From IMG/VR virus record IMGVR_UViG_3300007735_000758, positions 1 to 56,915 of that record: a stretch of 56,915 nucleotides of DNA; one strand, written 5' to 3'. Made by a program: the position numbers and the translations under genes. Below the pieces are notes generated by a model. It was given only the letters and a program-made list of their open reading frames with translations. It ran no database searches and was not told the origin of the DNA. The stretch comes from a virus. Lineage: Duplodnaviria; Caudoviricetes. Positions 1 to 56,915 of the stretch are shown here, piece by piece. Within the stretch, counting starts at the first letter, position 1. The number at the start of each line of letters is the position of its first letter.

Positions 1-127
1 ACATCTCTGTTGATACGCTGCTCTGCAAGCTGAATGATAGAATCCAGATTCGCAAGGAACGTGGTTTCGTCCGATTGAACGTAGTCCTGGATCTGCTGCT
101 TGAGTTCAGCGTATGTCATGATGGTCT
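1..127. repeat. Terminal direct repeat copy 1 (127 bp; circular assembly overlap)
   Basis: 1-127 is identical to 56789-56915. The gene starting at 56907 and the 137..1807 gene are contiguous across the join. Confidence 0.97.
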
Positions 128-136
128 ACTTCTAGA

Positions 137-1807
137 TTAGTTCATCGGCCCAGTCGGGCGGATCTTCTTGGCGATCCCGTAGCCTTTGCACATCCCGCCG
201 CTAGCATACTTGGCAGCGCCGCCCTTAGCGAACTTCTGCCCCATGCTCTGCGGGGTAGGCTTACCCATCGCCATCTTCTTGTGCTGAGGCATCTCGCCAG
301 CAGCCTTGCCCATCTTGCCTTTCGACATACCCTTGGGCATATCACCACCCTTCGCGTACTTCGGGGTGAGCGTACTGTCCATCGTGTTCCCTTTCATGGA
401 ACCTCCTTTAAATTTGCGGATAGCGCCGCCGCTGGATAAAGATTGCGAACCTTCGTCTTGACTACCACTTTTCTTTTTAATCCCGAGTCCTTTCCCAATC
501 ATCGAGAAAAACCTCTTCAAGCCAGATTTGTTTTTAGGAACAGAACTAGCAGGAATATTAGCATCCTTTGCCAAGGAGTAAATAGCATCTTCAATACTAC
601 GATTTCCACCACGAGTAGGCATATTCATTACTTCAGAAGAGGGGCCAGCTTCAGGGAGATCCCCTATCCCGGTAATAAATTTTCCCGTGGAAGAAGAACC
701 AGTGGGAAGATCTGGTGCCTCTTCAAGATTACGCATCATCCCCATTGCTTCAATATCCGACAAGTACGAATTATCTTCGAGAGAAGAAGGGGAGTATTTC
801 CGTGGAGAAGTTTTTACAGATTTCCTGGGAGATGGAAAATTTTGTTCATATACAAGCCGACCAAGCATCCGCTTTGCTGCATCAGGATTTTTAGATACAA
901 CCTGATCGAAGATTTTACTTGGTATCAGAGTCGTAGGTTGGTCAAAAAATTGTTTTTTCTTCCCACCTTCTTTGTACTTAATGGTGTTCATAGAACCTCC
1001 TTTGAATTTGCGGATAGCGCCGCCTTCGCTTTTCTTCGGAGGTTCACCCCCGGAAGACTTCTTCTTCTTCATCATTCCAATCAAACCAGGAAGAGCGGCG
1101 ATGATAGGAGCAGCGATCTGCCCACCTTTCCCTCCAGCGCCAGCCATAGCGCCAAGAGCGATGAACTTGCCGTACTCGTCCATAAACTTCTTCATGCCAG
1201 ACTTGGTTTTAGGAATCTCTCCAGCCAGCTTGGAAAGATCGACAGATGGGGCCATCGGAACATTCGGCGCTGGAGCATTAGCCGTTAAAGCTGGAGGCAT
1301 CTCCAGATCTTTTGCCCTGTACTGATCCATCGCGTTTGTAACGCGAGGAGAATACTTCTTTGGCTGTGCGGCAGTCGGAACACCGGAAGTAACCTTATTA
1401 GGCTTCAGAGCCAGAGTACGATTTACTGAAGGTACTGAAGGAGTAGTGGCAGTAGAATTTATTTTACCAAGAGCATTTTGTTTGCTTAGATCTATAGACC
1501 TATCCCCTGATGACTTTAATTGAAGTTTATCTAGGTTTTCCAGATTTGTTTTTTGAGGAATATCTGGATCACCACCCATTAAACGCACAAGAGTTCTAAA
1601 AGGCGAATTGACAGTATGTTTAGGTATTTCAAACATCTCACCTATAAGAGCTTTAGCATAAGGTGAATTGGCAGTTAGGTCGGGCATTTCAAACATTTCA
1701 TCTTTTTGCCCTTCTGGAAATTTCATTGGAGTTTTCCCAAAAGAAATACCCGCCTGCGCCCTTACAACCTTATTTTCTTTCTTAAACTTCTTCATGAATA
1801 TCCTCAA
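137..1807 (-). CDS. Low-complexity virion/internal protein with repeated xxGG motifs
   Basis: 556-aa ORF in the virion operon. GGAIRKFKGGSM occurs twice, along with KYKEGG, KYAKGG, KFAKGG and KYASGG. Confidence 0.7.
   Translation of the reverse strand: MRIFMKKFKKENKVVRAQAGISFGKTPMKFPEGQKDEMFEMPDLTANSPYAKALIGEMFEIPKHTVNSPFRTLVRLMGGDPDIPQKTNLENLDKLQLKSSGDRSIDLSKQNALGKINSTATTPSVPSVNRTLALKPNKVTSGVPTAAQPKKYSPRVTNAMDQYRAKDLEMPPALTANAPAPNVPMAPSVDLSKLAGEIPKTKSGMKKFMDEYGKFIALGAMAGAGGKGGQIAAPIIAALPGLIGMMKKKKSSGGEPPKKSEGGAIRKFKGGSMNTIKYKEGGKKKQFFDQPTTLIPSKIFDQVVSKNPDAAKRMLGRLVYEQNFPSPRKSVKTSPRKYSPSSLEDNSYLSDIEAMGMMRNLEEAPDLPTGSSSTGKFITGIGDLPEAGPSSEVMNMPTRGGNRSIEDAIYSLAKDANIPASSVPKNKSGLKRFFSMIGKGLGIKKKSGSQDEGSQSLSSGGAIRKFKGGSMKGNTMDSTLTPKYAKGGDMPKGMSKGKMGKAAGEMPQHKKMAMGKPTPQSMGQKFAKGGAAKYASGGMCKGYGIAKKIRPTGPMN
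399..1024. repeat. 32-bp internal direct repeat (399-430 and 993-1024)
   Basis: gaacctcctttRaatttgcggatagcgccgcc twice with one mismatch; encodes GGAIRKFKGGS. Confidence 0.9.
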
Positions 1808-2112
1808 CTGATAGAAACTTTAACACTACCTAAATTGACATAGATCTTGTTAGGTAACACTGGATTCCAACCGAAGTACGCTCTGGTAGGAGGGTTCTGT
1901 TGAGACGCAGTCCTGGGGTTGTTAAGAGCAATCGCTTCGCCTCTAACGTACTTGCCGATCTGAAGCTGAGGATTGTCTATGTCAAAACACTCTTCGCAAA
2001 CAAGAAGTCCATTCCATCTCTCGTTGTATATGTACTTCTTTAGAGCAGTGTACTTGATCTGCCTAGCGCAGATGTCGCACATTGCAATTGCGTGTTTACC
2101 GGAAGCAAACAT
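1804..2112 (-). CDS. Small CxxC...CxxC protein of the head-tail module
   Basis: CDIC and CEEC motifs; overlapping start/stop junctions with both neighbours. Confidence 0.75.
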   Translation of the reverse strand: MFASGKHAIAMCDICARQIKYTALKKYIYNERWNGLLVCEECFDIDNPQLQIGKYVRGEAIALNNPRTASQQNPPTRAYFGWNPVLPNKIYVNLGSVKVSIS

Positions 2113-2804
2113 TACCAGCCGTATCCTCCCGGCACCAGCATAACCGCAGACCGTTGACGGTCTTCGTCAGCCGCACGTTGGAACTCTTCCTCGTACAGCG
2201 CCTTCAATTCAGGCATACGAGCAAATGCTTCCGGCCTCTTAGAAGCAAGGTGATAAGCAAGACCAGAGATCATCGCAGGGACAAACCGAAACGGCACGTC
2301 CATGTTGTTGTTAGCATTGCTCCCAACATCCTGCTGACGCCGCAACCTGTAGTAAACAAACTGACGAGAGATCGTATTGTCTGGCACCTGCCAGAACGTA
2401 ATCTCAGGAGTCGTTGTATCCCTGGCAACGTAGTACTGAATCGGAGTACCCTGCACCAGCTTGTTAGGCAACGTATTGTAGGTAACGAAAGAGATCCGGG
2501 TAATCGCAATATCAGTCTGATTGTTCTGCTGACCTGCATACGTCCGAATCACTCCTTCTAGAATGTCGATCGTATCGTCAGGAAGATTGTACGTTGCGGT
2601 GCCAGGAGTCAGCGACAGCGTTCCTGCCTCTACGCACCACAGATTCAACCCTCGATTCGCCCACTCCATCGAGAGAAGGTTAAGACTCCTACGGGCCGTC
2701 CTAATCTCGTAGCCACCCTTAACCTCTACACCAATTCGTTCGTAGGCTTCCTCGATAATGTCGAGGATGTTGATGTTCCAATTTGCCGTACCAGATGTAG
2801 CCAT
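2112..2804 (-). CDS. Putative head-tail adaptor/tail tubular-type protein
   Basis: 230-aa ORF (ARRSLNLLSMEWANRG; P..F.PAM.SGLAY.LA) of a type usually found after capsid genes in this phage architecture. Confidence 0.65.
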   Translation of the reverse strand: MATSGTANWNINILDIIEEAYERIGVEVKGGYEIRTARRSLNLLSMEWANRGLNLWCVEAGTLSLTPGTATYNLPDDTIDILEGVIRTYAGQQNNQTDIAITRISFVTYNTLPNKLVQGTPIQYYVARDTTTPEITFWQVPDNTISRQFVYYRLRRQQDVGSNANNNMDVPFRFVPAMISGLAYHLASKRPEAFARMPELKALYEEEFQRAADEDRQRSAVMLVPGGYGW

Positions 2805-3199
2805 TACCGGAACCTCTTAGCGATCTTCTTGGCGCTCTCAGGCTGACTAGAGAACTGCTTACCCTGAGAGCTTGCTTCCTTCTTCGCCTTCGTAGAGGCA
2901 GCGTAGACGCCAGCAGGCATAGCCTGAATCGCCTTCTTGGGAAGGTAACGCTCTCCAGTAGCCTTAGGGCCTTGCGTAGAAGGCTTACCGCTCTTGGTAG
3001 TCCACTCTTCCTTTGTCCATTTAGAAAGGCTCTTCTGGCTGCTAGACTTCGATCCAGAGTACCCTCCACCAGCAGCCTCATACTTCTGAGCGACTAGCTG
3101 CGCTTTACGCGCAGACCACTGTCCAGGCTTGCCACCCTTACCGGATGACATTACCTGCGACTTGATACGCTCTCGAAGCTGAGGCTTAGTGTAGGACAT
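2804..3199 (-). CDS. Basic protein, DUF5872-like
   Basis: YTKPQLRERIK...GGKPGQWSARKAQLVAQKYEAAGGGY...RYLPKKA pattern. Confidence 0.7.
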   Translation of the reverse strand: MSYTKPQLRERIKSQVMSSGKGGKPGQWSARKAQLVAQKYEAAGGGYSGSKSSSQKSLSKWTKEEWTTKSGKPSTQGPKATGERYLPKKAIQAMPAGVYAASTKAKKEASSQGKQFSSQPESAKKIAKRFR

Positions 3200-3405
3200 T
3201 AGAATCCTTTCTTCATTTTAGGCGTACCCATCTTGGGCATACCCATCTTACGCATACCCATCTTTGGCGTGTTCATACTCGATACCTTTCGAGAAACAAC
3301 TGCCTTAGGATACATCCCAGGAGTCTGCGCCTTTACAGCCTTGCCAGTTTTCTTCGACATCGAAGGAGTGCTGACCTGCTTAGACATAGAGAATCGTCCC
3401 ATCAT
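3199..3405 (-). CDS. Small Lys/Met-rich basic protein
   Basis: 68 aa with PKMG repeats; coupled to neighbours. Confidence 0.65.
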   Translation of the reverse strand: MMGRFSMSKQVSTPSMSKKTGKAVKAQTPGMYPKAVVSRKVSSMNTPKMGMRKMGMPKMGTPKMKKGF

Positions 3406-3569
3406 TTCTTTTTCATGCTCCTAGCTTCAGACAAGGCAATTGCAATGCCTTGCTTGGGATTGGTTACCTTTTGGCCTGACGAGGACTTCAGCTTGCCAGC
3501 TTTGAACTCGTGCATGACCTTACCAACCTTGCCCTGCTGCTGCATCGACATCTTCGTCTGGCCTTTCAT
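3402..3569 (-). CDS. Small basic protein, DUF6496-like
   Basis: KVGKVMHEFKAGKLKSSSGQKVTNPKQGIAIALSEAR; start moved to the ATG at 3569. Confidence 0.75.
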   Translation of the reverse strand: MKGQTKMSMQQQGKVGKVMHEFKAGKLKSSSGQKVTNPKQGIAIALSEARSMKKK

Positions 3570-3570
3570 A

Positions 3571-3840
3571 TCAACCCCAGAAGACAGTAATACGGTCAAG
3601 AGCCGTAGCGGAAAGATAGATGTCGGTAGAAAAACGAACGCCCTGCCCATTCAATGGCACAGGGAAGTTGGCGTTAGCACCGTATCCAATCTCAATTTTA
3701 GTAGTGCCACCAGACCCACCGTCTTTCATGGTAAGAACGCCAGCCTGCTGAGAGTGGATTATAATGCAGCATACGCGCCCAGGGCCTTGAAAGACATAGC
3801 CGTTTGCTGTCATGCACTTCGACTGAAGATCACTAGTCAT
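3571..3840 (-). CDS. Small beta-rich virion-module protein
   Basis: 89-aa ORF tightly packed in the operon. Confidence 0.7.
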   Translation of the reverse strand: MTSDLQSKCMTANGYVFQGPGRVCCIIIHSQQAGVLTMKDGGSGGTTKIEIGYGANANFPVPLNGQGVRFSTDIYLSATALDRITVFWG

Positions 3841-4171
3841 ATCGCTTCACCTTTTGACTGGCAGGAGGAGCTTTCTTGCTTCCGCTAGGGCCAGCCCACA
3901 ATACCTTTCTCGACCAATAGTTAGCCGACAGCTTGGAGTCCTTGCCTTTGATCCCGGCGCTACGAGCCATATAACTCTTACGCGCCGCAGCAGAATAGTT
4001 GTGTCCCATCTTGGCATCACCAAAGTGGACCAGCTTTACCTGATCTCCTTCTTTTGCCAGGACCATCTTCTTCTTTTCAGGCTTCGAGGATTTAATCGGC
4101 TTGTTGAAACCGGGGAACGTGTGTCCCCGGTATTCAATGCCACCGCTAGGCGTTCGCTTGAAGCTGGGCAT
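3833..4171 (-). CDS. Basic conserved phage protein (VHFGD...SANYWSRKVLW type)
   Basis: 112 aa, Lys-rich, in the operon. Confidence 0.7.
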   Translation of the reverse strand: MPSFKRTPSGGIEYRGHTFPGFNKPIKSSKPEKKKMVLAKEGDQVKLVHFGDAKMGHNYSAAARKSYMARSAGIKGKDSKLSANYWSRKVLWAGPSGSKKAPPASQKVKRYD

Positions 4172-4180
4172 GAGACATCC

Positions 4181-4675
4181 TTAGAACGTCACACTACCCA
4201 TGCTGTAGATCGTCACAGCAGCGGTGCTTACATCGGTAAAGTTTACGAGGAAGTCCTTCTGCGCGTTCTGAGCAATCGTCATCGTACCGCTCAGGGTGAG
4301 GCCCGTGTTTGTCGTCATCGTAATCGTCTCAGCAGCGTCAGCCGTGTTGCGGATTGTGACGATAAACGAGGTGCCAACGACAGCGCCAGGAACAGCGGCA
4401 AGGAGGTCGGCGGCAGTCGGGAAGACATCGCTACGACCAGCGCCGTTCGGGTCGCGGAGGATAAACCCAGTCTTAAGTTGCGCCGGGGTGTAGGTCACAA
4501 CGCCAGCCGTGGTCACCGTGGCTGGGTTCGCCTCAAAGAACGGGACACTGGAGGTGTTCAATACAACACCAGTACCCTGGGCGCTAAGAGTCAGCGATAC
4601 ATTCGAGGAATCATTGCTATAGCCCTGGAAACCATTCTGGCTTCGTACGGGTCCAGTAAACGAAGTGTTAGCCAT
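4181..4675 (-). CDS. Putative capsid decoration/structural protein
   Basis: 164 aa, Thr/Ala-rich, N-terminus MANTSFTGPVRSQNGF, directly downstream of the major capsid gene; SD AAGGAG. Confidence 0.7.
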   Translation of the reverse strand: MANTSFTGPVRSQNGFQGYSNDSSNVSLTLSAQGTGVVLNTSSVPFFEANPATVTTAGVVTYTPAQLKTGFILRDPNGAGRSDVFPTAADLLAAVPGAVVGTSFIVTIRNTADAAETITMTTNTGLTLSGTMTIAQNAQKDFLVNFTDVSTAAVTIYSMGSVTF

Positions 4676-4682
4676 TATAATT

Positions 4683-4755
4683 CTCCTTCAAGGAAGTTTT
4701 CCCTATCCGTCTCTTGAACGTCTGCATAGCCAGTCTGATAGGGTAGTTTGCTATG
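4683..4755 (-). ncRNA. Candidate cis-regulatory RNA: three interlocked helices (double pseudoknot) with three AGAC linkers
   Basis: Minus-strand pairings CAUAGC/GCUAUG, CCCUAUC/GAUAGGG and UUCAAG/CUUGAA. The last strand abuts the SD of 4181..4675. Confidence 0.6.
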
Positions 4756-4756
4756 A

Positions 4757-4787
4757 GTAAGGGGGGAGATTGCTCTCCCCCTATTTT
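4757..4787 (-). terminator. Hairpin after the major capsid gene (terminator/attenuator)
   Basis: GGGGGAGA-GCAA-TCTCCCCC stem with a GNRA loop; only a short U tract on the minus strand. Confidence 0.55.
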
Positions 4788-4799
4788 GTTTACAGAGTA

Positions 4800-5711
4800 C
4801 TAGGAAGCACCGGGGCTACCATACATACCCAGCGGATCAGACCAACCGAAGCTGTAACGCTCGCGTCCCTTGTACCGCATATTGCCCGTCTCGAAGTCAC
4901 CTTCAGCCGAGGTCTTGAGGTTGACGCGCTCAAACATCTTCAGGCCATTCGGCACGTCCGTCTTCAGGAACCAAGCATTGGTGTCCGTCAGATAGTGGTT
5001 GACCGCATAGCCTTCCGGCACCGAGGACAGGTTGTAGATCGCGTTGATGTCGTTGTCGGCAGTGTTGGTCCGAAGAACCGACTTCAACAGGCGCTCCGCA
5101 ACGAACATCAGAGCAGGCGGGACAACCAGCTTGCGCGGCTTGGCAGCAATCAGCAAACCACGCTCGTCCGTCCACCCAGCGATCTGGATGATCGCAGCCT
5201 CAAGCGAAGTCTCGTTGAGGTCAGCGCCAGTCGTAGGACGGTTGGAGTTTGAGCCACCCGTGATGAGCGGGTGATCGGTAGCAAACAGCCGCTTGCCGTC
5301 ACCACCAGTGTAGGAAGCGTTGAACCCGTTGTTCAGGACATTCGCACCCTTAACCTGCTTGGTGTTCGCAAACGCACGAGCCAGAGCCTTCGTATACCGC
5401 TGGGCAACGGCGACATACAGGTTGTCTTCCATCGCCTCTTCGGTAACCGCAAAGCCGAGAGCAATCGTTTCGTGGGTATAGCGCGAGGTGTAGGCTTCCT
5501 GCGCGTTGTCGTAGGCAATCGAACCACCTTCCGACTTAACCGGAGCAGTGCCGAAACCCGACAGCTTCACTTCTTCTTCAAACGCACGTTCCGAAGAGGT
5601 GATCTCGAAGATCTCTTTATGCTCTTCACCGTACCGAGCGTATTCCAAACCGAACAAGGCGTTCAGGCCGGGAACCAACTCTTTCAACATCTGTGAACGA
5701 GTAATAGCCAT
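4800..5711 (-). CDS. Major capsid protein
   Basis: 303 aa (MAITRSQMLKELVPGLNALFGLEY...RERYSFGWSDPLG); downstream of portal/scaffold, strong SD AAGGAG, followed by a hairpin. Confidence 0.88.
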   Translation of the reverse strand: MAITRSQMLKELVPGLNALFGLEYARYGEEHKEIFEITSSERAFEEEVKLSGFGTAPVKSEGGSIAYDNAQEAYTSRYTHETIALGFAVTEEAMEDNLYVAVAQRYTKALARAFANTKQVKGANVLNNGFNASYTGGDGKRLFATDHPLITGGSNSNRPTTGADLNETSLEAAIIQIAGWTDERGLLIAAKPRKLVVPPALMFVAERLLKSVLRTNTADNDINAIYNLSSVPEGYAVNHYLTDTNAWFLKTDVPNGLKMFERVNLKTSAEGDFETGNMRYKGRERYSFGWSDPLGMYGSPGAS

Positions 5712-5740
5712 GATTGATTCTCCTTTCCTTGTCCCTTAGA

Positions 5741-6337
5741 TTACGCGCCCGTAGCGTTCTGGTAGGCGTGGACGCCCTGGTTCCAGATGCAAAGGCAATC
5801 GGTATAAGCATCCCCCGGCTGAGAGTAGACCGAGTCTACAAAGCCGATGATCTTAACAGCCAGTGTGTTCGTGGTAGCAATCGAAGCGGCAAGCAAAGAA
5901 GCCGTCGAGTTGCCGCTAACCGTCGAACCAGAAGTGACCGCAGTCAAAGGAGCATTCTTGCCAAGATCCGTGGTGGCAACGGTGCCGTTGCCCTGAACCC
6001 TGAAGACAACCCGAGGATCGTCAACAACGTACACATAGATCTTGGTGAGGCCAGCCGTGGTAGCAGAAGCCGGAAGGTACTGCGCCCAGGTGGGACGGCC
6101 CGTAGCATCAACATACTCGCAGCCGACAAAGATGCCAACCGGAGTATTTCCGTTACGAGTGGTGGTAGGGGTAGCGCCACACACAGTGATGACGCCAGAG
6201 TTCAAACTGACCGGGGACCCAAAGTAGATGGCATTGGTGTTATCAGCACCAATCGGAAATTTCCGAGCAGCGCCACGGAGAGCAGCGCCAGCCAACTCAA
6301 AGGGAACGAGGCCGTAGGGAGTAGCGGTAGAAGCCAT
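5741..6337 (-). CDS. Putative minor capsid/decoration protein
   Basis: 198 aa (GIFVGCEY, VVDDP); lies between scaffold and major capsid genes. Confidence 0.7.
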   Translation of the reverse strand: MASTATPYGLVPFELAGAALRGAARKFPIGADNTNAIYFGSPVSLNSGVITVCGATPTTTRNGNTPVGIFVGCEYVDATGRPTWAQYLPASATTAGLTKIYVYVVDDPRVVFRVQGNGTVATTDLGKNAPLTAVTSGSTVSGNSTASLLAASIATTNTLAVKIIGFVDSVYSQPGDAYTDCLCIWNQGVHAYQNATGA

Positions 6338-6346
6338 TGTTATCCT

Positions 6347-6787
6347 CTAATTTCCTGTTCCGAAGGTAACAGTTGTTTTGGATTCTCTGAAGAGAGGCAT
6401 CCGGCTGTCCTGTTCCTTCATTAGGTTGTTGTTTACCGCATCGGCTTGTTTGGCTGTCATCTGCTCGTAGTAACGATTGCGCTGTTCAACCATATGCCGT
6501 GCCGTTTTACATAGAATGAGGCCACCGATCTCGATAGTGCCATTCTTCGACTCGTTCAAGATAATGTCAGCCATAATCTCAGGGTGATCTTCGGCCCGTG
6601 CTACAGTCCAACCTTCGCGAAGGCGCATGGACACATTAGAGGGATCGGCTTCACCACGAATCGACTTCCGTACCCACCGAAAAGCCCAATCAGGGCTGGG
6701 GGCAGGATCGGGCAACAACGAGGGCGGCTTCCAAGATTCAATGCGCGATTCTGCTTCGCGGGTTTCCATTTCACGATTCGGCTTCAT
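6347..6787 (-). CDS. Conserved head-module protein
   Basis: 146 aa (WKPPSLLP...FRWVR...GGLILCK). Confidence 0.75.
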   Translation of the reverse strand: MKPNREMETREAESRIESWKPPSLLPDPAPSPDWAFRWVRKSIRGEADPSNVSMRLREGWTVARAEDHPEIMADIILNESKNGTIEIGGLILCKTARHMVEQRNRYYEQMTAKQADAVNNNLMKEQDSRMPLFRESKTTVTFGTGN

Positions 6788-7773
6788 TACGGCATCTCCT
6801 TTTGCTGTTTCAGTAGTTCTTTCGCGTACTGCTGAGGAGTGATCCCCAGGCGTTTGGCTACAGCTAAAGCCGACTCTGTAAGCTGGACTTTAGTGCGGGT
6901 CTGTCCATTAGGCGTTCTAGACGAACTAATGACTACTCCGTTTTTGGATTTGTTTTGTGTTGGTGCTGGTGCTTGGCTTGTAGCTTGCGTACCAGAGATG
7001 TTTTGGTGAAATTGATACACGGCTTTGTCGATAGCTTCGTAGTACTGGTCGCTCTCAGGATCTACTCCAGCGTTCACCAACTTAGAGTGAACGTCAATGG
7101 CGTACCCAGTAAGAGCCATATCGCTGCCGAACCAAGGATTTGCCTCTTTCCAGAGGACAGCTTTAGCGGATACCCGAGGTTGTGCAGGTTGAGCCGCAAC
7201 AGGCTGTGTGTCCTGTGGTTGTAGATAGCTTACACTTGACGTAGATGGTGGTGTATAGGACTCCAGCACTCGCTTTTCATTAGCAAGTACCGCGATGGCT
7301 TCCTGTGCTGCTGCCATCTTGTCCGTATCACCAGCCTCGTAGGCTTCTTTAAGAAGCCGTTTAGCGGCGTCCAGGTCTGAACCCTTCTGCTTGGCAGAAA
7401 CTTGAATCAACGCCCGTTGGTTTTCCTCAGAGTTCCTGCGATACTGCTCGATCTGCTGCTGAAGAGAAGAAGCATACGTCAATGCCTCTTGCGCTTCCCG
7501 TGCGGCGCGTTCTTTCTGTCGGCGCTCTTCGTGGAACTCGTACTTTAGACGCTTGATGCGTTTTTGTACGCTTTCCGAATAGTTCTTAAGTTCTTCGTCG
7601 TCGCTAGCAGCCGCTTGCGGTTCGCTTGTTTCGTTGCGAGGAGGACGACGATCCTCAGGAGGGGTGTCATCGACTACCTCAATCTCTAGATCTTCCTCTA
7701 CCGCGACAGGCTCACGCTCTTCTGCTTCTTGCCCAGGGACAACGAGATCAGATTCGATGCGTTCTTCTAGCAT
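6787..7773 (-). CDS. Scaffolding protein
   Basis: Acidic N-terminus, long coiled coil, NPWFG, C-terminal AKRLGITPQQYAK; lies between portal and capsid genes. Confidence 0.75.
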   Translation of the reverse strand: MLEERIESDLVVPGQEAEEREPVAVEEDLEIEVVDDTPPEDRRPPRNETSEPQAAASDDEELKNYSESVQKRIKRLKYEFHEERRQKERAAREAQEALTYASSLQQQIEQYRRNSEENQRALIQVSAKQKGSDLDAAKRLLKEAYEAGDTDKMAAAQEAIAVLANEKRVLESYTPPSTSSVSYLQPQDTQPVAAQPAQPRVSAKAVLWKEANPWFGSDMALTGYAIDVHSKLVNAGVDPESDQYYEAIDKAVYQFHQNISGTQATSQAPAPTQNKSKNGVVISSSRTPNGQTRTKVQLTESALAVAKRLGITPQQYAKELLKQQKEMP

Positions 7774-8108
7774 TAGACCCTCTCTACCTTGTCAGGATCA
7801 GGAACAACAGCCTCAGGCGTGTCGTCGTTGATGAGACGGTACTCTTCTCCATCAATTTTAATGCGAGTACCGGAATAACTGCGAAGAATGATGTGATCGC
7901 CCACGGAACACCAAGCCCCGTTAGGATATTTGATCGGATCTTTGTAAGCATCCGTCCCAAGCGCCAATACTTCAGCGATTAGAGACGCAGTGTTCTCGTC
8001 TTGCTTGGCTTGATCGGGGATATAGAGGCCAGACTTCGTCTTTTCCTCTACAACCTTTCGCATTTTCACCAAGATTTTGTAGCCAACTGGAGTTGGTAGT
8101 GTATTCAT
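7773..8108 (-). CDS. groES: GroES/Cpn10-like co-chaperonin
   Basis: PVGYKILV...EEKTKSGLYIPD...VLALG...VGDHI...YSGTRIKIDGEEYRLINDD. Confidence 0.9.
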   Translation of the reverse strand: MNTLPTPVGYKILVKMRKVVEEKTKSGLYIPDQAKQDENTASLIAEVLALGTDAYKDPIKYPNGAWCSVGDHIILRSYSGTRIKIDGEEYRLINDDTPEAVVPDPDKVERV

Positions 8109-8149
8109 TGTTGTTTTTTGTCTATTCCTTGCGCTAAACAGCGTTTGCG

Positions 8150-8344
8150 TCAGTCTCCATCATCTTCTTGCACCATTTGTTTCCATGTTTCTAGAAACTC
8201 TTGGCGCATTTGCTGGAGTCCAGCGAGTTTGCCAACCATCATCTTGTACTCTGCGTAGTCAGCGCAGGAGCCAGAGACGAGATGGGTGGTAATCGTCTCT
8301 GAAAGTTCGTCTACTCGATGGAAAAACTTAGACTTCAGGTCCAA
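8150..8344 (-). CDS. Small protein between portal and GroES
   Basis: TTG start at 8344 with GGGAGGG SD; DYAEYKMMVGKLAGL. Confidence 0.6.
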   Translation of the reverse strand: MDLKSKFFHRVDELSETITTHLVSGSCADYAEYKMMVGKLAGLQQMRQEFLETWKQMVQEDDGD

Positions 8345-10895
8345 CCGACCCTCCCATAGCATCCATTCGAGCCAGAATCTCAGCAATCTTGGCCTTTGCC
8401 ATGTCGTTTTCGGTCTGAATGCGCTGCATCTCAGCCTGAATACGGGCTTCGGACTCCTGCCGATCCTTCTGGAGACGTTCAATTTCTAGTTGCAGGCGCT
8501 GATTGTCTAGCGCCAGTTCGCTTTGTACCTGTTGCGCCTTTACTGCGGCGGTTTGCTGTGCCATTTGCGCTTGAGATTGGATCCGTGCCGTCTCCAATTG
8601 CGCTTTCGTCTGGTTCTTAACCATCTCCAACTGCGCTTTCTGCTGCGATTCTTGCGCTTTCTGCTGGAGTTCAGCCTGTTTGATCTGCAGCTCAGCCTGC
8701 TGAAGCTGCATAACAGGATCTTGAGCTTGCTGTTGAAACTGTTGCTGCTGCTGTTGCGCTTGCGCCTGCTGTAGAAGCATCGTAGATGCGTCTGCAATGG
8801 CCTTGCTGAGGTTCGATTCAATGTCCCCAGGCATAGGTTCTCCCGGCGCGGGAAGCGGTATACCGAGCTTCTGTTCAATCTGGGCGCGATATGCAAACCC
8901 AACGTGTTCTGCGATATGCGCCATGAATGCAGCGAAGATTGCGTTTGCCTGAGGATTCTGTCCTAGCTGTTGTTGGACGGACGGAGACTGCACATACGCC
9001 ATATGCGCTTTGATGTGCGACTCATGATCCTGCACCTGATAAGCCTTTGCAGGCTTCATGTTGGTGAGGTTGATATTCTCAGAGAGCGGGTCGAGTAGGG
9101 GAGCGTCTATCTTCTCTGGAATAATCTTCTTAACGTCCTTAATGCCAAGGACTTCCAGCATCTTCCGATGCAACTCAGGCAGGTCGTAGAATTGCGGCGC
9201 TTGAGCAGCAAGCTGGATTGCAGCCTGATACTGCATAACCCGCTGCGACATCGTAGCCGCATTCGGATCAGATACAGGGATAACGTCGATGCGATCACTA
9301 AAGTCATCGCGTTTGCTCCCGTCCATCTTTCCGAAATCAATCTTGTAACGATCCGATCCGCTATCGCGGATTACCCGGACCAGAATAGAAAACTCGTCTT
9401 GCAGGGAAGCGTGTAGCCTTGCCTGGATTGCGCTCATTACCTTGAGCGCCCGTTCCATAATTGCCAGCGTTGTCCCTACTGGAGCCTGAGAATTAACATC
9501 TCCAATCTCAGCATCAGCAATAGATGCCAACCTGCGACCATCTTCGACGACATTCCCCAAGAGTTGGAACAGAGTCTGCGAAGGCTCTTTGTACGGGAGG
9601 GGATAGAGCGAACGAGCGATGTCACCATTCGCAACGTCTACATCTCGCCACTCCCCAGGTTGAATTGGAGAGTCGTCTCCAGCAACACGCATCCCCTTTG
9701 CTTTCAAGCCGCCAGGAAGATTTGCCAGGGTGCCAGAATCAATTAGCTGGCGCAAAATAGCGGTAGAGGCTTTGGCGTTTCCACCGATGAGGTGAATCAA
9801 GCCGTAGCCGTATGCACCCATACCAGGAACATAGTTGTATGCCGAGAACCAGATCAGCTTGTTCTTCTTCGGATCGCTTTCGTCCCAATTGCGATAGACA
9901 GAAAGTACCTTGCCGGAAGACTTGTCTACCGTGACAACATACGGAAGAGCGATTCCTGTTGGCTCACCGTCTTCGTCGGTATGCTCCAGCCCTTCAATGT
10001 CCAGATCAATGTGGGCCTCAAGCAGCGTGACCATATCCTCGTCACCCTGCTTGTACTCGTAGCTAATCTTGTCGATCTTGTCTTTAAGCTGAGAGTTGGA
10101 GTCGTAATCAGGTTGAATGCTTGCTTCCCGATAAAACCCTGTATACTGTAGCTTCTTTACTTCGTTTATGTTCTTTGCAAGAACATGGATATACCTGCTT
10201 GCCGTTTTAAGCGATGTAGCTCCATACGGCATAATGAAGTCCTGCGCCGGGACATACTTGATATCGGGCATATCCGTCAGAGGATCGAAGCAGATCTTCT
10301 TGAAAGCAGATCCGCACAGCGCCAGACCAAACAGCATTCGCTCTGTTTCAGGCCGATAGTCTTTCAAATCCTGCGTTAGCAGGTAGTTCATGTCGGTCTG
10401 GATTCGGAGAGCCTGATCTTCTTTTTCTTCGGTTACCTCTCCAACGATCTGAGTCTTGACCGGACCGGAGGCCGGGAAGATCTCCATGATGGCATTGGAT
10501 TGGAAGCGAACAGCGGCCTCCATAATCATGTTGTGGAAAAGTCCACACGCGCCAGCCCAAGGCTTGTTGCGATCCTCTGTCTTTACCCCTAGATAATCCA
10601 GGCCCTCTTTATAGGCGCGTTCCCAATCCTGCCTGGAGTTCAAGTCCTCCTCGTATACATCGAGGACTTTTGTTCCGATGCTGGATAGGATATTGTCGTC
10701 CAGATGCTCTGCTAGGTTGGCAGAGTGAGGAAGGTCTTTCAGGCTATCGCCTTCCTCCTCAGGTGGGCCAAACTCAATAATCATCCCACCGTCTTCAGTT
10801 TCAATTGAGACAGCCTCTGGATTTACAATGTCAATCTCAACCTCCGCTTCTTCTCTAAGCAGGGGGTCCATCTCTTCCAAAGGCTTGTCGATCAT
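8328..10895 (-). CDS. Portal protein (P22-like, long C-terminal Gln-rich barrel)
   Basis: 855 aa downstream of terL (PWAGACG, GSAFKK, GTLANLPGG) with a long coiled-coil C-terminus. Confidence 0.88.
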   Translation of the reverse strand: MIDKPLEEMDPLLREEAEVEIDIVNPEAVSIETEDGGMIIEFGPPEEEGDSLKDLPHSANLAEHLDDNILSSIGTKVLDVYEEDLNSRQDWERAYKEGLDYLGVKTEDRNKPWAGACGLFHNMIMEAAVRFQSNAIMEIFPASGPVKTQIVGEVTEEKEDQALRIQTDMNYLLTQDLKDYRPETERMLFGLALCGSAFKKICFDPLTDMPDIKYVPAQDFIMPYGATSLKTASRYIHVLAKNINEVKKLQYTGFYREASIQPDYDSNSQLKDKIDKISYEYKQGDEDMVTLLEAHIDLDIEGLEHTDEDGEPTGIALPYVVTVDKSSGKVLSVYRNWDESDPKKNKLIWFSAYNYVPGMGAYGYGLIHLIGGNAKASTAILRQLIDSGTLANLPGGLKAKGMRVAGDDSPIQPGEWRDVDVANGDIARSLYPLPYKEPSQTLFQLLGNVVEDGRRLASIADAEIGDVNSQAPVGTTLAIMERALKVMSAIQARLHASLQDEFSILVRVIRDSGSDRYKIDFGKMDGSKRDDFSDRIDVIPVSDPNAATMSQRVMQYQAAIQLAAQAPQFYDLPELHRKMLEVLGIKDVKKIIPEKIDAPLLDPLSENINLTNMKPAKAYQVQDHESHIKAHMAYVQSPSVQQQLGQNPQANAIFAAFMAHIAEHVGFAYRAQIEQKLGIPLPAPGEPMPGDIESNLSKAIADASTMLLQQAQAQQQQQQFQQQAQDPVMQLQQAELQIKQAELQQKAQESQQKAQLEMVKNQTKAQLETARIQSQAQMAQQTAAVKAQQVQSELALDNQRLQLEIERLQKDRQESEARIQAEMQRIQTENDMAKAKIAEILARMDAMGGSVGPEV

Positions 10896-10903
10896 AAGAG
10901 TAC

Positions 10904-11191
10904 CTAGTTTTCCGTGTTGGCCGGAATGGCATCAGCTTGAAGCATCTGCTGCCACATACCGGGGTTCTTGTTAATCGTATCTCGAATCAATCCAACATTG
11001 TGTCCGGTAGACCCATTGTTGTATTCGATGCAATACTGACGAGCCTTGCCGTCTCCCGGCTCAGGAAAAGGGCCAGACCATTGCGGGATATAGATTTTAG
11101 CAACCCCGCCGCCAATATTAGCCGCATTTAACTTGGCAACAATATCATCAACTTCTTCCATGGTAGCTAACTGATTGGGATTAAAAGACAT
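10904..11191 (-). CDS. Hypothetical protein inserted between terL and portal
   Basis: 95-aa ORF sharing an NPxxxAT...GG...GP...NxGL pattern with part of 43954..48393. Confidence 0.7.
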   Translation of the reverse strand: MSFNPNQLATMEEVDDIVAKLNAANIGGGVAKIYIPQWSGPFPEPGDGKARQYCIEYNNGSTGHNVGLIRDTINKNPGMWQQMLQADAIPANTEN

Positions 11192-11197
11192 AAAGTT

Positions 11198-12739
11198 TTA
11201 GTAGTAATCTGCTTTGGCGCGAACAACGTATTCTTCTTCGTCGTCGTTCTGTGTGGAAATAAAACCACCTTGCCTAAACCTCAACAAAGCCTGCGTTGAG
11301 CTATCAACAAGGTCATCATGATCTGAATTAGGAAACGATGCAAACTGCTCTATCACCTCTTCTGCCCAGCGCAATGGAGGCGCATAGACAAAGCCAGAGG
11401 CAAATATGTCGCTTACAGCGTTCACGCGAACTATCTTATCATTTCCTCTAGATGGAGTGTAATCCTGTACCGGGATGCCCATCTTCCTCAACTCGAAGAC
11501 AAGAGGAGCGCCAGCAGCCTTTGCTTCGATAATGCAGGCATCTGGCTTCCAATACTTGTATTCCTCTAGGGCTTTTTGCTTGAGTTCGGGGAACTCAAGT
11601 TTATCTTGATAAGCATTGAGTAGGATGATGTTTGCCCTTTGCTTGCCGTCTGAATCTCTGTCGTAAAACACTCCCCATGTAGTACAGGCGCTGTAGTCTG
11701 ACCGAGTTCCCTTGGTAAGCGCCGTGTCCCAGGACTGGATAATGTACTCGCACTTGGGGGGATCGTCTTTATCCCAGATCTTCCACCACTCTCTCTTTAC
11801 CAGCGCCCCCTCTTCCGAGGTAGGATTTTGCTGGTACTGAGCATTCCACTTGGCAACAGGCAATTCTGCCTTGATCTTTTCCAGTTCTTCTAAAGGCCAA
11901 AACTCAGGCCACAGAGGATTACCGGAAGGCATGATTGCCGGGAACTCAATCACTTCCCATTCATCTGCACCGTCTCTTTCCGATGCGGCCTTCAAGATCT
12001 GCCCACAGAGGTCTTTTTTAGACCACCTCGTCATAACGAGAATAATTGCGCCTCCAGGTTGCAAACGCTGACGAGGGCCAGACGTATACCACTCGTATAC
12101 GCTATCGTAAACACCTGGGCTTGTTGCTGCTATAGCAGCCTCTTGTTCGCTATGTGGGTCGTCTATAATCAGAAGGTCCGACCCTTTGCCCGTCACACTA
12201 CCACCAACACCTATTGCAAAGTATTCGCCCTGCTTATTTGTGTTCCACCTGCCAGCAGCCTTGCTATCTGAAGACAAAGAGACTCCAGAGAAAATTGATT
12301 GATATTGTTGACTACCTACTAGGTTCCTGACCTTTCTGCCAAACCCAACTGCTAATTCAGCAGTATGTGCTGTTTGAATTACTTTTTTGTGTGGGTATTT
12401 ACCAAGGAACCACGCTGGAAGCAAATAAGAGCTAAACTCGCTTTTTGTGTGACGAGGAGCCATGTTAATTATCAATCTTTTGCATTTACCTTCTGCTACT
12501 CGCTCAAAGGCATCTGCCATGATTGCATGGTGCCGACCAGGAATAAACGCAGGCCACATCTCTTTTACAAAGTCTAAGAACTTGTTCTGGCAGGTTTGCA
12601 CCTTGAGGTACTTCTCGTATTTCGTTAAAAGCTCTGCCAGTTCAAGCTGCTCGTGGTATGGCAGCGTCTTTGCTTTTGCGATGATTGTGTCAATCTGCTG
12701 AGGAGTGTATTCCCCGGCGAGGACATTCCTTATATTCAC
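11198..12739 (-). CDS. terL: Terminase large subunit
   Basis: Walker A-like APRHTKS, Walker B LLIIDDP, MTRW, nuclease QSWDTA and HDDLVDS. Confidence 0.95.
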   Translation of the reverse strand: MNIRNVLAGEYTPQQIDTIIAKAKTLPYHEQLELAELLTKYEKYLKVQTCQNKFLDFVKEMWPAFIPGRHHAIMADAFERVAEGKCKRLIINMAPRHTKSEFSSYLLPAWFLGKYPHKKVIQTAHTAELAVGFGRKVRNLVGSQQYQSIFSGVSLSSDSKAAGRWNTNKQGEYFAIGVGGSVTGKGSDLLIIDDPHSEQEAAIAATSPGVYDSVYEWYTSGPRQRLQPGGAIILVMTRWSKKDLCGQILKAASERDGADEWEVIEFPAIMPSGNPLWPEFWPLEELEKIKAELPVAKWNAQYQQNPTSEEGALVKREWWKIWDKDDPPKCEYIIQSWDTALTKGTRSDYSACTTWGVFYDRDSDGKQRANIILLNAYQDKLEFPELKQKALEEYKYWKPDACIIEAKAAGAPLVFELRKMGIPVQDYTPSRGNDKIVRVNAVSDIFASGFVYAPPLRWAEEVIEQFASFPNSDHDDLVDSSTQALLRFRQGGFISTQNDDEEEYVVRAKADYY

Positions 12740-12785
12740 ATCACCATCATGCCCTAAATATCTGTATGCCGATACAATTCATAGT

Positions 12786-13028
12786 ATGGAAAAAATTGAA
12801 CAGCTCCTTTCTGACCTTCGAGTCGAAGCGGCTGAAAGCAGAGTTCACCTTGCTCACATCTCAGAGCATCTAGCAAAGCTAAACGGGCGCACCCAAAAAA
12901 GCGAAGAAAGAATTTCCTCGCTAGACACTGAGATCCAAAGCGCCAAGAAAGCATGGACAGCCGTTGTAGCAATTGCCTCTGGCGTTGGAGCAACATTATC
13001 TTGGCTTTACAATTTCCTGTCGAAGTAA
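12786..13028 (+). CDS. Coiled-coil protein with C-terminal TM helix (XhlA/holin-like)
   Basis: 80 aa from ATG 12786; hydrophobic AWTAVVAIASGVGATLSWLYNFL; followed by a terminator. Confidence 0.6.
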   Translation: MEKIEQLLSDLRVEAAESRVHLAHISEHLAKLNGRTQKSEERISSLDTEIQSAKKAWTAVVAIASGVGATLSWLYNFLSK

Positions 13029-13060
13029 AAAAAGGCCCCTCTTTCGAGGAGCCTATTTTT
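13026..13060. terminator. Probable bidirectional intrinsic terminator
   Basis: A-run, imperfect stem AGGCCCCTC-TTTC-GAGGAGCCT, then a T-run; between convergent genes. Confidence 0.7.
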
Positions 13061-13131
13061 ATGCCCAAACCAACAGGAGGACCGAACAATCGGAGGAGGT
13101 GTCCGGTACAAGACTCCTTTATCCTAGCACA

Positions 13132-13392
13132 CTACTTCTTGCCTGAGACGTAAATTTCGTAAGCGCCGTCTACTATTAGAAAATCTTCTTCTTTGCTTTG
13201 CTCTTTCCTGGGATCTACCAAACAAGACGAAAGCCAATTTGTAATGTGGGCGATCTCGTACACAACGATGCCTCTCTTGGTTTTAGAAAAGATGGGGCCG
13301 TACCCTACACTGCGCCAGTACTTTAGGCAAGGCACGGAGACTTTCAGGTACTTCGATAGCTCCCTCTCCGTTACGACCTCTTCTCTCTTCAC
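13132..13392 (-). CDS. AlpA/excisionase-type HTH protein
   Basis: TERELSKYLKVSVPCLKYWRSVGYGP...VYE...WL. Confidence 0.75.
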   Translation of the reverse strand: MKREEVVTERELSKYLKVSVPCLKYWRSVGYGPIFSKTKRGIVVYEIAHITNWLSSCLVDPRKEQSKEEDFLIVDGAYEIYVSGKK

Positions 13393-13395
13393 GCA

Positions 13396-13656
13396 CTACG
13401 AGCATAACAGCTTGAATGTCCTGCGCCCCGTAGTGAACCCCTGATACTCTGCGCCGATCAATTCTTGCCCCGTTAGCTCTTTAATGAACGGTGCCAGGGA
13501 ACGACACCACTCCTCCCCCTCCTCCACCTTTGCCTCCTCTCTCTGGCGCTCCTCTTCGAGGATCTCGCAAACCTCCTCTGCGCTGCCGCCTTCCTTCTCT
13601 ACACGCTTCATCGCGCAACGCATCGACTCCATCTCAATCAATTGTTCTTTATCCAT
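13396..13656 (-). CDS. Acidic hypothetical protein
   Basis: 86 aa; TACAAT 8 nt upstream of the ATG. Confidence 0.5.
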   Translation of the reverse strand: MDKEQLIEMESMRCAMKRVEKEGGSAEEVCEILEEERQREEAKVEEGEEWCRSLAPFIKELTGQELIGAEYQGFTTGRRTFKLLCS

Positions 13657-13706
13657 GTAGACAGATTGTATACCACAGACTGCTACAGCGCCACATAAAA
13701 TTGCTA

Positions 13707-13735
13707 TTGCGATTGCGATCAGGGTGCTGTATGAT
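13707..13735 (+). promoter_or_regulatory. Sigma70-like promoter pointing into a non-coding region
   Basis: TTGCGA-17 nt-TATGAT. Confidence 0.55.
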
Positions 13736-14020
13736 GAATGTGCCGAAAGGTTCTCAGGCAGACGTTATGGTGGCTGCATCACCACTGAGATAGCCATGGA
13801 TTCAAGAAAGCACTGGTGAGACGACAATAATTTTCCATAGGGCCGCAGTTCAAAGAGCGGTACTGAGTTCTGGTAGCCACCCACTATCGGCATTCACCTA
13901 GAGAATCAATGCTTACGCTCTAGGTCAAAGAGATGACGGGCCAGGGACATTGGGATGCCTTGGTCCAGCTTGGAAACCGAAGGAAAAGGATCAGACCCGA
14001 GATATTGCATATACCTTCCT

Positions 14021-14130
14021 TCTTATCTATATTTTAGATGCAATTCTATAATGTATAGATAAGAGTATATTATCTTAGATATTCTATAGATTATATACAA
14101 AGCCTACGCGCTGGATCTGTATATGGTATA
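14021..14130. other. AT-rich segment with an 11-bp inverted repeat (candidate replication origin)
   Basis: TCTTATCTATA (14021-14031) / TATAGATAAGA (14054-14064) in a strongly AT-rich intergenic tract. Confidence 0.4.
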
Positions 14131-14476
14131 TCCCAAGAAAAGCCCTATTGTCTTTTTTTTGGATAAGGGGTAGCGCGAAGTGACTGGCTAACACTATTGA
14201 GCAAAGGAGAATCACCGTTGTTCTGGAAGTGGCAGCGTGGAAACTGTGGACCTTAGCCAGTCTCTTGGCGTTATCACCAGATAGCGTTAGATTTAAAAAT
14301 TCACACAAGGAAAAAAATAAAGGCAAACGACAAAACGGAAAACCCACAACTACCCGACAGCCCCCGCCTGAGCAGCGGGGGCGAGCTAAAGCAGGTTAAG
14401 CAACTTTAACAATACGCGCCAAGTTTAGGCACGTCCCTCCCTCCTGCTACTCCCTGAAAAGCATAAGCTATTGAAT

Positions 14477-14704
14477 ATGCTAGGGAAACCGCTCCTACTC
14501 GATACTGACGTTGCAAAGCTAACAGGTGCCTCTGTGTCCTCCGTACGCAAATGGAGAAGCCAGAATAGAGGACCGTGCTTCTTGCGCCTTGGTGCATCTG
14601 TACGATACAAGGAAGAAGATGTGCTACACTACATGATGTCTGGCACACTCTATGAGGAAACAGGCATCAAGATAAAAAGGAATAAACGTAGTGAAAGACA
14701 ATGA
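14477..14704 (+). CDS. AlpA/excisionase-type HTH protein
   Basis: LLLDTDVAKLTGASVSSVRKWRSQNRGPCFLRLGASVRY. Confidence 0.8.
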   Translation: MLGKPLLLDTDVAKLTGASVSSVRKWRSQNRGPCFLRLGASVRYKEEDVLHYMMSGTLYEETGIKIKRNKRSERQ

Positions 14705-14985
14705 CACTAAGCGAAATGATGAACAACAATATGCCGATTGAACCGCTTCTCCGGGAAGGCGATGTCGCGAAGATCTTGAACGTATCGGTTCAGCAGATCC
14801 GCACTATGCGCCGGATCAACACTGGGCCGAAGGTTACCAGGATTGGCGCTCGTACCGTTCGCTACAGCCCTTCGGATATTCGGGCATATCTAACGTCCTT
14901 CCAGCCCAAACAAACGAACCAGGAGGCTCCTGTGGCGCAGAAGCATCCCTCTACAACGATGTTGGTCGAGGACATCTTCAAATGA
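14701..14985 (+). CDS. AlpA/excisionase-type HTH protein
   Basis: LLREGDVAKILNVSVQQIRTMRRINTGPKVTRIGARTVRY. Confidence 0.85.
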   Translation: MTLSEMMNNNMPIEPLLREGDVAKILNVSVQQIRTMRRINTGPKVTRIGARTVRYSPSDIRAYLTSFQPKQTNQEAPVAQKHPSTTMLVEDIFK

Positions 14986-15185
14986 GCGTGAGCATGAGCG
15001 AAAACAACGAAGACATTGGCTTTGCCAAGATTACCGAAGTCGCCAAGTACCTCAACATCTCTAAGGCAATGGTAAACAAGATGCTGCACAAAGGACAGAT
15101 CCCGTATACCAAGTTTGGGAAGGTATACCGGATTCCGTGGGCGTGGCTTAAACAAGCCGCCAAGCCCAAGCAAATCGAACAATAA
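14982..15185 (+). CDS. Excisionase-family HTH protein
   Basis: EVAKYLNISKAMVNKMLHKGQIPYTKFGKVYRIP. Confidence 0.85.
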   Translation: MSVSMSENNEDIGFAKITEVAKYLNISKAMVNKMLHKGQIPYTKFGKVYRIPWAWLKQAAKPKQIEQ

Positions 15186-15208
15186 ACCCAAACCAACAGG
15201 AGGAAGAT

Positions 15209-15496
15209 ATGACAGTTGATGACTGGAGAGTTAAGTACGAGATTTTAAACGCCGAGACCGACCGGCTGCGGGCGGAGGTCGAGCGGCTGCGGGAGGACGC
15301 AGCGCGGGCGCGGTGGTGCGAGGAGAACAAGGCCGATGTCGTGTGGGACTGGCGCGGAAACCAATGGCGCTGCGAGAACGGAGACGACATGTGGATGGAT
15401 CAGGACAGGAACGCCGCCATCGATTACGTGCGCAGGGGCGTGCCGTTTTGGCAGTCGCCAACCGCCGAGGATCAGCAGGAGGGACGCAATGTCTGA
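15209..15496 (+). CDS. Hypothetical phage protein
   Basis: Strong SD AGGAGG; coiled coil followed by DAARARW...DQDRNAAID. Confidence 0.75.
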   Translation: MTVDDWRVKYEILNAETDRLRAEVERLREDAARARWCEENKADVVWDWRGNQWRCENGDDMWMDQDRNAAIDYVRRGVPFWQSPTAEDQQEGRNV

Positions 15497-15608
15497 CCGC
15501 CAAGCCGCCGAAGACCGCGACGATCTGGCGCGGGAGCAGCGGGAGAACAGACGAGAACGAGAGGAGTATTTGGAGGACGAGGAGAACACCTATGGAAAAC
15601 AGGATTGA
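15489..15608 (+). CDS. Small acidic protein (39 aa)
   Basis: SD GGAGGG upstream of ATG 15489. Confidence 0.5.
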   Translation: MSDRQAAEDRDDLAREQRENRREREEYLEDEENTYGKQD

Positions 15609-15945
15609 TCTGGACGCGCTGGAAGCGGCGCTGGCGAAGAAAAGCGAGAAGCCGTGGGGATGGGCGGATTGCGTGTCGGCGTGCGTAGAAAATATGCCCG
15701 CCCTCATCGCCGAGTTGCGGGAGCTGCGAGCGCGGGTGACGCCGGAGGTAATCAGGGAGAAGCACAAGGACGGCAACTGGTGGCTGGTGTGGAGTCCTTT
15801 GGGTAACCAGTGGTATAAAGCTCTGTGGCATAACGGCCATTGGGAGATGACCGGAAGATTGGGGTTGTTTAATAAAGCCACCCACGCCCTCCCGCTCCCG
15901 CCTGCGTTGGAGGTGCGGCGCGGGGAGGAGGTGCTGGATGCGTGA
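15592..15945 (+). CDS. Hypothetical phage protein
   Basis: SD AGGAG; C-terminal ATHALPLPPA resembles DUF551-type ends. Confidence 0.65.
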   Translation: MENRIDLDALEAALAKKSEKPWGWADCVSACVENMPALIAELRELRARVTPEVIREKHKDGNWWLVWSPLGNQWYKALWHNGHWEMTGRLGLFNKATHALPLPPALEVRRGEEVLDA

Positions 15946-16144
15946 TCCGTTCGTAGATCCCCAGCCGGGGGATGTCATAGAAGTAAACAAACTTAAAGCT
16001 TGGATCGTAAAAGAACGAACAGATGAATCAGTAGTGTTTGATGCAGACGAACCGGGAGCCGTAGAGGAATGCGAGTTGCCCTTGGGGGCATGGCAATCAG
16101 CACTAGAGAGAATAAAGACTGCTCGTGTTATTTGCCGAGGCTAG
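15938..16144 (+). CDS. Hypothetical protein
   Basis: MRDPFVDPQPGDVI; SD GGAGG. Confidence 0.7.
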   Translation: MRDPFVDPQPGDVIEVNKLKAWIVKERTDESVVFDADEPGAVEECELPLGAWQSALERIKTARVICRG

Positions 16145-16154
16145 GAGGAGAAGA

Positions 16155-16334
16155 ATGAAGACGGCGCTGTTTGCCTTGCATTTTGCCTGTCAATGGACAG
16201 TTTTCGTACTGCTCTGGCGATATGTGGTGAGGCCCGAAAATGATTGGATGATCTGCGCCCTGGCGGCAGGATGTTGGCTTTGGGTGGCAGTCGTAGGCGT
16301 AATCGTTGGCATATGGATCAAGAACACCTTTTAG
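16155..16334 (+). CDS. Small two-TM membrane protein
   Basis: SD AGGAGG; two hydrophobic stretches. Confidence 0.65.
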   Translation: MKTALFALHFACQWTVFVLLWRYVVRPENDWMICALAAGCWLWVAVVGVIVGIWIKNTF

Positions 16335-16342
16335 GAAAACGC

Positions 16343-16732
16343 ATGGAACAAGTAAATCAATTAGAAAAGAAGTGGCCTAGAGAACACGATGCTGTTATCG
16401 CAGAGAAGGTAGAAGGTCTAAAGATAACAACAGAACGCTTCAGCGCCGGGGTAGAGGGCCGTACTACTACATGGAATCGGTACTTCTACAACAACCCTGA
16501 TTGGGGGATGATTGAGATTCCTTCCTACAACGAACCCAAGCATTTCTTTCGCGCCCTAGAGAAGTGGCGGAAAGAATCAACAAACCGATACTGGGTCATC
16601 GAATCAAGCTATGGGGCAGACGGTGAGATGGCTTGTTATTTAATCAATACAAAAGAAGGTATTAGGGTTAACGAATACGGCAAAGACGCTCCAGCATGGG
16701 CGCTATACAAAACTGTAGTTAATGAAGTATAA
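16343..16732 (+). CDS. Hypothetical protein
   Basis: 129 aa from ATG 16343. Confidence 0.65.
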   Translation: MEQVNQLEKKWPREHDAVIAEKVEGLKITTERFSAGVEGRTTTWNRYFYNNPDWGMIEIPSYNEPKHFFRALEKWRKESTNRYWVIESSYGADGEMACYLINTKEGIRVNEYGKDAPAWALYKTVVNEV

Positions 16733-16763
16733 TAGAACAACAGGAGAGCAATAGGAATACAAC

Positions 16764-17015
16764 ATGAAGATCCATAAAGACGATCACGCTACACAGCCAG
16801 TAAGAGAAAAGATTGAAATAACGCTTCCATATTTAACCCATGTAGAACTTACCAATCTCTTTGTAGAAGAGGTCAACGCGCCAGGATATATCTTCGATTA
16901 CATCTACAATCACTTTGCGTCTAGGTTTCCTGAGTGGAAAGAGCATGGGTGGAGCGTTGTTGCTAGTTCCTCTTACGAAGGGTACATTGGTCTAATCGCA
17001 CGGAGGGAGCCTTAA
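16764..17015 (+). CDS. Hypothetical protein
   Basis: 83-aa ORF with SD. Confidence 0.65.
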   Translation: MKIHKDDHATQPVREKIEITLPYLTHVELTNLFVEEVNAPGYIFDYIYNHFASRFPEWKEHGWSVVASSSYEGYIGLIARREP

Positions 17016-17026
17016 GGCTCCCTTTC

Positions 17027-17323
17027 ATGCTTCTCCCTTCCCCTACCTGCCTAATCTGTTCTGCGCCAAGACACAACAAGAGAGACGGCCCTTACTGCCT
17101 AGAACACGTTCGAGAGCGCCACAGGAACAACCAGAGGCGTCTCTACGGCACAGACCCTAACCTACCTCCCCCCGCGCCAAGAAAGTTCCCTAGAGGCTGC
17201 TGTAGCGTTTGCGGCGCTACTCCCTACAAGGACGGTAAGTGCAACATTTGCTTGAAGATATACAAGCAGATCAAACAAAAAAAAAGACAATCCAACAAGG
17301 AGAAGATGTGCAGGAAGAATTAG
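17027..17323 (+). CDS. Cys-rich (Zn-binding) protein
   Basis: CLIC...CLEH and CSVC...CNIC. Confidence 0.6.
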   Translation: MLLPSPTCLICSAPRHNKRDGPYCLEHVRERHRNNQRRLYGTDPNLPPPAPRKFPRGCCSVCGATPYKDGKCNICLKIYKQIKQKKRQSNKEKMCRKN

Positions 17324-17420
17324 ATTGCAAAAAATTGAAGCTGCGGCTAGATGCCGTGGATGTGTTGATGGAGAAGAAGGAGGAAGCGCAGCGGGTGATG
17401 GGTGGACTGCGGGAGGGGAA

Positions 17421-18428
17421 ATGTGGCTGAGAATACCTACATCTCACTGTTCTCCGGCTACGGAGGACTCGACCTCGCCGTCCGACGCGCTTTGCCAGAG
17501 GCTCGCTGTGTCTGCTACGTGGAGAGGGAAACTCCTGCGGCCGCAATCCTGGCGTCTCGCATGGAAGACGGAGGGCTGGAGGACGCGCCTATCTGGTCTG
17601 ACATTGTCACCTTCCCAAGCCGACTGTTTCGTGGCCGCGTGGCTGGACTCGTTGGCGGGTTCCCCTGCCAGGACCTCAGCGTTGCAGGGCGACAAGCCGG
17701 AATCGAGGGAGAGCGAAGCGGATTGTTTTTTGAGATCGTCCGACTCGTTCGCGAGTTGGAGTCCGTCGAGTGGCTCTTTCTTGAGAACGTCCCGCCAGTT
17801 CTCAATTTTCCAGCAGGAACAACCGTTCTTGGAGAACTTGCCGCGCTCGGGTTCGATGCGGAATGGGGAACTTTACGAGCGTCCGATGTTGGTGGATCGC
17901 ACCGGCGAGAGCGGGCGTTTGTGCTGGCTTACCGCACGGGCCGAGGACTCGGAAAGCTGCGGGAATCATCCGGGGGCGGTGGATTTATTAACGGAGGGGC
18001 AGACGATGCACAGGCCGACACCCCGCACGATCACGGGCGGCGCGGAATCAGCGGAGCGGAAACAGGAACTGGGCAGGACGGAGAGCGGTGGATCGGGCCT
18101 GCAATCGGCAGCCGCCAACTGGCCAACACCAACCACCCGCGACTGGAAATCCGGCGAGGCGAGCGAGGAAACGATGAACAGGAACGCAAGGCCGTTATCG
18201 GAAATCGCCTCCCACTTTTCCCTCCCGGCCCCGCCGACCTCAACGCATGGCGGCAAGTCCCCGAGTGGCTCCACCCGGCGGTTGAACCCGGACTTCGTCG
18301 ACTGGCTGATGGGGCTAATACCCGGATGGACCGACTACGCGCCGCTGGAAACGGCGTCGTACCTCTCCAGGGTGCGGTCGCTCTTGCGCTCCTACTCGGG
18401 AGGGCGCGGTAGCCGCGTAAGCCTTTAA
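17421..18428 (+). CDS. Overlapping alternative-frame polypeptide carrying TRD-like PTP repeats and MTase motif IX
   Basis: Open across the whole MTase gene; RPTP, WPTPTTRDWK and RRLNPDFVDWLMGLIPGWT. Start position is uncertain. Confidence 0.65.
   Translation: MWLRIPTSHCSPATEDSTSPSDALCQRLAVSATWRGKLLRPQSWRLAWKTEGWRTRLSGLTLSPSQADCFVAAWLDSLAGSPARTSALQGDKPESRESEADCFLRSSDSFASWSPSSGSFLRTSRQFSIFQQEQPFLENLPRSGSMRNGELYERPMLVDRTGESGRLCWLTARAEDSESCGNHPGAVDLLTEGQTMHRPTPRTITGGAESAERKQELGRTESGGSGLQSAAANWPTPTTRDWKSGEASEETMNRNARPLSEIASHFSLPAPPTSTHGGKSPSGSTRRLNPDFVDWLMGLIPGWTDYAPLETASYLSRVRSLLRSYSGGRGSRVSL
17423..18412 (+). CDS. C5-cytosine DNA methyltransferase (main frame; motifs I-VIII and X)
   Basis: SLFSGYGG (I), GGFPCQDLS (IV), ENV (VI), HRRERAF (VIII), RLRAAGNGVVP (X); GTG start at 17423. 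Confidence 0.92.
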   Translation: MAENTYISLFSGYGGLDLAVRRALPEARCVCYVERETPAAAILASRMEDGGLEDAPIWSDIVTFPSRLFRGRVAGLVGGFPCQDLSVAGRQAGIEGERSGLFFEIVRLVRELESVEWLFLENVPPVLNFPAGTTVLGELAALGFDAEWGTLRASDVGGSHRRERAFVLAYRTGRGLGKLRESSGGGGFINGGADDAQADTPHDHGRRGISGAETGTGQDGERWIGPAIGSRQLANTNHPRLEIRRGERGNDEQERKAVIGNRLPLFPPGPADLNAWRQVPEWLHPAVEPGLRRLADGANTRMDRLRAAGNGVVPLQGAVALALLLGRAR

Positions 18429-18449
18429 TGATTTGCATGGAGAAAAAGA

Positions 18450-18839
18450 ATGGATGAAAACAACCAACCTAAACCTCCTTCCTGGGAAGAGGAAATCTTT
18501 GAAAGCATTAATCCTGGCACCGAAGAAAAGAAACGCGAGTTCTTAAAGCAAGGGACAAGCTGGCTGCGCTCCGTTGCCCCTGATCCTACGGCTGATTGGA
18601 TAGGCCCACACAGTGGGCTTAACTTTGGCCCCTTGGAGTTCAAGCAAAAGCAAACTCCTCTCCCTGCGCCAGAGATTACCCCCACCTCCCTACTCTATTC
18701 CCTACAAGCATTCGATGCAATTGTACAGAAGGTCGTAGAGATAAATGCAGGTAGGTGGATCTTCCCGGAAGACGCTCCTATCCTCGTTCGCGCCGTGTTA
18801 AAAGCTATCGCAGAGGTCAACAATGCTCAACCCCGTTAA
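18450..18839 (+). CDS. Hypothetical protein
   Basis: 129-aa ORF with SD GGAG. Confidence 0.6.
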   Translation: MDENNQPKPPSWEEEIFESINPGTEEKKREFLKQGTSWLRSVAPDPTADWIGPHSGLNFGPLEFKQKQTPLPAPEITPTSLLYSLQAFDAIVQKVVEINAGRWIFPEDAPILVRAVLKAIAEVNNAQPR

Positions 18840-19368
18840 AGACATTCACGTCCTCCCCTGTAACGACAACCAATCCCACACCGAAGGAAAAGATTGCCCC
18901 TGCAATCCAGAAGTAGAAAATCAATTTAACGGCGTCTCCCTAATTATTCACAACTACTTCATGTACCCAAAGATCAACTTCTTAATCGGGCGCACCTGCA
19001 CCCAGGTAAAGGTCATAGACATCAATTCCCAAGCCGCAACAGAACTCCCCCGGCGCGGTGACGAGATAGACGACTGCATCACCTTCACAACAGAAGACGG
19101 CACACTCACCATGCGCCATCAACAAGATTGCTGCGAAGCCGTACAAATCAAACAAATAGACGGCGACATCAACGACCTCGTCGGAACACCCATCCTCAAT
19201 GCATACTGCGAAACCAACCCCGTAGAAGATCTAGATTACGGAATAGGACAATGGACCTTCTATCGCCTCCAAACCGCTAAAGGCCCTGTCGTCATCTCTT
19301 GGTACGGAGAGTCCAACGGATACTACTCCGTAGAAGTAGACCTTATATGGACACCAAATACTCAATAG
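18823..19368 (+). CDS. Hypothetical protein (His/Cys N-domain plus DCCE...ESNGYYS domain)
   Basis: HVLPCND..H...CPCNP...IIHN followed by HQQDCCE...WTFY...WYGESNGYYSVEV. Confidence 0.75.
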   Translation: MLNPVKDIHVLPCNDNQSHTEGKDCPCNPEVENQFNGVSLIIHNYFMYPKINFLIGRTCTQVKVIDINSQAATELPRRGDEIDDCITFTTEDGTLTMRHQQDCCEAVQIKQIDGDINDLVGTPILNAYCETNPVEDLDYGIGQWTFYRLQTAKGPVVISWYGESNGYYSVEVDLIWTPNTQ

Positions 19369-19628
19369 ACGAAGAACAACCGAAACATCACTCCAGCAAA
19401 AACCGTAAGGCATGGTGCAAAGGAGTAGAAGGCAGACACCACCAAACTACCCTCGCGCCAGCAAAGTACTGCACAGAAGAAATTAAAACCCTCGTAGAAC
19501 TCTGCACAAAATGCGGCAAACACATCAACTACTTCTGGAAACCATACCTCCTCTCCCCTCGCTCCAATAGAGAATGGCAAATATGGGACGAAGCATGGAC
19601 CCGATACAGAGAACAACGTAAGCTCTAG
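19338..19628 (+). CDS. Hypothetical Zn-binding protein (start approximate)
   Basis: KAWCKGVEGRHH...C...CTKCGKH. Confidence 0.55.
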   Translation, partial: RPYMDTKYSIDEEQPKHHSSKNRKAWCKGVEGRHHQTTLAPAKYCTEEIKTLVELCTKCGKHINYFWKPYLLSPRSNREWQIWDEAWTRYREQRKL

Positions 19629-19657
19629 CAGAGCCTAAATCTAAATACACACTCCGC

Positions 19658-19689
19658 AAAGGCTGGATAAACACCAGCCTTTTTTATTT
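19658..19689 (+). terminator. Intrinsic terminator ending the plus-strand block
   Basis: AAAGGCTGG-ATAAACA-CCAGCCTTT followed by a T-run. Confidence 0.8.
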
Positions 19690-19741
19690 GCCGCAGTGTA
19701 AATAAATATATCTGGGCGCAAGCAGGGGACCCAAATGGTAA

Positions 19742-19890
19742 GGGGGGGGGTCGGTTGGAGCAGGTGGAAGAAGGTGGGAGGGGATGGGGGAAATAAGGGG
19801 GGGGTAAATGTGTGGAATCGGATGTGTGGAGTACTATGCATACACACACCACCGCACCTCCCCTACTCCCCCTCCCCCACCCCCGTGGGG
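19742..19890. other. G-tract then C-tract segment at the 3' end of terS (candidate packaging/genome-end signal)
   Basis: G9 at 19742, G8 at 19797 and several other G runs, followed by C runs at 19857-19884. Confidence 0.35.
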
Positions 19891-20480
19891 GCCTCCGCTA
19901 CCGCCTCCAGCATCAAGCCACCAGGGCTAACATCACCATCCATGTTAGTAACATCAGAGTAAGTGGTAGTAAGTGAGTTAGCGCCATGCGTCTCCATGTT
20001 ACCAAGTAACATAGTTAGTTTGGCTCGCAACACATCGCCGAGTGACTTATTCAACTCAGCATTACTCTCGTTTGATGATGGCTCTTCGAAGATACTCGCG
20101 TATCTTGTTTTACCTACAAGCTCTAGTGCTTTCAGCCTGGTTATGTCTGAATCGGTGTTAGTTGCGGTATTAGTGAGGCCGTCCATGACGAACTTACGGA
20201 GCCTGGTCTTATCCTCCCACCAACTTGCCATTCTCTCCGCCTCCATTGCTTGTATCGCTACCGCAACATTAGGCTTCTTACTAACCTTCACCGATTGCAC
20301 TCTACCAGCGTTTGCGTTCCCATTCCACTTATACGCTTGCCTGTAGGCTTCCGCCTTACTAAGCCCTCCAAACACCAACCCCTCTGCAAACTTTCTCTGT
20401 TTCGGCGTTAACTTGCCTACTATCTCCTCTAGCGTGAGTTTCTTTCCATCCTGATAAACCCTAGTTACTTTGTTACTCAT
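19863..20480 (-). CDS. terS: Terminase small subunit
   Basis: LTPKQRKFAEGL...AEAYRQAY HTH, KPNV..AI and RLKALELVGK. Confidence 0.8.
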   Translation of the reverse strand: MSNKVTRVYQDGKKLTLEEIVGKLTPKQRKFAEGLVFGGLSKAEAYRQAYKWNGNANAGRVQSVKVSKKPNVAVAIQAMEAERMASWWEDKTRLRKFVMDGLTNTATNTDSDITRLKALELVGKTRYASIFEEPSSNESNAELNKSLGDVLRAKLTMLLGNMETHGANSLTTTYSDVTNMDGDVSPGGLMLEAVAEAPTGVGEGE

Positions 20481-20612
20481 GCGACTATATTAACACATAT
20501 TAATCTATCCTTTCGCATATAAGGAAACACGCGCGCGCGGTTTCCTTTAATCGCAAAAAAACACCAAACGAAAATTGCGGCGGCGGGCCCCACGAGCGCT
20601 ATTTCCGATAAG

Positions 20613-20706
20613 TCCTTTGTTTTCAACAAAACCCCCGAAATCTGGGACTTTTTTGGGAGAACATTAAAATCCCTCAATAATCGCTATCTCGTTGAAAACA
20701 AAAGGA
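20613..20706. repeat. Inverted repeat pair
   Basis: TCCTTTGTTTTCAAC (20613-20627) / GTTGAAAACAAAAGGA (20691-20706); perfect 12-bp core. Confidence 0.8.
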
Positions 20707-20760
20707 TTGGCCGGATGGACTTTCCTATAAACGGCGTGATTGAATAGTTGACAGTGGTGA

Positions 20761-21024
20761 CGCCGCCGCCTCAGGGCTGATAAACGTAAGCCGACCATCA
20801 CGAAATAGCCTGGAGAGACAACCAGGCGACAGCACGCCAAACGGACAGTTTGTGATGCTGACTGAGTCAGGAAAAACCTTGCAGCCGCTTTAGGGCAGAT
20901 AAACGTAAGACGAGGTTGTTCGATGTTGACGGTCAGCGGCATGGGCGGATGTTCCCCTATAACGTGCCGATGTGTCTTAGCATATAATCTCGCCGCCGCC
21001 TCAGGGCTGATAAACGTAAGCCGA
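20761..21024 (+). repeat. Module A, 34 nt x3 (20761-20794, 20880-20913, 20991-21024)
   Basis: CGCCGCCGCCTCAGGGCTGATAAACGTAAGCCGA; copies 1 and 3 are identical, copy 2 matches at 28/34. Confidence 0.95.
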
Positions 21025-21179
21025 GCTTACAAGCTAAGATTCTCTCAGCCAACTACCAGTTAACGGAGTAAGTCACTAGGTAGACGTTGATCGTATCCAA
21101 TAGGAAACCCTCACGCGCAAGTAACAACGTGACGTTAAAGCCATAGCCTATGGCTTGTTGAGCAATAAATGCACGCGTT

Positions 21180-21484
21180 GCCGAAATAACAGTAACCATA
21201 ACGGTGAATACATAGTAGGCGCATAAGCATAGCATTTAGCGGAGAAACACGCACCTACGGGAGCATCCGTCTAACGCATAATTGAACACTATAGGCACAC
21301 TGGTACTAACGTGTAAGTGATCCGGTCACTTACAGTCATATCATGTTGGCGCGTGGTAAAGGTAAGCGCCAAACAACGCAGAAGCGATAGCAAGTGGAGC
21401 GGGACAGGCGCGCTGATATATGGCACTCCGTCAGTAAATCAGAGCCGAAATAACAGTAACCCTAGCGGTGAATATACAGTAGGC
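21180..21484 (+). repeat. Module B, 41 nt x2 (21180-21220, 21444-21484)
   Basis: GCCGAAATAACAGTAACC-n5-GGTGAATAYAYAGTAGGC; 37/41 identical. Confidence 0.95.
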
Positions 21485-21670
21485 CAGAATTGAATAGGAA
21501 CTATATATTAGATTAAACGCGAATAAGTTAAGTAGCGAGATAGTAGAAAAAGCCAAATCTATAATGGGTCCGGTGCAAACTGGACCCATTTACCATTTAG
21601 CAACTAAATAAAGCCACATTCTGACAAGTGTGGCTCTATGTAGTTTCTAAACTACCAACAGGAGACAATT

Positions 21671-22348
21671 ATGACAACATACCACATCACGATGAAATCA
21701 CAGAACGGTAAAACCGGACCGATTCCGGTTACCACTACTAGTAAAGAAACTTGTTTCACTGGTTGCGGGCAGTATGAGAACTGCTACGCGAAACAGGGGC
21801 CTCTGGCGCTCCACTGGAACAAAGTCTCTGACGGGTCGCGCGGAATGACCCTGGCGCAGTTCTGCGCCGCTATCGAATCGCTTCCCGAGGGTACGCTCTG
21901 GAGACACAATCAAGCCGGGGATCTCCCCGGCGCTGATGGTAACATCGACCGCCGCGCATTGACAGATATCGTGATCGCCAACCTCAACAAACGTGGGTTC
22001 ACCTACACCCACAAGCCCATGACGCAGGAGAACGCCGGGATCGTGAAGAACGCTAACGCGCTTGGGTTCACCGTGAACTTGAGCGCCGATACCGTGGCGC
22101 AAGCTGACGAGTATGTATCGCTGGGCGTTGCTCCGGTAGTCCTCACAGTGCCGGAAGATACCCGCGCCAACTTCACCACTCCAGCGGGGAATAAAGTCGT
22201 AATCTGCCCCGCCGAAACCAAGGGCGTGACCTGCGCCGATTGCAAGCTTTGCGCGTGGTCGGGCCGGAAGGCTATCATCGCTTTCCCCGCTCACGGATCG
22301 AAGAAGAAGGCCGTCACCGCCGACAAGGTGTTTAACATCATCGCATAA
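21671..22348 (+). CDS. Gp88-like Cys-cluster phage protein
   Basis: NGKTGPIP, TCxxxCxxxxxCYA, RHNQAGDL, FTYTH and C-terminal CP....TCADCKLC; SD AGGAG. Confidence 0.65.
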   Translation: MTTYHITMKSQNGKTGPIPVTTTSKETCFTGCGQYENCYAKQGPLALHWNKVSDGSRGMTLAQFCAAIESLPEGTLWRHNQAGDLPGADGNIDRRALTDIVIANLNKRGFTYTHKPMTQENAGIVKNANALGFTVNLSADTVAQADEYVSLGVAPVVLTVPEDTRANFTTPAGNKVVICPAETKGVTCADCKLCAWSGRKAIIAFPAHGSKKKAVTADKVFNIIA

Positions 22349-22401
22349 GGGCTGACAACAGCCCCAAGTGGTATCAACAAAGGGTAGCTACGGCTACCCT
22401 T
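22349..22401 (+). promoter_or_regulatory. Tandem hairpins upstream of csx16
   Basis: GGGCTG-ACAA-CAGCCC and AAGGGTAGC-TACG-GCTACCCTT (cUNCGg loop); no U tract. Confidence 0.55.
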
Positions 22402-22433
22402 GATTGGTGACACTTCACCTATTGGAGAAAGTT

Positions 22434-22757
22434 ATGTATATCATCATTTCGCGGCACCCTGCCGCTATCGATTTCATCCGCGCCAACGATGCGCGGTTTT
22501 TGACGGCGCCCGTCATCACGGGCAACGCCACGCCCGAAGATGTTCGGGGCAAGGTGGTAGCGGGTAACATCCCGCTATCCCTCGCCGCACTAGCAGACGA
22601 GGTCGTCGCCGTGGAGTTCTCCGGCGCACCGCCTCGCGGCGCGGAGTACACCGCCGCCGACATGGTCGCCGCTGGTGCGCGTCTGGAAGCGTATGTGGTC
22701 AAGCGCAGTATTGCGTTTGACTACTGCGTCACGCACTCGCGAGCTGACGCATTTTAG
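22434..22757 (+). CDS. csx16: Csx16 (Cas_VVA1548)-family protein; candidate cA4 ring nuclease / anti-type III CRISPR
   Basis: ISRHPAAIDF...VVAGNIPLSLAA...RGAEYTAADMVAAGARLEAYVV matches the recalled Csx16 pattern SRHPGA...VIGTLP.HLAA...RG.EL...GARL..Y.V; SD GGAG. Confidence 0.75.
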   Translation: MYIIISRHPAAIDFIRANDARFLTAPVITGNATPEDVRGKVVAGNIPLSLAALADEVVAVEFSGAPPRGAEYTAADMVAAGARLEAYVVKRSIAFDYCVTHSRADAF

Positions 22758-22820
22758 TCGAAACACGGGTATAACCCGTGTCTGCGGGAATTAGCCTACC
22801 CGCACTGAAGAGACAGGCTA
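22757..22820 (+). ncRNA. Type II hammerhead ribozyme with 3' pseudoknot
   Basis: GUC-GAAA, stem III CACGGG/CCCGUG, UC cleavage site, stem I UGCGGG/CCCGCA, CUGAAGA-GAC. Loop I UAGCCU pairs with downstream AGGCUA. Confidence 0.9.
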
Positions 22821-22834
22821 GGAGGATTGATTGT

Positions 22835-23089
22835 ATGTTGAATAGAAAGACCGTACGCGCCGCCAGGGTGCGGTTTGTTGAGGCGCTGTACAAGCGCCAC
22901 GCTGTTTCTGGGCTCCGTCAGGGCTACGATATCGCCCTGACTATTAGCATGAGAACAGGCGTCCCCGTGGCCGCTATCGTGGCTACCAAGGGTGAAGATA
23001 GCCTGACGTGGGGGTCATCCAGGATCAAACGCCACAAGGCGTGGAAATCGCTATTGCTGGAAGCAGACTTATTACTGGAGGTGGACTAA
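22835..23089 (+). CDS. Hypothetical basic protein
   Basis: SD GGAGG at 22821-22825, ATG at 22835. Confidence 0.65.
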   Translation: MLNRKTVRAARVRFVEALYKRHAVSGLRQGYDIALTISMRTGVPVAAIVATKGEDSLTWGSSRIKRHKAWKSLLLEADLLLEVD

Positions 23090-23172
23090 TGGATTGGTCC
23101 GACATCCTCGACGGCTTCGCCTTCATGGGCGTAGCCGCTATCCTTTTGGTGATCTACATCACCATTTACTAA
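23089..23172 (+). CDS. 27-aa single-TM microprotein
   Basis: TAATG overlap, SD GGAGGT; MDWSDILDGFAFMGVAAILLVIYITIY. Confidence 0.6.
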   Translation: MDWSDILDGFAFMGVAAILLVIYITIY

Positions 23173-23227
23173 CAAATAACTGACCAGATTTGGGCAGTCT
23201 AAACACAAGACAACCAATAGGAGTAAT

Positions 23228-23413
23228 ATGAAATACGCAGAAGCAAAAAAGATCGTAAAAGAATTGGGCATGAAGTTGTCCCTGAATCGAGACTACAACG
23301 AGTATCGCGTTGCTCTACCAGGAGAAGATGCAGAGGCATCTGCCTACTACACAGAAGACCTTGAAGACGCCGTTGGGACAGCCAAGGCGATGACTCAGTG
23401 GGGGTTGCAGTAA
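23228..23413 (+). CDS. Small phage protein (EYRV...YYTEDLEDAVGTA type)
   Basis: 61 aa, SD AGGAG. Confidence 0.75.
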   Translation: MKYAEAKKIVKELGMKLSLNRDYNEYRVALPGEDAEASAYYTEDLEDAVGTAKAMTQWGLQ

Positions 23414-23694
23414 TGCTATTGACTACCAAATATCCCGGCACCTGCGGATCGTGCGGTGCCTCTATCAGCGCGGGGTCTCGCGCCAATTATCAGAAGTTGT
23501 TGGGCATCTACTGCCCGACCTGTCCTACGCCGAAGCGCAAGGGCAAGGCGACAGGCCAACGCCTTTACTCGCCCTATCGCCCTGCTGGCTACTACGCCAG
23601 CAAGGCTGACCCTCGCGGCCTGTACACTCCAGAAGGGAGATGTGTCGGGCGCATGGCGTGCGGCCACGAGGACTATCCCTGCTGCGGCTGCTAG
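23413..23694 (+). CDS. Small Cys-rich protein ending CGHEDYPCCGC
   Basis: KYPGTCGSCG...CPTC...CGHEDYPCCGC; TAATG coupling. Confidence 0.75.
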   Translation: MLLTTKYPGTCGSCGASISAGSRANYQKLLGIYCPTCPTPKRKGKATGQRLYSPYRPAGYYASKADPRGLYTPEGRCVGRMACGHEDYPCCGC

Positions 23695-23782
23695 CGTACT
23701 GACCAAGCACATTCTATGAGTGTGCTTGGATGAGTACACTGTACTCTGTCCAAATTTGGACAAACCAACTAGGAGAAAACCT

Positions 23783-24346
23783 ATGCTTACAAAGTTAAGC
23801 CTGATGATCCAAAAGATCGTATCGAAGGAAGCGTCCCGCTTCACCCTGAACGGGATCTTAATTACCAATAAAGAGACAGTGGCAACGGACAGCCACCGTC
23901 TAACACGGGTCAAGCACCTGTTCGTACAGGACAAGATGGACCGTCACGTAGTCCTGAAGGCGACAGATGCCATCTCGCTGTCTAAGATGGCAGGGAAGGA
24001 ACCCATCGAGGTTATGGGGGCCACTGCCGCAGACATATCCTTCCGCACCAGGGCGAGTAATACTACCTTCGAGCCGCTGGAAGGTAGCTTCCCGGATTAC
24101 CTGCGGGTTATCCCGTCTAAGACGGAAGACCATATCTGTATCATCTTCAACCCCAAGATGATGCAGGGTCTCATGGAGATCCACGGCGCTGCGGATGATT
24201 GCGTGCGGATGTATGTTCACCCGCGCAATCCCAACAACAACGCCATCATCCTCGAATCTGCGCGGGAAGATGGGCAGGACGTGCAGTCTCTCTTGATGCC
24301 CGTGCGAGACGCTGATGGGTACAAAGCCAGGAGGTACAGTGTCTAA
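23783..24346 (+). CDS. DNA polymerase III beta-clamp-like protein (partial clamp)
   Basis: SRFTLNGI, VATDSHRL, EGSFPDYLRVIP, FNPKMM, LLMPVR. Confidence 0.75.
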   Translation: MLTKLSLMIQKIVSKEASRFTLNGILITNKETVATDSHRLTRVKHLFVQDKMDRHVVLKATDAISLSKMAGKEPIEVMGATAADISFRTRASNTTFEPLEGSFPDYLRVIPSKTEDHICIIFNPKMMQGLMEIHGAADDCVRMYVHPRNPNNNAIILESAREDGQDVQSLLMPVRDADGYKARRYSV

Positions 24347-24358
24347 ATTTGGACACTT

Positions 24359-24742
24359 ATGAACACAAAAAAACTTACTTCGCATATCCTCTCGCTGCTA
24401 CTGCAACACACAATAGCAGTGACATGGAAAGATGGGACGAGTGGACGCGCCTGGGTAAAAACTAGGCGCGTTCGCTTGCGTCCTGTCAAGACACAGAAGA
24501 CCTACGCTGTTGCTCTTCACGAGATCGGTCACATCGTAGGCGACCAACCCAAGGCACGGCTAGACCGTGAAGCTGCGGCCTGGGAGTGGGCTATGCGTAA
24601 CGCTCTGAAGTGGACGCGCATAACCCATGCCACAATGCAACGCTGCCTCCAGTCTTATATGGATGCAGCCCAGCGCAAGCGGTACAAACCTTCGCCCCGT
24701 GCGAGCCGCTTGCTAGTGTCCAAATTTGGACAGGAGGATTAG
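24359..24742 (+). CDS. Small HExxH zincin-like metallopeptidase
   Basis: ALHEIGHIV...REAAAWEWA. Confidence 0.7.
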   Translation: MNTKKLTSHILSLLLQHTIAVTWKDGTSGRAWVKTRRVRLRPVKTQKTYAVALHEIGHIVGDQPKARLDREAAAWEWAMRNALKWTRITHATMQRCLQSYMDAAQRKRYKPSPRASRLLVSKFGQED

Positions 24743-24745
24743 TAC

Positions 24746-25018
24746 ATGACCCTACCAACCATCCATCTTAACGGCACGGACCCCCGTGACCTGCTGCAAG
24801 ACGTTCTGGACGCTTTAACAGCGATCAGAGAAGCCATCCGGGCGCTGGATAAAACAGCGCCCAACGGGCGAGACTACTACCCCCAGGGCGGCGATGCCCT
24901 GGGGCTGGCCTTCGGAGAGTATCTCCTACGGAGAGATAGCCTGTGCAATGTTCTGAAAGAACTTGAGCAGATTGCCGAATACTTGAGCGACAAAGCAGTA
25001 CAGCTCAATCGCCTTTAA
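24746..25018 (+). CDS. Hypothetical phage protein
   Basis: PTIHLNGT...PNGRDYYPQG; SD GGAGG. Confidence 0.8.
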   Translation: MTLPTIHLNGTDPRDLLQDVLDALTAIREAIRALDKTAPNGRDYYPQGGDALGLAFGEYLLRRDSLCNVLKELEQIAEYLSDKAVQLNRL

Positions 25019-25057
25019 CTAACCAACAAGTGTCCAAATTTGGACAAAGGAGAACAT

Positions 25058-25309
25058 ATGCTTACGCCAGAATTAATATACGAAGCCATGAGACATGGCT
25101 ATAGCTGGGGAATGTGCGAGGCCGACCTCGATCTTGAGCAAGGTAGATGGCGAGAGTGGGTGAACGGCAACTATTGCGGGTGGTTGCCCAAGGATGACGC
25201 CGAGCGCACAGCTTACGAAGACCTATTAGACCGCTGTGCAAAGACGGCGTACGAGATGATGCGCGATGCCTTCAAGGCCAACCAGGAGGCAAAGTGCGCT
25301 ACGCTTTGA
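25058..25309 (+). CDS. Hypothetical protein
   Basis: SD AAGGAG directly after a palindrome copy. Confidence 0.7.
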   Translation: MLTPELIYEAMRHGYSWGMCEADLDLEQGRWREWVNGNYCGWLPKDDAERTAYEDLLDRCAKTAYEMMRDAFKANQEAKCATL

Positions 25310-25497
25310 TGTCCCGGTCTAACGAAGGCGATGAATGGAATGACGCAGGGTACGCAAGTACCCTAAGCCAACTGAAAGAGTTGGCGCAGTGCTGGATCAT
25401 GCAGTACATGGCAGTAGACATGGAGAGAGGTCTGGTAGCAGACCTCAACGTAACTCCTCGATCCTGCACCCTTGCAAGCAAGTGGAGGAAAGCATGA
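25294..25497 (+). CDS. Hypothetical protein
   Basis: GTG start with SD AGGAGG. Confidence 0.55.
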   Translation: MRYALMSRSNEGDEWNDAGYASTLSQLKELAQCWIMQYMAVDMERGLVADLNVTPRSCTLASKWRKA

Positions 25498-25667
25498 GCC
25501 ACACAAGGCGGGAAGGCCCCCGCTGCTACAACCCTGCCTTAGTCCGCCTACCTGACGGTACCTACGGCACCTTCCCGTTCGGTCATCCTATGCCGGAAGG
25601 CGCTGTCGTTATCGAGCGCCGGAGTACAACAGGATGGCGCAAGGTGCGAGAGTGTGAGTATGCGTGA
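25494..25667 (+). CDS. Hypothetical protein (57 aa)
   Basis: SD GGAGG; ATGA overlap. Confidence 0.6.
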   Translation: MSHTRREGPRCYNPALVRLPDGTYGTFPFGHPMPEGAVVIERRSTTGWRKVRECEYA

Positions 25668-25767
25668 GCGTATAAACCAAATCCTCGACACCGTTACACA
25701 CTTCTGCTTCGCGTATTTGCCGTACATCGTAATCCTGGGTGCGGCATTCTATTTCTTCAGCCGATAG
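25660..25767 (+). CDS. 35-aa single-TM microprotein
   Basis: MRERINQILDTVTHFCFAYLPYIVILGAAFYFFSR; stop codon abuts the palindrome at 25768. Confidence 0.5.
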   Translation: MRERINQILDTVTHFCFAYLPYIVILGAAFYFFSR

Positions 25768-25792
25768 TGTCCAAATTTGGACAGGAGATACT

Positions 25793-26107
25793 ATGCAAGA
25801 TTTCACATTAGGAACGTGCCAAGCCATGACCTTTGAGGAGTGGGCGCTCAGCCAACTGCTCATGATATGCAGACCCGATGGGTACCTCGATCAGACCAAG
25901 GATGGGATTCATTCCACCTACCTCGTCGAGAAAGTTCGCGCCCTAGTACTGGCGCTGGACCACGGCGACGAACTCCAGTACCGACTGGATGTTGCCCAGC
26001 TTGACCAAGACGAGCAGGAGATCCGGCACCTGCTCGAAGTTATGAGGTCGCGAGATCTCGATGGCGCAGGCTTCTCGCCGTACGTTGGAGGGCAAACGAT
26101 CCAATGA
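25793..26107 (+). CDS. Hypothetical protein
   Basis: SD AGGAG overlapping the palindrome end. Confidence 0.7.
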   Translation: MQDFTLGTCQAMTFEEWALSQLLMICRPDGYLDQTKDGIHSTYLVEKVRALVLALDHGDELQYRLDVAQLDQDEQEIRHLLEVMRSRDLDGAGFSPYVGGQTIQ

Positions 26108-26202
26108 CAGTTAAAGAAATCATCGAACTTATTCTCATCGCACCACTGCTCGTGGGAATGTACTTCATTGCGTGGAGGGCGTGGAGGAATCTAGATCTAT
26201 GA
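26104..26202 (+). CDS. 32-aa single-TM microprotein
   Basis: ATGA overlap; MTVKEIIELILIAPLLVGMYFIAWRAWRNLDL. Confidence 0.55.
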   Translation: MTVKEIIELILIAPLLVGMYFIAWRAWRNLDL

Positions 26203-26324
26203 AGATTCTCAAGCTCATCGACGAGCTAAACGAAGCAATCATAGACGTTGTTGGCATGATCCTGTCAGGCGTGGCTGCGCTAGTATTATGCGCCATCATC
26301 TACTGGATCATTTCGCTACTGTAA
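26199..26324 (+). CDS. 41-aa single-TM microprotein
   Basis: ATGA overlap, SD GGAGG; hydrophobic C-terminal half. Confidence 0.6.
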   Translation: MKILKLIDELNEAIIDVVGMILSGVAALVLCAIIYWIISLL

Positions 26325-26331
26325 AACACTA

Positions 26332-26377
26332 TAGGGCAAGTACTGCACTGCACTTGCCCTAAACCATTTGATAGAAT
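26332..26377 (+). promoter_or_regulatory. Extended -10 promoter with overlapping 10-bp inverted repeat
   Basis: TAGGGCAAGT/ACTTGCCCTA; TG-A-TAGAAT at 26369-26377. Confidence 0.5.
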
Positions 26378-26409
26378 AAAGAAGTGCTGCCCAGCACAAC
26401 AGGAGCTAT

Positions 26410-27438
26410 ATGTTTTCAACAGAACTCGTCAAGGCGATTCAGATCGCCATCAATGCCCGTGTCCCGATGTGGCTTTGGGGACAGACCGGAGTCGGCAAGT
26501 CCTCCATTTGGAGGCAGGTCGCGCAGTCCCTTTGCAGGACGCACATCGACGTGCGCCCTACTCAGATGGACCCAGTAGACATGGGCATCCCGTACATCAA
26601 GGATGGCATCTGCTACCGTGCCATTCCCAACTGGTTGCCGAAGGATGGCAGCGCGTTGATGGTCATCGAGGAGCTGCCGGATGCACCCCCATCTGTACAG
26701 TGCGCTCTGTACCAGCTTGTCTTAGAGCGTGAGCTTGGAGACTACAAAGTACCTGACGGCGCGTACATCTGCGCTACAGGCAACCGCGCCCAGGACGGTG
26801 GCAACTACAACCAACCTCCTGTCCCTCTTCTCAATCGGTTCCTGCACATTACCTTGGAGTCTGGCTACGATAGCTGGCACGAGTGGGCAGCTAAGGGCAG
26901 CAGCGCCATGAAGGTGGACGTCATCCCGCCCAAGCCTATCTCCCCCAACATTCGGCCTGAGATCCGGGGCTTCTTCTCTTTCCGTAAAGATCTTCTGGTG
27001 CAACAGCCAAACAAGAGTGAGTTTGCATTCTGTACCCCCCGTTCTGTCGAGATGCTGTCTCGCATCATGGATCAAGAACCCAGCGCCGATGTCGCTGCGG
27101 AGCTGGTACACGGCTGTATCGGTAGAGGTACAGGCACAGAGTTCCTGGGCTTCCTCCGCACCTACAGGTCGCTGCCTACGTTGTCTGCTATCCAGGCAGA
27201 TCCTATGAACGTCCCGGTGCCTACTGACCCAAGCAGTTCGTACGCAACATCCATCTATCTGTCCAACTCGTGGGCAGCAAAGTACTCGCACTCTATCTGC
27301 TCGTACATGACCCGTCTCTCGCCCGAATACGGTTGCCTCTTCCTTAAAGATCTTTGCACCAAGGATCAAACGGCAATCGCTCACCCCAGCGTTCTGGCTA
27401 TGCACAACAAGCCCGAATACAACAACCTGATGTTCTAA
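26410..27438 (+). CDS. MoxR-like AAA+ ATPase
   Basis: Walker A GQTGVGKS, Walker B MVIEE, ATGNR, PLLNRF, TPRS. Confidence 0.9.
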   Translation: MFSTELVKAIQIAINARVPMWLWGQTGVGKSSIWRQVAQSLCRTHIDVRPTQMDPVDMGIPYIKDGICYRAIPNWLPKDGSALMVIEELPDAPPSVQCALYQLVLERELGDYKVPDGAYICATGNRAQDGGNYNQPPVPLLNRFLHITLESGYDSWHEWAAKGSSAMKVDVIPPKPISPNIRPEIRGFFSFRKDLLVQQPNKSEFAFCTPRSVEMLSRIMDQEPSADVAAELVHGCIGRGTGTEFLGFLRTYRSLPTLSAIQADPMNVPVPTDPSSSYATSIYLSNSWAAKYSHSICSYMTRLSPEYGCLFLKDLCTKDQTAIAHPSVLAMHNKPEYNNLMF

Positions 27439-27462
27439 CCCCCAACCTAAGGAGATAATTCT

Positions 27463-28356
27463 ATGTCTATTCTTTCTGAGAAAGCGATCCTCGTCCGGTT
27501 CTCTGTCGCGCAATGGACGGCGCGGAAGTTCGACAAGAAGGCCACTGCCGAGGTCGAACAGAATCACGGCGCAAACGCCAACGCTGGGGAGGTAGGCCGC
27601 TTCAACAAGCAGCTTGCCAGCAAGCGGTATATGACGGAATTGTCCAGCAACATCTCGCTGGCACGGGCGTGGCACTACGAGCAGACGCTCCCTTGGCATG
27701 ATGCCGAGGGCGTCCGCATCCTCCCTGTCGCCAACTTCAACAAGTACCAGGAGGAGATGTCCAAATTTAGACAGAAGCACGAGGAGGCTCTCAATACTTT
27801 CGTCAAGCAGTACCCGGACGTAATCAACGAGGCCAAGTATCGTCTCAACGGTTTGTTCAATCAGGATGACTTCCCGCCTGTCGAGTCCATCCGTAGCAAG
27901 TTCTCGTGGGAGATCAGCTTCTCCCCGGTGCCTGAGTCTGGAGACTTCCGAGTTGCTTTAGGCAAGGATGTGATGAAGCAGATGGAGCAGGATTTACAGA
28001 AGCGTTTGTCACACAACTACAACTCCGCTTGCGTCGATCTCTTCGAGAGGGTCCAGCAACAGTGCCAGCATATGCACGAGAGGCTGACGGGGTACACGGG
28101 AGAACGTGCTGGGGCCTTCCGCGATTCTCTTGTAGAGAACATCCGGGAGCTTGCCTCTCTTCTTCCCCGGCTGAATGTCGGCGGCGATGAGCGGCTCGAT
28201 AGCATCGCTCGTCGCATCGACGAAGAGTTGTGCCAATACGATGCCGACTACCTGCGGGAGAACGACTCGACCCGCAAGGATGTCGCCACCCAGGCCAAGG
28301 TACTTGGCGACGAGGCCGAAGAGATCATCAACCAGATGAAGGGGATGTTTGCGTAA
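27463..28356 (+). CDS. DUF3150-like alpha-helical protein
   Basis: W.ARK.DK...TLPW...G.RILP...FRDSLVENI; lies between MoxR and vWA genes. Confidence 0.7.
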   Translation: MSILSEKAILVRFSVAQWTARKFDKKATAEVEQNHGANANAGEVGRFNKQLASKRYMTELSSNISLARAWHYEQTLPWHDAEGVRILPVANFNKYQEEMSKFRQKHEEALNTFVKQYPDVINEAKYRLNGLFNQDDFPPVESIRSKFSWEISFSPVPESGDFRVALGKDVMKQMEQDLQKRLSHNYNSACVDLFERVQQQCQHMHERLTGYTGERAGAFRDSLVENIRELASLLPRLNVGGDERLDSIARRIDEELCQYDADYLRENDSTRKDVATQAKVLGDEAEEIINQMKGMFA

Positions 28357-29537
28357 TGTCGGAAGCCTCAAAACGTATCGTACAAACGACCGTCCAGATG
28401 GCAATCGGGGGCGAGATCTTCTTCGGAAGTCTCGCTCTCCGGTACGATTGGCAGGCTGACAAAGCCTGCCCTACCATGGCGACAGACGGCAGACGGTTCT
28501 ATTACAATCCTGACTTTGTCCTATCCATTACTCAGGAAGAACTCAAAGCGGTCATCATCCACGAGATCATGCACGTTGCTCTCATGCATCCGTTGCGTAT
28601 CAAAAGCCACGACCATCGCAAAGCAAACATCGCGATGGACTTCGCTATCAATATCTTGATACGAGATTGTGGGTACAAGCTACCGTCTATGGCGCTGCTG
28701 GATAATCGGTACACAGGCATGGCATGGGAGCAGATCTACAAGCTGCTCCCTCAGCAGCAGAAGCAGAACCAACCTAGCAACGGTCAAGGACAAGGGCAGG
28801 GTCAACCCAGCCAGGACCAAAGCCAAGGCCAAGGCCAGCAGCAGCGTGACTACAGCAACGGCGATGTCTTGAGTGCTGGTGGTACAGCAGAGGAACGTGC
28901 TGACCTGGAGCAGCAGATCATGACGACCGTAGCGCAGGCCGAACAGACTGCGCGAGTAGCAGGCAAGATGCCGGGAGCTTTGCGGGATCTTCTCGTACAA
29001 GTGCGTGAGCCAGAAGAGGATTACCGTTATCTCTTCCAGAAGTTTATGGCACCCATCTTCCCGGTAGACTACACATGGCAGCGCCCGTCCCGGCGTTTCA
29101 TGGGTCAGGGTATGTATATGCCTTCACTCTTGAAAGATGGCGTAGGCAAGCTGGTAGTCGGGCTGGACACATCTGCTTCTGTATCTAAAGCAGAACTAGA
29201 GATGTTCCTGGGGCTGATCAATCACTTCCTCACCAAGGTCAAGCCTGAGAAAACACACCTGTTGTACTGCGATACTACCGTGTACAAGCACGAGATGTTC
29301 AAGCCAGGACAACCGATGGATGTCAGCGAGTTCCAAGCACAGCGTGGCGGCACTCGCTTCCGTCCAGTGTTCGATTATTCCAGCGAACACGACCTCAAAC
29401 CTAAAGCGTTTGTCTACTTAACCGACATGGAATGCGACGACTTCGGGCCTGATCCAGGCGTTCCGGTGTTGTGGTTCCAGGTCGGCAACTACAAGAGCCG
29501 CCCTCCCTTTGGGGAGGTCATCCGGCTTAAGAGCTAG
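28356..29537 (+). CDS. Metallopeptidase-vWA protein (DUF2201-like)
   Basis: ATDG...YNPDF, HEIMH, N.AMD..IN; MIDAS-like DTSAS, GGTRF.PVF, LTD. Confidence 0.88.
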   Translation: MSEASKRIVQTTVQMAIGGEIFFGSLALRYDWQADKACPTMATDGRRFYYNPDFVLSITQEELKAVIIHEIMHVALMHPLRIKSHDHRKANIAMDFAINILIRDCGYKLPSMALLDNRYTGMAWEQIYKLLPQQQKQNQPSNGQGQGQGQPSQDQSQGQGQQQRDYSNGDVLSAGGTAEERADLEQQIMTTVAQAEQTARVAGKMPGALRDLLVQVREPEEDYRYLFQKFMAPIFPVDYTWQRPSRRFMGQGMYMPSLLKDGVGKLVVGLDTSASVSKAELEMFLGLINHFLTKVKPEKTHLLYCDTTVYKHEMFKPGQPMDVSEFQAQRGGTRFRPVFDYSSEHDLKPKAFVYLTDMECDDFGPDPGVPVLWFQVGNYKSRPPFGEVIRLKS

Positions 29538-31276
29538 GGCAACTCGTAGTAGGTACTCGTGGGGATGTCGTACTTCAATCGCGTCATCCCCTGCTTACCT
29601 ACCCATTTGAATCTACACTTCCAGCTATGGATCTCGACGTATCCATCTGCATCTTTCCGATGCACGGTTAGCCCACAGTCAGTCTTATTGAACCAGTGTG
29701 CGCTACCTGAGATGTCATACCCTCCAGGGACGGGATTCCCTCCCATCGTCTGCATCTTCTGCGGATGCGCCACGAACCAAACATGAATGTTCGATGCCTT
29801 AGCGAAGGCACTGATCTTCGATAGCATCGCGGAGACTGCGTCTGTTTCGCTCTGCTTATCCCCTCTGTGCAGGTCTAGACAGTTGTAAGGGTCAATGACT
29901 AGGCCGTCTATCCCGTAGCGCATAACGGCTGCGTGAGCGCGATCTAGCAGACTATCTACCGTAGGCAGATCCCTGCTGGTAGCGAAGTCGATAAAGGTGA
30001 AGTGCTTCTTGCACCAATCAACAGCGTCCTTTGCTTCCTGCATGGACATGGACCCAGGCCACTGCGAGAAGAAGGGTTTCTTCAGGTGCATCTCCGAGAG
30101 CTTGGCGATGTGCTTCGATGGCTCGTTCTCCATGGATGCTATCGCAAACTTCCACCCAACCTGATGCGCCAGATTCACCATGATCATGTCGAGGAAGTTC
30201 GACTTACCGGATGACGGCACGCCCGTGACTACGGTCATCTGTCCTCGCGCCACGGTATACAGTTGATCTACGCCGACAAACCCTGTACTCTCTCCTCTAC
30301 CGTCACCTTTGGTGAACAGTTCCATGACCTGATCGAAGTAATGGTCAGCAGTGTAGAGGGAGGTAAGAGGGATGGGCTTTGCTTCGTCAAGAACTTTAGC
30401 TAGAACTTCTTTCCCGTGCTGCATGAGGACATCGTTAGCGTCCTTACACCCCTTCGGGTACGTTACCGTCATGCACTTGCTGCGAGACAAGCGACGAGCG
30501 ATCTCTTCGGCAAGCTGCTTGCCGGGAGTATCGGAGTCTACACACAGAACGAACTGTCTAAATTTGGACAGGAACTCTTCGAGTTCAGCGATCCACGAGA
30601 AGCGCAGACTGTTGCCTTCTTCTTTCTTCGCTGGCGCACCAGCAGGAACGGACACCCAATTCGGATGCCCTGCTTCCGCAACAGATAAAGCATCCATCTC
30701 TCCTTCGCAAATGATGAGAGGCCTGGATGTGTCAAATGTCTGGTGCAGACCGAATAACAAACCTCCTGCCCCCTGATCCTGGCTAAAGGCTTTGGTGATT
30801 GTACTCCGGTACTTGCTGGAGGCGATCTCGCCATCCATATCGTAGAAGGGGAAGGCAATACAGTCTTGCTCTCCTCCCGTACGGAAGAACTTCCTGGCGC
30901 TGTACAGCTTGCCTAGATTCGCAGTCTCCTGCGAGATCCCTCGCTTAGACAAGTACTCCAGATGTGCCGCTTGCAAGCGCACAGGCTCAGCAGGACGCGC
31001 CGGAATCTCTTCAGGTACTTTCACTACCGGGATCGGTGCTGCAAAGTATTCTTCCAAGTCATTTAAATTCAAACAGTCTTCCTCCTCTCGCGCGACACCA
31101 GATGCGTTGCAGTGATGGCAGTAGTAGACGGGGCCAGCATCTCCATGCGACCACGCTAAGATGCGGATCTTGGAGTTCGCTCCTCGCCTAGTGTGACTGC
31201 ACTCCGGGCAAAGAGAACGCCACGACCCACGGCCACTACGCAGGAACTGCGCTGCAAGATCCTCGAATGTTGGCAC
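29534..31276 (-). CDS. Primase-helicase (T7 gp4/Twinkle-like)
   Basis: Zn finger CPEC...CHHC, TOPRIM ICEGEMDALS and DSD, KDAND; SF4 helicase GVPSSGKS, VIDPYN, VAHP, ISGSAHW. Confidence 0.93.
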   Translation of the reverse strand: MPTFEDLAAQFLRSGRGSWRSLCPECSHTRRGANSKIRILAWSHGDAGPVYYCHHCNASGVAREEEDCLNLNDLEEYFAAPIPVVKVPEEIPARPAEPVRLQAAHLEYLSKRGISQETANLGKLYSARKFFRTGGEQDCIAFPFYDMDGEIASSKYRSTITKAFSQDQGAGGLLFGLHQTFDTSRPLIICEGEMDALSVAEAGHPNWVSVPAGAPAKKEEGNSLRFSWIAELEEFLSKFRQFVLCVDSDTPGKQLAEEIARRLSRSKCMTVTYPKGCKDANDVLMQHGKEVLAKVLDEAKPIPLTSLYTADHYFDQVMELFTKGDGRGESTGFVGVDQLYTVARGQMTVVTGVPSSGKSNFLDMIMVNLAHQVGWKFAIASMENEPSKHIAKLSEMHLKKPFFSQWPGSMSMQEAKDAVDWCKKHFTFIDFATSRDLPTVDSLLDRAHAAVMRYGIDGLVIDPYNCLDLHRGDKQSETDAVSAMLSKISAFAKASNIHVWFVAHPQKMQTMGGNPVPGGYDISGSAHWFNKTDCGLTVHRKDADGYVEIHSWKCRFKWVGKQGMTRLKYDIPTSTYYELP

Positions 31277-31340
31277 CTGCCCATCCTACCTTGACGATGC
31301 ACTTGTGTGCAAATGTAAAAATGTGTATGCTCTACAGAGG
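31277..31340. promoter_or_regulatory. Overlapping divergent promoters with a central inverted repeat
   Basis: Minus strand: TTGCAC-18-TAGGAT-6 nt-GTG. Plus strand: TTGTGT-17-TATGCT. TGCAC-TTGT-GTGCA at 31298-31311. Confidence 0.55.
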
Positions 31341-31577
31341 ATGCCACGGATCACCATTACCACTACGAGCGATCTGCATCGAAGACTAAAAATTAAAGCA
31401 GTAGAAAATGAAACGACTATTAGGAGTTTAGTCACGGATGCCATCGAAAACATTCTGGAACAGACACAACCTACCGGACCCAGTAGCAGCGGTGCTGGCC
31501 TACGATGGGTACAACAGAGGGAACAGCCACATCAGCGTCACCGGACTGATCCAACCTCCACGGATCAGGATACTTAA
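31341..31577 (+). CDS. Ribbon-helix-helix regulator
   Basis: MPRITITTTSDLHRRLKIKAVENETTIRSLVTDAIENIL. Confidence 0.7.
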   Translation: MPRITITTTSDLHRRLKIKAVENETTIRSLVTDAIENILEQTQPTGPSSSGAGLRWVQQREQPHQRHRTDPTSTDQDT

Positions 31578-32364
31578 GACCCTTGGCACAGAGGAGGACA
31601 TCATCGACAGGCTTTGGAGTTCTGTCGGGACTGCCTTCCATGCGTTCGCCGAAGAGGCTCTACAACCGTATACCGACGAGTACATCGTCGAAGAGCGGTA
31701 CTACCATACCATAAACGGGTGGGTAGTCACCGGACAAATCGACATCCTCGTCCCCCTTCCTGACGACACCTATTGTATCTACGACTGGAAGGTAACTACC
31801 ATCTCCAAAGTAGAGAAGGGAGTGCCAGCAGAATGGGAGGCACAGCTAAACTGCTATGCCCACATCGTGCGCCAGAATACTGGGCGCAGAGTGAGCCAAG
31901 CAAAGATCGTTGCCATCACCAGGGACCACGGTCGCAACCCGTTCAACCCTGAGCAGAAGCCACCGATTCAGATCCTAGACGTGCGTCTATGGGCAGACCA
32001 ACAACAGGAGGAATACCTTACCCAACGAGTACGAGAACACCAGAAAGCAGAGGAGGCACACGCCTTCGGAGATCCTCTCCCCTACTGCACCGATCAGGAA
32101 CAGTGGCGCACCCCTGACCGCTTCGCCGTTATGAGTCCCGATGCAACAAGAGCGCATCGCGTATTCGATACGCAAGAAGAAGCGGAACAGAAAGCCGCAC
32201 AGATTCGAGGCGGATGGGTAGAGATCCGCACCGGAACCGCACGGCGTTGCGAAGGCAACTACTGCGGCGTCAACAAGAACTGCGACCAACGCAGGAAAGA
32301 AGTATCAGAAGCACTAATTAATATCGTTCAAGCAAACAAGACCAAACTAAAGAGGAAGAAGTAA
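31438..32364 (+). CDS. PD-(D/E)xK exonuclease, Cas4/AddB-like
   Basis: GTAFH, GQID, DWK, QLNCYA, and a C-terminal Cys cluster RCEGNYCGVNKNC. Confidence 0.85.
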   Translation: MPSKTFWNRHNLPDPVAAVLAYDGYNRGNSHISVTGLIQPPRIRILKTLGTEEDIIDRLWSSVGTAFHAFAEEALQPYTDEYIVEERYYHTINGWVVTGQIDILVPLPDDTYCIYDWKVTTISKVEKGVPAEWEAQLNCYAHIVRQNTGRRVSQAKIVAITRDHGRNPFNPEQKPPIQILDVRLWADQQQEEYLTQRVREHQKAEEAHAFGDPLPYCTDQEQWRTPDRFAVMSPDATRAHRVFDTQEEAEQKAAQIRGGWVEIRTGTARRCEGNYCGVNKNCDQRRKEVSEALINIVQANKTKLKRKK

Positions 32365-33074
32365 TGGAAACATTAACTGATAAGGCAATCGAGACAGTAC
32401 CTGTAGATAAACTACAGGTGATCGCTGCTATCGGCAAGACGATGGCAGGCATTAGCTTTGTACACAAAGCTGGGAAGAACGAGTTCCACGGGTACAAGTA
32501 CGCAACGGAGGGAGATGCTCTCGCTGCACTGCGTCCCCATCTGATCGAGAACGGACTCATCATCATTTCCGATGTCCTGAATGTAGTAGGCCCAGACGAA
32601 TACGGCAACACCACTGTTAAGGTCAACTACCGGATCATCCACGAGATGGGAGGGGAGATCTCCTGCAACTTCTTCGGATGCGGCAACGACAAGAACAAGA
32701 ACGGAATCGGAGACAAGGGTCTGTACAAAGCCCTGACCGGAGCCAACAAGTACTTCCTGCTGAAGACCTTCCAGCTTGAAACGGGCGACGATCCCGAACG
32801 CGACGAGAACCAGATCGCAGAGTTTACCCCGCAGCCGAAAGCCAAGGTTACCCCCAAGGCTAAACCCACTCCTGCCCCCGAAGCAGAGCCAACCGATGTC
32901 GATGCTCTGATGGCGCAGATCCAGGACGAGTTGGAACACTGCTCCTCGAAGGAAGAGGCCCGACAAGTATGGGTTCGCTACAACCAACAGATCAATCAAG
33001 TCAAACTCCAAGCTCCTAACCGGGAGCAGGAACTGACCCAGATGTTTATCACCGCAGCAAATAAACTCAAGTAA
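32364..33074 (+). CDS. erf: ERF-family ssDNA annealing protein
   Basis: K.GKN.FHGYKY, GDKGLYKALTGANKY.L...F....DDPE. Confidence 0.85.
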   Translation: METLTDKAIETVPVDKLQVIAAIGKTMAGISFVHKAGKNEFHGYKYATEGDALAALRPHLIENGLIIISDVLNVVGPDEYGNTTVKVNYRIIHEMGGEISCNFFGCGNDKNKNGIGDKGLYKALTGANKYFLLKTFQLETGDDPERDENQIAEFTPQPKAKVTPKAKPTPAPEAEPTDVDALMAQIQDELEHCSSKEEARQVWVRYNQQINQVKLQAPNREQELTQMFITAANKLK

Positions 33075-33083
33075 AGGACCAAC

Positions 33084-33368
33084 ATGGAAAACAAGTTTTT
33101 AGATTCCGGCGCTCTCTTTTTGAACGACCGCAAGCAGAATGAAAAGGCTCCCGACTGGAAGGGCGATGTCGAGTTCAGCACCGATCTCGTCATGCATCTC
33201 TACGGGGAATGCCAGAAAGGCAACAGCCCCAAGGTTGCCCTCGCAGGGTGGAACCGTAAGACGAAAACGGGGAAACCCTTTGTCTCCGTCAAAGTCTCCG
33301 CTCCCTTCACCCCGAAGGAATCCGCTATCGTCTCTGCCCCGAAGGCCGCTAAGAACCCCTGGGAATAG
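33084..33368 (+). CDS. Putative ssDNA-binding protein
   Basis: SGALFLN.RK.NEKAPDWKG...LAGW...GKPFVSVKVS; follows erf. Confidence 0.7.
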   Translation: MENKFLDSGALFLNDRKQNEKAPDWKGDVEFSTDLVMHLYGECQKGNSPKVALAGWNRKTKTGKPFVSVKVSAPFTPKESAIVSAPKAAKNPWE

Positions 33369-33857
33369 ATGATGCACGATTCCGTACTGGCAATAGATCC
33401 CGGCCCCGTCAAGACCGCCTATGCCCTCGTAAGGCGAAAAGACAGGCATCTCTATGCCTTCGGAATCTGCAATAACCAAGAGCTTCTGCAACGCCTAGAG
33501 CAACTACTGCCTGCTGATGTGGCAATCGAAATGATTGCCTCGTACGGCATGGCAGTAGGGGCCGAGGTGTTCGAGACGTGCGTGTGGATCGGGAGAATTA
33601 TGCAGCACCTAGAATCTCATGGCGCTGACAATGTCTCCCGAATCTTCCGGCGCGAAGTGAAGATCGCTATGTGCGGGTCGATGAAAGCGAAAGACGCAAA
33701 CGTCCGTCAAGCCATCATCGACTCGTATCAGACTAACCAATCCACCGATGTGACAAAAAAAGGTGGCCCACTCTACAAGGTATCGAAGGACGTGTGGGCT
33801 GCTATCGGTGTCGCCCTATCCCAAATAGAAAAGGACAAGAATAGTCAAAATGGTTGA
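33369..33857 (+). CDS. RuvC-like Holliday junction resolvase
   Basis: VLAIDPG, VAIE, and C-terminal DVWAAIGVA. Confidence 0.75.
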   Translation: MMHDSVLAIDPGPVKTAYALVRRKDRHLYAFGICNNQELLQRLEQLLPADVAIEMIASYGMAVGAEVFETCVWIGRIMQHLESHGADNVSRIFRREVKIAMCGSMKAKDANVRQAIIDSYQTNQSTDVTKKGGPLYKVSKDVWAAIGVALSQIEKDKNSQNG

Positions 33858-34155
33858 AGGAATACTTGGATTTATCATGTTGATAGTCATGGGAGGTGGT
33901 ATATTTGTATGGCTATTTATACGAGAAAATGGAAGAGCATACGCATGGGGGAGAATCGCTGCTCGTGCAAAAGCAAACTATGAAGCTGCTGTCTTGAGAG
34001 AGCGGCGGGACACAGAACTGAAGCAACAGATCATCAAGGAGATCAAACATGAAGAAGGTAACAACACAAGTACGAAAACAGAAGCTGATTGGCAAGTCTA
34101 TGAGAACACTCGCCGATCTGGTGCTGTCCAACCAACTCATGCCGGAACACGTTGA
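33850..34155 (+). CDS. N-terminal TM protein
   Basis: Hydrophobic N-terminus followed by a coiled coil. Confidence 0.6.
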   Translation: MVEGILGFIMLIVMGGGIFVWLFIRENGRAYAWGRIAARAKANYEAAVLRERRDTELKQQIIKEIKHEEGNNTSTKTEADWQVYENTRRSGAVQPTHAGTR

Positions 34156-34228
34156 ACGTGAACTCGCTAGGGTATTCGATCTGGCTACTCGCTACGCAAA
34201 GGAAATCAAAACAAAAAATGAGAATTAA
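34049..34228 (+). CDS. 59-aa hypothetical protein (absent from the ORF track)
   Basis: SD AAGGAG; MKKVTTQVRKQKLIGKSMRTLADLVLSNQLMPEHVERELARVFDLATRYAKEIKTKNEN. Confidence 0.55.
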   Translation: MKKVTTQVRKQKLIGKSMRTLADLVLSNQLMPEHVERELARVFDLATRYAKEIKTKNEN

Positions 34229-34667
34229 ACTGAAGACCTCAAACGCATCTGTTCGCATCCCGATCTACGCACACGGCGCTGACGAAGATGCAGGCATGGA
34301 CCTCTATGCCGACGAGACGGTATACCTTGTTCCTGGAGAACCGTTGCTGGTAAAGACTGGCCTCTCTATCGAACTTCCTCCAGGCTACGAGGCGCAGATC
34401 CGCTCTCGCTCAGGCATGGCACTGAAGCAGGGAGTGATTGTCCTAAATGCTCCTGGCACGATTGACCCCTCCTACCGGGGGGAGATCGGCGTCATCCTTC
34501 TGTGGAACGGGTACAAGCAGGTCGGCAATCAATCGTTGATGATCGAGAAGGGAACTCGCATCGCTCAGATGGTAGTGGCACAATACGAAGAGATCGAGTT
34601 TGAAACCGCCGAAGCACTATCGTCTACCGACAGAGGAGCAGGAGGCTTCGGTTCGACCGGAGCCTAA
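34218..34667 (+). CDS. dut: Trimeric dUTPase
   Basis: AGMDL, RSRSG, GTIDPSYRGEI, RIAQMV, RGAGGFGSTG. Confidence 0.97.
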   Translation: MRIKLKTSNASVRIPIYAHGADEDAGMDLYADETVYLVPGEPLLVKTGLSIELPPGYEAQIRSRSGMALKQGVIVLNAPGTIDPSYRGEIGVILLWNGYKQVGNQSLMIEKGTRIAQMVVAQYEEIEFETAEALSSTDRGAGGFGSTGA

Positions 34668-35131
34668 TGCAGTCTAAGAACTTCTCAAGCAACGAATTGA
34701 TGTGCAGACATTGCAAAAAGGCGGGGATCACCCCCGCCTTTCTTTCTGTCATGCAAGAGTTTAGAGACTTCCTGGGGAAGCCTCTTACCGTAACCAGCGC
34801 ATACCGTTGCCCCGATCACCCCATTGAAAAGGCAAAGGGCGCAGCCCCTGGACGACACACTCTAGGGGTAGCAGTAGATTGGTTCTGCCCAGAACTAAAC
34901 CTACAAGATCTCTACAGAGAAGTAGAGAGGTTTGGAAAGTTCCAAGGAGTAGGAGTATCTATCCAAGGGAACTTCATACATTGCGACACACGAGACAGGA
35001 GAACAAGATGGCAGTATCTAAGAAACGGGACAAGTACCCAGTGGGATGGCAGATGGGAAACCCTGACGCTATCGCAGAAGAACCTGAGGAACGCATCCTC
35101 CCCCGCAAAGGACAACCGATCAGGATCATAA
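34667..35131 (+). CDS. Peptidase M15A endolysin
   Basis: NFS..EL.C, VTSAYRCP.H, HTLGVAVD, FIHCDTR. Confidence 0.85.
   Translation: MQSKNFSSNELMCRHCKKAGITPAFLSVMQEFRDFLGKPLTVTSAYRCPDHPIEKAKGAAPGRHTLGVAVDWFCPELNLQDLYREVERFGKFQGVGVSIQGNFIHCDTRDRRTRWQYLRNGTSTQWDGRWETLTLSQKNLRNASSPAKDNRSGS
34717..34747 (+). terminator. Intragenic terminator-like hairpin within the endolysin gene
   Basis: AAAGGCGGGG-ATCAC-CCCCGCCTTT followed by CTTTCT. Confidence 0.5.
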
Positions 35132-35517
35132 TCAACGATCCCTTTATGCCGGAAAGCATGACGGCTAAAGGGGAGCATGGAGAAATCGTACAGAAGAGAG
35201 ATGCTAGCGCAGCGATGTATCGCATCGCTGCAACGATCTCCACCAGTCTCAAGTTCCTCCCCCTAAAAGCAGTTAAACTATCCATCATCAAAGAGGATAC
35301 ATACGGCATCCAGGACTACAGTGCGTTCCTAGATGTTTGCGTTCGCATCCTCTGGAGGGCTGGAGTAATCGACTGCATGACAGGATCCAGCGTAAAGTCT
35401 GTCGAGATGACACACAACAAGACAGACCGGAGGAAGGTTGTCATCCTGGTCACCCCTCTTAAAACCCGAGAAGTTTTGATAGACCAACTCGAAAACGAAG
35501 CGGCAACTCTGATTTGA
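35053..35517 (+). CDS. Hypothetical protein, possibly a degenerate RusA fold (start uncertain)
   Basis: LKAVKLSI...QDYSAFLD...L.RAGVID...V...KVVILVTP. Confidence 0.45.
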   Translation: MGNPDAIAEEPEERILPRKGQPIRIIINDPFMPESMTAKGEHGEIVQKRDASAAMYRIAATISTSLKFLPLKAVKLSIIKEDTYGIQDYSAFLDVCVRILWRAGVIDCMTGSSVKSVEMTHNKTDRRKVVILVTPLKTREVLIDQLENEAATLI

Positions 35518-38500
35518 GATCTTTGATCTCAGAAGAAAGCGAGACGATCTCTTCTTGAATAGAGTTGAGTTCGTCTCGTTTCTGTTCTGGAGACATATCT
35601 TCAGCCGCAAGAACAGTACGCTTCATGCGGTTCAATGCTTGAACCCGTTTCAGGGTAGGCTGAATAGCCTTGTCGATGTACAGCATAGAGCGAAGCTCAT
35701 CCTGGCGCTCAGGAGACATCTCCCTCTGCCCTCTGGATACTGCTCTCAGAGTGGCTACTGCCATATTCGCAGCCTCATCCAGCTCGTACAGATCCTCGAC
35801 AGCCTTGCGTCCATTAGCACTGCGGAATAGCTGACCGATCCCAGGAAGAAGGTACGGTTCGCTAAAGCGAATACGCTCAGGCTTAGGAGCAGCTTTGCCT
35901 TCTTCGAGAATCATGCCGATAATATCAGCGGTCATAGCGCCAAGAGATCCCGTATAACCACGAATCAAATGATCCAGCTTTACTGGGGATACACCCATAG
36001 CTTGACCTGCCATCTTATAAACCTCAGAAGTGTATTCGGTGTAACGCTCTTCAGGAAGAAGCCGTTGAAGATAAGCGTTCTCGATAGGCTTCTGAGTGTA
36101 CATATCAAAGTTGGCAGTATGCTCAAAGTACGGACGAAAAATTTGAGGGATAGGGTTCATGCTTAACGTAGCAAGCAATCCACGAGCCATTGCATCTACT
36201 AATTCTGGGCCATCATCCAGGCCCCTATAGTAGGAAACCAATCTCTCAGGGAACATCTTAGTAACAAGGCCAAGCTCCTGAGGGATGGGAAACTTTAAGA
36301 CAGTTCCCTCTTTTATTCCAGGAATCCAGTCTATAGGAACAAAGATATTACTATCTCGCTCTTCATCTGTTGCATTCAGCCAAGCCTTAGTGCCTGAGAT
36401 TAAAACAGCATAAACCCCCGAAAGAGCAGAGACGTAAGCCATTCGGGTATAGACCGCTTTCTTTGAACTTCCTGTCAGTTCAGTAGGGATCATCTTGTCG
36501 CCCTTCAGGGTGCGATAAGCAACATCTAAACCCTGGAGCCGAGCATTAAAGAATGGCAGCAAAGCAATCGCTACCTGCGCGCCACGAGATGTGCCACGCC
36601 GAGAGAAGTTAATAGTCTCCATCGCGGCGAACAAAGCCTCCGCTTCATCTCCAGTCTTTTCTAATGCATTTTTGTATGCCTGAACACGACTGATTCCTTC
36701 AGACTTATCTGCTGCATTCTCAAGTATGTCGTAGAACTTTTTATAGAAAGCTCTCTGCTCAACTCCAATCTTTTCTCGAATTGATTTTGCAGCAGATGCA
36801 ATGTTTTGAGTTCGAATGCCAGACCCAGCAATACCAGCACCTTGCAGCGCACGGTATTCAGGAGAGTTTTGCAACACAGAAGTAATGCCTTTAACGTATT
36901 CGCCAACAGGAGGCGTAAGGTCAGATCCAAAGCCGCCCTGCATCCATACCTGTAAAGTATCTCGAATTGGATTTTTTAGAATAAACGAAGGAGTCGTAGT
37001 AACCCCGCGCCGAAGTGCTGTAGTAAACGATCCCATCATCTTCAGCGCATCCTGCACCGGGATAGTAGACTTTGCAACGGCATCGTACACCAGCGGATCA
37101 TCAACCTGATAGAACTTCTTGACACCGTTCTCTCGAATGCTGATGACATTCGACCCAGGATCTTCCTTGGCGCGACGTTTAGTCTTCTCGTCGATAGGTA
37201 GTTCTTTTATATACCCAGTTGTAATGCCATCCCTTACGATTCGTTCACCTGCTACGTTCTTCATAGCAGTGCCGATCATGAAGTAGGTGTTGTAGATGAT
37301 GTTCTCCATGGCATCGTTGACACGGAGGTTGCGCCCAGACAATGACTTTGCGGCAGCTAGATTCGTCGCCTTTGTTCCAACCTTCGGCGCGTCCACCTCT
37401 CCCGTTTCAACGTCTCCATCCTGAGTCTTGACAGTAGGCAAACGATAGAAAGGAATGTAGTAGGATTGCTTCCACGACTCTGCCATTTTTTTGTCAATGA
37501 AACCACTCTTCCTTAAGACATCAATCAAGTTATCGTTGAATGCCTTGAAGCGTTTCATTGCATCGTCGATGACTTTATCGTCCTTAAAAGCATCCCATGT
37601 GCGTCTGACATCCTCGATCTTAACTACGCCACCAGGATCTCTGTTTTGTCCTTCCGCAAGATCCAGGTAGCGCCGAGCATATGCTGCCTCAAAGAACTCT
37701 TCCAGCTTGTTAGCAAACCCAGATTGAGATGCAGGCATAGCAGCCAACTCTCCAAAGAGTTTGATCGGAGAGTTCTTTTCATTCTCTACAGCACGAAAGA
37801 TACTTCCGTCATAAGAGAAGCCGCCAAACTCCAAACCTGCCATCGCAATGTCTTGCGCCTTATCGGAGAACAGGAGAGCCTGATAAGCACCGGATGCAGC
37901 AGCAAGGTACTTCCTGTCACCCGTTTGCTCGTATGCTTTAATTGCCCATTCCTTTACAGGATCATACCGATCCAAGAACTTCTGCCGGAAAGAGGAGCGA
38001 CGATCAATCGAGAAGAAGTTGTAGATCTTGTCTACCAAGTTCTCTTTAGAGCGAGGAGAGAAAGCCCGGACCAACCCATCAGGAGTAACAGAAGAAGAAC
38101 TTGAGGCAGAATCCTCATCCTCTGCTAAAGAATACATAATATCTTTAGATGAAGAAGGAGAGCCTTTACCACTATAGGTAATAGCAAACTCAGGTTTAAG
38201 TAATGAAGATGAAAAAGGAGTAATTTTTTTCCTTCTTACTGGAGAAAAGTTGATTCTAGATTCTACATCTCTAGACTCAATTTCCCCGGCAAGCCTATTG
38301 TACAAATGCCAAGACTCCGGGCTTTTCTTCAATACTCTTTTTATATCTTGGATGTTGGACCCACGAAGAATACTTCTCTGGTCTGATGCCCTTGCGATTT
38401 CGTTTTCCAAATCATATCGCGTAGATGATATGTATTTCTTTACTCTGTCATCGTAAGTGTCAGATGGTCCCGCAGAAAAAGGATCTCCACTATCAATTTT

Positions 38501-41500
38501 TTTGAATGCACCCAAAACTTGCTCTGCCAAGAAACGCTGATATTCACGGTTACCCGCCTTGTAACCGTATAAATCAAGAACGCTTTTTGCATATGGCAAG
38601 AGATTGCTTATTCCAGTATAAGGATCGTAAGTGTTAGAGTTATCAAGTATTTCATTTTTAAATGAAAGAAGCATAGTCTGGACTGGCGTTAAGAAATCAA
38701 CACGATCTTCCAAACTGCGTATATCCTCATTAAGCCTTCTCTGCATTGAGGTTGCGGTAAGTTTGATTAGTTTGTCAGAAGCAAACTCAACAGCTACTTC
38801 ATTGTTGCCACCACTTGCAAACCCCTCTTTGTCCTGAATCCAATGCTGCACTTCGTGCATGAGAGTTGATCTCTGCTGTGCAGCAGACTGGCTTGGGTTA
38901 ATAACGATAGCACTTGCATCAGGAACAAAAAAACCCATTGCGTCAATATCATTTAGCTTGAAAACCTTGATGTTCATCAGCTCTGGGTAAGCATCAAACA
39001 ATTCAGGATGATCTAATGCCTCTGCGAGAGTAATACTTCCAAAAGCTGAATAGGGATCTGTTTCGCCTTGTGAGCGCGAGGGCATTTTGAGAAAATCATC
39101 GGTCAGTCTTGCTGACTTGTCTTCAATCTCAAACCTCAGCTTCTTGTCGTATGGGCCTTTGAACCAGCCAGTCGCGAGTCTAATTTGCTCAGGGGTCTTG
39201 CCTTCGGCTTCCATTTGCGAAGCAGCAGCCTTCCGATATGCCATCGTTGCTGATTTTATTGGGTCTGCCTCGTAAGCATTCTCCCCAAGAAATGCGTACA
39301 AAGCCTCTTCTACGGCTTCGTCTTTCTTTTCGGTTGATTTGTTTTTCTGCTGTTTAATTTTACCTTTAGCAGCTTTAGGTTTTTCGGTAGCTACTGGCTC
39401 AGGTGCAGGGCGAACAAACTCAGCAACCTTCCCCGCCGCTGGAATCTTTATCTCCCGTGGTGCAGAGATCTCTTTCCCGGTAATCGTCTGCTCGTAGAAA
39501 GGGGTAAAGCGCCTGCCTCCAATCTCTCCAGACTTGACAGCAGCCAGCACATCCTCAGCCGAGGCATACCCCATCTGTGCAGCAGTGCGACCAAACCCAA
39601 GGAATGCTTCAACTTTTTTGACGAGGCTCTTCGCTACAGGGTCCAACCGTTTAGGATCTACGTTAGAGAAATCAGCAGCAGCTTTAGCAATTGCTTCTTC
39701 CTGCAACAAGCTATTCAAGTCTTTTCGGCTAGCGTAACGATTCCGATAAGCCTTCTCTCTCTCTTCTCCCAAGTACGAGATCTTGAATCGGGTAGTCAGC
39801 ATCTTCCATTCAGCATCGGAAAACAGATTCAATGCCTTCATGCCATGAATAATTTCATGGTCAAGGGTCTTTATCATGTCATCTTTAGTGCGAACCTTGC
39901 CTTCAGGAGAGTATGCAAGATAGATAACTCGATTCAGGTATTGACCATTTGCTGGCTGAACATTCCCCTTTGCATCAAGCAACGCATTAGAAATGCCGAG
40001 AAGAAATAGATCCTCAGCCTTGCGCTTCTTTAGCGCCGCAACAAGATCCGGCGCATACTGCGCTGCAATCTTCTCATCGAACTCAGGTTGCGTTGTCGTA
40101 GTTTGTGCAATGTTGAACAACTGTTCCCCAGTAGGCTGAGGCTGAGGAGTGGGTTCAACCATTTCATACAGAGGGCCTTCAGCCTTAGGCTCAACAAAAT
40201 ACTTTGGCGCTCCTTTGCCCTCTACTTCTTTAAGATCTCCACGCTTCCGCATCAACGCCATCATGCTATTAGCAGCAGGGGCAGGGAGATCAAACGTCTT
40301 TTTAATATAAGTCGTGGTAACAGGAGTGTCAGGGTTAGCCTGCAACACATCCAATACTTGTCTGTATTTAGCTGTAGTGAAGGGCATCCCTTCAAACTGC
40401 TTGCGCTCCAGCATTTCTTCTGGAGTTATCTGGAGGCTTCTAATGTCTCCTTCATCAACTAACTTGCCTACAGTCTCCAGTTCTGAGACAGAGGGAGTAG
40501 CCGAAGGGAAGAAGCTAGGAGTGCTGAGTTTCTCAAGAGGCTTCCCGTAGATTGCCTGCGCTGCACGTTTCTGCCTTACGTCTACAGGCTCAACGCTAGA
40601 TCCCTCTACCCCCATTGCGGTACGGATCTCAGCTTCCTCTACAGCGTCTTGATATTCTTTCTGGTTCAGTTGAACCTGAGTATCGACGAGAGCAGACAGT
40701 TCAAGTTTCTGGTTATCGTTCAGCTTGCCGAGAGATTTATTTAGCTCCTCCCGAGCCAGATAAGAAGCTATTGGGTAGTTATCCTGAATGTTCTTGTTGG
40801 CCGCAGTCAGTTTCTCTTGGCGCTTGTACGTCTCCTCCAGCATGAGATCGACAAACGTAGGGATGTCTTTAGCTTCTACGTCAGCCAAAGACTCAATACC
40901 CATCTGAGAGAAGACAGTATCTGCTACCTCAGGGTTTTGATTGACAAACTTAGTAGCGTCTTTCAGATCCTTCTTAGCTTTAATCTCCAAGCCTTTTTCG
41001 TAAAAAAGACGAGAAGCCTCGTTGGATCTTTGAGTTTGTTCTTCTAGTTCTTGAAGTTGCTTATCAGCAAAGTCAATATCCTGCTGCGTAGCTCCAGCAG
41101 GGAGAGTAATCATTCTCCCGGAAGGAGCCACGACTTGCGTATATTCTCCACCAGGAGGTAGCTGCTTCTGGAACCCAGACTTCTGCTTCTCTATTTCTTG
41201 CTCAATGTACGCACGACCAGCCGCCCGTCCAGCCTCCTCACTCTCTATACGGCTTTTCTCTACTTCTTGAACGACTTGTTCGATTTCTTCATCAGTTGCA
41301 TTTGACCTAACAGTAACGGTCCCTACCCTTGTATTCACATCACGAACAGAGCCACCGGGAGGGAGTAATCCTCTTATGCCCTCAGGAACTTCTCCTGCTT
41401 TGGCAATAGACTCTTCAATCTTCCTTACGCCTTTCTCTTTCGGCGTCTCCCTGTCTACAACACGCTGCTTTCCTGTGACAGGATCAATGAATACCGTAGT

Positions 41501-42592
41501 CTGTGCCGCAGTCTCTGGCGCGGTAGGAGGAGCCGATAGTTCTCGATTCGCTCTTGCCATTGCCCTTTCATTCGCAGACTTAGCCTGCTTGGCCTGGAAG
41601 ATCTCTATCCCGCCCTGAATTGCAGTACCACCCAACCCTCCGGCAATCAAAGACTCCTTCAGCCCTTCAGTAATCTGCTGCTCAGGATCATATGCGTACT
41701 TGGTAATTACATTCTGAAGAGTATTCTGCAACCCTTCTACCGGAGACTCTAAGGCTCCAGCCTGGAGCGCAGACTTTACCCTGGCACCCGTCCCAAGGTT
41801 GGCAATAAGACTGTCTTTCTGACGCGCCAACTCCTCTGCTATCTTCACAGCAGCTACGTCTGGTGCTTCTCCTGCAAATCTTTTCTCGATACCCTTAACA
41901 ACATCAGGAGCCAGTTCTCCTGCCTCTCTAAACAAACGTCCAACAAGAGGGAGCTTCTGCGCGACAGGAGATCCAAGCATCTTTCCTAAGGGAAGGGCTT
42001 CCAGAGCAGCAGAACCTGCGCCAGCCAAAGCAGACAGACCTGCTTCTTCCGCTTCGGAGATCTGCTTGCCTGCTTCTCTCGCTTCTGCAATCCGTTGAGA
42101 CTGCTCCCCCGCTCCGCTTAATCCCGATACAGCAGAACCAATGCCAAGAGCAGCACGACCACCAAGCCCTGCAACCTTAGCCAATACGCCTGGGGTGAGG
42201 TAGGTAGCAAGATTACCGACAAGACGACCTCCAGCACCCCCCAGGCTTTGGCGCTGTTCTTCGTCAAGCAGTTCTTTGGATATGTCCTCTCCGAATTGAG
42301 AGATGCCTTGACCTGCCTGCTTTAATGCGTCAATCGTAGTGAGAGCGCCGATGCCTGATACGGTACTGCCAACGCCCTGCGCGATACCTTCAGGGATGCT
42401 GCCTAGAAAGGCACCAGCTTGGGAAAGAATACCGGGAGAAGGAGGTTGCTTCTTGGGCGGCGCAGGAGGAGCGGGAGGAGAAAGTAAAGACTTATCTACC
42501 TGTTCGCTAACGTACCTCTCTAGATCAACTCCCTGCAATTCAACAGGGACACGCATCAGACCAAAGCCGTTAACGTATACAACCTTTTCCAT
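35459..42592 (-). CDS. Large polyvalent ejected protein (zincin domains, LPD23-like, LPD38-like)
   Basis: 2377 aa; HEIIH, EQIRLATGWFKG.DKKLRFEI, HEVQHWIQDKEGFASGGN, LAGEIESR, INFSRRG...PFFNARLQG, SPVKLDHLIRGYTGSLG. Confidence 0.8.
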   Translation of the reverse strand: MEKVVYVNGFGLMRVPVELQGVDLERYVSEQVDKSLLSPPAPPAPPKKQPPSPGILSQAGAFLGSIPEGIAQGVGSTVSGIGALTTIDALKQAGQGISQFGEDISKELLDEEQRQSLGGAGGRLVGNLATYLTPGVLAKVAGLGGRAALGIGSAVSGLSGAGEQSQRIAEAREAGKQISEAEEAGLSALAGAGSAALEALPLGKMLGSPVAQKLPLVGRLFREAGELAPDVVKGIEKRFAGEAPDVAAVKIAEELARQKDSLIANLGTGARVKSALQAGALESPVEGLQNTLQNVITKYAYDPEQQITEGLKESLIAGGLGGTAIQGGIEIFQAKQAKSANERAMARANRELSAPPTAPETAAQTTVFIDPVTGKQRVVDRETPKEKGVRKIEESIAKAGEVPEGIRGLLPPGGSVRDVNTRVGTVTVRSNATDEEIEQVVQEVEKSRIESEEAGRAAGRAYIEQEIEKQKSGFQKQLPPGGEYTQVVAPSGRMITLPAGATQQDIDFADKQLQELEEQTQRSNEASRLFYEKGLEIKAKKDLKDATKFVNQNPEVADTVFSQMGIESLADVEAKDIPTFVDLMLEETYKRQEKLTAANKNIQDNYPIASYLAREELNKSLGKLNDNQKLELSALVDTQVQLNQKEYQDAVEEAEIRTAMGVEGSSVEPVDVRQKRAAQAIYGKPLEKLSTPSFFPSATPSVSELETVGKLVDEGDIRSLQITPEEMLERKQFEGMPFTTAKYRQVLDVLQANPDTPVTTTYIKKTFDLPAPAANSMMALMRKRGDLKEVEGKGAPKYFVEPKAEGPLYEMVEPTPQPQPTGEQLFNIAQTTTTQPEFDEKIAAQYAPDLVAALKKRKAEDLFLLGISNALLDAKGNVQPANGQYLNRVIYLAYSPEGKVRTKDDMIKTLDHEIIHGMKALNLFSDAEWKMLTTRFKISYLGEEREKAYRNRYASRKDLNSLLQEEAIAKAAADFSNVDPKRLDPVAKSLVKKVEAFLGFGRTAAQMGYASAEDVLAAVKSGEIGGRRFTPFYEQTITGKEISAPREIKIPAAGKVAEFVRPAPEPVATEKPKAAKGKIKQQKNKSTEKKDEAVEEALYAFLGENAYEADPIKSATMAYRKAAASQMEAEGKTPEQIRLATGWFKGPYDKKLRFEIEDKSARLTDDFLKMPSRSQGETDPYSAFGSITLAEALDHPELFDAYPELMNIKVFKLNDIDAMGFFVPDASAIVINPSQSAAQQRSTLMHEVQHWIQDKEGFASGGNNEVAVEFASDKLIKLTATSMQRRLNEDIRSLEDRVDFLTPVQTMLLSFKNEILDNSNTYDPYTGISNLLPYAKSVLDLYGYKAGNREYQRFLAEQVLGAFKKIDSGDPFSAGPSDTYDDRVKKYISSTRYDLENEIARASDQRSILRGSNIQDIKRVLKKSPESWHLYNRLAGEIESRDVESRINFSPVRRKKITPFSSSLLKPEFAITYSGKGSPSSSKDIMYSLAEDEDSASSSSSVTPDGLVRAFSPRSKENLVDKIYNFFSIDRRSSFRQKFLDRYDPVKEWAIKAYEQTGDRKYLAAASGAYQALLFSDKAQDIAMAGLEFGGFSYDGSIFRAVENEKNSPIKLFGELAAMPASQSGFANKLEEFFEAAYARRYLDLAEGQNRDPGGVVKIEDVRRTWDAFKDDKVIDDAMKRFKAFNDNLIDVLRKSGFIDKKMAESWKQSYYIPFYRLPTVKTQDGDVETGEVDAPKVGTKATNLAAAKSLSGRNLRVNDAMENIIYNTYFMIGTAMKNVAGERIVRDGITTGYIKELPIDEKTKRRAKEDPGSNVISIRENGVKKFYQVDDPLVYDAVAKSTIPVQDALKMMGSFTTALRRGVTTTPSFILKNPIRDTLQVWMQGGFGSDLTPPVGEYVKGITSVLQNSPEYRALQGAGIAGSGIRTQNIASAAKSIREKIGVEQRAFYKKFYDILENAADKSEGISRVQAYKNALEKTGDEAEALFAAMETINFSRRGTSRGAQVAIALLPFFNARLQGLDVAYRTLKGDKMIPTELTGSSKKAVYTRMAYVSALSGVYAVLISGTKAWLNATDEERDSNIFVPIDWIPGIKEGTVLKFPIPQELGLVTKMFPERLVSYYRGLDDGPELVDAMARGLLATLSMNPIPQIFRPYFEHTANFDMYTQKPIENAYLQRLLPEERYTEYTSEVYKMAGQAMGVSPVKLDHLIRGYTGSLGAMTADIIGMILEEGKAAPKPERIRFSEPYLLPGIGQLFRSANGRKAVEDLYELDEAANMAVATLRAVSRGQREMSPERQDELRSMLYIDKAIQPTLKRVQALNRMKRTVLAAEDMSPEQKRDELNSIQEEIVSLSSEIKDLKSELPLRFRVGLSKLLGF

Positions 42593-42605
42593 TTAGATTT
42601 CCTAT

Positions 42606-43946
42606 TTATTTTGCGCCAAGAACTTTAGAGAAAGAAGGGTTTACCGATTGAATTCCAGAACCAATGCCGCCACCACCAAAAGGTTGTTGGTTGGAAAGAT
42701 CAATCAGCTTTCCCATTTCACTGTTTAATATATTGCGCCTAGACTGCAAGGCAGCAGCTTGTTCTTTGTTAAGAGTTAGATCTGAAAGCTGAGAGTTAAT
42801 AGATTTTAACCCTATATCAATCAACTCTGCTCTTTCTTGAATACCGAGCGGCTTACTCGACCCGGATGCAGACGCTCGAATACCAGCCTGTCTCTCTTCA
42901 GATCCAAGCCGCTCTCGATTTATCTGTAAATTAGTTTGTAAATTCAAAGCAGTCTTCAATGTTTCCAGCTTGACGTCTTGCTTCTTGATCTCCAGATCAT
43001 AGGCTCTCTTGTCTGATTCCTTGATCGACTTGTTGCGCTTTTCGATAAAAAATCGTTGATTTTCTTGAGCAATCTTGTAGGCATCGATCAGCTTGTTCTG
43101 GTCGAACTGGGCAAGCTGCATTGCAGCAGCGCCTCTGCGCTGCCTCTCTTCCTGCTTCATCTTATCGAGAGCTACCTGCGCCATCATCGCGGCATTCAAT
43201 TCTTTCTGCTGCTCTCGTTTAGCCGTATCGTAGGTCTGCGATCCAACCCCGATAGCTTGCGCCAAGAGATTAGCCAGCCCTACTCGATTATCCCTGTTGG
43301 ATGCCATAGCAGCACCAGCAGCAATCAAGGCATCCCCAATCCTGGGACGACGAGCCTGAGCCTGTTGCATCTGCTGGCGCACAAGGTTCTCAGCAGATCC
43401 GTAATTAGTTTCTCCTTGCAATTGGCTTAACTGAGAAAGGTAATCCTCGAAAGGCTTGGGCGCAAATTGACCCTTGATCTGGTTAGGGTCCATGCCCAGC
43501 ATCGAAGTGTCTGCCATCCGAACAGGAGCGTTGGATAAATTCTGCAACTCTTGCATAGATCTAGCCGCTTCATTTTGATACTGCTGAATAAGAGAAGGAG
43601 TAGTCACCCTGCCTTGGTTTGCATACCTAGCAACGTGTCCTCCTCCTGCCATCGCAGCTACCTGAGGAGGCGCAGCCTGCATAATCCCCTGTGCCTGAGG
43701 AGGCTGCTGCTGTTGCTGAGGCTGCTGCTGTTGCGGTTGCTGCACTAGATTCTGCGTAACCTGCTGCATTACCGTAGGCTGCTGCTGCGCCTGTGCAGAT
43801 TTAGCGTACTCAGCCCTCAACTGTTCTCTGCGCTTCATCTCTGCAAGCACCAGATAAGGAGGCACTACCACAGGATTCTGACCAGCCATCATTAGCTGCT
43901 GGTCAGAAAGGTTCTTTAAATCATCTGCTGCTTTTACGAGATTCAT
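42606..43946 (-). CDS. Putative ejection/internal virion protein
   Basis: 446 aa, Gln-rich and helical, in the virion operon. Confidence 0.7.
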   Translation of the reverse strand: MNLVKAADDLKNLSDQQLMMAGQNPVVVPPYLVLAEMKRREQLRAEYAKSAQAQQQPTVMQQVTQNLVQQPQQQQPQQQQQPPQAQGIMQAAPPQVAAMAGGGHVARYANQGRVTTPSLIQQYQNEAARSMQELQNLSNAPVRMADTSMLGMDPNQIKGQFAPKPFEDYLSQLSQLQGETNYGSAENLVRQQMQQAQARRPRIGDALIAAGAAMASNRDNRVGLANLLAQAIGVGSQTYDTAKREQQKELNAAMMAQVALDKMKQEERQRRGAAAMQLAQFDQNKLIDAYKIAQENQRFFIEKRNKSIKESDKRAYDLEIKKQDVKLETLKTALNLQTNLQINRERLGSEERQAGIRASASGSSKPLGIQERAELIDIGLKSINSQLSDLTLNKEQAAALQSRRNILNSEMGKLIDLSNQQPFGGGGIGSGIQSVNPSFSKVLGAK

Positions 43947-43953
43947 ACGCTAC

Positions 43954-46900
43954 CTACTTGTTCAAATAGTTGAGGAGAGAACCAGCACCTGCGCTAACCA
44001 GCCCACTCAACCCACCAGCAGCAGGGCGCTGGAACTGAACGCCTTCTACCTGCATACCTGTCGGCACTCCACCCAAGATTCCCTGGAGGAAGTTCATCTG
44101 CTGATAGGGGAAGTTCTGCTGATTGATGAAGTCTTGATAGGCAAGATCCAAAGCCTGCTGAGTACGAGCATCAACCGCTCCTCCAGCCTGCTGCATCGCA
44201 GCAAGACGCTGGAGTTCAAGCTGTTGCGCCATACCAGGAATACCCATCATTGTACCTCCCAGACCAGCAAGCCCAGCAGCACCAGCCTGAGCCTGCTGCA
44301 TCGCTGCTAACCGATTCTGGAAGCCACGCTGACGAGCAGCTTCCTGCTCCGCAGAAGCCTGTTTAATTGCATCTAACTGCATCTGCCACGTTGCCAGATC
44401 TCCAGACTGAGAAGCCTTCGCAGCTTCCAATCCAGCTTGTGTTGCCAACTGCTGGGTAGCAAGAGCAGATTGCAGGTTGCCCTGTCCTGCTGTCAGCCCT
44501 GCCTGTTGATTCGCTAGCTGGGCCTGTAGAGCCTGCTGTGCAGCAAGCTGCTGCGTCCCTAGACGAGCAGCAAGGTTCTCTCGTCCTGCGGTAAGACCCG
44601 CCTGCTGATTCGCAAGAGCCGCTTGGAGGTTCTGAGCAGACTGACCCCGAAGGATATCTGCCGTTGTACCGTACTGCGTAAGCCCTGCCTGCTGCCGTGC
44701 CTGTTGGTTAGCGAGAGCAGCCTGAAGACCAGTTTGAGTGCCAAGCTGTTGAGTGGCAAGTTGAGCGCCCAAATTCTCTCGTCCAGCCGTAAGGCCAGCC
44801 TGTTGATTCGCAAGGGCAGCTTGAAGATTTTGAGCGGATTGCCCTCTAAGAATATCAGCCCTTGTGCCATATCCAGTAAGATTAGCTTGCTGTGCTGCCT
44901 GCTGATTAGCCAATGCAGCTTGAAGAGCCTGTTGAGATCCAAGTTGCTGAGTTGTAAGATTAGCGGCAAGGTTTTCCCTTGCTGCGGTCTGTGCAGCTTG
45001 TTGATTAGCAAGAGCAGCTTGAAGATCCTGAGCGGATTGACTTCTGAGGATGTCTGCTCTGGTGCCGTATTGAGTGAGGCCAGCTTGCTGTGCTGCCTGC
45101 TGATTAGCGAGAGCAGCCTGAAGACCAGCTTGAGTTCCTAGCTGTTGGGTAGCAAGTTGAGCGCCCAAGTTTTCTCGTCCAGCCATAAGGCCAGCCTGTT
45201 GATTCGCAAGAGCGGCCTGAAGGTCTTGAGCAGACTGAGAGCGAAGGATATCGGCTCTAGTGCCGTATTTAGTAAGATTAGCTTGCTGTGCTGCCTGCTG
45301 ATTTGCAAGAGCGGCTTGAAGACCAGCCTGGGTTCCCAATTGCTGGGTGGCAAGCAAAGCACCCAGGTTCTCCCTGCCTGTCGTAACACCAGCCTGTTGA
45401 TTGGCAAGAGCAGCCTGCAAGCCAGACTGTACGTTAGCTTGCTGCGAAGCAAGAGAAGCAGCACGATCTCTTTCAAACTGTGCTTGTGCATTCTCGAATG
45501 CTCTCTGCCTACCTATTGCTTCGATGTCTCCAATCTGACGCTGGAGTGCTTCCTCTGCCAGCCCTTCCTGAATAGCCTGACGGCTACCTCCGAAGGCACC
45601 AGCACGGACAGCAGCAGCACTACGGCCAGCTTTCTGCATCGCAGCTTGGCGGGAGGCTTCTCGCTTCTGTACATCCGTTACGGCATCCATATACGGAGAC
45701 ATATACTGTTCAGCCTGAGGCCTGCCAAAAGCGTCTACGCGAGTACGTTCAGCCGCAACTCGCTCCGCTGGACCCATTTGGAATTGCTGAACTTGAGGCA
45801 CCCCTTCAACCTTGAATCCAGAAACATCTCCCAATGCGGATAAAATATCTCTCGTTTGCCCAGTAACTCTTTCTGGCCCCTGCATCTGGAACTGCTGGAC
45901 CTGAGGAACACCCTGCACCTGAGCAGATTGCAAACCTCCAAGAATCCCAAGAATGTCTCTTGTTTGACCAGTTACCCTTTCAGGAGCAGCAATTTGGAAT
46001 CGCTCTAGAGAAGGAATAGGATCAACTCTAGCGCCCTGAATGCCACCAAGAGATCCAAGAATGTCTATGTTTTGCCCAGTTACCCTTTCAGGCCCTTGCA
46101 TCTGAAACTGCTGAACCTGAGGAACGCCTTCAACCTGCGCTGCGTTAAGCCCACCCAGCCTGCCCAGGATGTCAATGTTCTGACCAGATACACCCATTGG
46201 TTCAGCCATCTGATAATCTTTCAAGTTTGCGGCAGTTACCCCGGTGGGAGCTTGTAAGGTAGGTGCCATCAAAGGATCTATTTTGATTGGACCCTTGAAT
46301 CCCATCTCCTTAATTCCAGGCATCAGGCTCATCAGATAGCTTTGCTGTTCCGGCGAAGCCATTGTCTGCCCAAGGAAATCTCTACCAGCAGCAGCCGATT
46401 CCCCTGCGATGTCGGTAGCAAAGTTGATGCTCCTTACACCTTTACCAAAATCAGTCCCGGCGCTGATCTGTCCTTCGGGAGTAAAGATACTGGGGAGACC
46501 ACCAGCTCCGCGCAAAGCATTCAGCGTCATGTCGCTTGCTTTGAAACCAACGCCAGGAGCATATTGCCCAAACTCAAGAGGATTCTGAGTTGTTCCGAAC
46601 TGCATAATCCTCTGCTGTCCGTATACAGGAGGAGGATTAAAAATGTTTGGGATCCCAGAAGTGTTAACATTCGGGTTTGCAGCAGCAAACAAATTCTGGA
46701 ACCCACCCATAGAAGGCTGAGAAGCAAAGCCAACCCCACCGGGGTTAGGCCCAGAGAATCCACCCGTCTGCTTTCTGATAGCACCACCCTTACGGTAGTT
46801 TCTTACCTTGCCATCATCTCCAATATCAAATTGAGCAAGAGAACCACCAGAAGCAAACCCCCTGCCAAAGTAAGGGACGACTGGTTTCTGCTCAAGTTCT

Positions 46901-48393
46901 TTCAGCCAATCTGGAACACCATCATCAAAAGTTGATTCAACCGGAGGTTGATAAACCGGAGGTTCATAGGAATCTTGAACCGGAGGTTGATAAACCGGAG
47001 GTTCATAGGAAGACTCGGATCTACCCGACGAAGAAGTGGAAAGACGACCAGTGCCTCCACGGCTAGGAGTATCATTACTTGCCATACTTCCTCTTGTCGC
47101 TGGAGCAGGATTAGAAGAAGCATTAGATGCACTTGAAGATGCACTTGAAGACGCTCCTAACCCAACAGGAGAAGTCTTAGCGCCAGCAGCATACGCACGG
47201 TTGTTCTGCTCGATCATCCGATCAATCTCAGCAGTGTTCCCACCAGAACGAGCAACCTCGTCTCTCATCATCTGAAGAGACATAGTCATCTCGCTAGGAG
47301 TTTGCCCAGCACGAAGACGCTGCTGTACCAGCCCTGCATTAAACGCATCAGAGCCGCCCAGGTTGATTAGATTCTGAGAGGGAGGGGCATTGGGTCCACC
47401 GACATTCGTCGCAGCCGTAGTGCCGCCCAGAATCTTTGCAATGCCCTGCGCTTGAGCATCGGTAGCATACTGTGCAGGGTTATACCCCGCTGGAGCCTGT
47501 GTTGTTCCAGCAAGCCCAGGCGAATAGATCGGCACAACAGCTTGCGTAGATCCTGTAAGGCCAGAAATCCCTGAAGGAGAATAACTAGAGGCTCCTGGGG
47601 CAGAAGGAGAACTCGCACTAGGAGGACGATAAGAAGAAGTCCCGGTAGAAGGAGGACGAGTAGAAGGAGAAGATGGAGGAGAAAATCTCTCTGGAGCAGG
47701 TGGAGCAGTAACCCCAGTGCCGATAGGAGGAGTCGGCGCAGAAGTTATATCCGGCGGTTGGTTAAACCGATCTAACGCAGTACCGAAACTGGAACCAGTC
47801 GTGTACAGAGAAGTCTGGGCAGGGCCGATCAAGTCCCCAAAAGGATTCTTTCGTGCGGGTGCGGTAACAGCACCAGTCAATGCATCAGGCTTGGACTTAT
47901 CTTGAGAATCGTAAAGACTCTCTGTCAACCCAACAGGCATATTCTCTCTAAGTTCTTGATATTCCTTCAAGATCTTTTCGATAACACTGTCTTCAACCAT
48001 CCCGCCTTTTGACATACCTCTAGTTACGATTTCCCTGTACGCCTCAGGGATATAGGTACGAGTCTTCGGATCGTAGACCATCCCTAAGAGATTAGGCAAG
48101 CGAGAGCGAGAAGACTGAAGAGCAGCGGCAATCCCCTGCTGATCTGGAGATTCTCCGGTGCGAGTGTTGTCTGGAGGGGTGCCGCCACCACCGCTTGGTG
48201 GTTGATCGGTGGCAGCGGCAGTAGGAGGAGGTTGTCCAGGCAATTGAGAGAACTGCCCTTTAGGAAACTGTTGGCGCAGGTAAGGTTCATTAAAAACAGA
48301 AAGAAACGCTGCGTTCATGAGAGCAGCACGGTAATCCCTTAGATACTCAGGAATATCCCGATTTTCTACGTTAGTCTGAAGTGGATCTGCCAT
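43954..48393 (-). CDS. Putative ejection protein with tandem repeats
   Basis: 1479 aa; YMSPY, AGAFGGSR, DLAYQDF..QQNFPYQQ and AALANQQA repeats. Confidence 0.75.
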   Translation of the reverse strand: MADPLQTNVENRDIPEYLRDYRAALMNAAFLSVFNEPYLRQQFPKGQFSQLPGQPPPTAAATDQPPSGGGGTPPDNTRTGESPDQQGIAAALQSSRSRLPNLLGMVYDPKTRTYIPEAYREIVTRGMSKGGMVEDSVIEKILKEYQELRENMPVGLTESLYDSQDKSKPDALTGAVTAPARKNPFGDLIGPAQTSLYTTGSSFGTALDRFNQPPDITSAPTPPIGTGVTAPPAPERFSPPSSPSTRPPSTGTSSYRPPSASSPSAPGASSYSPSGISGLTGSTQAVVPIYSPGLAGTTQAPAGYNPAQYATDAQAQGIAKILGGTTAATNVGGPNAPPSQNLINLGGSDAFNAGLVQQRLRAGQTPSEMTMSLQMMRDEVARSGGNTAEIDRMIEQNNRAYAAGAKTSPVGLGASSSASSSASNASSNPAPATRGSMASNDTPSRGGTGRLSTSSSGRSESSYEPPVYQPPVQDSYEPPVYQPPVESTFDDGVPDWLKELEQKPVVPYFGRGFASGGSLAQFDIGDDGKVRNYRKGGAIRKQTGGFSGPNPGGVGFASQPSMGGFQNLFAAANPNVNTSGIPNIFNPPPVYGQQRIMQFGTTQNPLEFGQYAPGVGFKASDMTLNALRGAGGLPSIFTPEGQISAGTDFGKGVRSINFATDIAGESAAAGRDFLGQTMASPEQQSYLMSLMPGIKEMGFKGPIKIDPLMAPTLQAPTGVTAANLKDYQMAEPMGVSGQNIDILGRLGGLNAAQVEGVPQVQQFQMQGPERVTGQNIDILGSLGGIQGARVDPIPSLERFQIAAPERVTGQTRDILGILGGLQSAQVQGVPQVQQFQMQGPERVTGQTRDILSALGDVSGFKVEGVPQVQQFQMGPAERVAAERTRVDAFGRPQAEQYMSPYMDAVTDVQKREASRQAAMQKAGRSAAAVRAGAFGGSRQAIQEGLAEEALQRQIGDIEAIGRQRAFENAQAQFERDRAASLASQQANVQSGLQAALANQQAGVTTGRENLGALLATQQLGTQAGLQAALANQQAAQQANLTKYGTRADILRSQSAQDLQAALANQQAGLMAGRENLGAQLATQQLGTQAGLQAALANQQAAQQAGLTQYGTRADILRSQSAQDLQAALANQQAAQTAARENLAANLTTQQLGSQQALQAALANQQAAQQANLTGYGTRADILRGQSAQNLQAALANQQAGLTAGRENLGAQLATQQLGTQTGLQAALANQQARQQAGLTQYGTTADILRGQSAQNLQAALANQQAGLTAGRENLAARLGTQQLAAQQALQAQLANQQAGLTAGQGNLQSALATQQLATQAGLEAAKASQSGDLATWQMQLDAIKQASAEQEAARQRGFQNRLAAMQQAQAGAAGLAGLGGTMMGIPGMAQQLELQRLAAMQQAGGAVDARTQQALDLAYQDFINQQNFPYQQMNFLQGILGGVPTGMQVEGVQFQRPAAGGLSGLVSAGAGSLLNYLNK
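44450..45470. repeat. 198-bp (66-aa) tandem coding repeats
   Basis: Equivalent positions at 44623, 44821, 45019 and 45217. Confidence 0.85.
45740..46215. repeat. ~108-bp (36-aa) tandem coding repeats
   Basis: Recurrent GVPQVQQFQMQGPERVTGQ..DILG. Confidence 0.8.
46939..47011. repeat. 34-bp direct repeat with a 39-bp period
   Basis: aaccggaggttgataaaccggaggttcataggaa at 46939 and 46978 (SYEPPVYQPPV). Confidence 0.9.
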
Positions 48394-48401
48394 ATCTGCT
48401 C

Positions 48402-49577
48402 CTATGCAGGAAGTACCCTGCTGTCCTTTACCTTTCCAGGTTGTTTCGTTGTTCCGGTACGATCCTTCCGCACTCGATCCATCATCGCGTACAGCTTCCT
48501 TGCACCAGCTTCGCTGCTTCCATCTCCCAACCCAGAGACAACATCAGCAGGAATAATAAACTCATCGTTCGACAGGAGAACCTTCTGCCCCCCTCGTGCC
48601 ATACGAGCGGTAGCCATGTCGTCCATGCCGTTGCCCGGACCCTTTATCATGCCCTCAGGAGGGGTGTATTCCTCTTCTTCTGGAACTTCCTCTTCTTCCC
48701 CGGACATCCGCTTGTAGAGATCCTGTAGGGCGTCCTTGCCGTAGTAAGCAATATAGGTATTCAATGCGCCTTCAGGGTCTGCGCCCTCTCCTCGAATCGC
48801 ATCCATCGCATCGCGGATAATCTTCTGCGCCTTCTCTTCTTCAGGCTCAAGCTTGCCACCTTGCGCGGAACGGATTGCATCCTCTTCTTCGTCGGGAGGA
48901 TTTAATGACGGAGTCCCCATGCCTAGAGTTGAAACAATCCCTTGAGGCTGAGGGCCTTGCTGTACAGGCTGTTGCTGTTGAGGCTGTCCGTAAATAGGAA
49001 CAACAGAAGGACCAGAGATAGCAAATCGCTGACGAGCATAGTCTGGTGCGAAGAGATTCTGTTTGTAGTTGGCTACATCGCTCATAATTTGCTGCCCTTT
49101 GTTTTTAGGATCAGGCATTAAAGCACCGACTCCTTGACTAGCAGCACTACTAACGAGAGCAGGGACAGCTACAGAACCAAGAAACTTGCTAAGGCCAGAA
49201 GCAGTAGCAGCTTTACCCGCACCAGCAGCAGCAGCTTTAACGCCAAGGGCAGCAGATCCTTTTATCCCAAGAGAGCTTCCAACTTTTGCAGCAAGTCCAG
49301 CCAGCTTTGCACTAAGCCCTGATCCAGCGCCGCCAGTGCCTACAGCAATACCAACCGCAGCAGCGCCCAGCCCTATTGCGCCCAACAACTTCTTCCACGA
49401 GAACGCCTCGTACATCCCCGTCTCCGGGTTAAGGGTGATCTTTACATCCGGGTCCAACTGCCGAAGGATCGCTTCGATCCCAGCTAATTCGCTAGGGTGA
49501 ATATGCAAAAGGGTGGAATCCCCACCCCTGCCTTCCGAAGCAACCTGCTTTGCAAGAGACGCAATACCTTTGCTCAT
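48402..49577 (-). CDS. Putative ejection/pilot protein
   Basis: GRGGDS.L.HI...NPETG..EAF, a hydrophobic Gly/Ala segment, and GPGNGMDD...LSNDEFIIPADVVS.LGDGSS.AGA. Confidence 0.7.
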   Translation of the reverse strand: MSKGIASLAKQVASEGRGGDSTLLHIHPSELAGIEAILRQLDPDVKITLNPETGMYEAFSWKKLLGAIGLGAAAVGIAVGTGGAGSGLSAKLAGLAAKVGSSLGIKGSAALGVKAAAAGAGKAATASGLSKFLGSVAVPALVSSAASQGVGALMPDPKNKGQQIMSDVANYKQNLFAPDYARQRFAISGPSVVPIYGQPQQQQPVQQGPQPQGIVSTLGMGTPSLNPPDEEEDAIRSAQGGKLEPEEEKAQKIIRDAMDAIRGEGADPEGALNTYIAYYGKDALQDLYKRMSGEEEEVPEEEEYTPPEGMIKGPGNGMDDMATARMARGGQKVLLSNDEFIIPADVVSGLGDGSSEAGARKLYAMMDRVRKDRTGTTKQPGKVKDSRVLPA

Positions 49578-49870
49578 GTCGTTACTGTCACCGTACCCAG
49601 TTTAATCTTTATCTTGTTTGTTGGTGCGAACACTTGTCCTTGCACGACAATCCTTAATACGCCATCTCCATCTGCCCACACCATGCCATCTCTAAGCCCA
49701 TATCCACTTCGTGGGCATTGCAGGAGCATGATGGATGCTCCAACCATTTCTCCAGGAACCCGTTGATTGTATATGTGGATTCCAAGGTTCTTAACAAGAG
49801 AGTCGAAGTATGTCTGATCGTATTCTGATGGAGGCTTGGGGAGCGTCTGTATTGGAGTGTTGCGGTTCAT
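49574..49870 (-). CDS. Small tail-module protein
   Basis: LPKPPSEYDQ; coupled to neighbours. Confidence 0.7.
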   Translation of the reverse strand: MNRNTPIQTLPKPPSEYDQTYFDSLVKNLGIHIYNQRVPGEMVGASIMLLQCPRSGYGLRDGMVWADGDGVLRIVVQGQVFAPTNKIKIKLGTVTVTT

Positions 49871-51774
49871 TTCATGCCGTCCGGTTGAATCTGAAGACGG
49901 TTAGACCCAAGTCTCCACTTGTACACAGGATCTCCACCCGTGAAAGACTCTGCCTTCAATACAATCTGTCGCGCCCGAATACGCAAATTCTTCTGCGTAG
50001 AAGTTGGGATCTCTCCCTGCACAAGCACAGTGTTTGTCTGATACCCTGATTGGCTCATCGGATAATTGACACCGTACACCTGCACATTCACCTTCTTCGT
50101 AATTCCAGCAGCACTCACCCTTGGATCGGTAACAAACTGGACGTCAGGGATAATCCTGCTGATGAAGGAGAACTGCTCCCCATCTTCGATGTCGATAGGG
50201 CCAGAGGTAACGTGAGCAACAATGTTAGATCCATCAGCAGTATATCCGTACTCGTGCTGGTAGAGGCTAGTCGTAGTATTCTTCTCTGTTAAATCTCCAT
50301 TCGGCATAGCGCCAATAGGAAATCCATCCGTAGCCAGATCCAACCATGCAGTACGATTCATCGTTCCTATCGTCCACAGGTTCTCAACGTAGTTGTAGCA
50401 AACGTATCGGCTATTCTCTCCAGTTCCATCTGTAACACTGGGATACCACCAGTAGATCTCATTGAACTGAGCGTTTACTCCAGCAGCTACCTTCTGCTTC
50501 TGCGACCATTCCAAGTCTGAGAACACATAGCTCAACACAGGACACTGCATCTTAACAACACTTCCGCTGTACATATAGAAGTTGTTGTTGTCCATCCAGT
50601 AGACTGTGCCTCTGGCGTCTACGCCAGCCTTAGGCCCGATAATCGAGACAGACTCGCCAATCCGGGTGAAGCTAAAGGTGTAGGGCGGTCCCGTATATGC
50701 CATCGCAAACAGCGCCTTGTCCGTAAAGACAAGGATCTGCTGTTGGGTAGGAATAGCAGAAACGATCTCAGAACCGTTGGAGATGGTGAAACCTCCAGCA
50801 GTGTTGTCCGTCCTGGGTTCCCAGTCCAGATAATCTTCCTGGGAAGACCAACGAACCAGCAAAAGGTTCTGGCTTGAAGATCCTATCTCGTTGCATCCGA
50901 AGGCAATCAAATGCCTATCAACGTCAGAGACAAGTACCTGAGACGCTACCGTAGGCGCATCGTTAGCGCCAGCAATAGAGGATAAAGACACCGCTCTCGT
51001 ATTAAGAGGGTCAACCCCGCTAGCGGTCCAGAAGTAGATGTCTCCATACCTGGGGTTGATAACCAAGTCCTGGCCGTAGTTAGAGTTCGACCAAAACCTA
51101 AGATTATCGGTAGGGCTGACTGGCGCAAATGCACTACCCCAAGGACCACGACCCCAAGGGCCTGATCCCCATCCGGTAGCATACACCTGAGTGTTCAAGC
51201 CAACACTGATCTGAAAAGCAGCACTAACGCTAGCCCCTCCTCCTGAAGTGGAAGGAGTAATCGTAGCGCCAGCAGGGAACACAACGTAGAAATTGGTGGC
51301 GTCAATAACTTCAGTCACCTGTACTTCTACATTCAATTGATCTGCTGTAAAGCCGTCAAATCCAGTAGCCCCAGAGAAGGTTACCCAATCGCATTCGATT
51401 GCATCGTGACCTGTAGGAGTCGTCACCTTCATCTTCCCAGTGCCTACTTCCTGCGTCTGGAAAGGATTGCTCCCTAGGGCAATCGTTGCTCTAATCGGGG
51501 TGATGTCGTTAATGTATTGACCAGCTTCGATGTAATACTTCTGATTTGTTCCCAAACCAATAAACCTCTCTAGCGAGAGAGAGGTCCATTGAATCATCGA
51601 CCTGCAAGTGCCGTAGATGGTTTCAGCATCTGCATATGCCTGCCATCCACCAATCACCTCCGGGAAACCCAACCTAAACCTAATCTTGTCTGAGTCGTAC
51701 CAAGACCCTTCAGAAGAGTATTCGGTAACGTCCTTGACGATCCCAGGTTTAGGTTGGATTTTTACCAGAGGCAT
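49867..51774 (-). CDS. Tail nozzle/DNA stabilisation protein (beta-propeller type)
   Basis: 635 aa (VRWSSQED...W, FNEIYWWYPS, YVCYNY.EN.W.IG...RTAW.D); upstream of the ejection genes. Confidence 0.75.
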   Translation of the reverse strand: MPLVKIQPKPGIVKDVTEYSSEGSWYDSDKIRFRLGFPEVIGGWQAYADAETIYGTCRSMIQWTSLSLERFIGLGTNQKYYIEAGQYINDITPIRATIALGSNPFQTQEVGTGKMKVTTPTGHDAIECDWVTFSGATGFDGFTADQLNVEVQVTEVIDATNFYVVFPAGATITPSTSGGGASVSAAFQISVGLNTQVYATGWGSGPWGRGPWGSAFAPVSPTDNLRFWSNSNYGQDLVINPRYGDIYFWTASGVDPLNTRAVSLSSIAGANDAPTVASQVLVSDVDRHLIAFGCNEIGSSSQNLLLVRWSSQEDYLDWEPRTDNTAGGFTISNGSEIVSAIPTQQQILVFTDKALFAMAYTGPPYTFSFTRIGESVSIIGPKAGVDARGTVYWMDNNNFYMYSGSVVKMQCPVLSYVFSDLEWSQKQKVAAGVNAQFNEIYWWYPSVTDGTGENSRYVCYNYVENLWTIGTMNRTAWLDLATDGFPIGAMPNGDLTEKNTTTSLYQHEYGYTADGSNIVAHVTSGPIDIEDGEQFSFISRIIPDVQFVTDPRVSAAGITKKVNVQVYGVNYPMSQSGYQTNTVLVQGEIPTSTQKNLRIRARQIVLKAESFTGGDPVYKWRLGSNRLQIQPDGMK

Positions 51775-51777
51775 ACA

Positions 51778-51996
51778 TTAGGCAACTACAGGTTCAAGCT
51801 CTTCTTTCTTTCGGCTGTGCTTCAGTTCCTCAGAGAAGAACTTCAGCGCCACATTCAACTGATCGGCGCTAAACTGAACTTGCGTCAGCTTCGCCTGAAG
51901 GTCAGAAATCTGAGACACCAAGTATTTCTGACGATCACTTAACTCACTCATGAATACTCGTTCGTTGTCAATGTAGATGAATTGATCTGGATTCAT
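51778..51996 (-). CDS. Small coiled-coil protein
   Basis: 72 aa, in the operon. Confidence 0.65.
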   Translation of the reverse strand: MNPDQFIYIDNERVFMSELSDRQKYLVSQISDLQAKLTQVQFSADQLNVALKFFSEELKHSRKKEELEPVVA

Positions 51997-52012
51997 ACTC
52001 TACATTCTACTA

Positions 52013-52330
52013 CTACAGCTTGGCTACTGCCTTCATCTGCTGATACGCTACTTCCACGGCGCGACCAATAATTTCCTTCGGCACCTGAGGAAGACGCCGT
52101 TGCGCCTGCTGGATAGCAATGTCCTTTATCACTTCTCCCTTGCTCTTGGATCCGTCCAACATCGCTTGCACTCCCCACTGCTTTGCAAGAACGATGATCT
52201 CATCGTCAAACTTGTTTGGGGTATACACCGCAGCAATTTCGACAATCGGATAGACGACAGACACATAATCCAAGAACTTGGTAGCAGCACTACGAGAGAA
52301 CAGCTTCTTCGCAAAAGACTTGAAGGACAT
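52013..52330 (-). CDS. Hypothetical protein (holin-like possibility)
   Basis: 105 aa with TPNKFDD; SD AGGAG. Confidence 0.6.
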   Translation of the reverse strand: MSFKSFAKKLFSRSAATKFLDYVSVVYPIVEIAAVYTPNKFDDEIIVLAKQWGVQAMLDGSKSKGEVIKDIAIQQAQRRLPQVPKEIIGRAVEVAYQQMKAVAKL

Positions 52331-52337
52331 AAGACTC

Positions 52338-52709
52338 CTAAGAAAGATTCTTTAGCTTGTAAAGGGTAGAAGCAAGAAGAGACAGAATGCTGTCTACGGT
52401 ATTCTGCAAGTGGCTTTCGCTACCGATTTGGCTACGATTGTTTGTGACGTAATGATACAGTTCCTCTACGAAATCAACAGCGTTCTTAGGAGGGGTAAAC
52501 TTCTCAGCCGGGAAGGAGTCAATCACTCCATGCACTCCCATGCACTCTTCCGCTAGAGAATCCGTCAATTCTTCAAGCTCTTCGTAAAGGTTTCCCAATG
52601 CCTTGTGCGCTGCAAAGCTCCCAGGGCCTTTAGCCTGGAGATGCAGCATATGCGCTGCCGTCACGCCGTGCAGCAGCTTAGAGATCAAATCAGATTGAGG
52701 CTTTGCCAT
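52338..52709 (-). CDS. Dps/ferritin-like four-helix protein (DUF5856-like)
   Basis: AHMLHLQ..G..SFAAHKALG.LYEEL.ELTDSLAE...TLYKL..L. Confidence 0.75.
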   Translation of the reverse strand: MAKPQSDLISKLLHGVTAAHMLHLQAKGPGSFAAHKALGNLYEELEELTDSLAEECMGVHGVIDSFPAEKFTPPKNAVDFVEELYHYVTNNRSQIGSESHLQNTVDSILSLLASTLYKLKNLS

Positions 52710-52712
52710 AGT

Positions 52713-53039
52713 TTATTTCCAAGGTGGAGGTAAAGGAATCGTCGGAGGGTTCTTCTGGTCTGCAATGTTTTGCGCCAGACTTGCATCGTATTGAGCAACG
52801 ACCTCCTGCGTGAGGATAGAAACTACCCATCCCTGTACCTGCGCTTTCGTCAGGTCTGCGAATGCAGTGTAATTGCTAGGGTTGGGAGGGCCAAGGGAAA
52901 CCTGACCATATACGCTACTAGCGTAGTTGCCGTCAACGGCTGTGCGCCGCCAATCGACAGTGATAACCACATCCGTCAAAGAACCTTCTACGGGCTTGAC
53001 GGTGAGGGGGTTGAGGATCCAATCGTAAATAATTGCCAT
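52713..53039 (-). CDS. Tail-fibre-associated small protein
   Basis: DVVITVDWR...F.DLT..QV.GWV...LPPPW; directly downstream of the fibre gene. Confidence 0.7.
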   Translation of the reverse strand: MAIIYDWILNPLTVKPVEGSLTDVVITVDWRRTAVDGNYASSVYGQVSLGPPNPSNYTAFADLTKAQVQGWVVSILTQEVVAQYDASLAQNIADQKNPPTIPLPPPWK

Positions 53040-53049
53040 ATGTGTCCTT

Positions 53050-55818
53050 TTACATCGCTACCCAGGCACCGTTGATTCGGCCCTGCATCTGGTTGTCGGT
53101 CGTGTTGTAGATAATCATGCCGTTTACCGCAGTGAGCGCGTTTCGTTCCGTTGTCGTAAGGCGCGGCACAAGTAATGCGCCAGTAGTACCAGCGATCTCT
53201 AATCTTGCCGACGCCGCCGGACTCGCCGTTCCAATACCGACGTTGCCGCCGTTGGTGATTTGCATACGCTCCGTCAGCGTGGCAATGTTTCCCCCCGTGC
53301 CACTCGGGGCGGTGAAGATCTTTGTGTCCCCAGCGGTAAGCTGCAATAAAGAGGCCGCTCCGGTGTTTAAGTACCTCCAGTTAACCCCGTCGAAGCGGAG
53401 ATTATTCCCGATATCCGACGATGCGCTGCCACCGTCAAGAGCGTTAATGATAGTGTAATTGCCAATTGCCAACTTGCCCTGAGGGCTCGCCGTTCCGATA
53501 CCGACGTTCCCATCTTTGTTGATTCTGACTCGCTCAGAGCCATTGGAGCTGAAGTTGGTACTCGTGTAGAATACCATCTCCATGCCATTCCCATCAGAGT
53601 TGAACGTGGCTCCAAGGCGAACCGGAGATGCGCTTTGATTGACGTAGTTCCAGTCTATTGAATTTACTGCGGTGACACCACTGTAGGTGGCGCTAAGGGT
53701 CAGGCCAGCGGTTACAGCAGGGCCAGTGATGGTCCCAACATTGGTGTTCAGGATCGAGCGGATAGTTGATCCAGTTCCAATACCGATATTTCCGCTGGCG
53801 TTAATGCGCATGCGCTCAGTTAACGATGTGTCACCTGTGGCATTTCGTGTGGAAAACGCAAGATCGCTTTGTCCATTGGTGAAACCACTGACCAATAAAC
53901 TTTTTATGGCACAACCAGGAACAGCTCCATTGGTGACTTGGGCAGCGAACAACAGCGCGCCACCATTTCCAGGAGAGACACCAGTATCGGCGATTAAAAT
54001 CGAACCTCCCTTGTTTCCAGAGTCTGTAAGTGCAGCGGTTGTCTGACCAGAACCACTGACCTGCGTCTGATAAGCCGGATTCGTTGTTCCAATACCGACG
54101 TTGCCGCTGGAGTCGATACGCATCTTCTCAGAGCCACCGCCCTCGCTAAATACCAACGCATTGTTTGCTGAGTTCGAGCCAATCCAATAGGCAGAACCGC
54201 TAGAGTACCCCACGCCAACGGCATAGGGTTCGCTATTTGCTACAAATACCGATCTTCCGCCAGATACATGGAGCCTATAAGATGGAGTCGTTCCAATGCC
54301 AACATTGCCGCCGTAACCTTGCAAAGTTAAATTTGACGCCACCGCACCACCGTTAAAATTCACACCCTGAATATACGGCGACCCATCTACGCTCGTAGCG
54401 CCGACTGCTAACTGATATCCGCTGGAAGCATTGGCACGAACCGTGAAGCCAGCGTTTGAGTTTGAGGTGGCAAGCGTACTGGCAGATTGGTTCAACGACC
54501 CAACTACAACCAGCTTTGCGTTAGTTGATTCTGTCGCAGGACTCGCCGTCCCAATGCCGACATTGCCGCCGTTCTGAAGCCGCATTACTTCAGTCGCGCC
54601 GTTGTTCCCCGCCTGGAAGATAATATCCGCGCCAGTCGTGCCAACGCCAGAGGTGGACCGCAGGGTAAGAGTAGAGGTGGTTCCTGTGCCGCCGATAACA
54701 AGCGGAACAGTTGCGCTCGTTGTAATCGTAGGAGTCGCAATCGTAGGCGATGTGCCGAATACAAGCGCCCCACTACCCGTTTCGTCCGTTACCGCAGAAG
54801 CCAGATTCGCACTGGAAGGGGTAGCAAGGAACGTAGCAACATTAGACCCCAGGCCAGAGACACCCGTGCTAATCGGCAAACCCGTACAGTTCGTCAGTGT
54901 TCCAGAGGTCGGAGTGCCAAGAATTGGGGTTACCAGCGTAGGAGTGTTTGCAAATACATTAGCCCCAGTTCCCGTTTCATCCGTAAGTGCAGCAGCAAGA
55001 TTTGCGGAAGAAGGAGTAGCTAAAAAAGTAGCAACATTTGCCGCAAGACCGGATACACCTGTAGAAATTGGAAGCCCAGTGCAGTTTGTTAGGGTTCCAG
55101 AAGTTGGCGTACCCAAGAGCGGGGTGACCAACGTGGGGGAGGTAGCAAGAACGACAGAACCCGTACCCGTTACAGCACTAACCTGCGTACCGTTGATCCG
55201 CAAGACATTCCCGGCACCAGCAGTGTCAAGCGTCTTGTTCGTAAACGTATCGGTCGTAGCCTTGCCTACAAGCGTGTCTGTTGCGGCGGGAAGAGTAAGG
55301 GTACCTGAGGCCGTAGCATTCGCTTGCAACGTCGTGTTGCCGCTGCTAGAGCCAACAAACACAACTCCTGTAGCCTCCAACAGAGCAGTCAGCTTTAGGC
55401 TGGTTAAGACCTCTTTAGCGGAAGCACCCGACCCTGCACCGTTAAGATAAACAATCGACGAGTACCCAGGTTTGATCGTAACGGTAGAGCCAGATCCCTG
55501 CGAGATGATGACGTTCTGCCCACCTGTCGTATTGTTCTGGACAAAGTAATGCTTCTTAACCGTGTTCGGCGTAATGCTAACCGTATTCGCAGCAGCAAGC
55601 GTACCCGTAAAGCTGATTACCTTGTTCCTTCCATCGGCAGCAGTACCGTCAGGAATGTTTAAGGTATGCGTTGTACCCGTCAATGCAACAGCAACAAACC
55701 CATCAATCGCTGTATCGAACAAATCGAAGTTCGTGTTGGTAGTATTGCCCCAAGTACCAGACTGTTCACCTGTTGCAATCTTTTGGATCTTGTTATTAGA
55801 AGTATATGTAGAGGGCAT
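53050..55818 (-). CDS. Tail fibre
   Basis: N-terminal anchor GEQSGTWGNTTNTN, Thr-rich shaft, and six GN(V/I)GIGT repeats, most preceded by an (E)RMRI-like segment. Confidence 0.88.
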   Translation of the reverse strand: MPSTYTSNNKIQKIATGEQSGTWGNTTNTNFDLFDTAIDGFVAVALTGTTHTLNIPDGTAADGRNKVISFTGTLAAANTVSITPNTVKKHYFVQNNTTGGQNVIISQGSGSTVTIKPGYSSIVYLNGAGSGASAKEVLTSLKLTALLEATGVVFVGSSSGNTTLQANATASGTLTLPAATDTLVGKATTDTFTNKTLDTAGAGNVLRINGTQVSAVTGTGSVVLATSPTLVTPLLGTPTSGTLTNCTGLPISTGVSGLAANVATFLATPSSANLAAALTDETGTGANVFANTPTLVTPILGTPTSGTLTNCTGLPISTGVSGLGSNVATFLATPSSANLASAVTDETGSGALVFGTSPTIATPTITTSATVPLVIGGTGTTSTLTLRSTSGVGTTGADIIFQAGNNGATEVMRLQNGGNVGIGTASPATESTNAKLVVVGSLNQSASTLATSNSNAGFTVRANASSGYQLAVGATSVDGSPYIQGVNFNGGAVASNLTLQGYGGNVGIGTTPSYRLHVSGGRSVFVANSEPYAVGVGYSSGSAYWIGSNSANNALVFSEGGGSEKMRIDSSGNVGIGTTNPAYQTQVSGSGQTTAALTDSGNKGGSILIADTGVSPGNGGALLFAAQVTNGAVPGCAIKSLLVSGFTNGQSDLAFSTRNATGDTSLTERMRINASGNIGIGTGSTIRSILNTNVGTITGPAVTAGLTLSATYSGVTAVNSIDWNYVNQSASPVRLGATFNSDGNGMEMVFYTSTNFSSNGSERVRINKDGNVGIGTASPQGKLAIGNYTIINALDGGSASSDIGNNLRFDGVNWRYLNTGAASLLQLTAGDTKIFTAPSGTGGNIATLTERMQITNGGNVGIGTASPAASARLEIAGTTGALLVPRLTTTERNALTAVNGMIIYNTTDNQMQGRINGAWVAM

Positions 55819-55819
55819 A

Positions 55820-56251
55820 TTAGTTCGTTACAGAGCTAATCACTGCAATTGCAGTATTGGAGTTCGCGGTAGGGAATTGGATTGTCAACGTACCGGAAGA
55901 GACAGTCTTGTTGGTGCCGAAGTCTAAGACAAAAATAGACTTGTTGGATTTGGAAGAGTTGTACACAAGAGCGCCCCGGCAAGTAAACGAAGCAGAAGTC
56001 CAGCTTATATCGGCAAAGTCGAGGATCGTATAGATCCCGTCAGGAGTAACGGTAGCGGTCAACGTCTTCCCTCCAGCGGTATATCCCGTGCCGGATACTT
56101 CGTTCGTGGCGCTGTAGGCAGTCGTAGTGTTGTCGATGGTCGCAGAGTCTGTATACAGTGCGATCTTGATGACATCCGTAGAGAAATCGTGTACAGCAAG
56201 GAGCAGTTGCTCCTTAAACGAGTTGGTTACATAACTGCCTGTGAATGCCAT
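55820..56251 (-). CDS. Conserved tail-module protein
   Basis: SFKEQLL...KIALYT...NEVSGTGYTAGG...GALVYN...LDFG. Confidence 0.75.
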   Translation of the reverse strand: MAFTGSYVTNSFKEQLLLAVHDFSTDVIKIALYTDSATIDNTTTAYSATNEVSGTGYTAGGKTLTATVTPDGIYTILDFADISWTSASFTCRGALVYNSSKSNKSIFVLDFGTNKTVSSGTLTIQFPTANSNTAIAVISSVTN

Positions 56252-56907
56252 TAGCCGATATTCCTTTTGCTGTCAGGGTTCCTGTAGTTGTCCATTCTCT
56301 GCTCGTCTTCACAGACGTTCTTCAATTCAATCAGCCCAAGCTGATACAGCTTCTCGTACTGCTGCTGCATTTGAGGCTCACCCTTCAAGAAGGAATAGGC
56401 TTCAACAAGGCACCCGTAGAGCAACACTTGAGGGAAGTAGTTGCTGACCCATGTAATGTTGCTGCTTGCGCCAACAATCGTATCCGGGGTCTTGTAGTAG
56501 TAAAGAGTGTAAGTATAAGGTACGTCTGCTGATGGCGCTACAAGAAGTGTAGTGGATGAATCGCCAGATGACTGAATAGCGTAATACGAAGGAGGCCCCG
56601 TTGTGCCAGGAGAACTTCCTGTCACGCCATACGCCTCTGTTAGATACGAAGGCTCTTTAAGGAGAAGCCCAGTCTGGGTGCCTCCGATATTGACAAAGAC
56701 ACTCAGTGGCATAACGAAATCGCTGGGAGTCGTTATAGTCTGAGTTGTTACGTTGCCAGTAACGGAGGCCCTAGAGTCAGGAGACTTTACATCTCTGTTG
56801 ATACGCTGCTCTGCAAGCTGAATGATAGAATCCAGATTCGCAAGGAACGTGGTTTCGTCCGATTGAACGTAGTCCTGGATCTGCTGCTTGAGTTCAGCGT
56901 ATGTCAT
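56251..56907 (-). CDS. Head-tail adaptor-like protein
   Basis: MTYAELKQQIQDY...LAEQRI...LLYGCLVEAYSFLK. Confidence 0.75.
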   Translation of the reverse strand: MTYAELKQQIQDYVQSDETTFLANLDSIIQLAEQRINRDVKSPDSRASVTGNVTTQTITTPSDFVMPLSVFVNIGGTQTGLLLKEPSYLTEAYGVTGSSPGTTGPPSYYAIQSSGDSSTTLLVAPSADVPYTYTLYYYKTPDTIVGASSNITWVSNYFPQVLLYGCLVEAYSFLKGEPQMQQQYEKLYQLGLIELKNVCEDEQRMDNYRNPDSKRNIG

Positions 56908-56915
56908 GATGGTCT
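56789..56915. repeat. Terminal direct repeat copy 2
   Basis: Identical to 1-127. Confidence 0.97.

What the first reader, a model, noticed from the sequence alone, without database searches (positions are those of the whole stretch)
20710..21660. ~950-nt ORF-free, hairpin-dense leader built from repeated modules: candidate decoy/sponge ncRNA
Seen: no credible ORF in an otherwise compact genome; module order C-A-A-C-A-B-B. Many stems lie between modules, e.g. GCCTGG/CCAGGC, AAGCCATA/TATGGCTT, TGTAAGTGA/TCACTTACA (21312-21334), TTGGCGC/GCGCCAA, a 12-bp stem with GCAA loop (21563-21590) and AGCCACA/TGTGGCT. Conserved cores sit within different closing stems, the signature of RNA-level selection. 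Established: phages use RNA counter-defence (pseudo-ToxI repeats against ToxIN; Racr RNA anti-CRISPRs). Inference: an immediately transcribed multi-module RNA that titrates host defence proteins or signalling nucleotides before phage proteins are made.
Basis: partly seen in the sequence, partly recalled or inferred. Interest (0 to 1): 0.88.

Follow-up and report, generated by a model that had tools for sequence, protein, structure and literature searches.

The report
Structured non-coding early leader in phage
An uncultured freshwater phage carries about 1 kb of non-coding DNA ahead of its first early gene, built from repeated hairpin modules and probably made as a structured RNA; what that RNA does is still unknown.

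Summary
The window is a complete 56.9-kb phage genome. Positions 20481-21670 are an 1190-nt gap between a lone small-terminase-like gene (minus strand) and the rightward early/replication operon. No reading frame in the gap is kept in relatives.

What holds up:
- Module A (3 copies) and module B (2 copies) are real and occur nowhere else in the genome. Module C is marginal.
- The 29-nt A cores sit inside closing helices of unrelated sequence: 77% of cells paired against 56% in shuffles, and 6 of 8 pairs changed on both sides.
- A 12-bp hairpin (21563-21590) and a roughly 22-bp hairpin (21596-21651) just before the first gene are replaced by other or compensated stems in two relatives, with G-U pairs that fit the plus strand.
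- A promoter-like site (20653-20681) lies upstream of all modules.

What does not:
- Rfam gives nothing, even at E up to 10.
- The element exists only in one close lineage; more distant relatives have gaps of about 210-400 nt.
- Transcription is not shown, and near-identity of the core could be recent recombination.

Best reading (about 0.35): an early structured leader RNA, cut free, that binds a protein at several sites. The defence-decoy idea is neither supported nor excluded.

The parts
19863..20480 (-). Small-terminase-like gene (205 aa), divergent from the leader; the only TerS candidate found in the genome
   Evidence: phrog_51 E 3e-9. Pfam Terminase_2 is below cut-off. All 8 distant relatives of this family (30-42% identical) that were scanned have a large-terminase gene after them; L061's own copy scores Terminase_2 2.3e-13, L029's own copy matched no family.
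20653..20681 (+). Sigma-70-like promoter candidate (TTGGGA, 17-nt spacer, AATAAT) upstream of all modules; predicted start near 20688
   Evidence: 9 of 12 matches; the number of sites in the region is at chance level. Identical site in L002 and L005. L003 and L004 have strong sites with the same orientation at the matching place. Flanked by a perfect 12-nt inverted repeat, 20616-20627 / 20691-20702.
20754..20801 (+). Module A1: 29-nt conserved core (20763-20791) inside the closing helix GTGGTG/CATCAC
20808..20827 (.). Hairpin GCCTGG-AGAGACAA-CCAGGC, identical in the window, L002 and L005 while its flanks differ
   Evidence: Flagged as terminator-like on the minus strand.
20875..20917 (+). Module A2: core 20882-20910 inside the 7-bp helix AACCTTG/CGAGGTT. 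The matching copy in L002 and L005 has a different helix.
20985..21029 (+). Module A3: core 20993-21021 inside TAATCTCG/CGAGCTTA (7 of 8 pairs). The block of about 20925-21040 is absent from L002 and L005.
21155..21560 (+). Conserved core, 97-100% identical to L002, L005 and L006. Holds B1 (21180-21220), hairpins 21312-21334 and 21346-21372, B2 (21444-21484) and an A+T-rich tail (21450-21570, GC 0.33-0.35).
   Evidence: Natural variants show the 5-nt centre of B1 is variable while its flanks are invariant. Short metatranscriptome contigs lie at 21232-21404, 21261-21411 and 21401-21540.
21563..21590 (+). Hairpin T1: 12 bp with a GCAA loop, then a T-rich tail up to about 21600; terminator-like or a 3'-end protecting hairpin
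   Evidence: L002 and L005 have different stems at the same place, flagged there as terminator-like on the strand that equals the window's plus strand. G-U pairs fit the plus strand in 2 of 3 variants.
21596..21651 (+). Long imperfect hairpin of about 22 bp (inner stem 21612-21635 with a conserved 6-nt loop), ending 9 nt before the ribosome-binding site. Candidate double-strand RNase processing site.
   Evidence: 3 pairs changed on both sides among 3 sequences, and a U-G pair kept in all 3.
21660..22348 (+). Ribosome-binding site (21660-21664) and first early gene (DUF7227, start codon at 21671)

Best explanation
The stretch from about 20688 to 21655 is a lineage-specific, non-coding 5' leader of the rightward early operon. 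I think the host RNA polymerase transcribes it from the site at 20653-20681.

The RNA is a chain of hairpin modules. Three A modules each present the same 29-nt loop, closed by helices of unrelated sequence. A 400-nt core follows, with two B modules and several perfect hairpins.

The RNA ends in a stable 12-bp hairpin (21563-21590). A roughly 22-bp hairpin (21596-21651) follows, just before the ribosome-binding site of the first gene.

Most likely mechanism, which is inferred and not shown: the long hairpin is cut by a double-strand-specific RNase (RNase III-like), or transcription partly stops at the 12-bp hairpin. This releases a stable leader RNA of about 0.9 kb. Its repeated identical loops then bind several copies of one protein, from the host or the phage, early in infection.

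Shown here: non-coding status, the repeats, helices kept by compensatory change, and the position between a promoter-like site and the first gene.

Inferred: transcription, strand, processing, the binding partner, and action in trans.

Rough odds:
- Structured plus-strand RNA of some function: 0.55.
- The specific released, multi-site protein-binding RNA described here: 0.35.
For: - Non-coding: frames are not kept in relatives; tblastx gave one chance-level hit, E 0.5; the 58-aa ORF has no protein relative.
- A and B repeats are unique to this gap, with 0 matches in any of 100 shuffles.
- Closing helix around the A core, 6 copies: 77.1% of cells paired against 55.7 +/- 5.4% in shuffles (1 of 500 as high). 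6 of 8 pairs changed on both sides. Covariation score 0.558 against 0.21 (0 of 500). Slid controls give 25-47% paired.
- Flank-energy test for the same helix: per copy p = 0.008-0.13; combined p about 4e-4.
- The inner hairpin of the A core carries UCCG or UACG loops on the plus strand in L002 and L005.
- T1 is replaced by unrelated stems in L002 and L005 and is flagged there as terminator-like on the matching strand.
- The long hairpin has 3 pairs changed on both sides and one U-G pair kept in all 3 sequences.
- Plus-strand folding of the T1 and long-hairpin segment is more stable than minus-strand folding in 2 of 3 sequences.
- Promoter-like site upstream of all modules. Strong sites with the same orientation in L003 and L004.
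- A>T skew through 20520-21750 matches the sense strand of plus-strand genes.
- The element is accessory. Relatives have gaps of about 210-400 nt (L003, L004, L010, L013, L023). A copy number differs, 3 against 2.
- The core is held in part by runs of 12 studies.
- 3 of 3 metatranscriptome runs laid have a contig inside 21232-21540 and none elsewhere in the gap. This is weak, because the runs were chosen with this sequence.
Against: - No direct evidence of transcription, of strand, or of any binding partner.
- The RNA-run contigs are single fragments from runs selected with this sequence, and could be DNA carry-over.
- The promoter is only 9 of 12, and the number of promoter-like sites in the region equals chance: 2 found against 2.1 expected.
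- Folding z-scores are modest and no better on the plus strand: -2.6 and -0.3, against -3.4 and -2.05 on the minus strand.
- In the A helices, two A-C mismatches (L002 copies) would be G-U pairs on the minus strand, so the strand signal there is mixed.
- A minus-strand promoter-like site (21317 to 21288) and minus-strand terminator-like sites also exist.
- T1 in the window has a poor T tract and was not flagged by the scan.
- Near-identity of the core is not proof of constraint. The same pairwise profile shows 97-100% blocks in coding DNA (19400-19800), so recent recombination could explain it.
- Only 3 independent DNA sequences, plus 5 translated variants, are available. The core has almost no variation with which to test pairing.
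- I derived the A helix from these same sequences. L002 A2 and L005 A2 share their arms, so overstates independence.
Confidence: 0.35

Rival explanations
1. Cis-acting regulatory leader only. The RNA is transcribed as above but works on its own transcript. T1 would be an attenuator that must be read through to express the early operon. The repeated modules would be antitermination, anti-Rho or processing signals (nut- or put-like in logic), and the long hairpin would set the 5' end and stability of the first mRNA.
For: - No promoter-like site conserved in the relatives lies between T1 and the start codon, so the operon must depend on read-through. A relaxed scan finds one 9/12 site whose -10 is at 21560-21565, overlapping T1's 5' arm, but it is lost in L002 and L005.
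- T1 is terminator-like in L002 and L005.
- A second conserved terminator-like hairpin follows the first gene (22366-22415).
- Relatives with short leaders also carry one or two hairpins just before the first ribosome-binding site.
Against: - Three dispersed copies of one loop lie 550-850 nt upstream of the terminator, and their number varies between relatives. That is unusual for cis signals.
- Relatives manage with leaders of about 130-150 nt.
- No candidate antiterminator protein was identified.
- No Rfam match.
Confidence: 0.2
2. DNA-level element. The repeats would be binding sites on double-stranded DNA, for example recognition sites for the neighbouring small terminase (a pac region), operators for a phage regulator, or part of a replication origin.
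For: - The gap adjoins the only TerS-like gene.
- Other lineages have short direct repeats next to this gene (L018, L024).
- The centre of B is an imperfect inverted repeat with a variable 5-nt spacer and invariant flanks, as in dimer-binding operators.
- 21450-21570 is A+T-rich, GC 0.33-0.35.
- The gap lies just upstream of the replication genes.
Against: - The A cores are flanked by helices that change sequence but keep pairing. A plain duplex binding site does not need that.
- Spacings of 111-119 and 264 nt are unlike iterons.
- The modules lie 270-1000 nt from terS, on the far side of the early promoter.
- A much more A+T-rich stretch with inverted repeats lies elsewhere (14000-14099, GC 0.22) and is the better origin candidate.
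- Relatives with the same terS lack these modules.
Confidence: 0.2
3. No specific function. The gap would be a patchwork of duplications, deletions and recombination joints between mosaic phages. It would look conserved only because the lineages share recent ancestry, and its hairpins would be incidental.
For: - The pairwise identity profile is mosaic, with near-100% blocks in coding DNA too.
- Blocks 20925-21040 and 21053-21150 come and go between relatives.
- The left half folds no better than shuffles on the plus strand.
Against: - Helices are kept through changes on both sides.
- A and B cores are kept while their surroundings diverge.
- About 1 kb of non-coding DNA is maintained in an otherwise tightly packed genome.
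- The core is present in runs of 12 studies.
Confidence: 0.15

Closest known systems
Phage T7 early leader with its RNase III site ahead of gene 0.3 (recalled textbook knowledge; no paper on it was read here, and one search found only a review listing)
   Same: A non-coding stretch downstream of host-polymerase early promoters, ended by a long irregular hairpin just before the first early gene.
   Different: In T7 the tandem elements are promoters. Here the A modules have no promoter consensus. They are conserved loops in variable stems, and the leader is longer. Cutting by RNase III is not tested.
RNA anti-CRISPRs (Racr, solitary repeat units); PMC10651486, passages read
   Same: Small hairpin units in phage intergenic DNA, often next to anti-CRISPR genes. 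A Csx16-like gene lies about 0.7-1.4 kb downstream here.
   Different: Racrs are defined by a match to a known CRISPR repeat and usually sit right behind a promoter. No CRISPR-repeat family matched even at E up to 10. None of 120 genome loci holding the A core had a second copy. The A copies lie 111-119 nt apart inside one long leader.
ToxI and pseudo-ToxI antitoxin RNA; PMC3475682, passages read
   Same: Phage-encoded repeated non-coding RNA units whose copy number changes between variants.
   Different: ToxI units are contiguous 36-nt repeats that resemble a host antitoxin. Here the repeats are dispersed among unique sequence, and there is no Rfam ToxI hit.
CsrB/RsmZ-type protein-titrating small RNAs (recalled)
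   Same: Many hairpins showing the same loop motif, with variable copy number. This is the logic I propose.
   Different: Those loops carry GGA. GGA is not enriched here: 19 found against 20.9 expected. No Rfam hit.
Terminase recognition regions (lambda cosB, SPP1 pacL; recalled)
   Same: Repeated sites in non-coding DNA next to the small-terminase gene.
   Different: Those are short duplex sites close to or inside the gene. Here the modules are hairpin-forming, far from the gene, and absent from relatives that carry the same gene.

Membership tests
Any Rfam family (GOLLD, ROOL, ToxI, riboswitches, CRISPR-DR and the rest) | Covariance-model match at the gathering score | tested here: not met
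   0 matches in the whole window at gathering score. In 20400-21750 at E up to 10, the best match is a 27-bit sub-threshold hit of a small-RNA model on the T1 hairpin. 0 matches at E up to 10 for 20745-21035 and for 21150-21560.
Racr / solitary CRISPR repeat unit | Sequence and structure match to a known CRISPR repeat | tested here: not met
   No CRISPR-DR hit. The A-core pattern gave only single, chance-level matches in 120 genome loci. SRUFinder's repeat set was not available, and the host is unknown, so the test is partial.
Racr / solitary CRISPR repeat unit | Located immediately downstream of a promoter | tested here: not met
   A1 and A2 have no site of 8/12 or better directly upstream. 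A3 has a perfect -10 (20983-20988) with a poor -35 (3 of 6).
ToxI-type antitoxin RNA | Contiguous tandem repeats of about 36 nt | tested here: not met
   Start-to-start spacing is 119, 111 and 264 nt, with unique sequence between copies.
CsrA/RsmA sponge RNA | Enrichment of GGA motifs in hairpin loops | tested here: not met
   GGA 19 against 20.9 expected; ANGGA 5 against 4.9.
Intrinsic terminator (for T1) | G+C-rich stem followed by a T tract on the transcribed strand | tested here: inconclusive
   Flagged in L002 and L005 (11-12 bp stems). Not flagged in the window, whose tail is ATTTACCATTT.
RNase III processing site (for 21596-21651) | About two turns of double-stranded RNA, cut in vitro or in vivo | not testable with these tools
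   A helix of about 20-22 bp is predicted in all 3 sequences, with compensatory changes. Cutting is untested.
Replication origin with iterons | Closely spaced direct repeats beside an A+T-rich unwinding stretch | tested here: not met
   Repeat spacing is 111-264 nt. A+T enrichment is only moderate. A stronger candidate lies at 14000-14099.
pac/cos terminase recognition region | Binding of small terminase and a packaging cut nearby | not testable with these tools
   Only adjacency to the TerS-like gene is shown. The 127-bp terminal repeat looks like an assembly overlap, so the physical ends are unknown.

The most novel reading that the evidence does not exclude
The leader is the first RNA made after DNA entry and acts as an RNA decoy. 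Its repeated A loops, and perhaps the B loops, would soak up a host defence component before any phage protein exists. That component could be an RNA-binding nuclease or a CRISPR-processing or effector protein of a host with a type III system, or a signalling nucleotide. The leader would work together with the Csx16-like ring-nuclease candidate encoded about 0.7 kb downstream.
Probability: 0.12. Interest if true: 0.85.

Novelty: new variant of a known kind. Interest (0 to 1): 0.55.

Why it matters
Long structured non-coding RNAs of phages are few, and most have no known role.

This element has clear anatomy:
- identical loops held in covarying stems;
- a hyper-conserved 400-nt core;
- a terminator-like hairpin and then a processing-like hairpin;
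- a position at the very start of the early transcript, beside a candidate anti-CRISPR ring nuclease.

If the RNA is released and binds a protein at several sites, it would add an RNA-based host-takeover or counter-defence device. It would differ from CRISPR-repeat mimics and from antitoxin mimics.

If it acts only in cis, it would be an unusually elaborate early-gene switch.

Either way it is a defined, synthesisable test object from an uncultured freshwater phage lineage found in many water metagenomes.

Tried and rejected
- Coding region or decayed gene: rejected. Frames are not kept, tblastx gave nothing significant, and the 58-aa ORF has no protein relative.
- Known RNA family: rejected at the sensitivity of Rfam.
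- Tandem promoter array as in T7: the A modules lack sigma-70 consensus.
- CsrA-type sponge: no GGA enrichment.
- CRISPR-repeat mimic: no support.
- Search for diverged copies:
  - blastn over 87 loci found the leader only in L002/L021 (one contig) and L005/L006.
  - nhmmer over the other 83 loci found none.
  - B-motif scans of viral contigs found only L002, then L002 plus two chance hits inside unrelated coding DNA (L089, L090).
  - The first A-motif scan found nothing.
- A B-like short motif in the leader of L004 was seen by eye but is too short to count.
- Whole-region conservation as proof of selection: set aside because of the mosaic identity profile.
- A-loop complements elsewhere in the genome: only weak 3-mismatch hits.
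- Gaps in cover of the RNA runs outside 21232-21540 are not evidence of absence.
- Host and physical genome ends could not be determined.
- Supplementary files of the papers were not opened. The SRU lists in the supplements of PMC10651486 might say whether this record was already called as an SRU carrier.

Full report
Setting.
The window is a complete virus record of 56,915 bp. Its 127-bp terminal repeat looks like an assembly overlap. Late genes read leftward: large terminase 11198-12739, portal 8328-10895, head, and tail fibre. So do two giant proteins, one with polyvalent-protein domains. A rightward block from 21671 holds:
- DUF7227 and a Csx16-like protein;
- a RusA-like resolvase, an ATPase and a primase-helicase;
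- an exonuclease and an Erf-like protein.

No RNA polymerase gene was seen, so early transcription should use the host enzyme. There is no close relative among 50,697 GenBank phage records.

The finding lies in the 1190-nt gap 20481-21670. On its left is a lone leftward gene, 19863-20480. This gene is a small-terminase homologue. It matches phrog_51 at E 3e-9. All 8 distant relatives of the family (30-42% identical) that I scanned have a large-terminase gene after them, directly abutting in L061 and L044. L061's own copy scores Terminase_2 at 2.3e-13, while L029's own copy matched no family.

Observation.
- Non-coding. The gap has 12 ORFs of at least 30 aa, none credible. The longest (92 aa, minus strand) shares only its last 27 residues with the L002 version, and is split in L005. 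tblastx against 83 related loci gave one chance-level hit.
- Repeats. A (3 copies) and B (2 copies) are unique to the gap. C is marginal.
- Stems.
- Folding. Overall folding is only modestly better than shuffles, and no better on the plus strand than on the minus strand.

Relatives.
Using the TerS-like protein as an anchor, I fetched 3, then 16, then 68 loci.
- The leader is present only in the closest lineage: L002 (also fetched as L021) and L005/L006, with TerS 86-88% identical. nhmmer found nothing in the other 83 loci.
- Relatives at 45-65% identity have gaps of about 210-400 nt (L003, L004, L010, L013, L023).
- L003 and L004 have a strong rightward sigma-70-like site (11/12 and 10/12, both with TG) and a short leader.
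- The 1-kb leader is therefore an accessory insertion behind the early promoter. In the window, the matching site (TTGGGA, 17-nt spacer, AATAAT; 20653-20681; 9/12) lies upstream of every module and is identical in L002 and L005.

Comparative anatomy.
- 20481-20750 is 96-100% identical in the relatives.
- A1 and A2 are kept, with changed flanks.
- The block holding C2 and A3 (about 20925-21040) is absent from L002 and L005.
- 21053-21150 is present in L005 but not in L002.
- 21155-21560 is 97-100% identical. Coding DNA is less conserved in places: 82% for the DUF7227 gene in L002, and 64-88% in the middle of terS.
- The same profile has 97-100% blocks in coding DNA (19400-19800). Recent recombination can therefore mimic constraint, and I do not count core identity as decisive.

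A modules.
With 8-nt arms in register (alignment A6), the helix that closes the 29-nt core scored as follows:
- 77.1% of cells paired, against 55.7 +/- 5.4% in shuffles (1 of 500 as high);
- 6 of 8 pairs changed on both sides;
- covariation score 0.558 against 0.21 (0 of 500);
- slid controls 25-47% paired.

Between the matching A2 copies of the window and L002, 4 of 7 pairs change on both sides (read). An energy test of the flanks against random genome places gave p = 0.008-0.13 per copy, combined about 4e-4. A stricter test counting only consecutive pairs was weaker.

Caveats: I derived the helix from these sequences, two rows share their arms, and the innermost CG/CG pair is part of the repeat itself. 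Inside the loop, a short G+C hairpin carries UCCG or UACG loops in L002 and L005, and UCAG in the window.

B modules and core.
Five translated natural variants of a spurious ORF over 21053-21235, together with the DNA of L002 and L005, show two things. The 5 nt at the centre of B1 vary: ATAAC, CTAAC, TTAGT, and, as inferred from the translated variant P0003, CTAGC. The flanks, which end in GGTGAATACATAGTAGGC, never vary. This fits either a small hairpin with a free loop or a two-half-site operator.

Right end.
- T1 (21563-21590; 12 bp, GCAA loop) is replaced by unrelated 11-12-bp stems in L002 and L005. There the scan calls them terminator-like on the strand equal to the window's plus strand.
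- Two of the three T1 variants hold a G-U pair that would be an A-C mismatch on the other strand.
- 21596-21651 folds in all three sequences into a helix of about 20-22 bp. It has 3 pairs changed on both sides and a U-G pair kept in all three.
- That helix ends 9 nt before the ribosome-binding site.
- No promoter-like site conserved in the relatives lies between T1 and the start codon. A relaxed scan finds one 9/12 site whose -10 overlaps T1's 5' arm (21560-21565), but it is lost in L002 and L005.

Expression hints.
Parts of the gap are held by runs of 12 studies, mostly water metagenomes. Each of the three metatranscriptome runs laid (two studies) holds one short contig inside 21232-21540. 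One run also holds a contig at 19238-19429. The runs were picked with this sequence, and contigs show neither strand nor level. I treat this as a weak hint only.

Interpretation.
The helices kept through sequence change, the plus-strand G-U pairs at the right end, the A>T skew shared with plus-strand genes, and the position behind the early promoter all favour a plus-strand structured RNA. I put that at about 0.55.

Several features fit a released, multi-site protein-binding RNA better than a purely cis signal. These are the repeated identical loops, their variable copy number, the accessory status of the element, and a stable 3' hairpin followed by a processing-like helix. I commit to the released-RNA reading at about 0.35. 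The rivals are:
- a cis-only leader, 0.2;
- a DNA-level element such as pac, operators or an origin, 0.2;
- no function, 0.15.

The next-but-one gene is Csx16-like: Pfam 34.8 bits against a cut-off of 25, and PADLOC 8.3e-8. Csx16 is reported as a cA4 ring nuclease, found in 2 of 28,114 phage genomes (bioRxiv 10.1101/2024.09.24.614671, passages read). This makes an anti-defence neighbourhood plausible, but nothing links it to the RNA.

Comparison with known systems.
- No Rfam family matches.
- Racr, ToxI and Csr-type membership each fail a defining feature; the details are in the membership table.
- The nearest working analogy is the T7 early leader with its RNase III site. This is recalled knowledge; no paper on it was read here.

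Noticed in passing
window 23748-30569 (23748, 24341, 24718, 25032, 25769, 27759, 30556); also L004, L005/L006, L019, L002: The 14-nt palindrome GTCYAAATTTRGAC occurs 7 times exactly. In 5 cases it sits 0-10 nt before the ribosome-binding site of a rightward gene. It is shared by relatives whose TerS is only 41-45% identical (L004, L019). L003-type relatives carry a different palindrome (TGTCTCACAGTGAGACA) in the same position. It looks like a family-wide gene-start operator or RNA hairpin that marks a 'middle' gene set. The first three or four early genes lack it.
   Followed up: partly
window 22404-22757 (+): The second early gene encodes a Csx16-like domain: Pfam PF09652 at 34.8 bits against a cut-off of 25; PADLOC Csx16 8.3e-8; NCBIfam below its cut-off. 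It is a candidate viral cA4 ring nuclease, that is, an anti-type III CRISPR protein.
   Followed up: partly
window 22366-22415: A long terminator-like hairpin between the DUF7227 gene and the Csx16-like gene. It is 86% identical in L004, although the proteins there are only about 45% identical. It overlaps the listed TTG start at 22404, so the true start is probably later.
   Followed up: no
window 20511-20558: A palindrome with an alternating CG core (GGAAAC-ACGCGCGCGCG-GTTTCC) lies 40-70 nt upstream of the terS-like start. Similar CG runs occur at the same place in L004 and L019. It could be a packaging or regulatory signal.
   Followed up: no
window 20481-20500 and the matching places in L003 and L004: The terS-like gene has no ribosome-binding site. 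A -10-like hexamer lies 6-7 nt before its start codon in all three phages, read by eye. This suggests a leaderless mRNA.
   Followed up: no
window 14000-14099: A very A+T-rich stretch (GC 0.22) with nested inverted repeats, at the divergence of the leftward late genes and the rightward genes. It is a better candidate for an origin or a bidirectional control region than the gap studied here.
   Followed up: partly
window 20616-20627 and 20691-20702: A perfect 12-nt inverted repeat (TTTGTTTTCAAC / GTTGAAAACAAA) brackets the predicted early promoter. Its right arm covers the predicted start site, so it may be an operator pair.
   Followed up: no
L005 1777-2340; L003 3187-3741; L004 3052-3654: Relatives have a first early gene of 184-200 aa that the window and L002 lack. 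L002 instead has a 71-aa ORF between the leader and the DUF7227 gene. The start of the early operon is therefore a hot spot of gene exchange.
   Followed up: no

Follow-up and report, generated by a model that had tools for sequence, protein, structure and literature searches.

Large, structured noncoding RNAs that contain many covarying helices are seldom found, and new biology has tended to emerge with every new class. GOLLD and ROOL are noncoding RNAs of several hundred nucleotides that are carried by phages and contain many such helices. Sponge RNAs of the CsrB/RsmZ type present one short invariant motif, GGA, in the loops of hairpins with differing stems and in variable copy number, the implied logic being multivalent capture of a single partner. 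Type III antitoxin arrays (ToxI/CptI/TenpI) are likewise composed of a repeated RNA unit, reside on mobile elements and change in copy number. Phage RNAs that look like CRISPR repeats (Racrs) are intergenic, with a short GC hairpin and a conserved tail. In PMC10651486, the CRISPR-repeat collection comprises 17,823 repeats, a repeat counts as solitary if no other repeat lies within 100 bp, and Racrs tend to adjoin acr genes.

Here we analyse a repeated hairpin, Module A, whose copies appear from sequence comparison to belong to an uncatalogued candidate noncoding RNA of ~0.9 kb found in a few freshwater phages. In its length, phage association and many covarying helices this candidate resembles GOLLD and ROOL; unlike them it contains repeated modules of two kinds (A and B), matches neither of the two Rfam models and is so far known from 5 viral contigs. 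The resemblance to CsrB/RsmZ RNAs is one of logic and not of membership, since the invariant AAACGUAAG of Module A lies in an asymmetric internal loop and not in a hairpin loop, and only 1-3 copies of the module occur, set in a far longer RNA that has long-range helices. The loops of its inner hairpin read UCAG, UUAG, UCCG or UUCG in 9/9 copies, and a CsrA-type GGA is found in none of them.

Three module copies in a freshwater podophage

The window, i.e. the whole stretch of DNA analysed here (56,915 bases; 56.9-kb), is the complete genome of a freshwater podophage with a terminal overlap of 127 bases. PHROG and Pfam scans identified a tailed-phage gene set with portal, major head protein and large terminase on the minus strand, a polyvalent internal protein of 2377 aa with LPD domain, and a rightward replication/recombination block (AAA ATPase, VWA protein, primase-helicase, exonuclease, Erf, resolvase and dUTPase). 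The large terminase is 57% identical to that of phage 023Pt_psg01 and 53-55% identical to those of HTVC023P-type pelagiphages, and DNA nearly identical to the window is present in freshwater, drinking-water and sediment metagenomes from several studies.

The Module A copies are located in a ~1 kb stretch (20678-21670) with only short, unconserved ORFs (Table 1). No conserved protein was found on either strand of the region, and the internal ORFs belong to no family. A minus-strand protein over copies 1 and 2 (20664-20942) was rejected: it has no family, matches relatives in short patches of shifting frame, and has no ORF counterpart in the related contig L090. The left neighbour was assigned through PHROG 51 (E 3e-9), Pfam Terminase_2 falling under its cut-off, and is 55-65% identical among relatives.

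Table 1. Positions in the window of the candidate RNA, its predicted parts and the flanking genes.
Feature	Position	Strand	Description
Candidate large RNA	20692..21600 (approx.)	+	Conserved, structured, ORF-free; holds Module A, Module B and long-range helices
Module A copy 1	20754..20801	+	P1 GUGGUG/CAUCAC (20754-59 / 20796-801) + inner CG/CG; 72.7 bits
Module A copy 2	20875..20917	+	P1 AACCUUG/CGAGGUU (20875-81 / 20911-17); 69.8 bits
Module A copy 3	20975..21039	+	Inner P1 CUCG/CGAG (20989-92 / 21022-25); 73.3 bits
Inter-copy hairpin	20808..20827	+	GCCUGG-AGAGACAA-CCAGGC, between copies 1 and 2; helix 4
Module B copy 1	21180..21220	+	GCC-GAAAUAACAGUA-ACC(loop)GGU-GAAUAYAYAGUA-GGC
Module B copy 2	21444..21484	+	Best-conserved block, in 5/5 phages
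Terminator-like hairpin	21566..21598	+	GGGUCCGGU-GCAA-ACUGGACCC then AUUUACCAUUU; 73 nt upstream of DUF7227 start codon 21671
Left neighbour	19863..20480	-	Terminase-small-subunit-like (TerS-like) helix-turn-helix protein; transcription away from RNA region
Right neighbour	21671..22348	+	DUF7227 protein; first gene of rightward early operon; Pfam PF23872 E 5.5e-87

As a reading made from the sequence alone (hereafter the sequence-only reading) had described, a 34-nt core occurs three times, at 20761-20794, 20880-20913 and 20991-21024, with unique gaps of 85 and 77 nt. A repeat search extended the copies to direct repeats at 20756-20798, 20875-20917 and 20986-21028 (spacing 119 and 111 nt). The gaps hold other conserved structured sequence, and Tandem Repeats Finder returned 0 rows for 20300-21800, i.e. 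the copies are not head-to-tail. The motif GATAAACGTAAG has 3 exact occurrences in the window, all at Module A sites; allowing <=2 mismatches gave 7 matches, the remaining 4 of which each carry 2 mismatches, against a shuffle mean of 3.0.

The three closing stems (P1), which differ from copy to copy, and the inner hairpins (P2) can all be read in the sequence as previously listed. Copy 1 has the 5' strand CCGCC, P2 GCC-UCAG-GGC and the 3' strand UGAUAAACGUAAGC. Copy 3 has the same inner hairpin and an additional outer stem, UCUUAGC/GCUAAGA (20975-81 / 21033-39). In copy 2 the inner hairpin becomes GCU-UUAG-GGC, where pairing is retained with one U.G pair; P1 of this copy is extendable to 20871-20921, and the copy sits within long-range helix 7 of the predicted whole-region structure. 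When the 12-nt flanks of each core were folded on each other and compared with 4,000 random window positions, flank pairing reached -7.7 kcal/mol for copy 1 (P = 0.03) and -11.1 kcal/mol for copy 2 (P = 0.005), and P = 0.13 for the flanks of copy 3 alone; the summed energy of the three copies gave P = 0.0008. Single-sequence folding was unremarkable (z = -0.3, -0.7 and -2.1 for copies 1, 2 and 3).

Conservation of the fold and of the surrounding region

Neither a blastn search with 20480-21670 nor a tblastn search with the TerS-like protein matched deposited phages. At 80 loci with DUF7227 homologues the upstream sequence has no similarity to the region, and several of these loci carry different short repeats there, iteron-like in the more distant relatives. 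A two-copy pattern scan identified one related viral contig, L090, and a search with the TerS-like protein returned the same contig again (L090/L093) together with L091, L092 and L100; two further pattern scans, including one with the Module B pattern, gave only the same four contigs. Matches to two other patterns were discarded, namely 2 chance matches of AGGGCNGATAAACGTAAG within coding sequence of viral contigs, and 6 loci in metagenome contigs matching a two-copy 12-mer pattern, all unrelated tandem satellites. In all four related contigs the noncoding region is syntenic and can be aligned over its whole length.

The sequence-only reading had proposed a covariance-model search, and the model R1, built from 5 Module A copies, found exactly 9 copies in 5 phages (1-3 per genome; 36.6-77.9 bits), on one strand only. 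R1 found no copies in 8 other relatives carrying the TerS-like gene, and scored none of 77 pattern-selected chance loci above 28 bits. The consensus consists of P1, a closing stem of 4-10 pairs that ends in an inner CG/CG; an asymmetric internal loop with the 5' strand C-N-GCC and the 3' strand NN-A[U/C]AAACGUAAG-N; and P2, GCC(C)-UNNG-(G)GGC, with 3-4 bp and a UNNG tetraloop as its cap. The claimed invariance of AAACGUAAG holds in 9/9 copies. P1 sequences vary among copies and orthologues, AUAGCG/CGCUAU, GUGAUCG/CGAUCAC and UAGCG/CGCUA occurring besides the stems in Table 1, and the closing stems of the copy 1 orthologues in L091, L092, L093 and L100 differ in sequence.

Across the 9 copies in 5 phages, 7/9 P1 pairs are changed on both sides, 87.5% of cells are paired compared with 30-45% when the partner is slid, and 0/500 shuffles reach the observed values; these counts come from an alignment fitted to the model, which biases them toward structure, and from n=5 genomes with several copies of common ancestry, so that the number of independent covariation events is lower than the cell counts suggest. 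Flank pairing beats >=87% of random positions in 9/9 copies, with P <= 0.036 in 8/9. P2 has 3 pairs in 5/9 copies and 4 in 4/9, the difference being a paired insertion of C and G, and its loop variant is common to all copies of one phage (UCAG/UUAG in the window, UCCG in L091 and L093, UUCG in L092 and L100). This uniformity within each phage points to concerted evolution or a shared partner. Stems that are kept by compensatory changes around fixed unpaired strands argue for a folded nucleic-acid module and not a plain dsDNA site, and we are fairly confident that Module A is a selected RNA fold inside a larger structured RNA. The sequence-only reading had named neutral stems around a core acting as a dsDNA-binding site as the outcome that would speak against it, and this outcome is contradicted by the natural covariation of P1. 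The same compensated P1 pairs, together with the paired P2 insertion, speak against iterons and other duplex protein-binding repeats.

Where the earlier description covered the module alone, Module A is one part of a conserved candidate RNA. RNAalifold applied to 20692-21610 and four homologues predicted 124 pairs in 27 helices, with both-side changes in 49/124 pairs (6-12 in slid controls) and 90.5% paired cells (29-42% when slid), figures for which the structure was derived and counted on one and the same alignment. Single-sequence fold z-scores are weak. Two long-range helices, of 11 and 15 bp, persist in every sequence that has the region; the 15-bp helix is made up of 8 + 7 bp and spans ~240 nt, and the 11-bp helix (helix 22) encloses Module B copy 2 across ~130 nt, with 6/11 pairs compensated and 98% paired. 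Module B is designed like Module A, with a very small, variable hairpin set in a fixed internal loop. The inter-copy hairpin keeps 6/6 pairs in 5 phages, 3 of them compensated and with no unpaired cell, and its 8-nt loop and flanks (AAAUAG and CGACAGCACGCCAAA) are conserved. The terminator-like hairpin in Table 1 is probably the 3' end of the RNA; its homologue in L091 and L093, GGCGCAUG...CAUGCGCC + UAUUUCAUUUU, is flagged on the equivalent strand.

Module A copy number across the 5 phages is 1, 1, 2, 2 and 3. Copy 1 alone is present in 5/5 phages; copy 2 is present in 3/5, and copy 3 in the window only. The last of these is a 54-nt insertion polymorphism (20981-21034) at the tip of a small hairpin, UCUU-AGAU-AAGA. 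L090/L093 lacks the insertion, and in a DNA contig from freshwater run X6, a natural variant without copy 3, one A is all that separates 20980 from 21035. L092 and L100 have, within the same covarying long-range helix, a GNRA-hairpin module in place of the copy-2 domain, and the swapped-in hairpin itself covaries (CAUCG-GUAA-CGAUG vs CGUCA-GCAA-UGACG).

Blocks of the noncoding region are near-identical, compared with 56% identity for the TerS-like protein and a barely related downstream gene in L090. Of the three RNA-bearing relatives in which the first gene was compared, L100 retains DUF7227 (96%), whereas L090/L093 and L092 carry an unrelated or barely related first gene. We compared 70 window ORFs with the contigs of 5 relatives, which are 50-100% complete, so that absences are soft: among these ORFs no accessory phage protein tracks the presence or absence of the RNA, and of the window genes in 12754-26324 no other is common to all five contigs and 23/31 have no homologue in any. 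In relatives without the region, the TerS-like gene is followed after only 100-250 nt by the next gene, and the operon layout is the same. The lack of a counterpart in these relatives and the variable surroundings identify the region as an accessory element of a hypervariable genome segment. The hypervariable early region with the RNA also carries a gene for a Csx16-type ring nuclease, identified by Pfam and PADLOC two genes downstream.

Strand, expression and known RNA families

Several features distinguish the two strands. GNRA/UNCG tetraloops close 12/76 short hairpins on the + strand vs 1/76 on the - strand, a count that leaves out one further + strand case inside a downstream ORF. The 11-bp helix has 8 G.U cells vs 1 A.C, P2 has 2 U.G cells and no A.C, and the region ends in a covarying hairpin with a U-rich tail (21566-21598). 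Taken at sequence level, the tetraloop and wobble asymmetries indicate an RNA on the + strand. Module A overall is balanced in wobble (6 G.U vs 7 A.C) and favours neither strand, the RNAalifold energies of the strands are close (+ -66.4 vs - -62.3 kcal/mol), and the global G.U/A.C count is uninformative because, made on each strand's own prediction, it favours that strand. On the opposite strand, the 20808-20827 hairpin was called terminator-like in 4/5 phages, and there are several other terminator-like hairpins within the region.

The five phages were found to share no conserved sigma-70-type promoter. A candidate promoter, TTGGGA-17-AATAAT (20653-20681), is shared by the window and its closest relative only. 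Sigma-70, sigma-28 or similar promoters inside the core were rejected, as no convincing hexamers were seen by eye and the scan flags none there, as were N4-like hairpin promoters for a phage RNA polymerase: no RNA polymerase gene was found, and the 2377-aa protein is the LPD-domain protein. Of n=3 RNA-labelled runs searched, two are probably DNA. Metatranscriptome X20 contains one identical 173-nt contig (21232-21404) and nothing on the flanking genes; neither strand nor level can be read from this contig and DNA carry-over is possible, so that we do not count it as evidence of expression. We infer transcription of the region, as we do its strand, its partner and its biological role.

Rfam includes the ToxI model and CRISPR-DR families. 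At gathering thresholds Rfam 15 gave 0 matches over the whole window, GOLLD, ROOL, riboswitch aptamers and ribozymes included. At E up to 10, 12 matches were obtained in 20400-21750, none of which overlaps Module A or is an antitoxin; the best, BjrC68 (27.4 bits vs a cut-off of 39), lies over the terminator region and not Module A. The exact core pattern, searched in one genome each of 185,579 species, gave 68 single matches, none in an array and all <=28 bits with R1, which is about the chance number as hand-estimated from the information content of the pattern and the size of the collection.

The sequence-only reading had proposed an aptamer-like or protein-binding unit close to type III antitoxins and a comparison with their arrays. 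The compensated stems and fixed unpaired strands agree with the first part of this proposal; the likeness to type III antitoxins did not survive. Module A is similar to their units in size (34-nt core), and its copy number is also changeable, whereas here the spacers of 77-85 nt are structured and each unit has its own closing stem. For 19/20 neighbouring ORFs PADLOC gave no match to defence or toxin families, ToxN-type included (the sole match being Csx16), and Pfam and PHROGs likewise gave no toxin or defence family of ToxN type in these ORFs. We therefore rejected the type III antitoxin assignment (ToxI/CptI/TenpI): the copies are not tandem, neighbouring ORFs include no ToxN/AbiQ, CptN or TenpN gene, and there is no Rfam and no CRISPR array match. 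Racrs share with Module A an intergenic position in a phage early region, a short GC hairpin with a conserved tail and, here, an adjoining candidate anti-CRISPR gene. However, under the 100-bp rule of PMC10651486, the gaps of 85 and 77 nt mean that Module A is not solitary. It moreover has enclosing stems and forms part of a structured RNA of 0.9 kb, and no CRISPR-repeat similarity was seen in the Rfam and species-genome searches.

A proposed docking module and its alternatives

Our preferred interpretation, which we hold tentatively, is that Module A units on a new large phage RNA serve to dock a trans-acting partner multivalently. A + strand RNA of ~0.9 kb would be made from the accessory region heading the rightward early operon, and a self-contained hairpin module would have been grafted 1-3 times on different helices of this RNA. 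The sequence of P1 would be free to vary, with the invariant internal loop as the working surface, most likely docking one and the same trans-acting partner at every copy, and the number of copies would determine the valency, a logic also seen in sponge or scaffold RNAs. We favour a protein as the partner, supplied by the host or encoded in the conserved phage core, since no accessory phage gene tracks the RNA, although an RNA or a small molecule would suit the data equally well.

Alternatively, Module A could be architectural, that is, a tertiary-contact module of the RNA itself (a GNRA receptor or RNA-RNA multimerisation contact) that stabilises the 0.9-kb fold and binds no outside partner. 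Large ribozymes exchange peripheral elements, much as two phages have a GNRA-hairpin domain where the other three have the copy-2 domain, and tetraloop receptors look like asymmetric internal loops of fixed sequence; both count for this explanation, as do the long-range helices and several + strand GNRA tetraloops of the RNA. We nevertheless think it unlikely, since the window has three modules but only one GNRA-closed hairpin was seen (the GCAA terminator hairpin), a copy number of 1-3 that is polymorphic in one population fits dosage better than fixed architecture, and no complement or partner motif for AAACGUAAG was found in the window, the 4/7 other matches at <=2 mismatches being at chance level.

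Less likely again is a cis-acting signal in a long early leader, with modules serving as put/nut-like antitermination, RNA-polymerase-binding or host-RNase processing sites that control read-through into early genes. The region lies directly 5' of the rightward early operon, terminator-like hairpins occur inside it and end it <=73 nt ahead of the first start codon, and the repeated conserved hairpins in T7 early RNA, which have conserved internal loops and are spread along an early phage transcript in a comparable manner, are RNase III sites. RNase III requires about two helical turns, however, for which the Module A stems, of 4-7 plus 3-4 bp, are far too short, the modules do not lie between genes as in T7, and no boxA-like sequence (nut) was seen by eye. 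Furthermore, the downstream genes differ among phages that share the RNA, which implies that it is not tied to one particular regulated gene, and relatives without it keep the operon layout with their 100-250 nt between genes.

The neutral wobble counts of Module A would also be compatible with a function in DNA, either as hairpins extruded from ssDNA (primase-helicase initiation or an origin) or as a duplex site bound by the TerS-like protein (pac) or by a replication initiator. The region lies between the TerS-like gene and the replication genes, more distant relatives have the iteron-like short repeats upstream of DUF7227, and a GNA triloop, stable in DNA, is present in the complement of a UNCG loop. 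We regard this explanation as improbable, given that compensatory stem changes are unexpected for duplex binding sites, that the whole 0.9 kb covaries, including helices 130-240 nt apart, that the tetraloop and wobble asymmetries favour a + strand RNA, and that a spacing of 111-119 nt and grafting on hairpin tips are unlike iterons.

Riboswitch aptamers are marked by covarying stems, unpaired nucleotides that stay fixed, a hairpin tip that varies and copies in tandem, and the first three of these, in several copies, are seen in Module A, which could accordingly bind a metabolite or nucleotide second messenger at each module, as a riboswitch-like sensor or RNA sponge. The Csx16-family gene two genes downstream would fit such a function, Csx16 being a cA4 ring nuclease (bioRxiv 10.1101/2024.09.24.614671), and its carriage suggests that the phage meets cyclic-oligoadenylate signalling. 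But no expression platform lies 3' of any copy and no known aptamer class matches, so that small-molecule binding seems to us very improbable. In addition, the Csx16 gene is present at 92% identity in G005, a relative without the RNA region, and was not found in the three RNA-bearing contigs compared, which are incomplete; these differing distributions suggest that the two are not linked. Least probable is mimicry of a host RNA, as a CRISPR-repeat look-alike (Racr) or, in the manner of a pseudo-ToxI, a decoy for an RNA-cleaving defence protein: the core does lie in a hypervariable early region beside a candidate anti-CRISPR ring nuclease, and its GC hairpin and AUAAAC may resemble the hairpin-plus-AUAAACCG end of type I-E repeats, but there is no Rfam match to the module at E up to 10 and no array in the 185,579 species genomes, the copies are neither solitary nor tandem, Racrs do not feature closing stems outside the repeat, and no toxin gene was found.

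We give a rather small chance to the more specific proposal that the RNA is a counter-defence or host-takeover sponge, an abundant early transcript whose Module A units would capture a host immune or regulatory component. The captured component may be a protein or a signalling nucleotide, for example cyclic oligoadenylate.

The candidate RNA of ~0.9 kb comes from uncultured freshwater phages and, in the hypervariable region where it lies, exceeds its flanking genes in conservation. Its small portable module has been duplicated, grafted on hairpin tips and swapped in nature and, at 45-65 nt, offers a compact, testable handle for identifying partner and function. Should a defence or regulatory factor of the host prove to be the partner, the phage would have an RNA-based means of taking over or disarming the cell it infects.

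Repeated and exchanged modules of the candidate RNA

Besides the Module A hairpins, the candidate noncoding RNA carries a second repeated unit, Module B. Two fixed, mutually similar strands, GAAAUAACAGUA and GAAUAYACAGUA, flank the centre of this unit, an ACC/GGU hairpin of 3 bp whose loop varies. No other block of the RNA region is as well conserved across all five phages as the second copy of Module B. The site of Module A copy 2 is occupied in two relatives, L092 and L100, by an unrelated module of ~70 nt (window-equivalent about 20860-20930), the hairpin of which shows covariation between both phages and is capped by a GNRA loop in each (GUAA or GCAA).

Two further hairpins precede DUF7227, the right neighbour of the RNA region, with stems AGCCACA/UGUGGCU in the first and GUAGUU-UCUA-AACUAC in the second. 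Relatives retain the latter with other stem sequences, 3' of a conserved CUAUGU.

Features in and around the RNA region and elsewhere in the phage genomes (window positions unless a contig is named)
Feature	Position	Strand	Description
Two further hairpins	21612-21655	+	between terminator-like hairpin and DUF7227 ribosome-binding site
Module B	21180-21220; 21444-21484	+	41 nt; copies 90% identical
Palindrome	20523-20545		GGAAAC-A(CG)5-GTTTCC, alternating CG run; directly upstream of TerS-like gene
TerS-like gene	19863-20480	-	
Large terminase gene	11198-12739	-	
Large terminase of relatives	G004:C1:37695-40238; G005:C1:39424-41919		one open frame each, 845-849 aa
DNA methyltransferase-like gene	17325-18428		inside hypervariable accessory region
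2377-aa protein	35459-42592	-	LPD38, LPD23 and M78-like peptidase domains
Csx16-family protein	22404-22757	+	117 aa; Pfam PF09652, E 1.9e-8; PADLOC Csx16, E 8e-8

Terminase genes and the adjoining palindrome

The RNA region adjoins the TerS-like gene in every RNA-bearing relative. This gene, the sole recognisable small-terminase-like gene in the window, is 7 kb distant from that of the large terminase, and accessory genes of opposite orientation separate the two. The palindrome next to it is replaced in relatives by different alternating CG/CA-rich runs, and contigs from the freshwater DNA sequencing run X6 break off at this site, their loose ends carrying CG/CA alternations of a similar kind. 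Possible readings of the palindrome are a variable simple repeat and a protein site. The large terminases of two relatives, G004 and G005, match the window protein in two pieces ~0.93 kb apart within a single frame, which suggests an intein or similar in-frame insertion.

Accessory region and the Csx16-family protein

Positions 12754-26324 constitute a hypervariable accessory region, in which 31 ORFs were called, 23 of them without a homologue in the five related contigs compared; structural and replication genes with 50-97% identity flank it on both sides. The 2377-aa protein is a polyvalent protein, in which a search for an RNA polymerase domain detected none, and it is probably ejected together with the DNA. 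The Csx16-family protein has a 92% identical copy in G005, a relative without the RNA. Since Csx16 has been demonstrated to act as a cA4-specific ring nuclease (bioRxiv 10.1101/2024.09.24.614671), the window protein is, judged by its family membership, a candidate phage anti-type-III-CRISPR enzyme.

What the first reader, a model, noticed from the sequence alone, without database searches (positions are those of the whole stretch)
21180..21484. Module B: two-fold pseudo-symmetric RNA with back-to-back loop E/sarcin-ricin (AGUA/GAA) motifs
Seen: GCC-GAAAUAACAGUA-ACC-loop-GGU-GAAUAYAYAGUA-GGC. Both 12-nt internal strands start with GAA and end with AGUA, giving an AGUA/GAA pair next to each helix. 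All four differences between copies fall in the loop or central region. Established: AGUA/GAA is the bulged-G motif of loop E and the 23S sarcin-ricin loop. Its segments (GCCGAA, AACC, GGUGAAU, GUAGGC) also echo conserved segments of the c-di-AMP (ydaO) riboswitch, without its full fold. Inference: a decoy for SRL-targeting toxins, or a symmetric pocket for a cyclic oligonucleotide.
Basis: partly seen in the sequence, partly recalled or inferred. Interest (0 to 1): 0.78.

Follow-up and report, generated by a model that had tools for sequence, protein, structure and literature searches.

The report
Duplicated hairpin module in phage non-coding block
A 41-base element that occurs twice in a very conserved, protein-free stretch of a freshwater phage genome most likely forms two look-alike hairpin tips of a phage-made non-coding RNA of unknown role; the proposed toxin-decoy or signal-binding function has no support.

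Summary
A 41-nt unit lies at 21180-21220 and 21444-21484 (37/41 identical). Its four differences fall in the 5-nt loop and the centre of the 3' strand. Each unit reads GCC-GAA..AGUA-ACC-loop-GGU-GAA..AGUA-GGC.

Both units sit in a non-coding block (core 21156-21562) inside a 1.2-kb divergent intergenic region of a 57-kb HTVC023P-like podophage. In 6 related metagenomic contigs (5 distinct sequences) the core is 96-98% identical, against 83-87% for the flanking genes. The block ends in a hairpin (21563-21590) in which 7 pairs changed on both sides. Contigs from three RNA libraries lie on the block.

Across 8 distinct Module B copies, the AGUA/GAA letters and the inner helix never vary. However, the two 3-bp helices show no covariation, and one copy breaks the outer helix. 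Folding energies are not better than shuffles. No Rfam family matches, including the c-di-AMP riboswitch. The block is absent from slightly more distant relatives.

Best reading (about 0.5): twin apical hairpin modules of a clade-specific accessory phage ncRNA, probably protein-docking platforms. Main rival: DNA-level binding sites. The SRL-decoy and cyclic-nucleotide ideas remain pure speculation.

The parts
21180..21220 (+). Module B copy 1 (41 nt): GCC / 12-nt GAA..AGUA strand / ACC / 5-nt loop / GGU / 12-nt GAA..AGUA strand / GGC
   Evidence: variants in relatives
21444..21484 (+). Module B copy 2 (41 nt), 37/41 identical to copy 1
21166..21238 (+). Predicted hairpin H1, with Module B copy 1 as its tip above 7+2+4 further pairs
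   Evidence: RNAalifold. MFE equals centroid, -15.9 kcal/mol, z -0.52, not significant. The structure is predicted only.
21413..21511 (+). Predicted hairpin H6, with Module B copy 2 as its tip above about 22 further pairs, 3 of them G-U
   Evidence: -23.1 kcal/mol, z -1.64; the minus strand folds differently, z -0.18. The flanking stem is invariant in all 6 rows, so it says nothing for or against pairing.
21156..21562 (+). Conserved non-coding core block shared by all relatives that reach it; A-rich (35.6% A, 60% purine on the + strand)
   Evidence: Identity to the window is 399/407 (L084 and L087), 390/406 (L085), 395/406 (L086), 394/406 (L002) and 180/187 (L090, partial). The stretch between the modules is 217-222 of 223 identical. 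There are stops in all three + frames.
21053..21155 (+). Optional conserved 5' extension of the block, with small hairpin 21143-21157; missing in relative L002
   Evidence: 88-95 of 103 identical in L084-L087; only 1 aligned base in L002
21563..21590 (+). 12-bp hairpin with a GCAA loop followed by a moderately U-rich tail (to about 21600). This is the likely intrinsic terminator and 3' end of the RNA.
   Evidence: 7 of its 12 pairs changed on both sides between the window and relatives, and 97% of cells are paired. G-U pairs favour the + strand. It has a sub-threshold Rfam match to the terminator hairpin of BjrC68 (27.4 bits against a gathering score of 39). The consensus terminator scan did not list it.

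Best explanation
Module B is a discrete 41-nt element carried twice, 264 nt apart and on the same strand. It lies in a roughly 0.4-0.55-kb non-coding block between the divergently transcribed left genes and the early/replication operon of an HTVC023P-like podophage. The block is most likely a clade-specific accessory non-coding RNA gene, read on the + strand and ended by the covarying hairpin at 21563-21590.

In that RNA each Module B would be the apical domain of a long irregular hairpin. From the base upward it has a 3-bp helix, a 12x12 A-rich internal loop, a second 3-bp helix and a variable 5-nt loop. The two ends of the internal loop carry the AGUA/GAA (bulged-G, S-turn) consensus.

Proposed working: the two near-identical non-Watson-Crick platforms serve as paired docking sites for an RNA-binding protein, host or phage, possibly dimeric. 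The RNA would then act as a scaffold or sponge early in infection.

Shown: the repeat, its sharp limits, its invariance at the motif letters, the absence of coding capacity, selection on the 3' hairpin, and presence in RNA libraries. Inferred: the transcript limits, the Module B fold, the S-turns and the protein partner.
For: (1) The repeat is real and sharply bounded at the complementary GCC...GGC ends.

(2) Within a module the two 12-nt strands resemble each other (8/12), but their 3-nt flanks do not. The flanks are instead complementary in the hairpin sense. An RNA hairpin predicts this; tandem DNA sites do not (sequence).

(3) In 8 distinct copies the variable columns are 2, 11, 19, 22, 23, 32, 34 and 39. 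None falls on the 14 AGUA/GAA letters or on the inner helix (P 0.023 and 0.002). One of the two outer-helix changes keeps pairing as G-U (L085 copy 2).

(4) The core is 96-98% identical in relatives. The neighbouring genes are 536/618 (205-aa gene) and 558/675 (DUF7227), and the neighbouring spacers are 148/240 and 61/107.

(5) It is non-coding. There is no open + frame under any stop reassignment. The only + ORF of at least 40 aa over copy 2 (21317-21493) carries an in-frame TAG in L085. The minus-strand ORFs over the modules are broken or truncated in relatives.

(6) The hairpin at 21563-21590 has 7 of 12 pairs compensated and contains G-U pairs that only the + strand can form. It is followed by a U-rich tail in all rows.

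(7) The gene after the block differs among relatives: DUF7227 directly, a small ORF and then DUF7227, or another ORF. The block therefore behaves as a unit of its own rather than as a leader of one gene.

(8) Each of 3 metatranscriptome runs from 2 studies gave one contig on the block: 21232-21404 and 21261-21411 with no differences, and 21401-21540 with 3 differences.
Against: The whole block folds no better than shuffles on the + strand (z +1.23). H1 and H6 have z -0.52 and -1.64. Flank complementarity around the modules is ordinary: 37-39% of genome positions do as well as copy 1, and 13-18% as well as copy 2.

Outside the 3' hairpin, none of the 95 predicted pairs shows a change on both sides. 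The module helices are only 3 bp. L002 copy 2 has G39>A, which breaks the outer helix.

No promoter could be placed (and reading of the alignment). The consensus scan did not flag the 3' hairpin as a terminator, and its U-tract is interrupted.

The RNA-library evidence consists of low-depth contigs. These cannot show strand, ends or level, and DNA carry-over is possible.

The block occurs only in a strain-level clade. Its near-identity could therefore reflect recent spread rather than constraint.
Confidence: 0.5

Rival explanations
1. DNA-level sites. The four GAA-N5-AGTA boxes (two per module, 23 bp apart, with the pairs 264 bp apart) would be iterons or operators. A phage DNA-binding protein would bind them to control replication initiation, early transcription or packaging, in a control region next to a weakly TerS-like gene.
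For: There are four similar 12-bp boxes in direct orientation. They lie in the divergent control region, which also holds three Module A repeats and another very conserved non-coding stretch at 20481-20750. The adjacent 205-aa gene has weak small-terminase similarity (phrog_51, 3e-9; Pfam Terminase_2 at 17.3 bits, below its cut-off). There is no thermodynamic or covariation support for an RNA fold of the module.
Against: Binding sites do not explain why the 223 nt between the modules are 217-222/223 identical. They also do not explain why the box flanks differ between boxes yet are complementary as a hairpin. The strand asymmetry is unexplained: AGTA occurs 9 times on the + strand of the intergenic region and once on the minus strand. 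The compensated hairpin ending the block is also unexplained. The GC-skew profile gives no origin signal at 21 kb.
Confidence: 0.22
2. RNA processing signals. The two identical modules would be cleavage or recognition sites for an endoribonuclease, which would release a unit-length 264-nt RNA (or its 223-nt body) from a longer early transcript.
For: Direct repeats bracket the most invariant stretch (222/223 identical in L084). The modules lie in hairpins with large internal loops. The architecture of repeats followed by a terminator-like hairpin loosely recalls repeat-processed RNAs.
Against: No known self-cleaving ribozyme or processed-repeat family matches. One RNA-library fragment (21401-21540) runs uncut through copy 2. 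No nuclease partner was identified among the 90 ORF translations scanned against PHROGs and/or Pfam, or the 6 scanned against PADLOC.
Confidence: 0.1
3. No function of its own. The block would be a recently acquired mosaic or mobile module that has spread among closely related phages. The 41-nt direct repeat would be a leftover of duplication or recombination.
For: The block is absent from relatives whose 205-aa gene is 64% or 45% identical; these have short intergenic regions. It is absent from the whole records of 5 relatives, two of them 87% complete. It is absent from 80 TerL-related loci and from 80 DUF7227 loci. It has sharp identity borders and a 100-nt indel at its 5' side.
Against: The two paralogous copies stay 90% identical while their immediate flanks are at random identity. 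Variation avoids the same letters in both copies. Both points indicate selection on the module itself.
Confidence: 0.1
4. The module would be a decoy for toxins that attack the ribosomal sarcin-ricin loop, or a symmetric aptamer pocket for a cyclic (oligo)nucleotide.
For: The AGUA/GAA consensus is present twice per module and is invariant. The phage carries a Csx16-like gene about 0.8 kb downstream. Csx16 is a cA4 ring nuclease (PMC12409355, passages read), so cyclic-oligoadenylate signalling is plausibly relevant to this phage.
Against: The module has no SRL-type tetraloop; its loop is variable (N-U-A-R-Y). There is no Rfam match to ydaO or to any riboswitch at E <= 10. The module is a single hairpin, not a multi-helix pseudo-symmetric junction. 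There is no conserved alternative pairing with the 3' hairpin, whose sequence is replaced in relatives. No paper in the one full-text search made links phage ncRNAs with SRL decoys (listing only).
Confidence: 0.03

Closest known systems
Bulged-G / S-turn (loop E, sarcin-ricin) RNA motif, including the pseudo-symmetric loop E of bacterial 5S rRNA (motif definition recalled, not from a call)
   Same: A cross-strand AGUA/GAA consensus lies directly next to a Watson-Crick helix, present at both ends of a symmetric internal loop. The motif letters are invariant in all 8 distinct copies.
   Different: The loop is 12x12 rather than about 7x7. It is closed by only 3-bp helices and capped by a variable 5-nt loop instead of a GNRA-type loop. 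No 3D or probing evidence exists, and there is no ribosomal context.
ydaO-yuaA c-di-AMP riboswitch (Rfam RF00379; accession recalled)
   Same: Only the abstract idea of pseudo-two-fold symmetry.
   Different: There is no covariance-model match even at E <= 10. The module is a single hairpin rather than a pseudo-symmetric multi-helix fold. There is no switchable expression platform.
Orphan large ncRNAs of phages and lake metagenomes (GOLLD, ROOL and the like; names recalled)
   Same: It is a non-coding, conserved block of several hundred nucleotides in phage DNA from fresh water, with unknown function.
   Different: No Rfam family matches. The block is much smaller and known from only 7 contigs in total (the window plus 6 relatives). 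There is no covariation support for its body.
Duplicated cis-acting antitermination RNAs of lambdoid phages (nut boxB, HK022 put; recalled)
   Same: There are two copies of a short conserved hairpin element in early transcripts, upstream of a terminator-like hairpin and early genes.
   Different: Here both copies lie in one transcript on the same strand, 264 nt apart. There is no N-like or Q-like gene and no sequence or structure match. Function was not tested.
Type III antitoxin RNA repeats (ToxI-like) and phage pseudo-ToxI (recalled)
   Same: They are direct repeats of about 35-45 nt, A-rich, followed by a terminator and then a protein gene.
   Different: The repeats here are not contiguous (223 nt lies between them). 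No ToxN/AbiQ-like protein follows: 0 PADLOC hits for DUF7227 and for 4 other nearby ORFs of the 6 scanned. There is no Rfam match.
Iterons and operators of phage or plasmid control regions (recalled)
   Same: There are four similar 12-bp boxes in direct orientation in a divergent control region.
   Different: The boxes are embedded in a block of about 400 bp conserved at nearly every base. Their flanks are complementary rather than repeated. No binding protein is identified.

Membership tests
Bulged-G / S-turn (loop E, sarcin-ricin) motif | Cross-strand 5'-AGUA-3' / 5'-GAA-3', with the G-A end abutting a Watson-Crick helix | tested here: met
   Read directly from the sequence: GCC|GAA...AGUA|GGC and AGUA|ACC...GGU|GAA in both copies. 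The consensus itself is recalled.
Bulged-G / S-turn (loop E, sarcin-ricin) motif | Motif letters conserved in homologues | tested here: met
   0 of 8 variable columns fall on the 14 motif letters, across 8 distinct copies; P 0.023. The sample is narrow: one strain-level clade.
Bulged-G / S-turn (loop E, sarcin-ricin) motif | Closing helices supported by covariation | tested here: inconclusive
   The inner helix is invariant. The outer helix has one G-U-compatible change (L085 copy 2) and one disruptive change (L002 copy 2). No change occurs on both sides of any pair.
Bulged-G / S-turn (loop E, sarcin-ricin) motif | S-turn backbone geometry and base triple | not testable with these tools
   This needs JAR3D/RMDetect scoring, probing or a solved structure.
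Sarcin-ricin loop mimic (decoy) | GNRA-type tetraloop closing the bulged-G motif, as in the ribosomal SRL (recalled) | tested here: not met
   The terminal loop is 5 nt, reads N-U-A-R-Y and varies at 3 of its 5 positions.
ydaO-yuaA c-di-AMP riboswitch | Match to the Rfam covariance model | tested here: not met
   No match at gathering score in the window. It is not among the 10 matches at E <= 10 in 20400-21700.
Any described RNA family (Rfam 15, 4227 models, including known ribozymes, riboswitches, GOLLD, ROOL and ToxI) | Covariance-model match | tested here: not met
   The only match with E < 0.1 is a sub-threshold hit of BjrC68 on the 3' hairpin at 21543-21598.
Independent ncRNA gene | Non-coding, with its own 3' terminator under selection | tested here: met
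   There are stops in all + frames and a nonsense change in L085. 7 of the 12 pairs of the 3' hairpin are compensated. The U-tract is imperfect.
Independent ncRNA gene | Promoter and demonstrated transcript with defined ends and strand | tested here: inconclusive
   No convincing sigma-70-type promoter was found. Contigs from 3 RNA libraries lie on the block but give no strand, ends or level.
Type III antitoxin RNA | Contiguous tandem repeats followed by a ToxN/AbiQ-type endoribonuclease gene | tested here: not met
   The repeats are separated by 223 nt. No such protein appears among the 6 nearby ORFs scanned against PADLOC.
CRISPR-repeat mimic / mini-array | Repeat also present as an array in a host genome; spacer-sized interval | tested here: not met
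   There are 0 matches to the module pattern in genome contigs. The interval between copies is 223 nt.

The most novel reading that the evidence does not exclude
The twin Module B hairpins are a previously unseen RNA building block. Each would be a two-fold pseudo-symmetric double S-turn platform. A phage accessory ncRNA would display two of them to capture a symmetric partner. The boldest version is that the partner is a cyclic oligoadenylate such as cA4. The RNA would then act as an RNA sponge alongside the Csx16-like ring-nuclease gene encoded about 0.8 kb downstream. That would be the first RNA-based counter-measure to cyclic-nucleotide immune signalling.
Probability: 0.03. Interest if true: 0.9.

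Novelty: new variant of a known kind. Interest (0 to 1): 0.4.

Why it matters
Phages related to HTVC023P are among the most abundant aquatic viruses, yet none of the passages found in the one genomic survey of them that was checked mentions a non-coding RNA. If the reading is right, this is an undescribed accessory ncRNA. It is kept almost base for base while the surrounding genes drift. It lies at the head of the early operon, close to a candidate anti-CRISPR ring nuclease. That position is where host-takeover and anti-defence functions tend to sit. A natural hairpin with two back-to-back S-turns would also interest RNA structural biologists as a new modular motif. If the DNA-site rival is right, the element instead marks the replication or packaging control region of this phage group.

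Tried and rejected
Coding explanations were rejected: stops in all + frames, a TAG in L085 within ORF 21317-21493, and minus-strand ORFs over the modules broken or truncated in relatives.

tRNA or tmRNA: none found.

Known RNA families: none.

Cultured phages: blastn of the whole intergenic region gave no match, and tblastn of the 205-aa protein gave no match.

More distant homologues were sought in several ways:
- blastn of the intergenic region against 80 DUF7227 loci plus L002 found only L002.
- Against L092 and L093 it found only chance-level hits.
- Against 80 TerL loci (822 kb) it found nothing.
- A whole-record search of 5 relatives gave 0 of 5.
- The covariance model R1 of the module was run over the window and 85 loci (558 kb; known relatives L002, L083-L087, L090, L091 and L095 left out). 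It found only the two window copies, plus L088 and L089. Those two had been fetched by the module pattern itself and lie inside an open frame of about 158 codons ending in a biotinyl/lipoyl-like sequence; that protein family is my reading, not scanned. All other matches had E >= 0.33.
- Exact-pattern scans of genome contigs gave 0 hits for the module pattern and 0 for each of two central hairpins.

No antisense target for a module half was found elsewhere in the window at up to 3 mismatches.

A riboswitch-type terminator/antiterminator design was rejected. The 3' hairpin sequence is wholly replaced in relatives while the upstream block is invariant.

A loop-loop kissing interaction between the two 5-nt loops is not conserved across relatives (read).

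GGA-motif (CsrA-type) enrichment: by my own unaided reading of the sequence there are 5 in the core, about what composition predicts; no call counted them.

GC skew gives no origin signal.

RNA runs: the three RNA libraries gave no contig on the flanking genes within 20000-22400. Because these are contigs of runs found through this very stretch, the lack of cover is not used as evidence.

The survey paper on HTVC023P-type phages has no occurrence of 'intergenic', 'noncoding', 'non-coding', 'promoter' or 'RNA polymerase' in its main text (its supplements were not seen).

Full report
WHAT THE WINDOW IS. The window is a complete 56,915-base IMG/VR virus record with identical 127-base ends. Its large terminase is closest to phage 023Pt_psg01 (57% identity), Pelagibacter phages HTVC027P and HTVC023P (55% and 53%) and phage DSL-LC04. 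PHROGs and Pfam scans of 90 ORF translations in all (30 against PHROGs and 60 against Pfam, a few of them in both; not every called ORF) give a podovirus-like set of head, portal, adaptor and tail-fibre genes on the minus strand. A replication/recombination operon lies on the plus strand from 21671 to about 35.5 kb. No RNA polymerase, reverse transcriptase, integrase or obvious RNA-binding protein was found among them.

WHERE THE FINDING LIES. The finding sits in a 1,190-base ORF-poor region (20481-21670). On its left is a 205-aa gene on the minus strand, which has weak small-terminase similarity. On its right is the first gene of the plus-strand operon (DUF7227, 5.5e-87).

THE OBSERVATION. 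It is correct. A 41-nt unit occurs at 21180-21220 and 21444-21484, 37/41 identical and 264 nt apart. It occurs nowhere else in the window. The four differences are at positions 19 and 22 (loop) and 32 and 34 (centre of the 3' strand). Each unit reads GCC, then a 12-nt strand GAA..AGTA, ACC, five loop letters, GGT, a second 12-nt strand GAA..AGTA, and GGC. The repeat stops exactly at the GCC and GGC ends, because the neighbouring 20-40 nt of the two copies are no more alike than random pieces of the block.

RELATIVES. An exact-pattern scan of viral contigs found one relative (L002). A degenerate pattern found 7 stretches in metagenome contigs: 5 relatives (L084-L087 and L090, with L084 and L087 the same over the aligned part) and 2 chance hits inside a protein-coding frame (L088, L089).

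Aligned to the window, the relatives show the following identities:
- 205-aa gene: 536/618.
- DUF7227: 558/675.
- Module A spacer region: 148/240.
- Stretch after the block: 61/107.
- Core 21156-21562: 390-399 of 406-407.
- The 223 nt between the two modules: 217-222 of 223.

A further conserved segment (21053-21155) is present in four relatives and missing in L002. The gene that follows the block differs among relatives.

The block is confined to this strain-level clade. It is absent from the following:
- two relatives whose 205-aa gene is 64% and 45% identical, which have short intergenic regions;
- 80 DUF7227 loci;
- 80 terminase-related loci;
- the whole records of five relatives, two of them 87% complete;
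- cultured phages;
- species-representative prokaryote genomes, by exact patterns only.

CODING OR NOT. The plus strand has 25-33 stops per frame over the 1.19 kb, of all three kinds, so no reassignment opens it. The only plus-strand ORF of at least 40 aa over a module (21317-21493, GTG start) has TGG changed to TAG in L085. The minus-strand ORFs over the modules are truncated by the L002 deletion or destroyed in all relatives. The one ORF that stays open (21289-21426, between the modules) shows only non-synonymous changes. The block is therefore non-coding.

IS IT AN RNA? The best evidence is the hairpin that closes the block (21563-21590, 12 bp, GCAA loop). Its sequence is replaced in the relatives, but 7 of its 12 pairs changed on both sides and 97% of cells stay paired. 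It contains G-U pairs that would be A-C on the other strand, and a U-rich tail follows in every row. The tail is interrupted, and the consensus terminator scan did not list the site. 'Terminator' is therefore an inference.

Each of three metatranscriptome runs from two studies yields one contig on the block: 21232-21404 and 21261-21411 without a difference, and 21401-21540 with three differences. These contigs show that the sequence is present in RNA libraries. They do not show strand, ends or level. The plus strand of the core is 35.6% A and 60% purine. AGTA occurs 9 times on the plus strand of the intergenic region and once on the minus strand. No promoter could be assigned.

IS MODULE B A FOLDED RNA MOTIF? 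Four points favour it. First, the flanks of the two similar 12-nt strands are not repeated but complementary, as a hairpin needs. Second, RNAalifold puts both copies at the tips of longer hairpins whose lower stems have unrelated sequences (H1 21166-21238, H6 21413-21511). Third, for both isolated hairpins the MFE equals the centroid. Fourth, in 8 distinct copies the 8 variable columns avoid all AGUA/GAA letters and the inner helix (P 0.023 and 0.002).

Several points count against it:
- The z-scores are -0.52 and -1.64 for the hairpins and +1.23 for the block.
- The complementarity of the module flanks is matched by 13-39% of positions genome-wide.
- Outside the 3' hairpin, no predicted pair shows a compensatory change.
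- One copy (L002 copy 2) has C-A in the 3-bp outer helix.

The cross-strand AGUA/GAA arrangement does fit the bulged-G (S-turn) consensus at both ends of the 12x12 loop. That consensus is recalled, and 3D-motif scoring was not available.

The c-di-AMP riboswitch resemblance fails the only test available, since there is no covariance-model match at E <= 10. The module lacks an SRL-type terminal loop. The 3' hairpin cannot be part of a conserved switch, because its sequence is free to change while the block is fixed. Nothing supports ligand binding.

One contextual fact is worth recording. The gene at 22404-22757 is Csx16-like (Pfam PF09652, 34.8 bits against a cut-off of 25; PADLOC Csx16, 8e-8; NCBIfam TIGR02620 only 17 bits). 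Csx16 was shown to be a cA4-specific ring nuclease and was found in only 2 of 28,114 phage genomes (PMC12409355, passages read). This makes cyclic-oligoadenylate defence relevant to the phage. It does not link that defence to Module B.

VERDICT. Module B is a real element under selection. Most likely (about 0.5) it is the apical domain of two hairpins in a clade-specific accessory phage ncRNA, offering two identical non-Watson-Crick platforms to a protein partner. The first 12-nt strand also reads as four A-R-N triplets (positions 6-17), a pattern I recall as an Hfq distal-face site; this is a lead only.

The main rival (about 0.2) is that the four GAA-N5-AGTA boxes are DNA sites in a replication, packaging or transcription control region. 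Two lesser rivals are RNA processing signals and a recently spread mosaic module. The decoy and aptamer ideas stay at a few per cent.

The element matches no described family. It is known from only seven contigs in total (the window plus six relatives), and its function is open. Interest is moderate.

Noticed in passing
window 20756-20798, 20875-20917, 20986-21028: 'Module A': three direct repeats sharing the core AGGGC-GATAAACGTAAG-CGA, spaced 119 and 111 nt, found only here in the window. Relatives have two copies with variant spacers, in an otherwise poorly conserved stretch (148/240 identical). They may be promoters, binding sites or RNA elements; this is not resolved.
   Followed up: partly
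window 20481-20750: A second very conserved non-coding stretch (262/270 identical in L084, 261/270 in L002) lies directly upstream of the 205-aa gene. It holds a hairpin with a (CG)n loop that is expanded by 26 nt in L086. It also holds a perfect 12-nt inverted repeat at 20616-20627 / 20691-20702.
   Followed up: partly
window 22404-22757 (+): A 117-aa Csx16-like protein (Pfam Cas_VVA1548 34.8 bits; PADLOC Csx16 8e-8). Csx16 is a cA4 ring nuclease that is rare in phages (PMC12409355), so this is a candidate anti-type-III-CRISPR gene.
   Followed up: partly
window 21613-21634: A 6-bp hairpin with a 10-nt loop lies between the block's 3' hairpin and the DUF7227 start codon. Two of its pairs are changed on both sides in all 6 relatives (C-G to G-C and A-T to G-C), while the loop is kept except for one base.
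   Followed up: partly
window 23747, 24340, 24717, 25031, 25768, 27758, 30555 (approximate starts): The palindrome TGTCCAAATTTGGACA and close variants recur 6-7 times just upstream of ribosome-binding sites of plus-strand operon genes and near 27.8 and 30.6 kb. It is a likely operator or middle-promoter motif.
   Followed up: no
window 1-127 and 56789-56915: The 'direct terminal repeat' is exactly 127 bases long. That length equals a common largest assembler k-mer (recalled). It may therefore mark a circular assembly rather than physical ends. If so, the true genome ends or pac site are unknown and could lie in a non-coding region such as this one.
   Followed up: no
window 44450-45425 and 45844-46212 (inside the 1479-aa ORF 43954-48393): There are ten 99-nt and three 108-nt in-frame tandem repeats in a large virion-module protein with no family match.
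   Followed up: no
window 35459-42592 (-): A 2377-aa polyvalent protein with LPD38, LPD23 and an M78/DUF6782-type metallopeptidase motif. It is a probable ejected virion protein.
   Followed up: no
window 7773-8108 (-): A phage-encoded GroES-like co-chaperonin (Cpn10, 1.2e-14). One is also annotated in relative 023Pt_psg01.
   Followed up: no

Follow-up and report, generated by a model that had tools for sequence, protein, structure and literature searches.

Why should a phage genome with neither a Cas10 gene nor a CRISPR-like array encode a small protein that resembles Csx16, and what would the phage gain from it? Type III CRISPR complexes synthesize cA4 through their Cas10 subunit upon sensing phage RNA, and the cA4 then activates CARF effectors such as Csx1, Can1/2 and Cam1. 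Most type III CRISPR loci depend on cA4 signalling, and viral enzymes that destroy this signal can defeat type III immunity whatever its subtype. To our knowledge, viral destruction of the cA4 signal has so far been shown for AcrIII-1 and AcrIII-2 only. The gene considered here, which we call csx16-like, raises the question of whether a further family of viral proteins does the same.

The setting of the gene is well defined. The window, by which we mean the whole stretch of DNA that was analysed, is an entire virus record (56,915 bases) that is classified as a complete genome with direct terminal repeats, and an exact 127-base repeat stands at the two genome ends. A PHROGs scan of 37 of its 77 called ORFs recognized a large terminase, portal, major head protein, tail fibre and primase/helicase, and in addition Erf, an exonuclease, a Holliday-junction resolvase and a dUTPase; no tRNA genes were found in the genome. 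Judged by terminase and capsid, the closest deposited phages share 47-67% protein identity with it, and they comprise the pelagiphages HTVC027P and HTVC023P, phage 023Pt_psg01, phage DSL-LC04 and the cyanophages MinM2, Pag-Yong1 and Pra-JY27. Similar DNA occurs in 20 public runs from 10 studies, labelled as freshwater, drinking water, sediment, estuary or viral metagenome, and the csx16-like gene itself is covered by contigs in each of four water metagenome runs, which belong to four studies. A preliminary description of the locus, made from the DNA letters, had noted that no cas operon or array accompanies the gene, and this holds for the complete genome: neither Cas10/Csm1 nor Cas10/Cmr2 finds a match at E <= 1 anywhere in the 56,915 bases, no CRISPR-like array is present among the 17 tandem-repeat rows of the genome, and no Cas family besides the csx16-like gene emerged from the PHROGs scan (37 of 77 called ORFs) or from a Pfam scan of 33 ORFs.

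Several other features of this genome deserve a record in their own right. Two giant ORFs occupy the minus strand of the structural region, at 35459-42592 (2377 aa) and 43954-48393 (1479 aa); the larger matches only PHROGs of unknown function, and the smaller holds 198-nt tandem repeats at 44575-45414 (4.2 copies, 75% matches). A 435-aa protein at 28230-29537 carries conflicting labels, being DUF2201_N metallopeptidase-like plus VWA-like in Pfam and 'HNH endonuclease' in PHROGs. About 1.2 kb (20480-21670), which separates the leftward small-terminase gene from the rightward gene string, is devoid of any ORF longer than 92 aa and may be a control or origin region; a sigma-70 scan yielded nothing beyond expectation.

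The first thing to settle is whether the csx16-like ORF is a gene at all. Its coordinates are given in Table 1 with those of the features around it. A longer in-frame alternative, from a TTG at 22404, would give 117 aa, but the start at 22434 is favoured because relatives begin at MY(I/V)IISRH. Across six pairwise comparisons among the window gene and three close relatives, dN/dS lies between 0.10 and 0.14 with dS up to 0.83, and the frame is therefore that of a protein under purifying selection, a real and constrained gene rather than a chance ORF. The four motifs that had been picked out by eye in the 107-aa protein are all there (S6-R7-H8-P9; G44-N45-I46-P47..L50-A51-A52; R68-G69-A70-E71; G81-A82-R83-L84..Y87.V89), and they turn out to be the top-conserved columns of a family alignment of 239 sequences, in which conservation reaches 0.94 at S6, 0.98 at R7, 0.99 at H8, 1.00 at both G44 and P47, 0.98 at R68, G69, E71, M77 and G81, and 0.97 at Y87. 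The gene is also unusual in composition, with a G+C content of 62.3% (GC3 72%) against 50.9% for the genome, which ranks it within the highest 1.4% of windows of 324 nt; a foreign origin may account for this, or else the Ala/Gly/Pro/Arg-rich composition of the family. Scans for promoters and terminators gave nothing beyond expectation near the gene, with two promoter-like sites seen and 2.8 expected. Among the 24 runs listed there is no RNA run, and two runs labelled RNA-Seq are probably DNA.

Table 1. Position of the csx16-like gene and of the features flanking it, in window coordinates.
Feature	Coordinates	Strand	Basis and remarks
DUF7227 protein gene, 225 aa, Cys-rich	21671..22348	+	Pfam PF23872, E 5.5e-87; upstream neighbour in the same gene string; context only
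Imperfect inverted repeat (23-nt arms, 78% complementary, 9-bp perfect core)	22366..22415	.	Between the DUF7227 gene and the csx16-like gene
Shine-Dalgarno-like GGAGAA	22424..22429	+	Read off the sequence; GGAG at 22424-22427, 6 bases 5' of the ATG
csx16-like gene, 107 aa	22434..22757	+	ORF and translation (ATG at 22434, stop codon ending at 22757, 107 codons plus stop); PF09652 match, hhalign, dN/dS, AlphaFold2 model
76-nt intergenic element with perfect 8-bp hairpin (22763-22781) and the next gene's ribosome site	22755..22831	.	Right edge of the csx16 module

By homology, the 107-aa protein is a member of the Csx16 family. Its match to Pfam PF09652 (Cas_VVA1548/Csx16) scores 35.2 bits against a curated cut-off of 25, with an E-value of 1.5e-8, and aligns residues 4-89 with positions 2-90 of the 91 in the profile; a six-frame search of the whole record also calls PF09652, at 34.7 bits, and the Pfam scan of the protein returned no other family at E <= 10. 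The NCBIfam model TIGR02620 (Csx16, hypothetical equivalog domain) covers the same part of the protein, yet its 17.5 bits fall far short of the 46.35 that its cut-off requires. Comparison with the Csx16 profiles, which the preliminary description had proposed, has thus given a divided answer: the protein belongs to the Pfam family and is not an equivalog by NCBI's rule. PHROGs has no family for it, the best E-value being 0.029 to an unrelated profile of 629 positions.

A more sensitive view comes from the comparison of whole alignments. The profile of the phage branch to which the window protein belongs (alignment A2) was compared by hhalign with eight type III-associated cellular Csx16 sequences, all from one phylum (alignment A4), and the two align at 98.8% with E 1.2e-16 over 91 columns at 27% identity, which, with the Pfam score, upholds the original description of the protein as Csx16-like. 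The columns common to both sets read (V/I)SRH.(G/A)A, G(T/N)LP.HLAA, RG.E and ARL..(Y/F).V, and S6-R7-H8, R68 and E71 fall opposite residues that are invariant among the cellular sequences (R9-H10, R73 and E76). One familiar residue differs: the histidine of LP.HLAA is a serine (S49) in the window protein. Among the 239 family members this position is His in 56% and Ser in 19%, and it is Asn in one of the eight cellular sequences. Of 134 candidate homologues (90% clusters), 116 are homologous at E <= 1e-3, and 114 have PF09652. Length varies within the family, in that 53 of the 239 collected homologues reach at least 160 aa, carrying up to about 240 additional residues at the N- or C-terminus (e.g. 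P0150, P0168, P0206 and P0209). No partner domain was found in the 38 longer homologues scanned, 37 of which gave PF09652 only and one no Pfam family at all.

The cellular sequences against which the phage protein is measured were drawn from 401 genomes of the phylum of one MAG labelled Alphaproteobacteria, and 18 of these genomes have a TIGR02620 match, at 87-128 bits. Around each of eight such loci we took 20 kb and scanned 76 of the 95 ORFs of at least 150 aa, the 19 omitted ones lying at the stretch ends. All eight have type III cas genes or CARF effectors within 10 kb: six contain a Cas10 match (Csm1 or Cmr2), the seventh has Cmr3/4/6, Cas1 and a TM1812-family protein, and the eighth has a Csm6-family protein.

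Structure prediction gives a compatible picture. The AlphaFold2 model of the window protein (pLDDT 85, pTM 0.71) and that of a cellular Csx16 (pLDDT 91) have the same order of elements, strand-helix-strand-strand-helix-strand-helix-strand, and in the window model the loop that links strand 1 to helix 1 carries S-R-H. This strand-1 loop is the 'Motif I' that contains the catalytic His of Csx15 and the catalytic Ser of Crn1 (PMC13148439). The 107-aa protein is predicted to be a small alpha/beta, perhaps CARF-like, ring nuclease. Foldseek searches of the model against PDB and BFVD found no match with E < 0.2. Scores in the fold search are weak, Rossmann-like domains score alike and also top the list for the cellular control model, and the matches are generic, with resolvase catalytic domains and receiver domains among them; the fold search is therefore consistent with the homology and is not an independent proof of it.

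One search result pointed in quite another direction. When the branch profile was run against PDB sequences it matched dozens of designed ankyrin repeat proteins (best E 2.1e-9), and residues 36-52, DV.G..V.GN(L/I)PLHLAA, do look like the ankyrin pattern D.NA.D..G.TPLHLAA, which would make the protein a single ankyrin-like protein-binding motif and no enzyme. However, the single stretches score 4-8 bits with none significant alone, the total being a sum over the repeats of the target, and cellular Csx16 has the same motif. No Pfam ankyrin family matches at E <= 10, and the model is an alpha/beta protein with a five-strand sheet rather than a helical repeat. We have rejected this explanation, which strikes us as highly improbable.

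What, then, would a phage Csx16 do? According to Hoikkala et al. 2025 (PMC12409355), purified Csx16 degrades cA4 fully to linear products in EDTA buffer, and leaves cA3 and cA6 untouched even at tenfold more enzyme. The same paper confirms two points on which the preliminary description had relied, that Csx16 is a ring nuclease (acting on cA4) and that AcrIII-1 belongs to a different family. Taken with the homology set out above, these observations lead us to believe that the window protein is probably a stand-alone cA4 ring nuclease, that is, an anti-type III CRISPR enzyme. For example, consider a phage of this kind in a host with type III immunity. Two subunits of the protein would come together as a CARF-like dimer, and cA4 would be bound on the face formed by the S6-R7-H8 loop, the G44-N45-I46-P47 turn and the P66-P67-R68-G69-x-E71-Y72 loop. 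No metal would be needed for cleavage, which would convert cA4 to linear di-adenylates, by analogy with cellular Csx16. Once the cA4 is gone, activation of the effectors would fail and the phage would replicate, which would constitute the anti-CRISPR effect.

The original proposal of a candidate new anti-CRISPR therefore survives in its main part, with a ring-nuclease anti-CRISPR being the best reading of the sequence evidence, and loses some of its novelty, since Hoikkala et al. 2025 (PMC12409355) already report two genomes with Csx16 in a collection of 28,114 phage genomes and viral ring nucleases are by now an established class.

The agreement with cellular Csx16 is not complete, and its gaps suggest where the activity might depart from the cellular model. 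At 27% identity and with the TIGR02620 cut-off missed, the phage protein may differ from cellular Csx16 in substrate or rate, and if the LP.HLAA histidine matters for catalysis, the window copy, with its serine, could be slow or a mere binder. The protein might bind or cleave some other cyclic nucleotide, whether cA3, cA6 or a CBASS/Pycsar-type signal, or act as a non-catalytic sponge, and it would still be an anti-signalling protein, though one with another target or mode of action. The branch is indeed deeply split from cellular Csx16 (100/100) and below the equivalog cut-off, it has near-invariant motifs of its own (N45 and E61-F62-x-G64-x-P66-P67), and His49 is not conserved in it; related small CARF proteins vary as well, with Csx15 very slow and first suggested to be a sponge, and Crn4 broad-spectrum (PMC12409355, PMC12830947 and PMC13148439). 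At the same time, the residues that the branch has in common with cellular Csx16 are the expected ligand-site ones (S-R-H, the G.LP turn and RG.E), the sole tested Csx16 is strictly cA4-specific (PMC12409355), and nothing here favours another ligand. We regard this alternative as unlikely, though serious enough to be kept in mind. The early suggestion that the phage protein possibly also acts on CBASS signals we have dropped: no support for it was found, and the specificity for cA4 of the tested enzyme, which persisted at tenfold enzyme (PMC12409355), speaks against it.

The neighbourhood of the gene bears on a further explanation, namely that it encodes a small Rossmann-like protein for the phage's own replication or regulation and has no part in host defence. 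The gene does sit in an early/replication gene string with a sliding-clamp-like gene 1 kb downstream, most of its neighbours are of unknown function, and generic fold matches such as those to resolvase catalytic and receiver domains would suit such a role. But the homology to Csx16 is specific and significant, with no other Pfam family at E <= 10, close relatives swap the flanking genes and retain the csx16-like gene, and the small module moves among phages of very different size (on contigs from 4.6 to 193 kb), a spread that fits an accessory gene better than a core gene. A role in replication or regulation is, in our view, rather improbable.

The way in which the flanks are exchanged can be followed in some detail. 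Five related IMG/VR contigs carry the csx16-like gene at 86-95% amino-acid identity. Three relatives (L002, L004 and L006) have unrelated genes in place of the DUF7227 gene and keep the csx16-like gene, and in L006 a GP88-family gene lies two genes 5' of it. Nucleotide homology with L002 and L004 starts at window position 22365, the foot of the inverted repeat, which we infer to be the left edge of the shared module, and contigs of two sequencing runs (X6 and X7) join 21548 to 22366, bypassing the DUF7227 gene. On the other side, the homology of L006 to the window is limited to 22433-22829, which is the csx16-like gene plus the 76-nt element. This element is single-copy in the window and occurs twice in L005 (at 3656-3730 and 3' of csx16, i.e. 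on both sides) and twice in L006 (at 2645-2711 and 4320-4396, around the GP88-plus-csx16 pair); from its sequence and placement, it looks like a boundary sequence for module exchange. With the gene retained while its flanks swap, and with recognizable edges, it has the behaviour of a small module that moves about within an early region of mosaic make-up. Such behaviour is compatible with an accessory counter-defence gene and is not proof of one.

Three further observations belong to the same neighbourhood. At least 597 proteins in IMG/VR are related to the DUF7227 protein, at 50-60% identity. A possible csx16-less variant, suggested by a joint from 22428 to 22839, was set aside as too weak, as a single contig (run X7) shows it and its shorter side extends over just 30 letters. 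A search of plasmids gave a single match, a 671-aa 'Csx16' fusion protein of Allomeiothermus silvanus plasmid pMESIL02 (L031, NC_014214.1, 11464-14013), whose N-terminal, Csx16-like part is 38.6% identical to the window protein; its gene adjoins one for an ankyrin-repeat protein, among small genes of unknown function and others for ParB, Rad52 and RNase H, outside a CRISPR locus, and it may be a plasmid anti-defence gene.

The window protein is one of many. Clustered at 50% identity, the branch to which it belongs comprises at least 709 clusters, of which 389 match it at E <= 1e-10, and many of these clusters are 50-69% identical across a 90-residue core. A maximum-likelihood tree was built from the eight cellular sequences, the window protein and a random draw of 60 branch members (90-135 aa); in it, a long branch with 100/100 support parts the cellular set from the rest, with the bootstrap incompletely settled and the cellular set representing one phylum. 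N45 and E61-F62-x-G64-x-P66-P67 are near-invariant in the phage branch and absent from cellular Csx16, and they allow the branch to be sought at the DNA level. A strict DNA pattern for EFxGxPPRGxEY, which we estimate to be carried by about 70% of the branch, found 18 loci in 2.9 million viral contigs (the carriers ranging from 4.6 to 193 kb) and 3 loci in 185,579 species genomes; the proteins encoded at these 21 loci are all true homologues. The three species-genome loci are MAG contigs, on which PHROGs matches 3 of 45 ORFs, and one of them is a truncated copy whose sequence also occurs in a 193-kb IMG/VR contig. A pattern search of genome contigs, built from branch alignment A2, had none of its 32 pattern matches confirmed.

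Profile searches give the same distribution. Run on the 401 genomes, the branch profile recovers the 18 cellular Csx16 proteins at 31-56 bits and the truncated copy in the centre genome, and it finds no branch-type copy in the other 400. In the nearest ESM Atlas clusters (293, 55 and 53 members), 83-88% of the few members for which a record exists are labelled viral. Of 97 ORFs lying within 2 kb of 14 branch loci, not one matched a Cas family apart from PF09652. A few of the neighbours at these 14 loci are HTH, Arc or TetR regulators: in a 79-kb viral contig (L023, 1737-2326) an Arc/ribbon-helix-helix gene lies directly 3' of the csx16-like gene, and HTH or TetR genes lie near three further copies (L011, L013 and L014). 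By analogy, such an arrangement recalls anti-CRISPR-associated regulators.

Deposited phages are strikingly different in this respect. In 50,697 records, from which the window's own or a near-identical record may be missing, tblastn with the window protein or with branch member P0083 found no match, and a megablast search with 6 kb around the gene found none among deposited phages either. When a cellular Csx16 was used as the query for the same 50,697 records, the sole virus to appear was Methanobacterium virus Drs3, in two records. Within the searches made, then, the branch is confined to uncultured viruses. Since the two branch queries found none of it in deposited phages, it would have escaped earlier surveys of phage ring nucleases, which worked from cultured-phage collections: one is the survey of 28,114 genomes, and a second 2025 paper, which looked through that collection for CARF or SAVED proteins of short length, reports a single candidate (PMC12751052).

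These results also bear on how the gene came to be in a phage. The preliminary description had supposed that the phage captured a host off-switch. With 27% identity to cellular Csx16, a score below the equivalog cut-off and a deep, virus-borne branch of its own, the protein gives that idea no support; any capture would have to be ancient and may have run in either direction.

Overall, what was already known is that Csx16 has ring-nuclease activity and that Csx16 occurs in phages; what is added here is the large virus-borne branch. Full-text searches turned up neither an assay of a phage Csx16 nor an account of a viral branch of the family. For the single locus the advance is modest, amounting to a credible and cheap-to-test candidate of a known class. 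For the branch, the stakes are higher. We consider it an attractive possibility, to which we would give a little less than an even chance, that this large, virus-restricted Csx16 sister clade, with its clusters, its own invariant motifs and its spread over phage contigs of 5 to 193 kb, could, if active, be the commonest ring-nuclease anti-CRISPR of uncultured bacteriophages and in effect a third AcrIII family, and that the branch-specific residues may tune its speed or substrate range. A positive assay of one 107-aa protein would extend a function to hundreds of phage gene clusters, and activity would suggest that counter-defence against type III systems is far commoner in environmental phages than the cultured collections show.

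It is useful, finally, to place the window protein among the systems already described. It resembles cellular Csx16 (PF09652, TIGR02620) in Pfam family, motifs, order of secondary structure and a size of about 100 aa. It differs in its 27% identity, the missed TIGR02620 cut-off, the separate branch in the tree and the N45 and EFxGxPP motifs, and it differs in context too, residing in a phage genome without Cas10 or array, whereas all eight of the sampled cellular copies lie beside type III genes. The closest parallel among deposited viruses is gp03 of Methanobacterium virus Drs3 (103 aa, annotated 'Cas_VVA1548'), likewise a stand-alone Csx16-family gene in a tailed virus. Drs3, however, is an archaeal virus, and its protein was matched by the cellular Csx16 query (29% identity, E 0.01) and not by the two window-branch queries. 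The two Drs3 records may be the two Csx16-bearing phage genomes counted in PMC12409355.

Viral ring nucleases as such are an established anti-CRISPR class, in which AcrIII-1 and AcrIII-2 are shown and Crn4b is proposed (PMC12751052 and PMC12830947), and like the members of this class the window protein is virus-encoded and has no cognate CRISPR locus, although it is known here from its sequence. AcrIII-1, or Crn2 (DUF1874), was the first viral ring nuclease anti-CRISPR and was tested in vivo, whereas the role of the window protein is argued from homology; the two are not of one sequence family, PF09652 being the sole Pfam family that the window protein matches at E <= 10. Csx20, a stand-alone cA4 ring nuclease related to Csx16, is equally absent from the NCBIfam scan of the protein at E <= 10. 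AcrIII-2 and Crn4b set the precedent for a phage anti-CRISPR that is related to a cellular ring nuclease or cOA sensor (PMC12751052; PMC12830947), and each is built differently from the window protein. AcrIII-2 is a two-lobed viral SAVED protein working head to tail (PMC12751052), and Crn4 has a novel fold and broad specificity, with Crn4b comprising its phage and plasmid homologues (PMC12830947).
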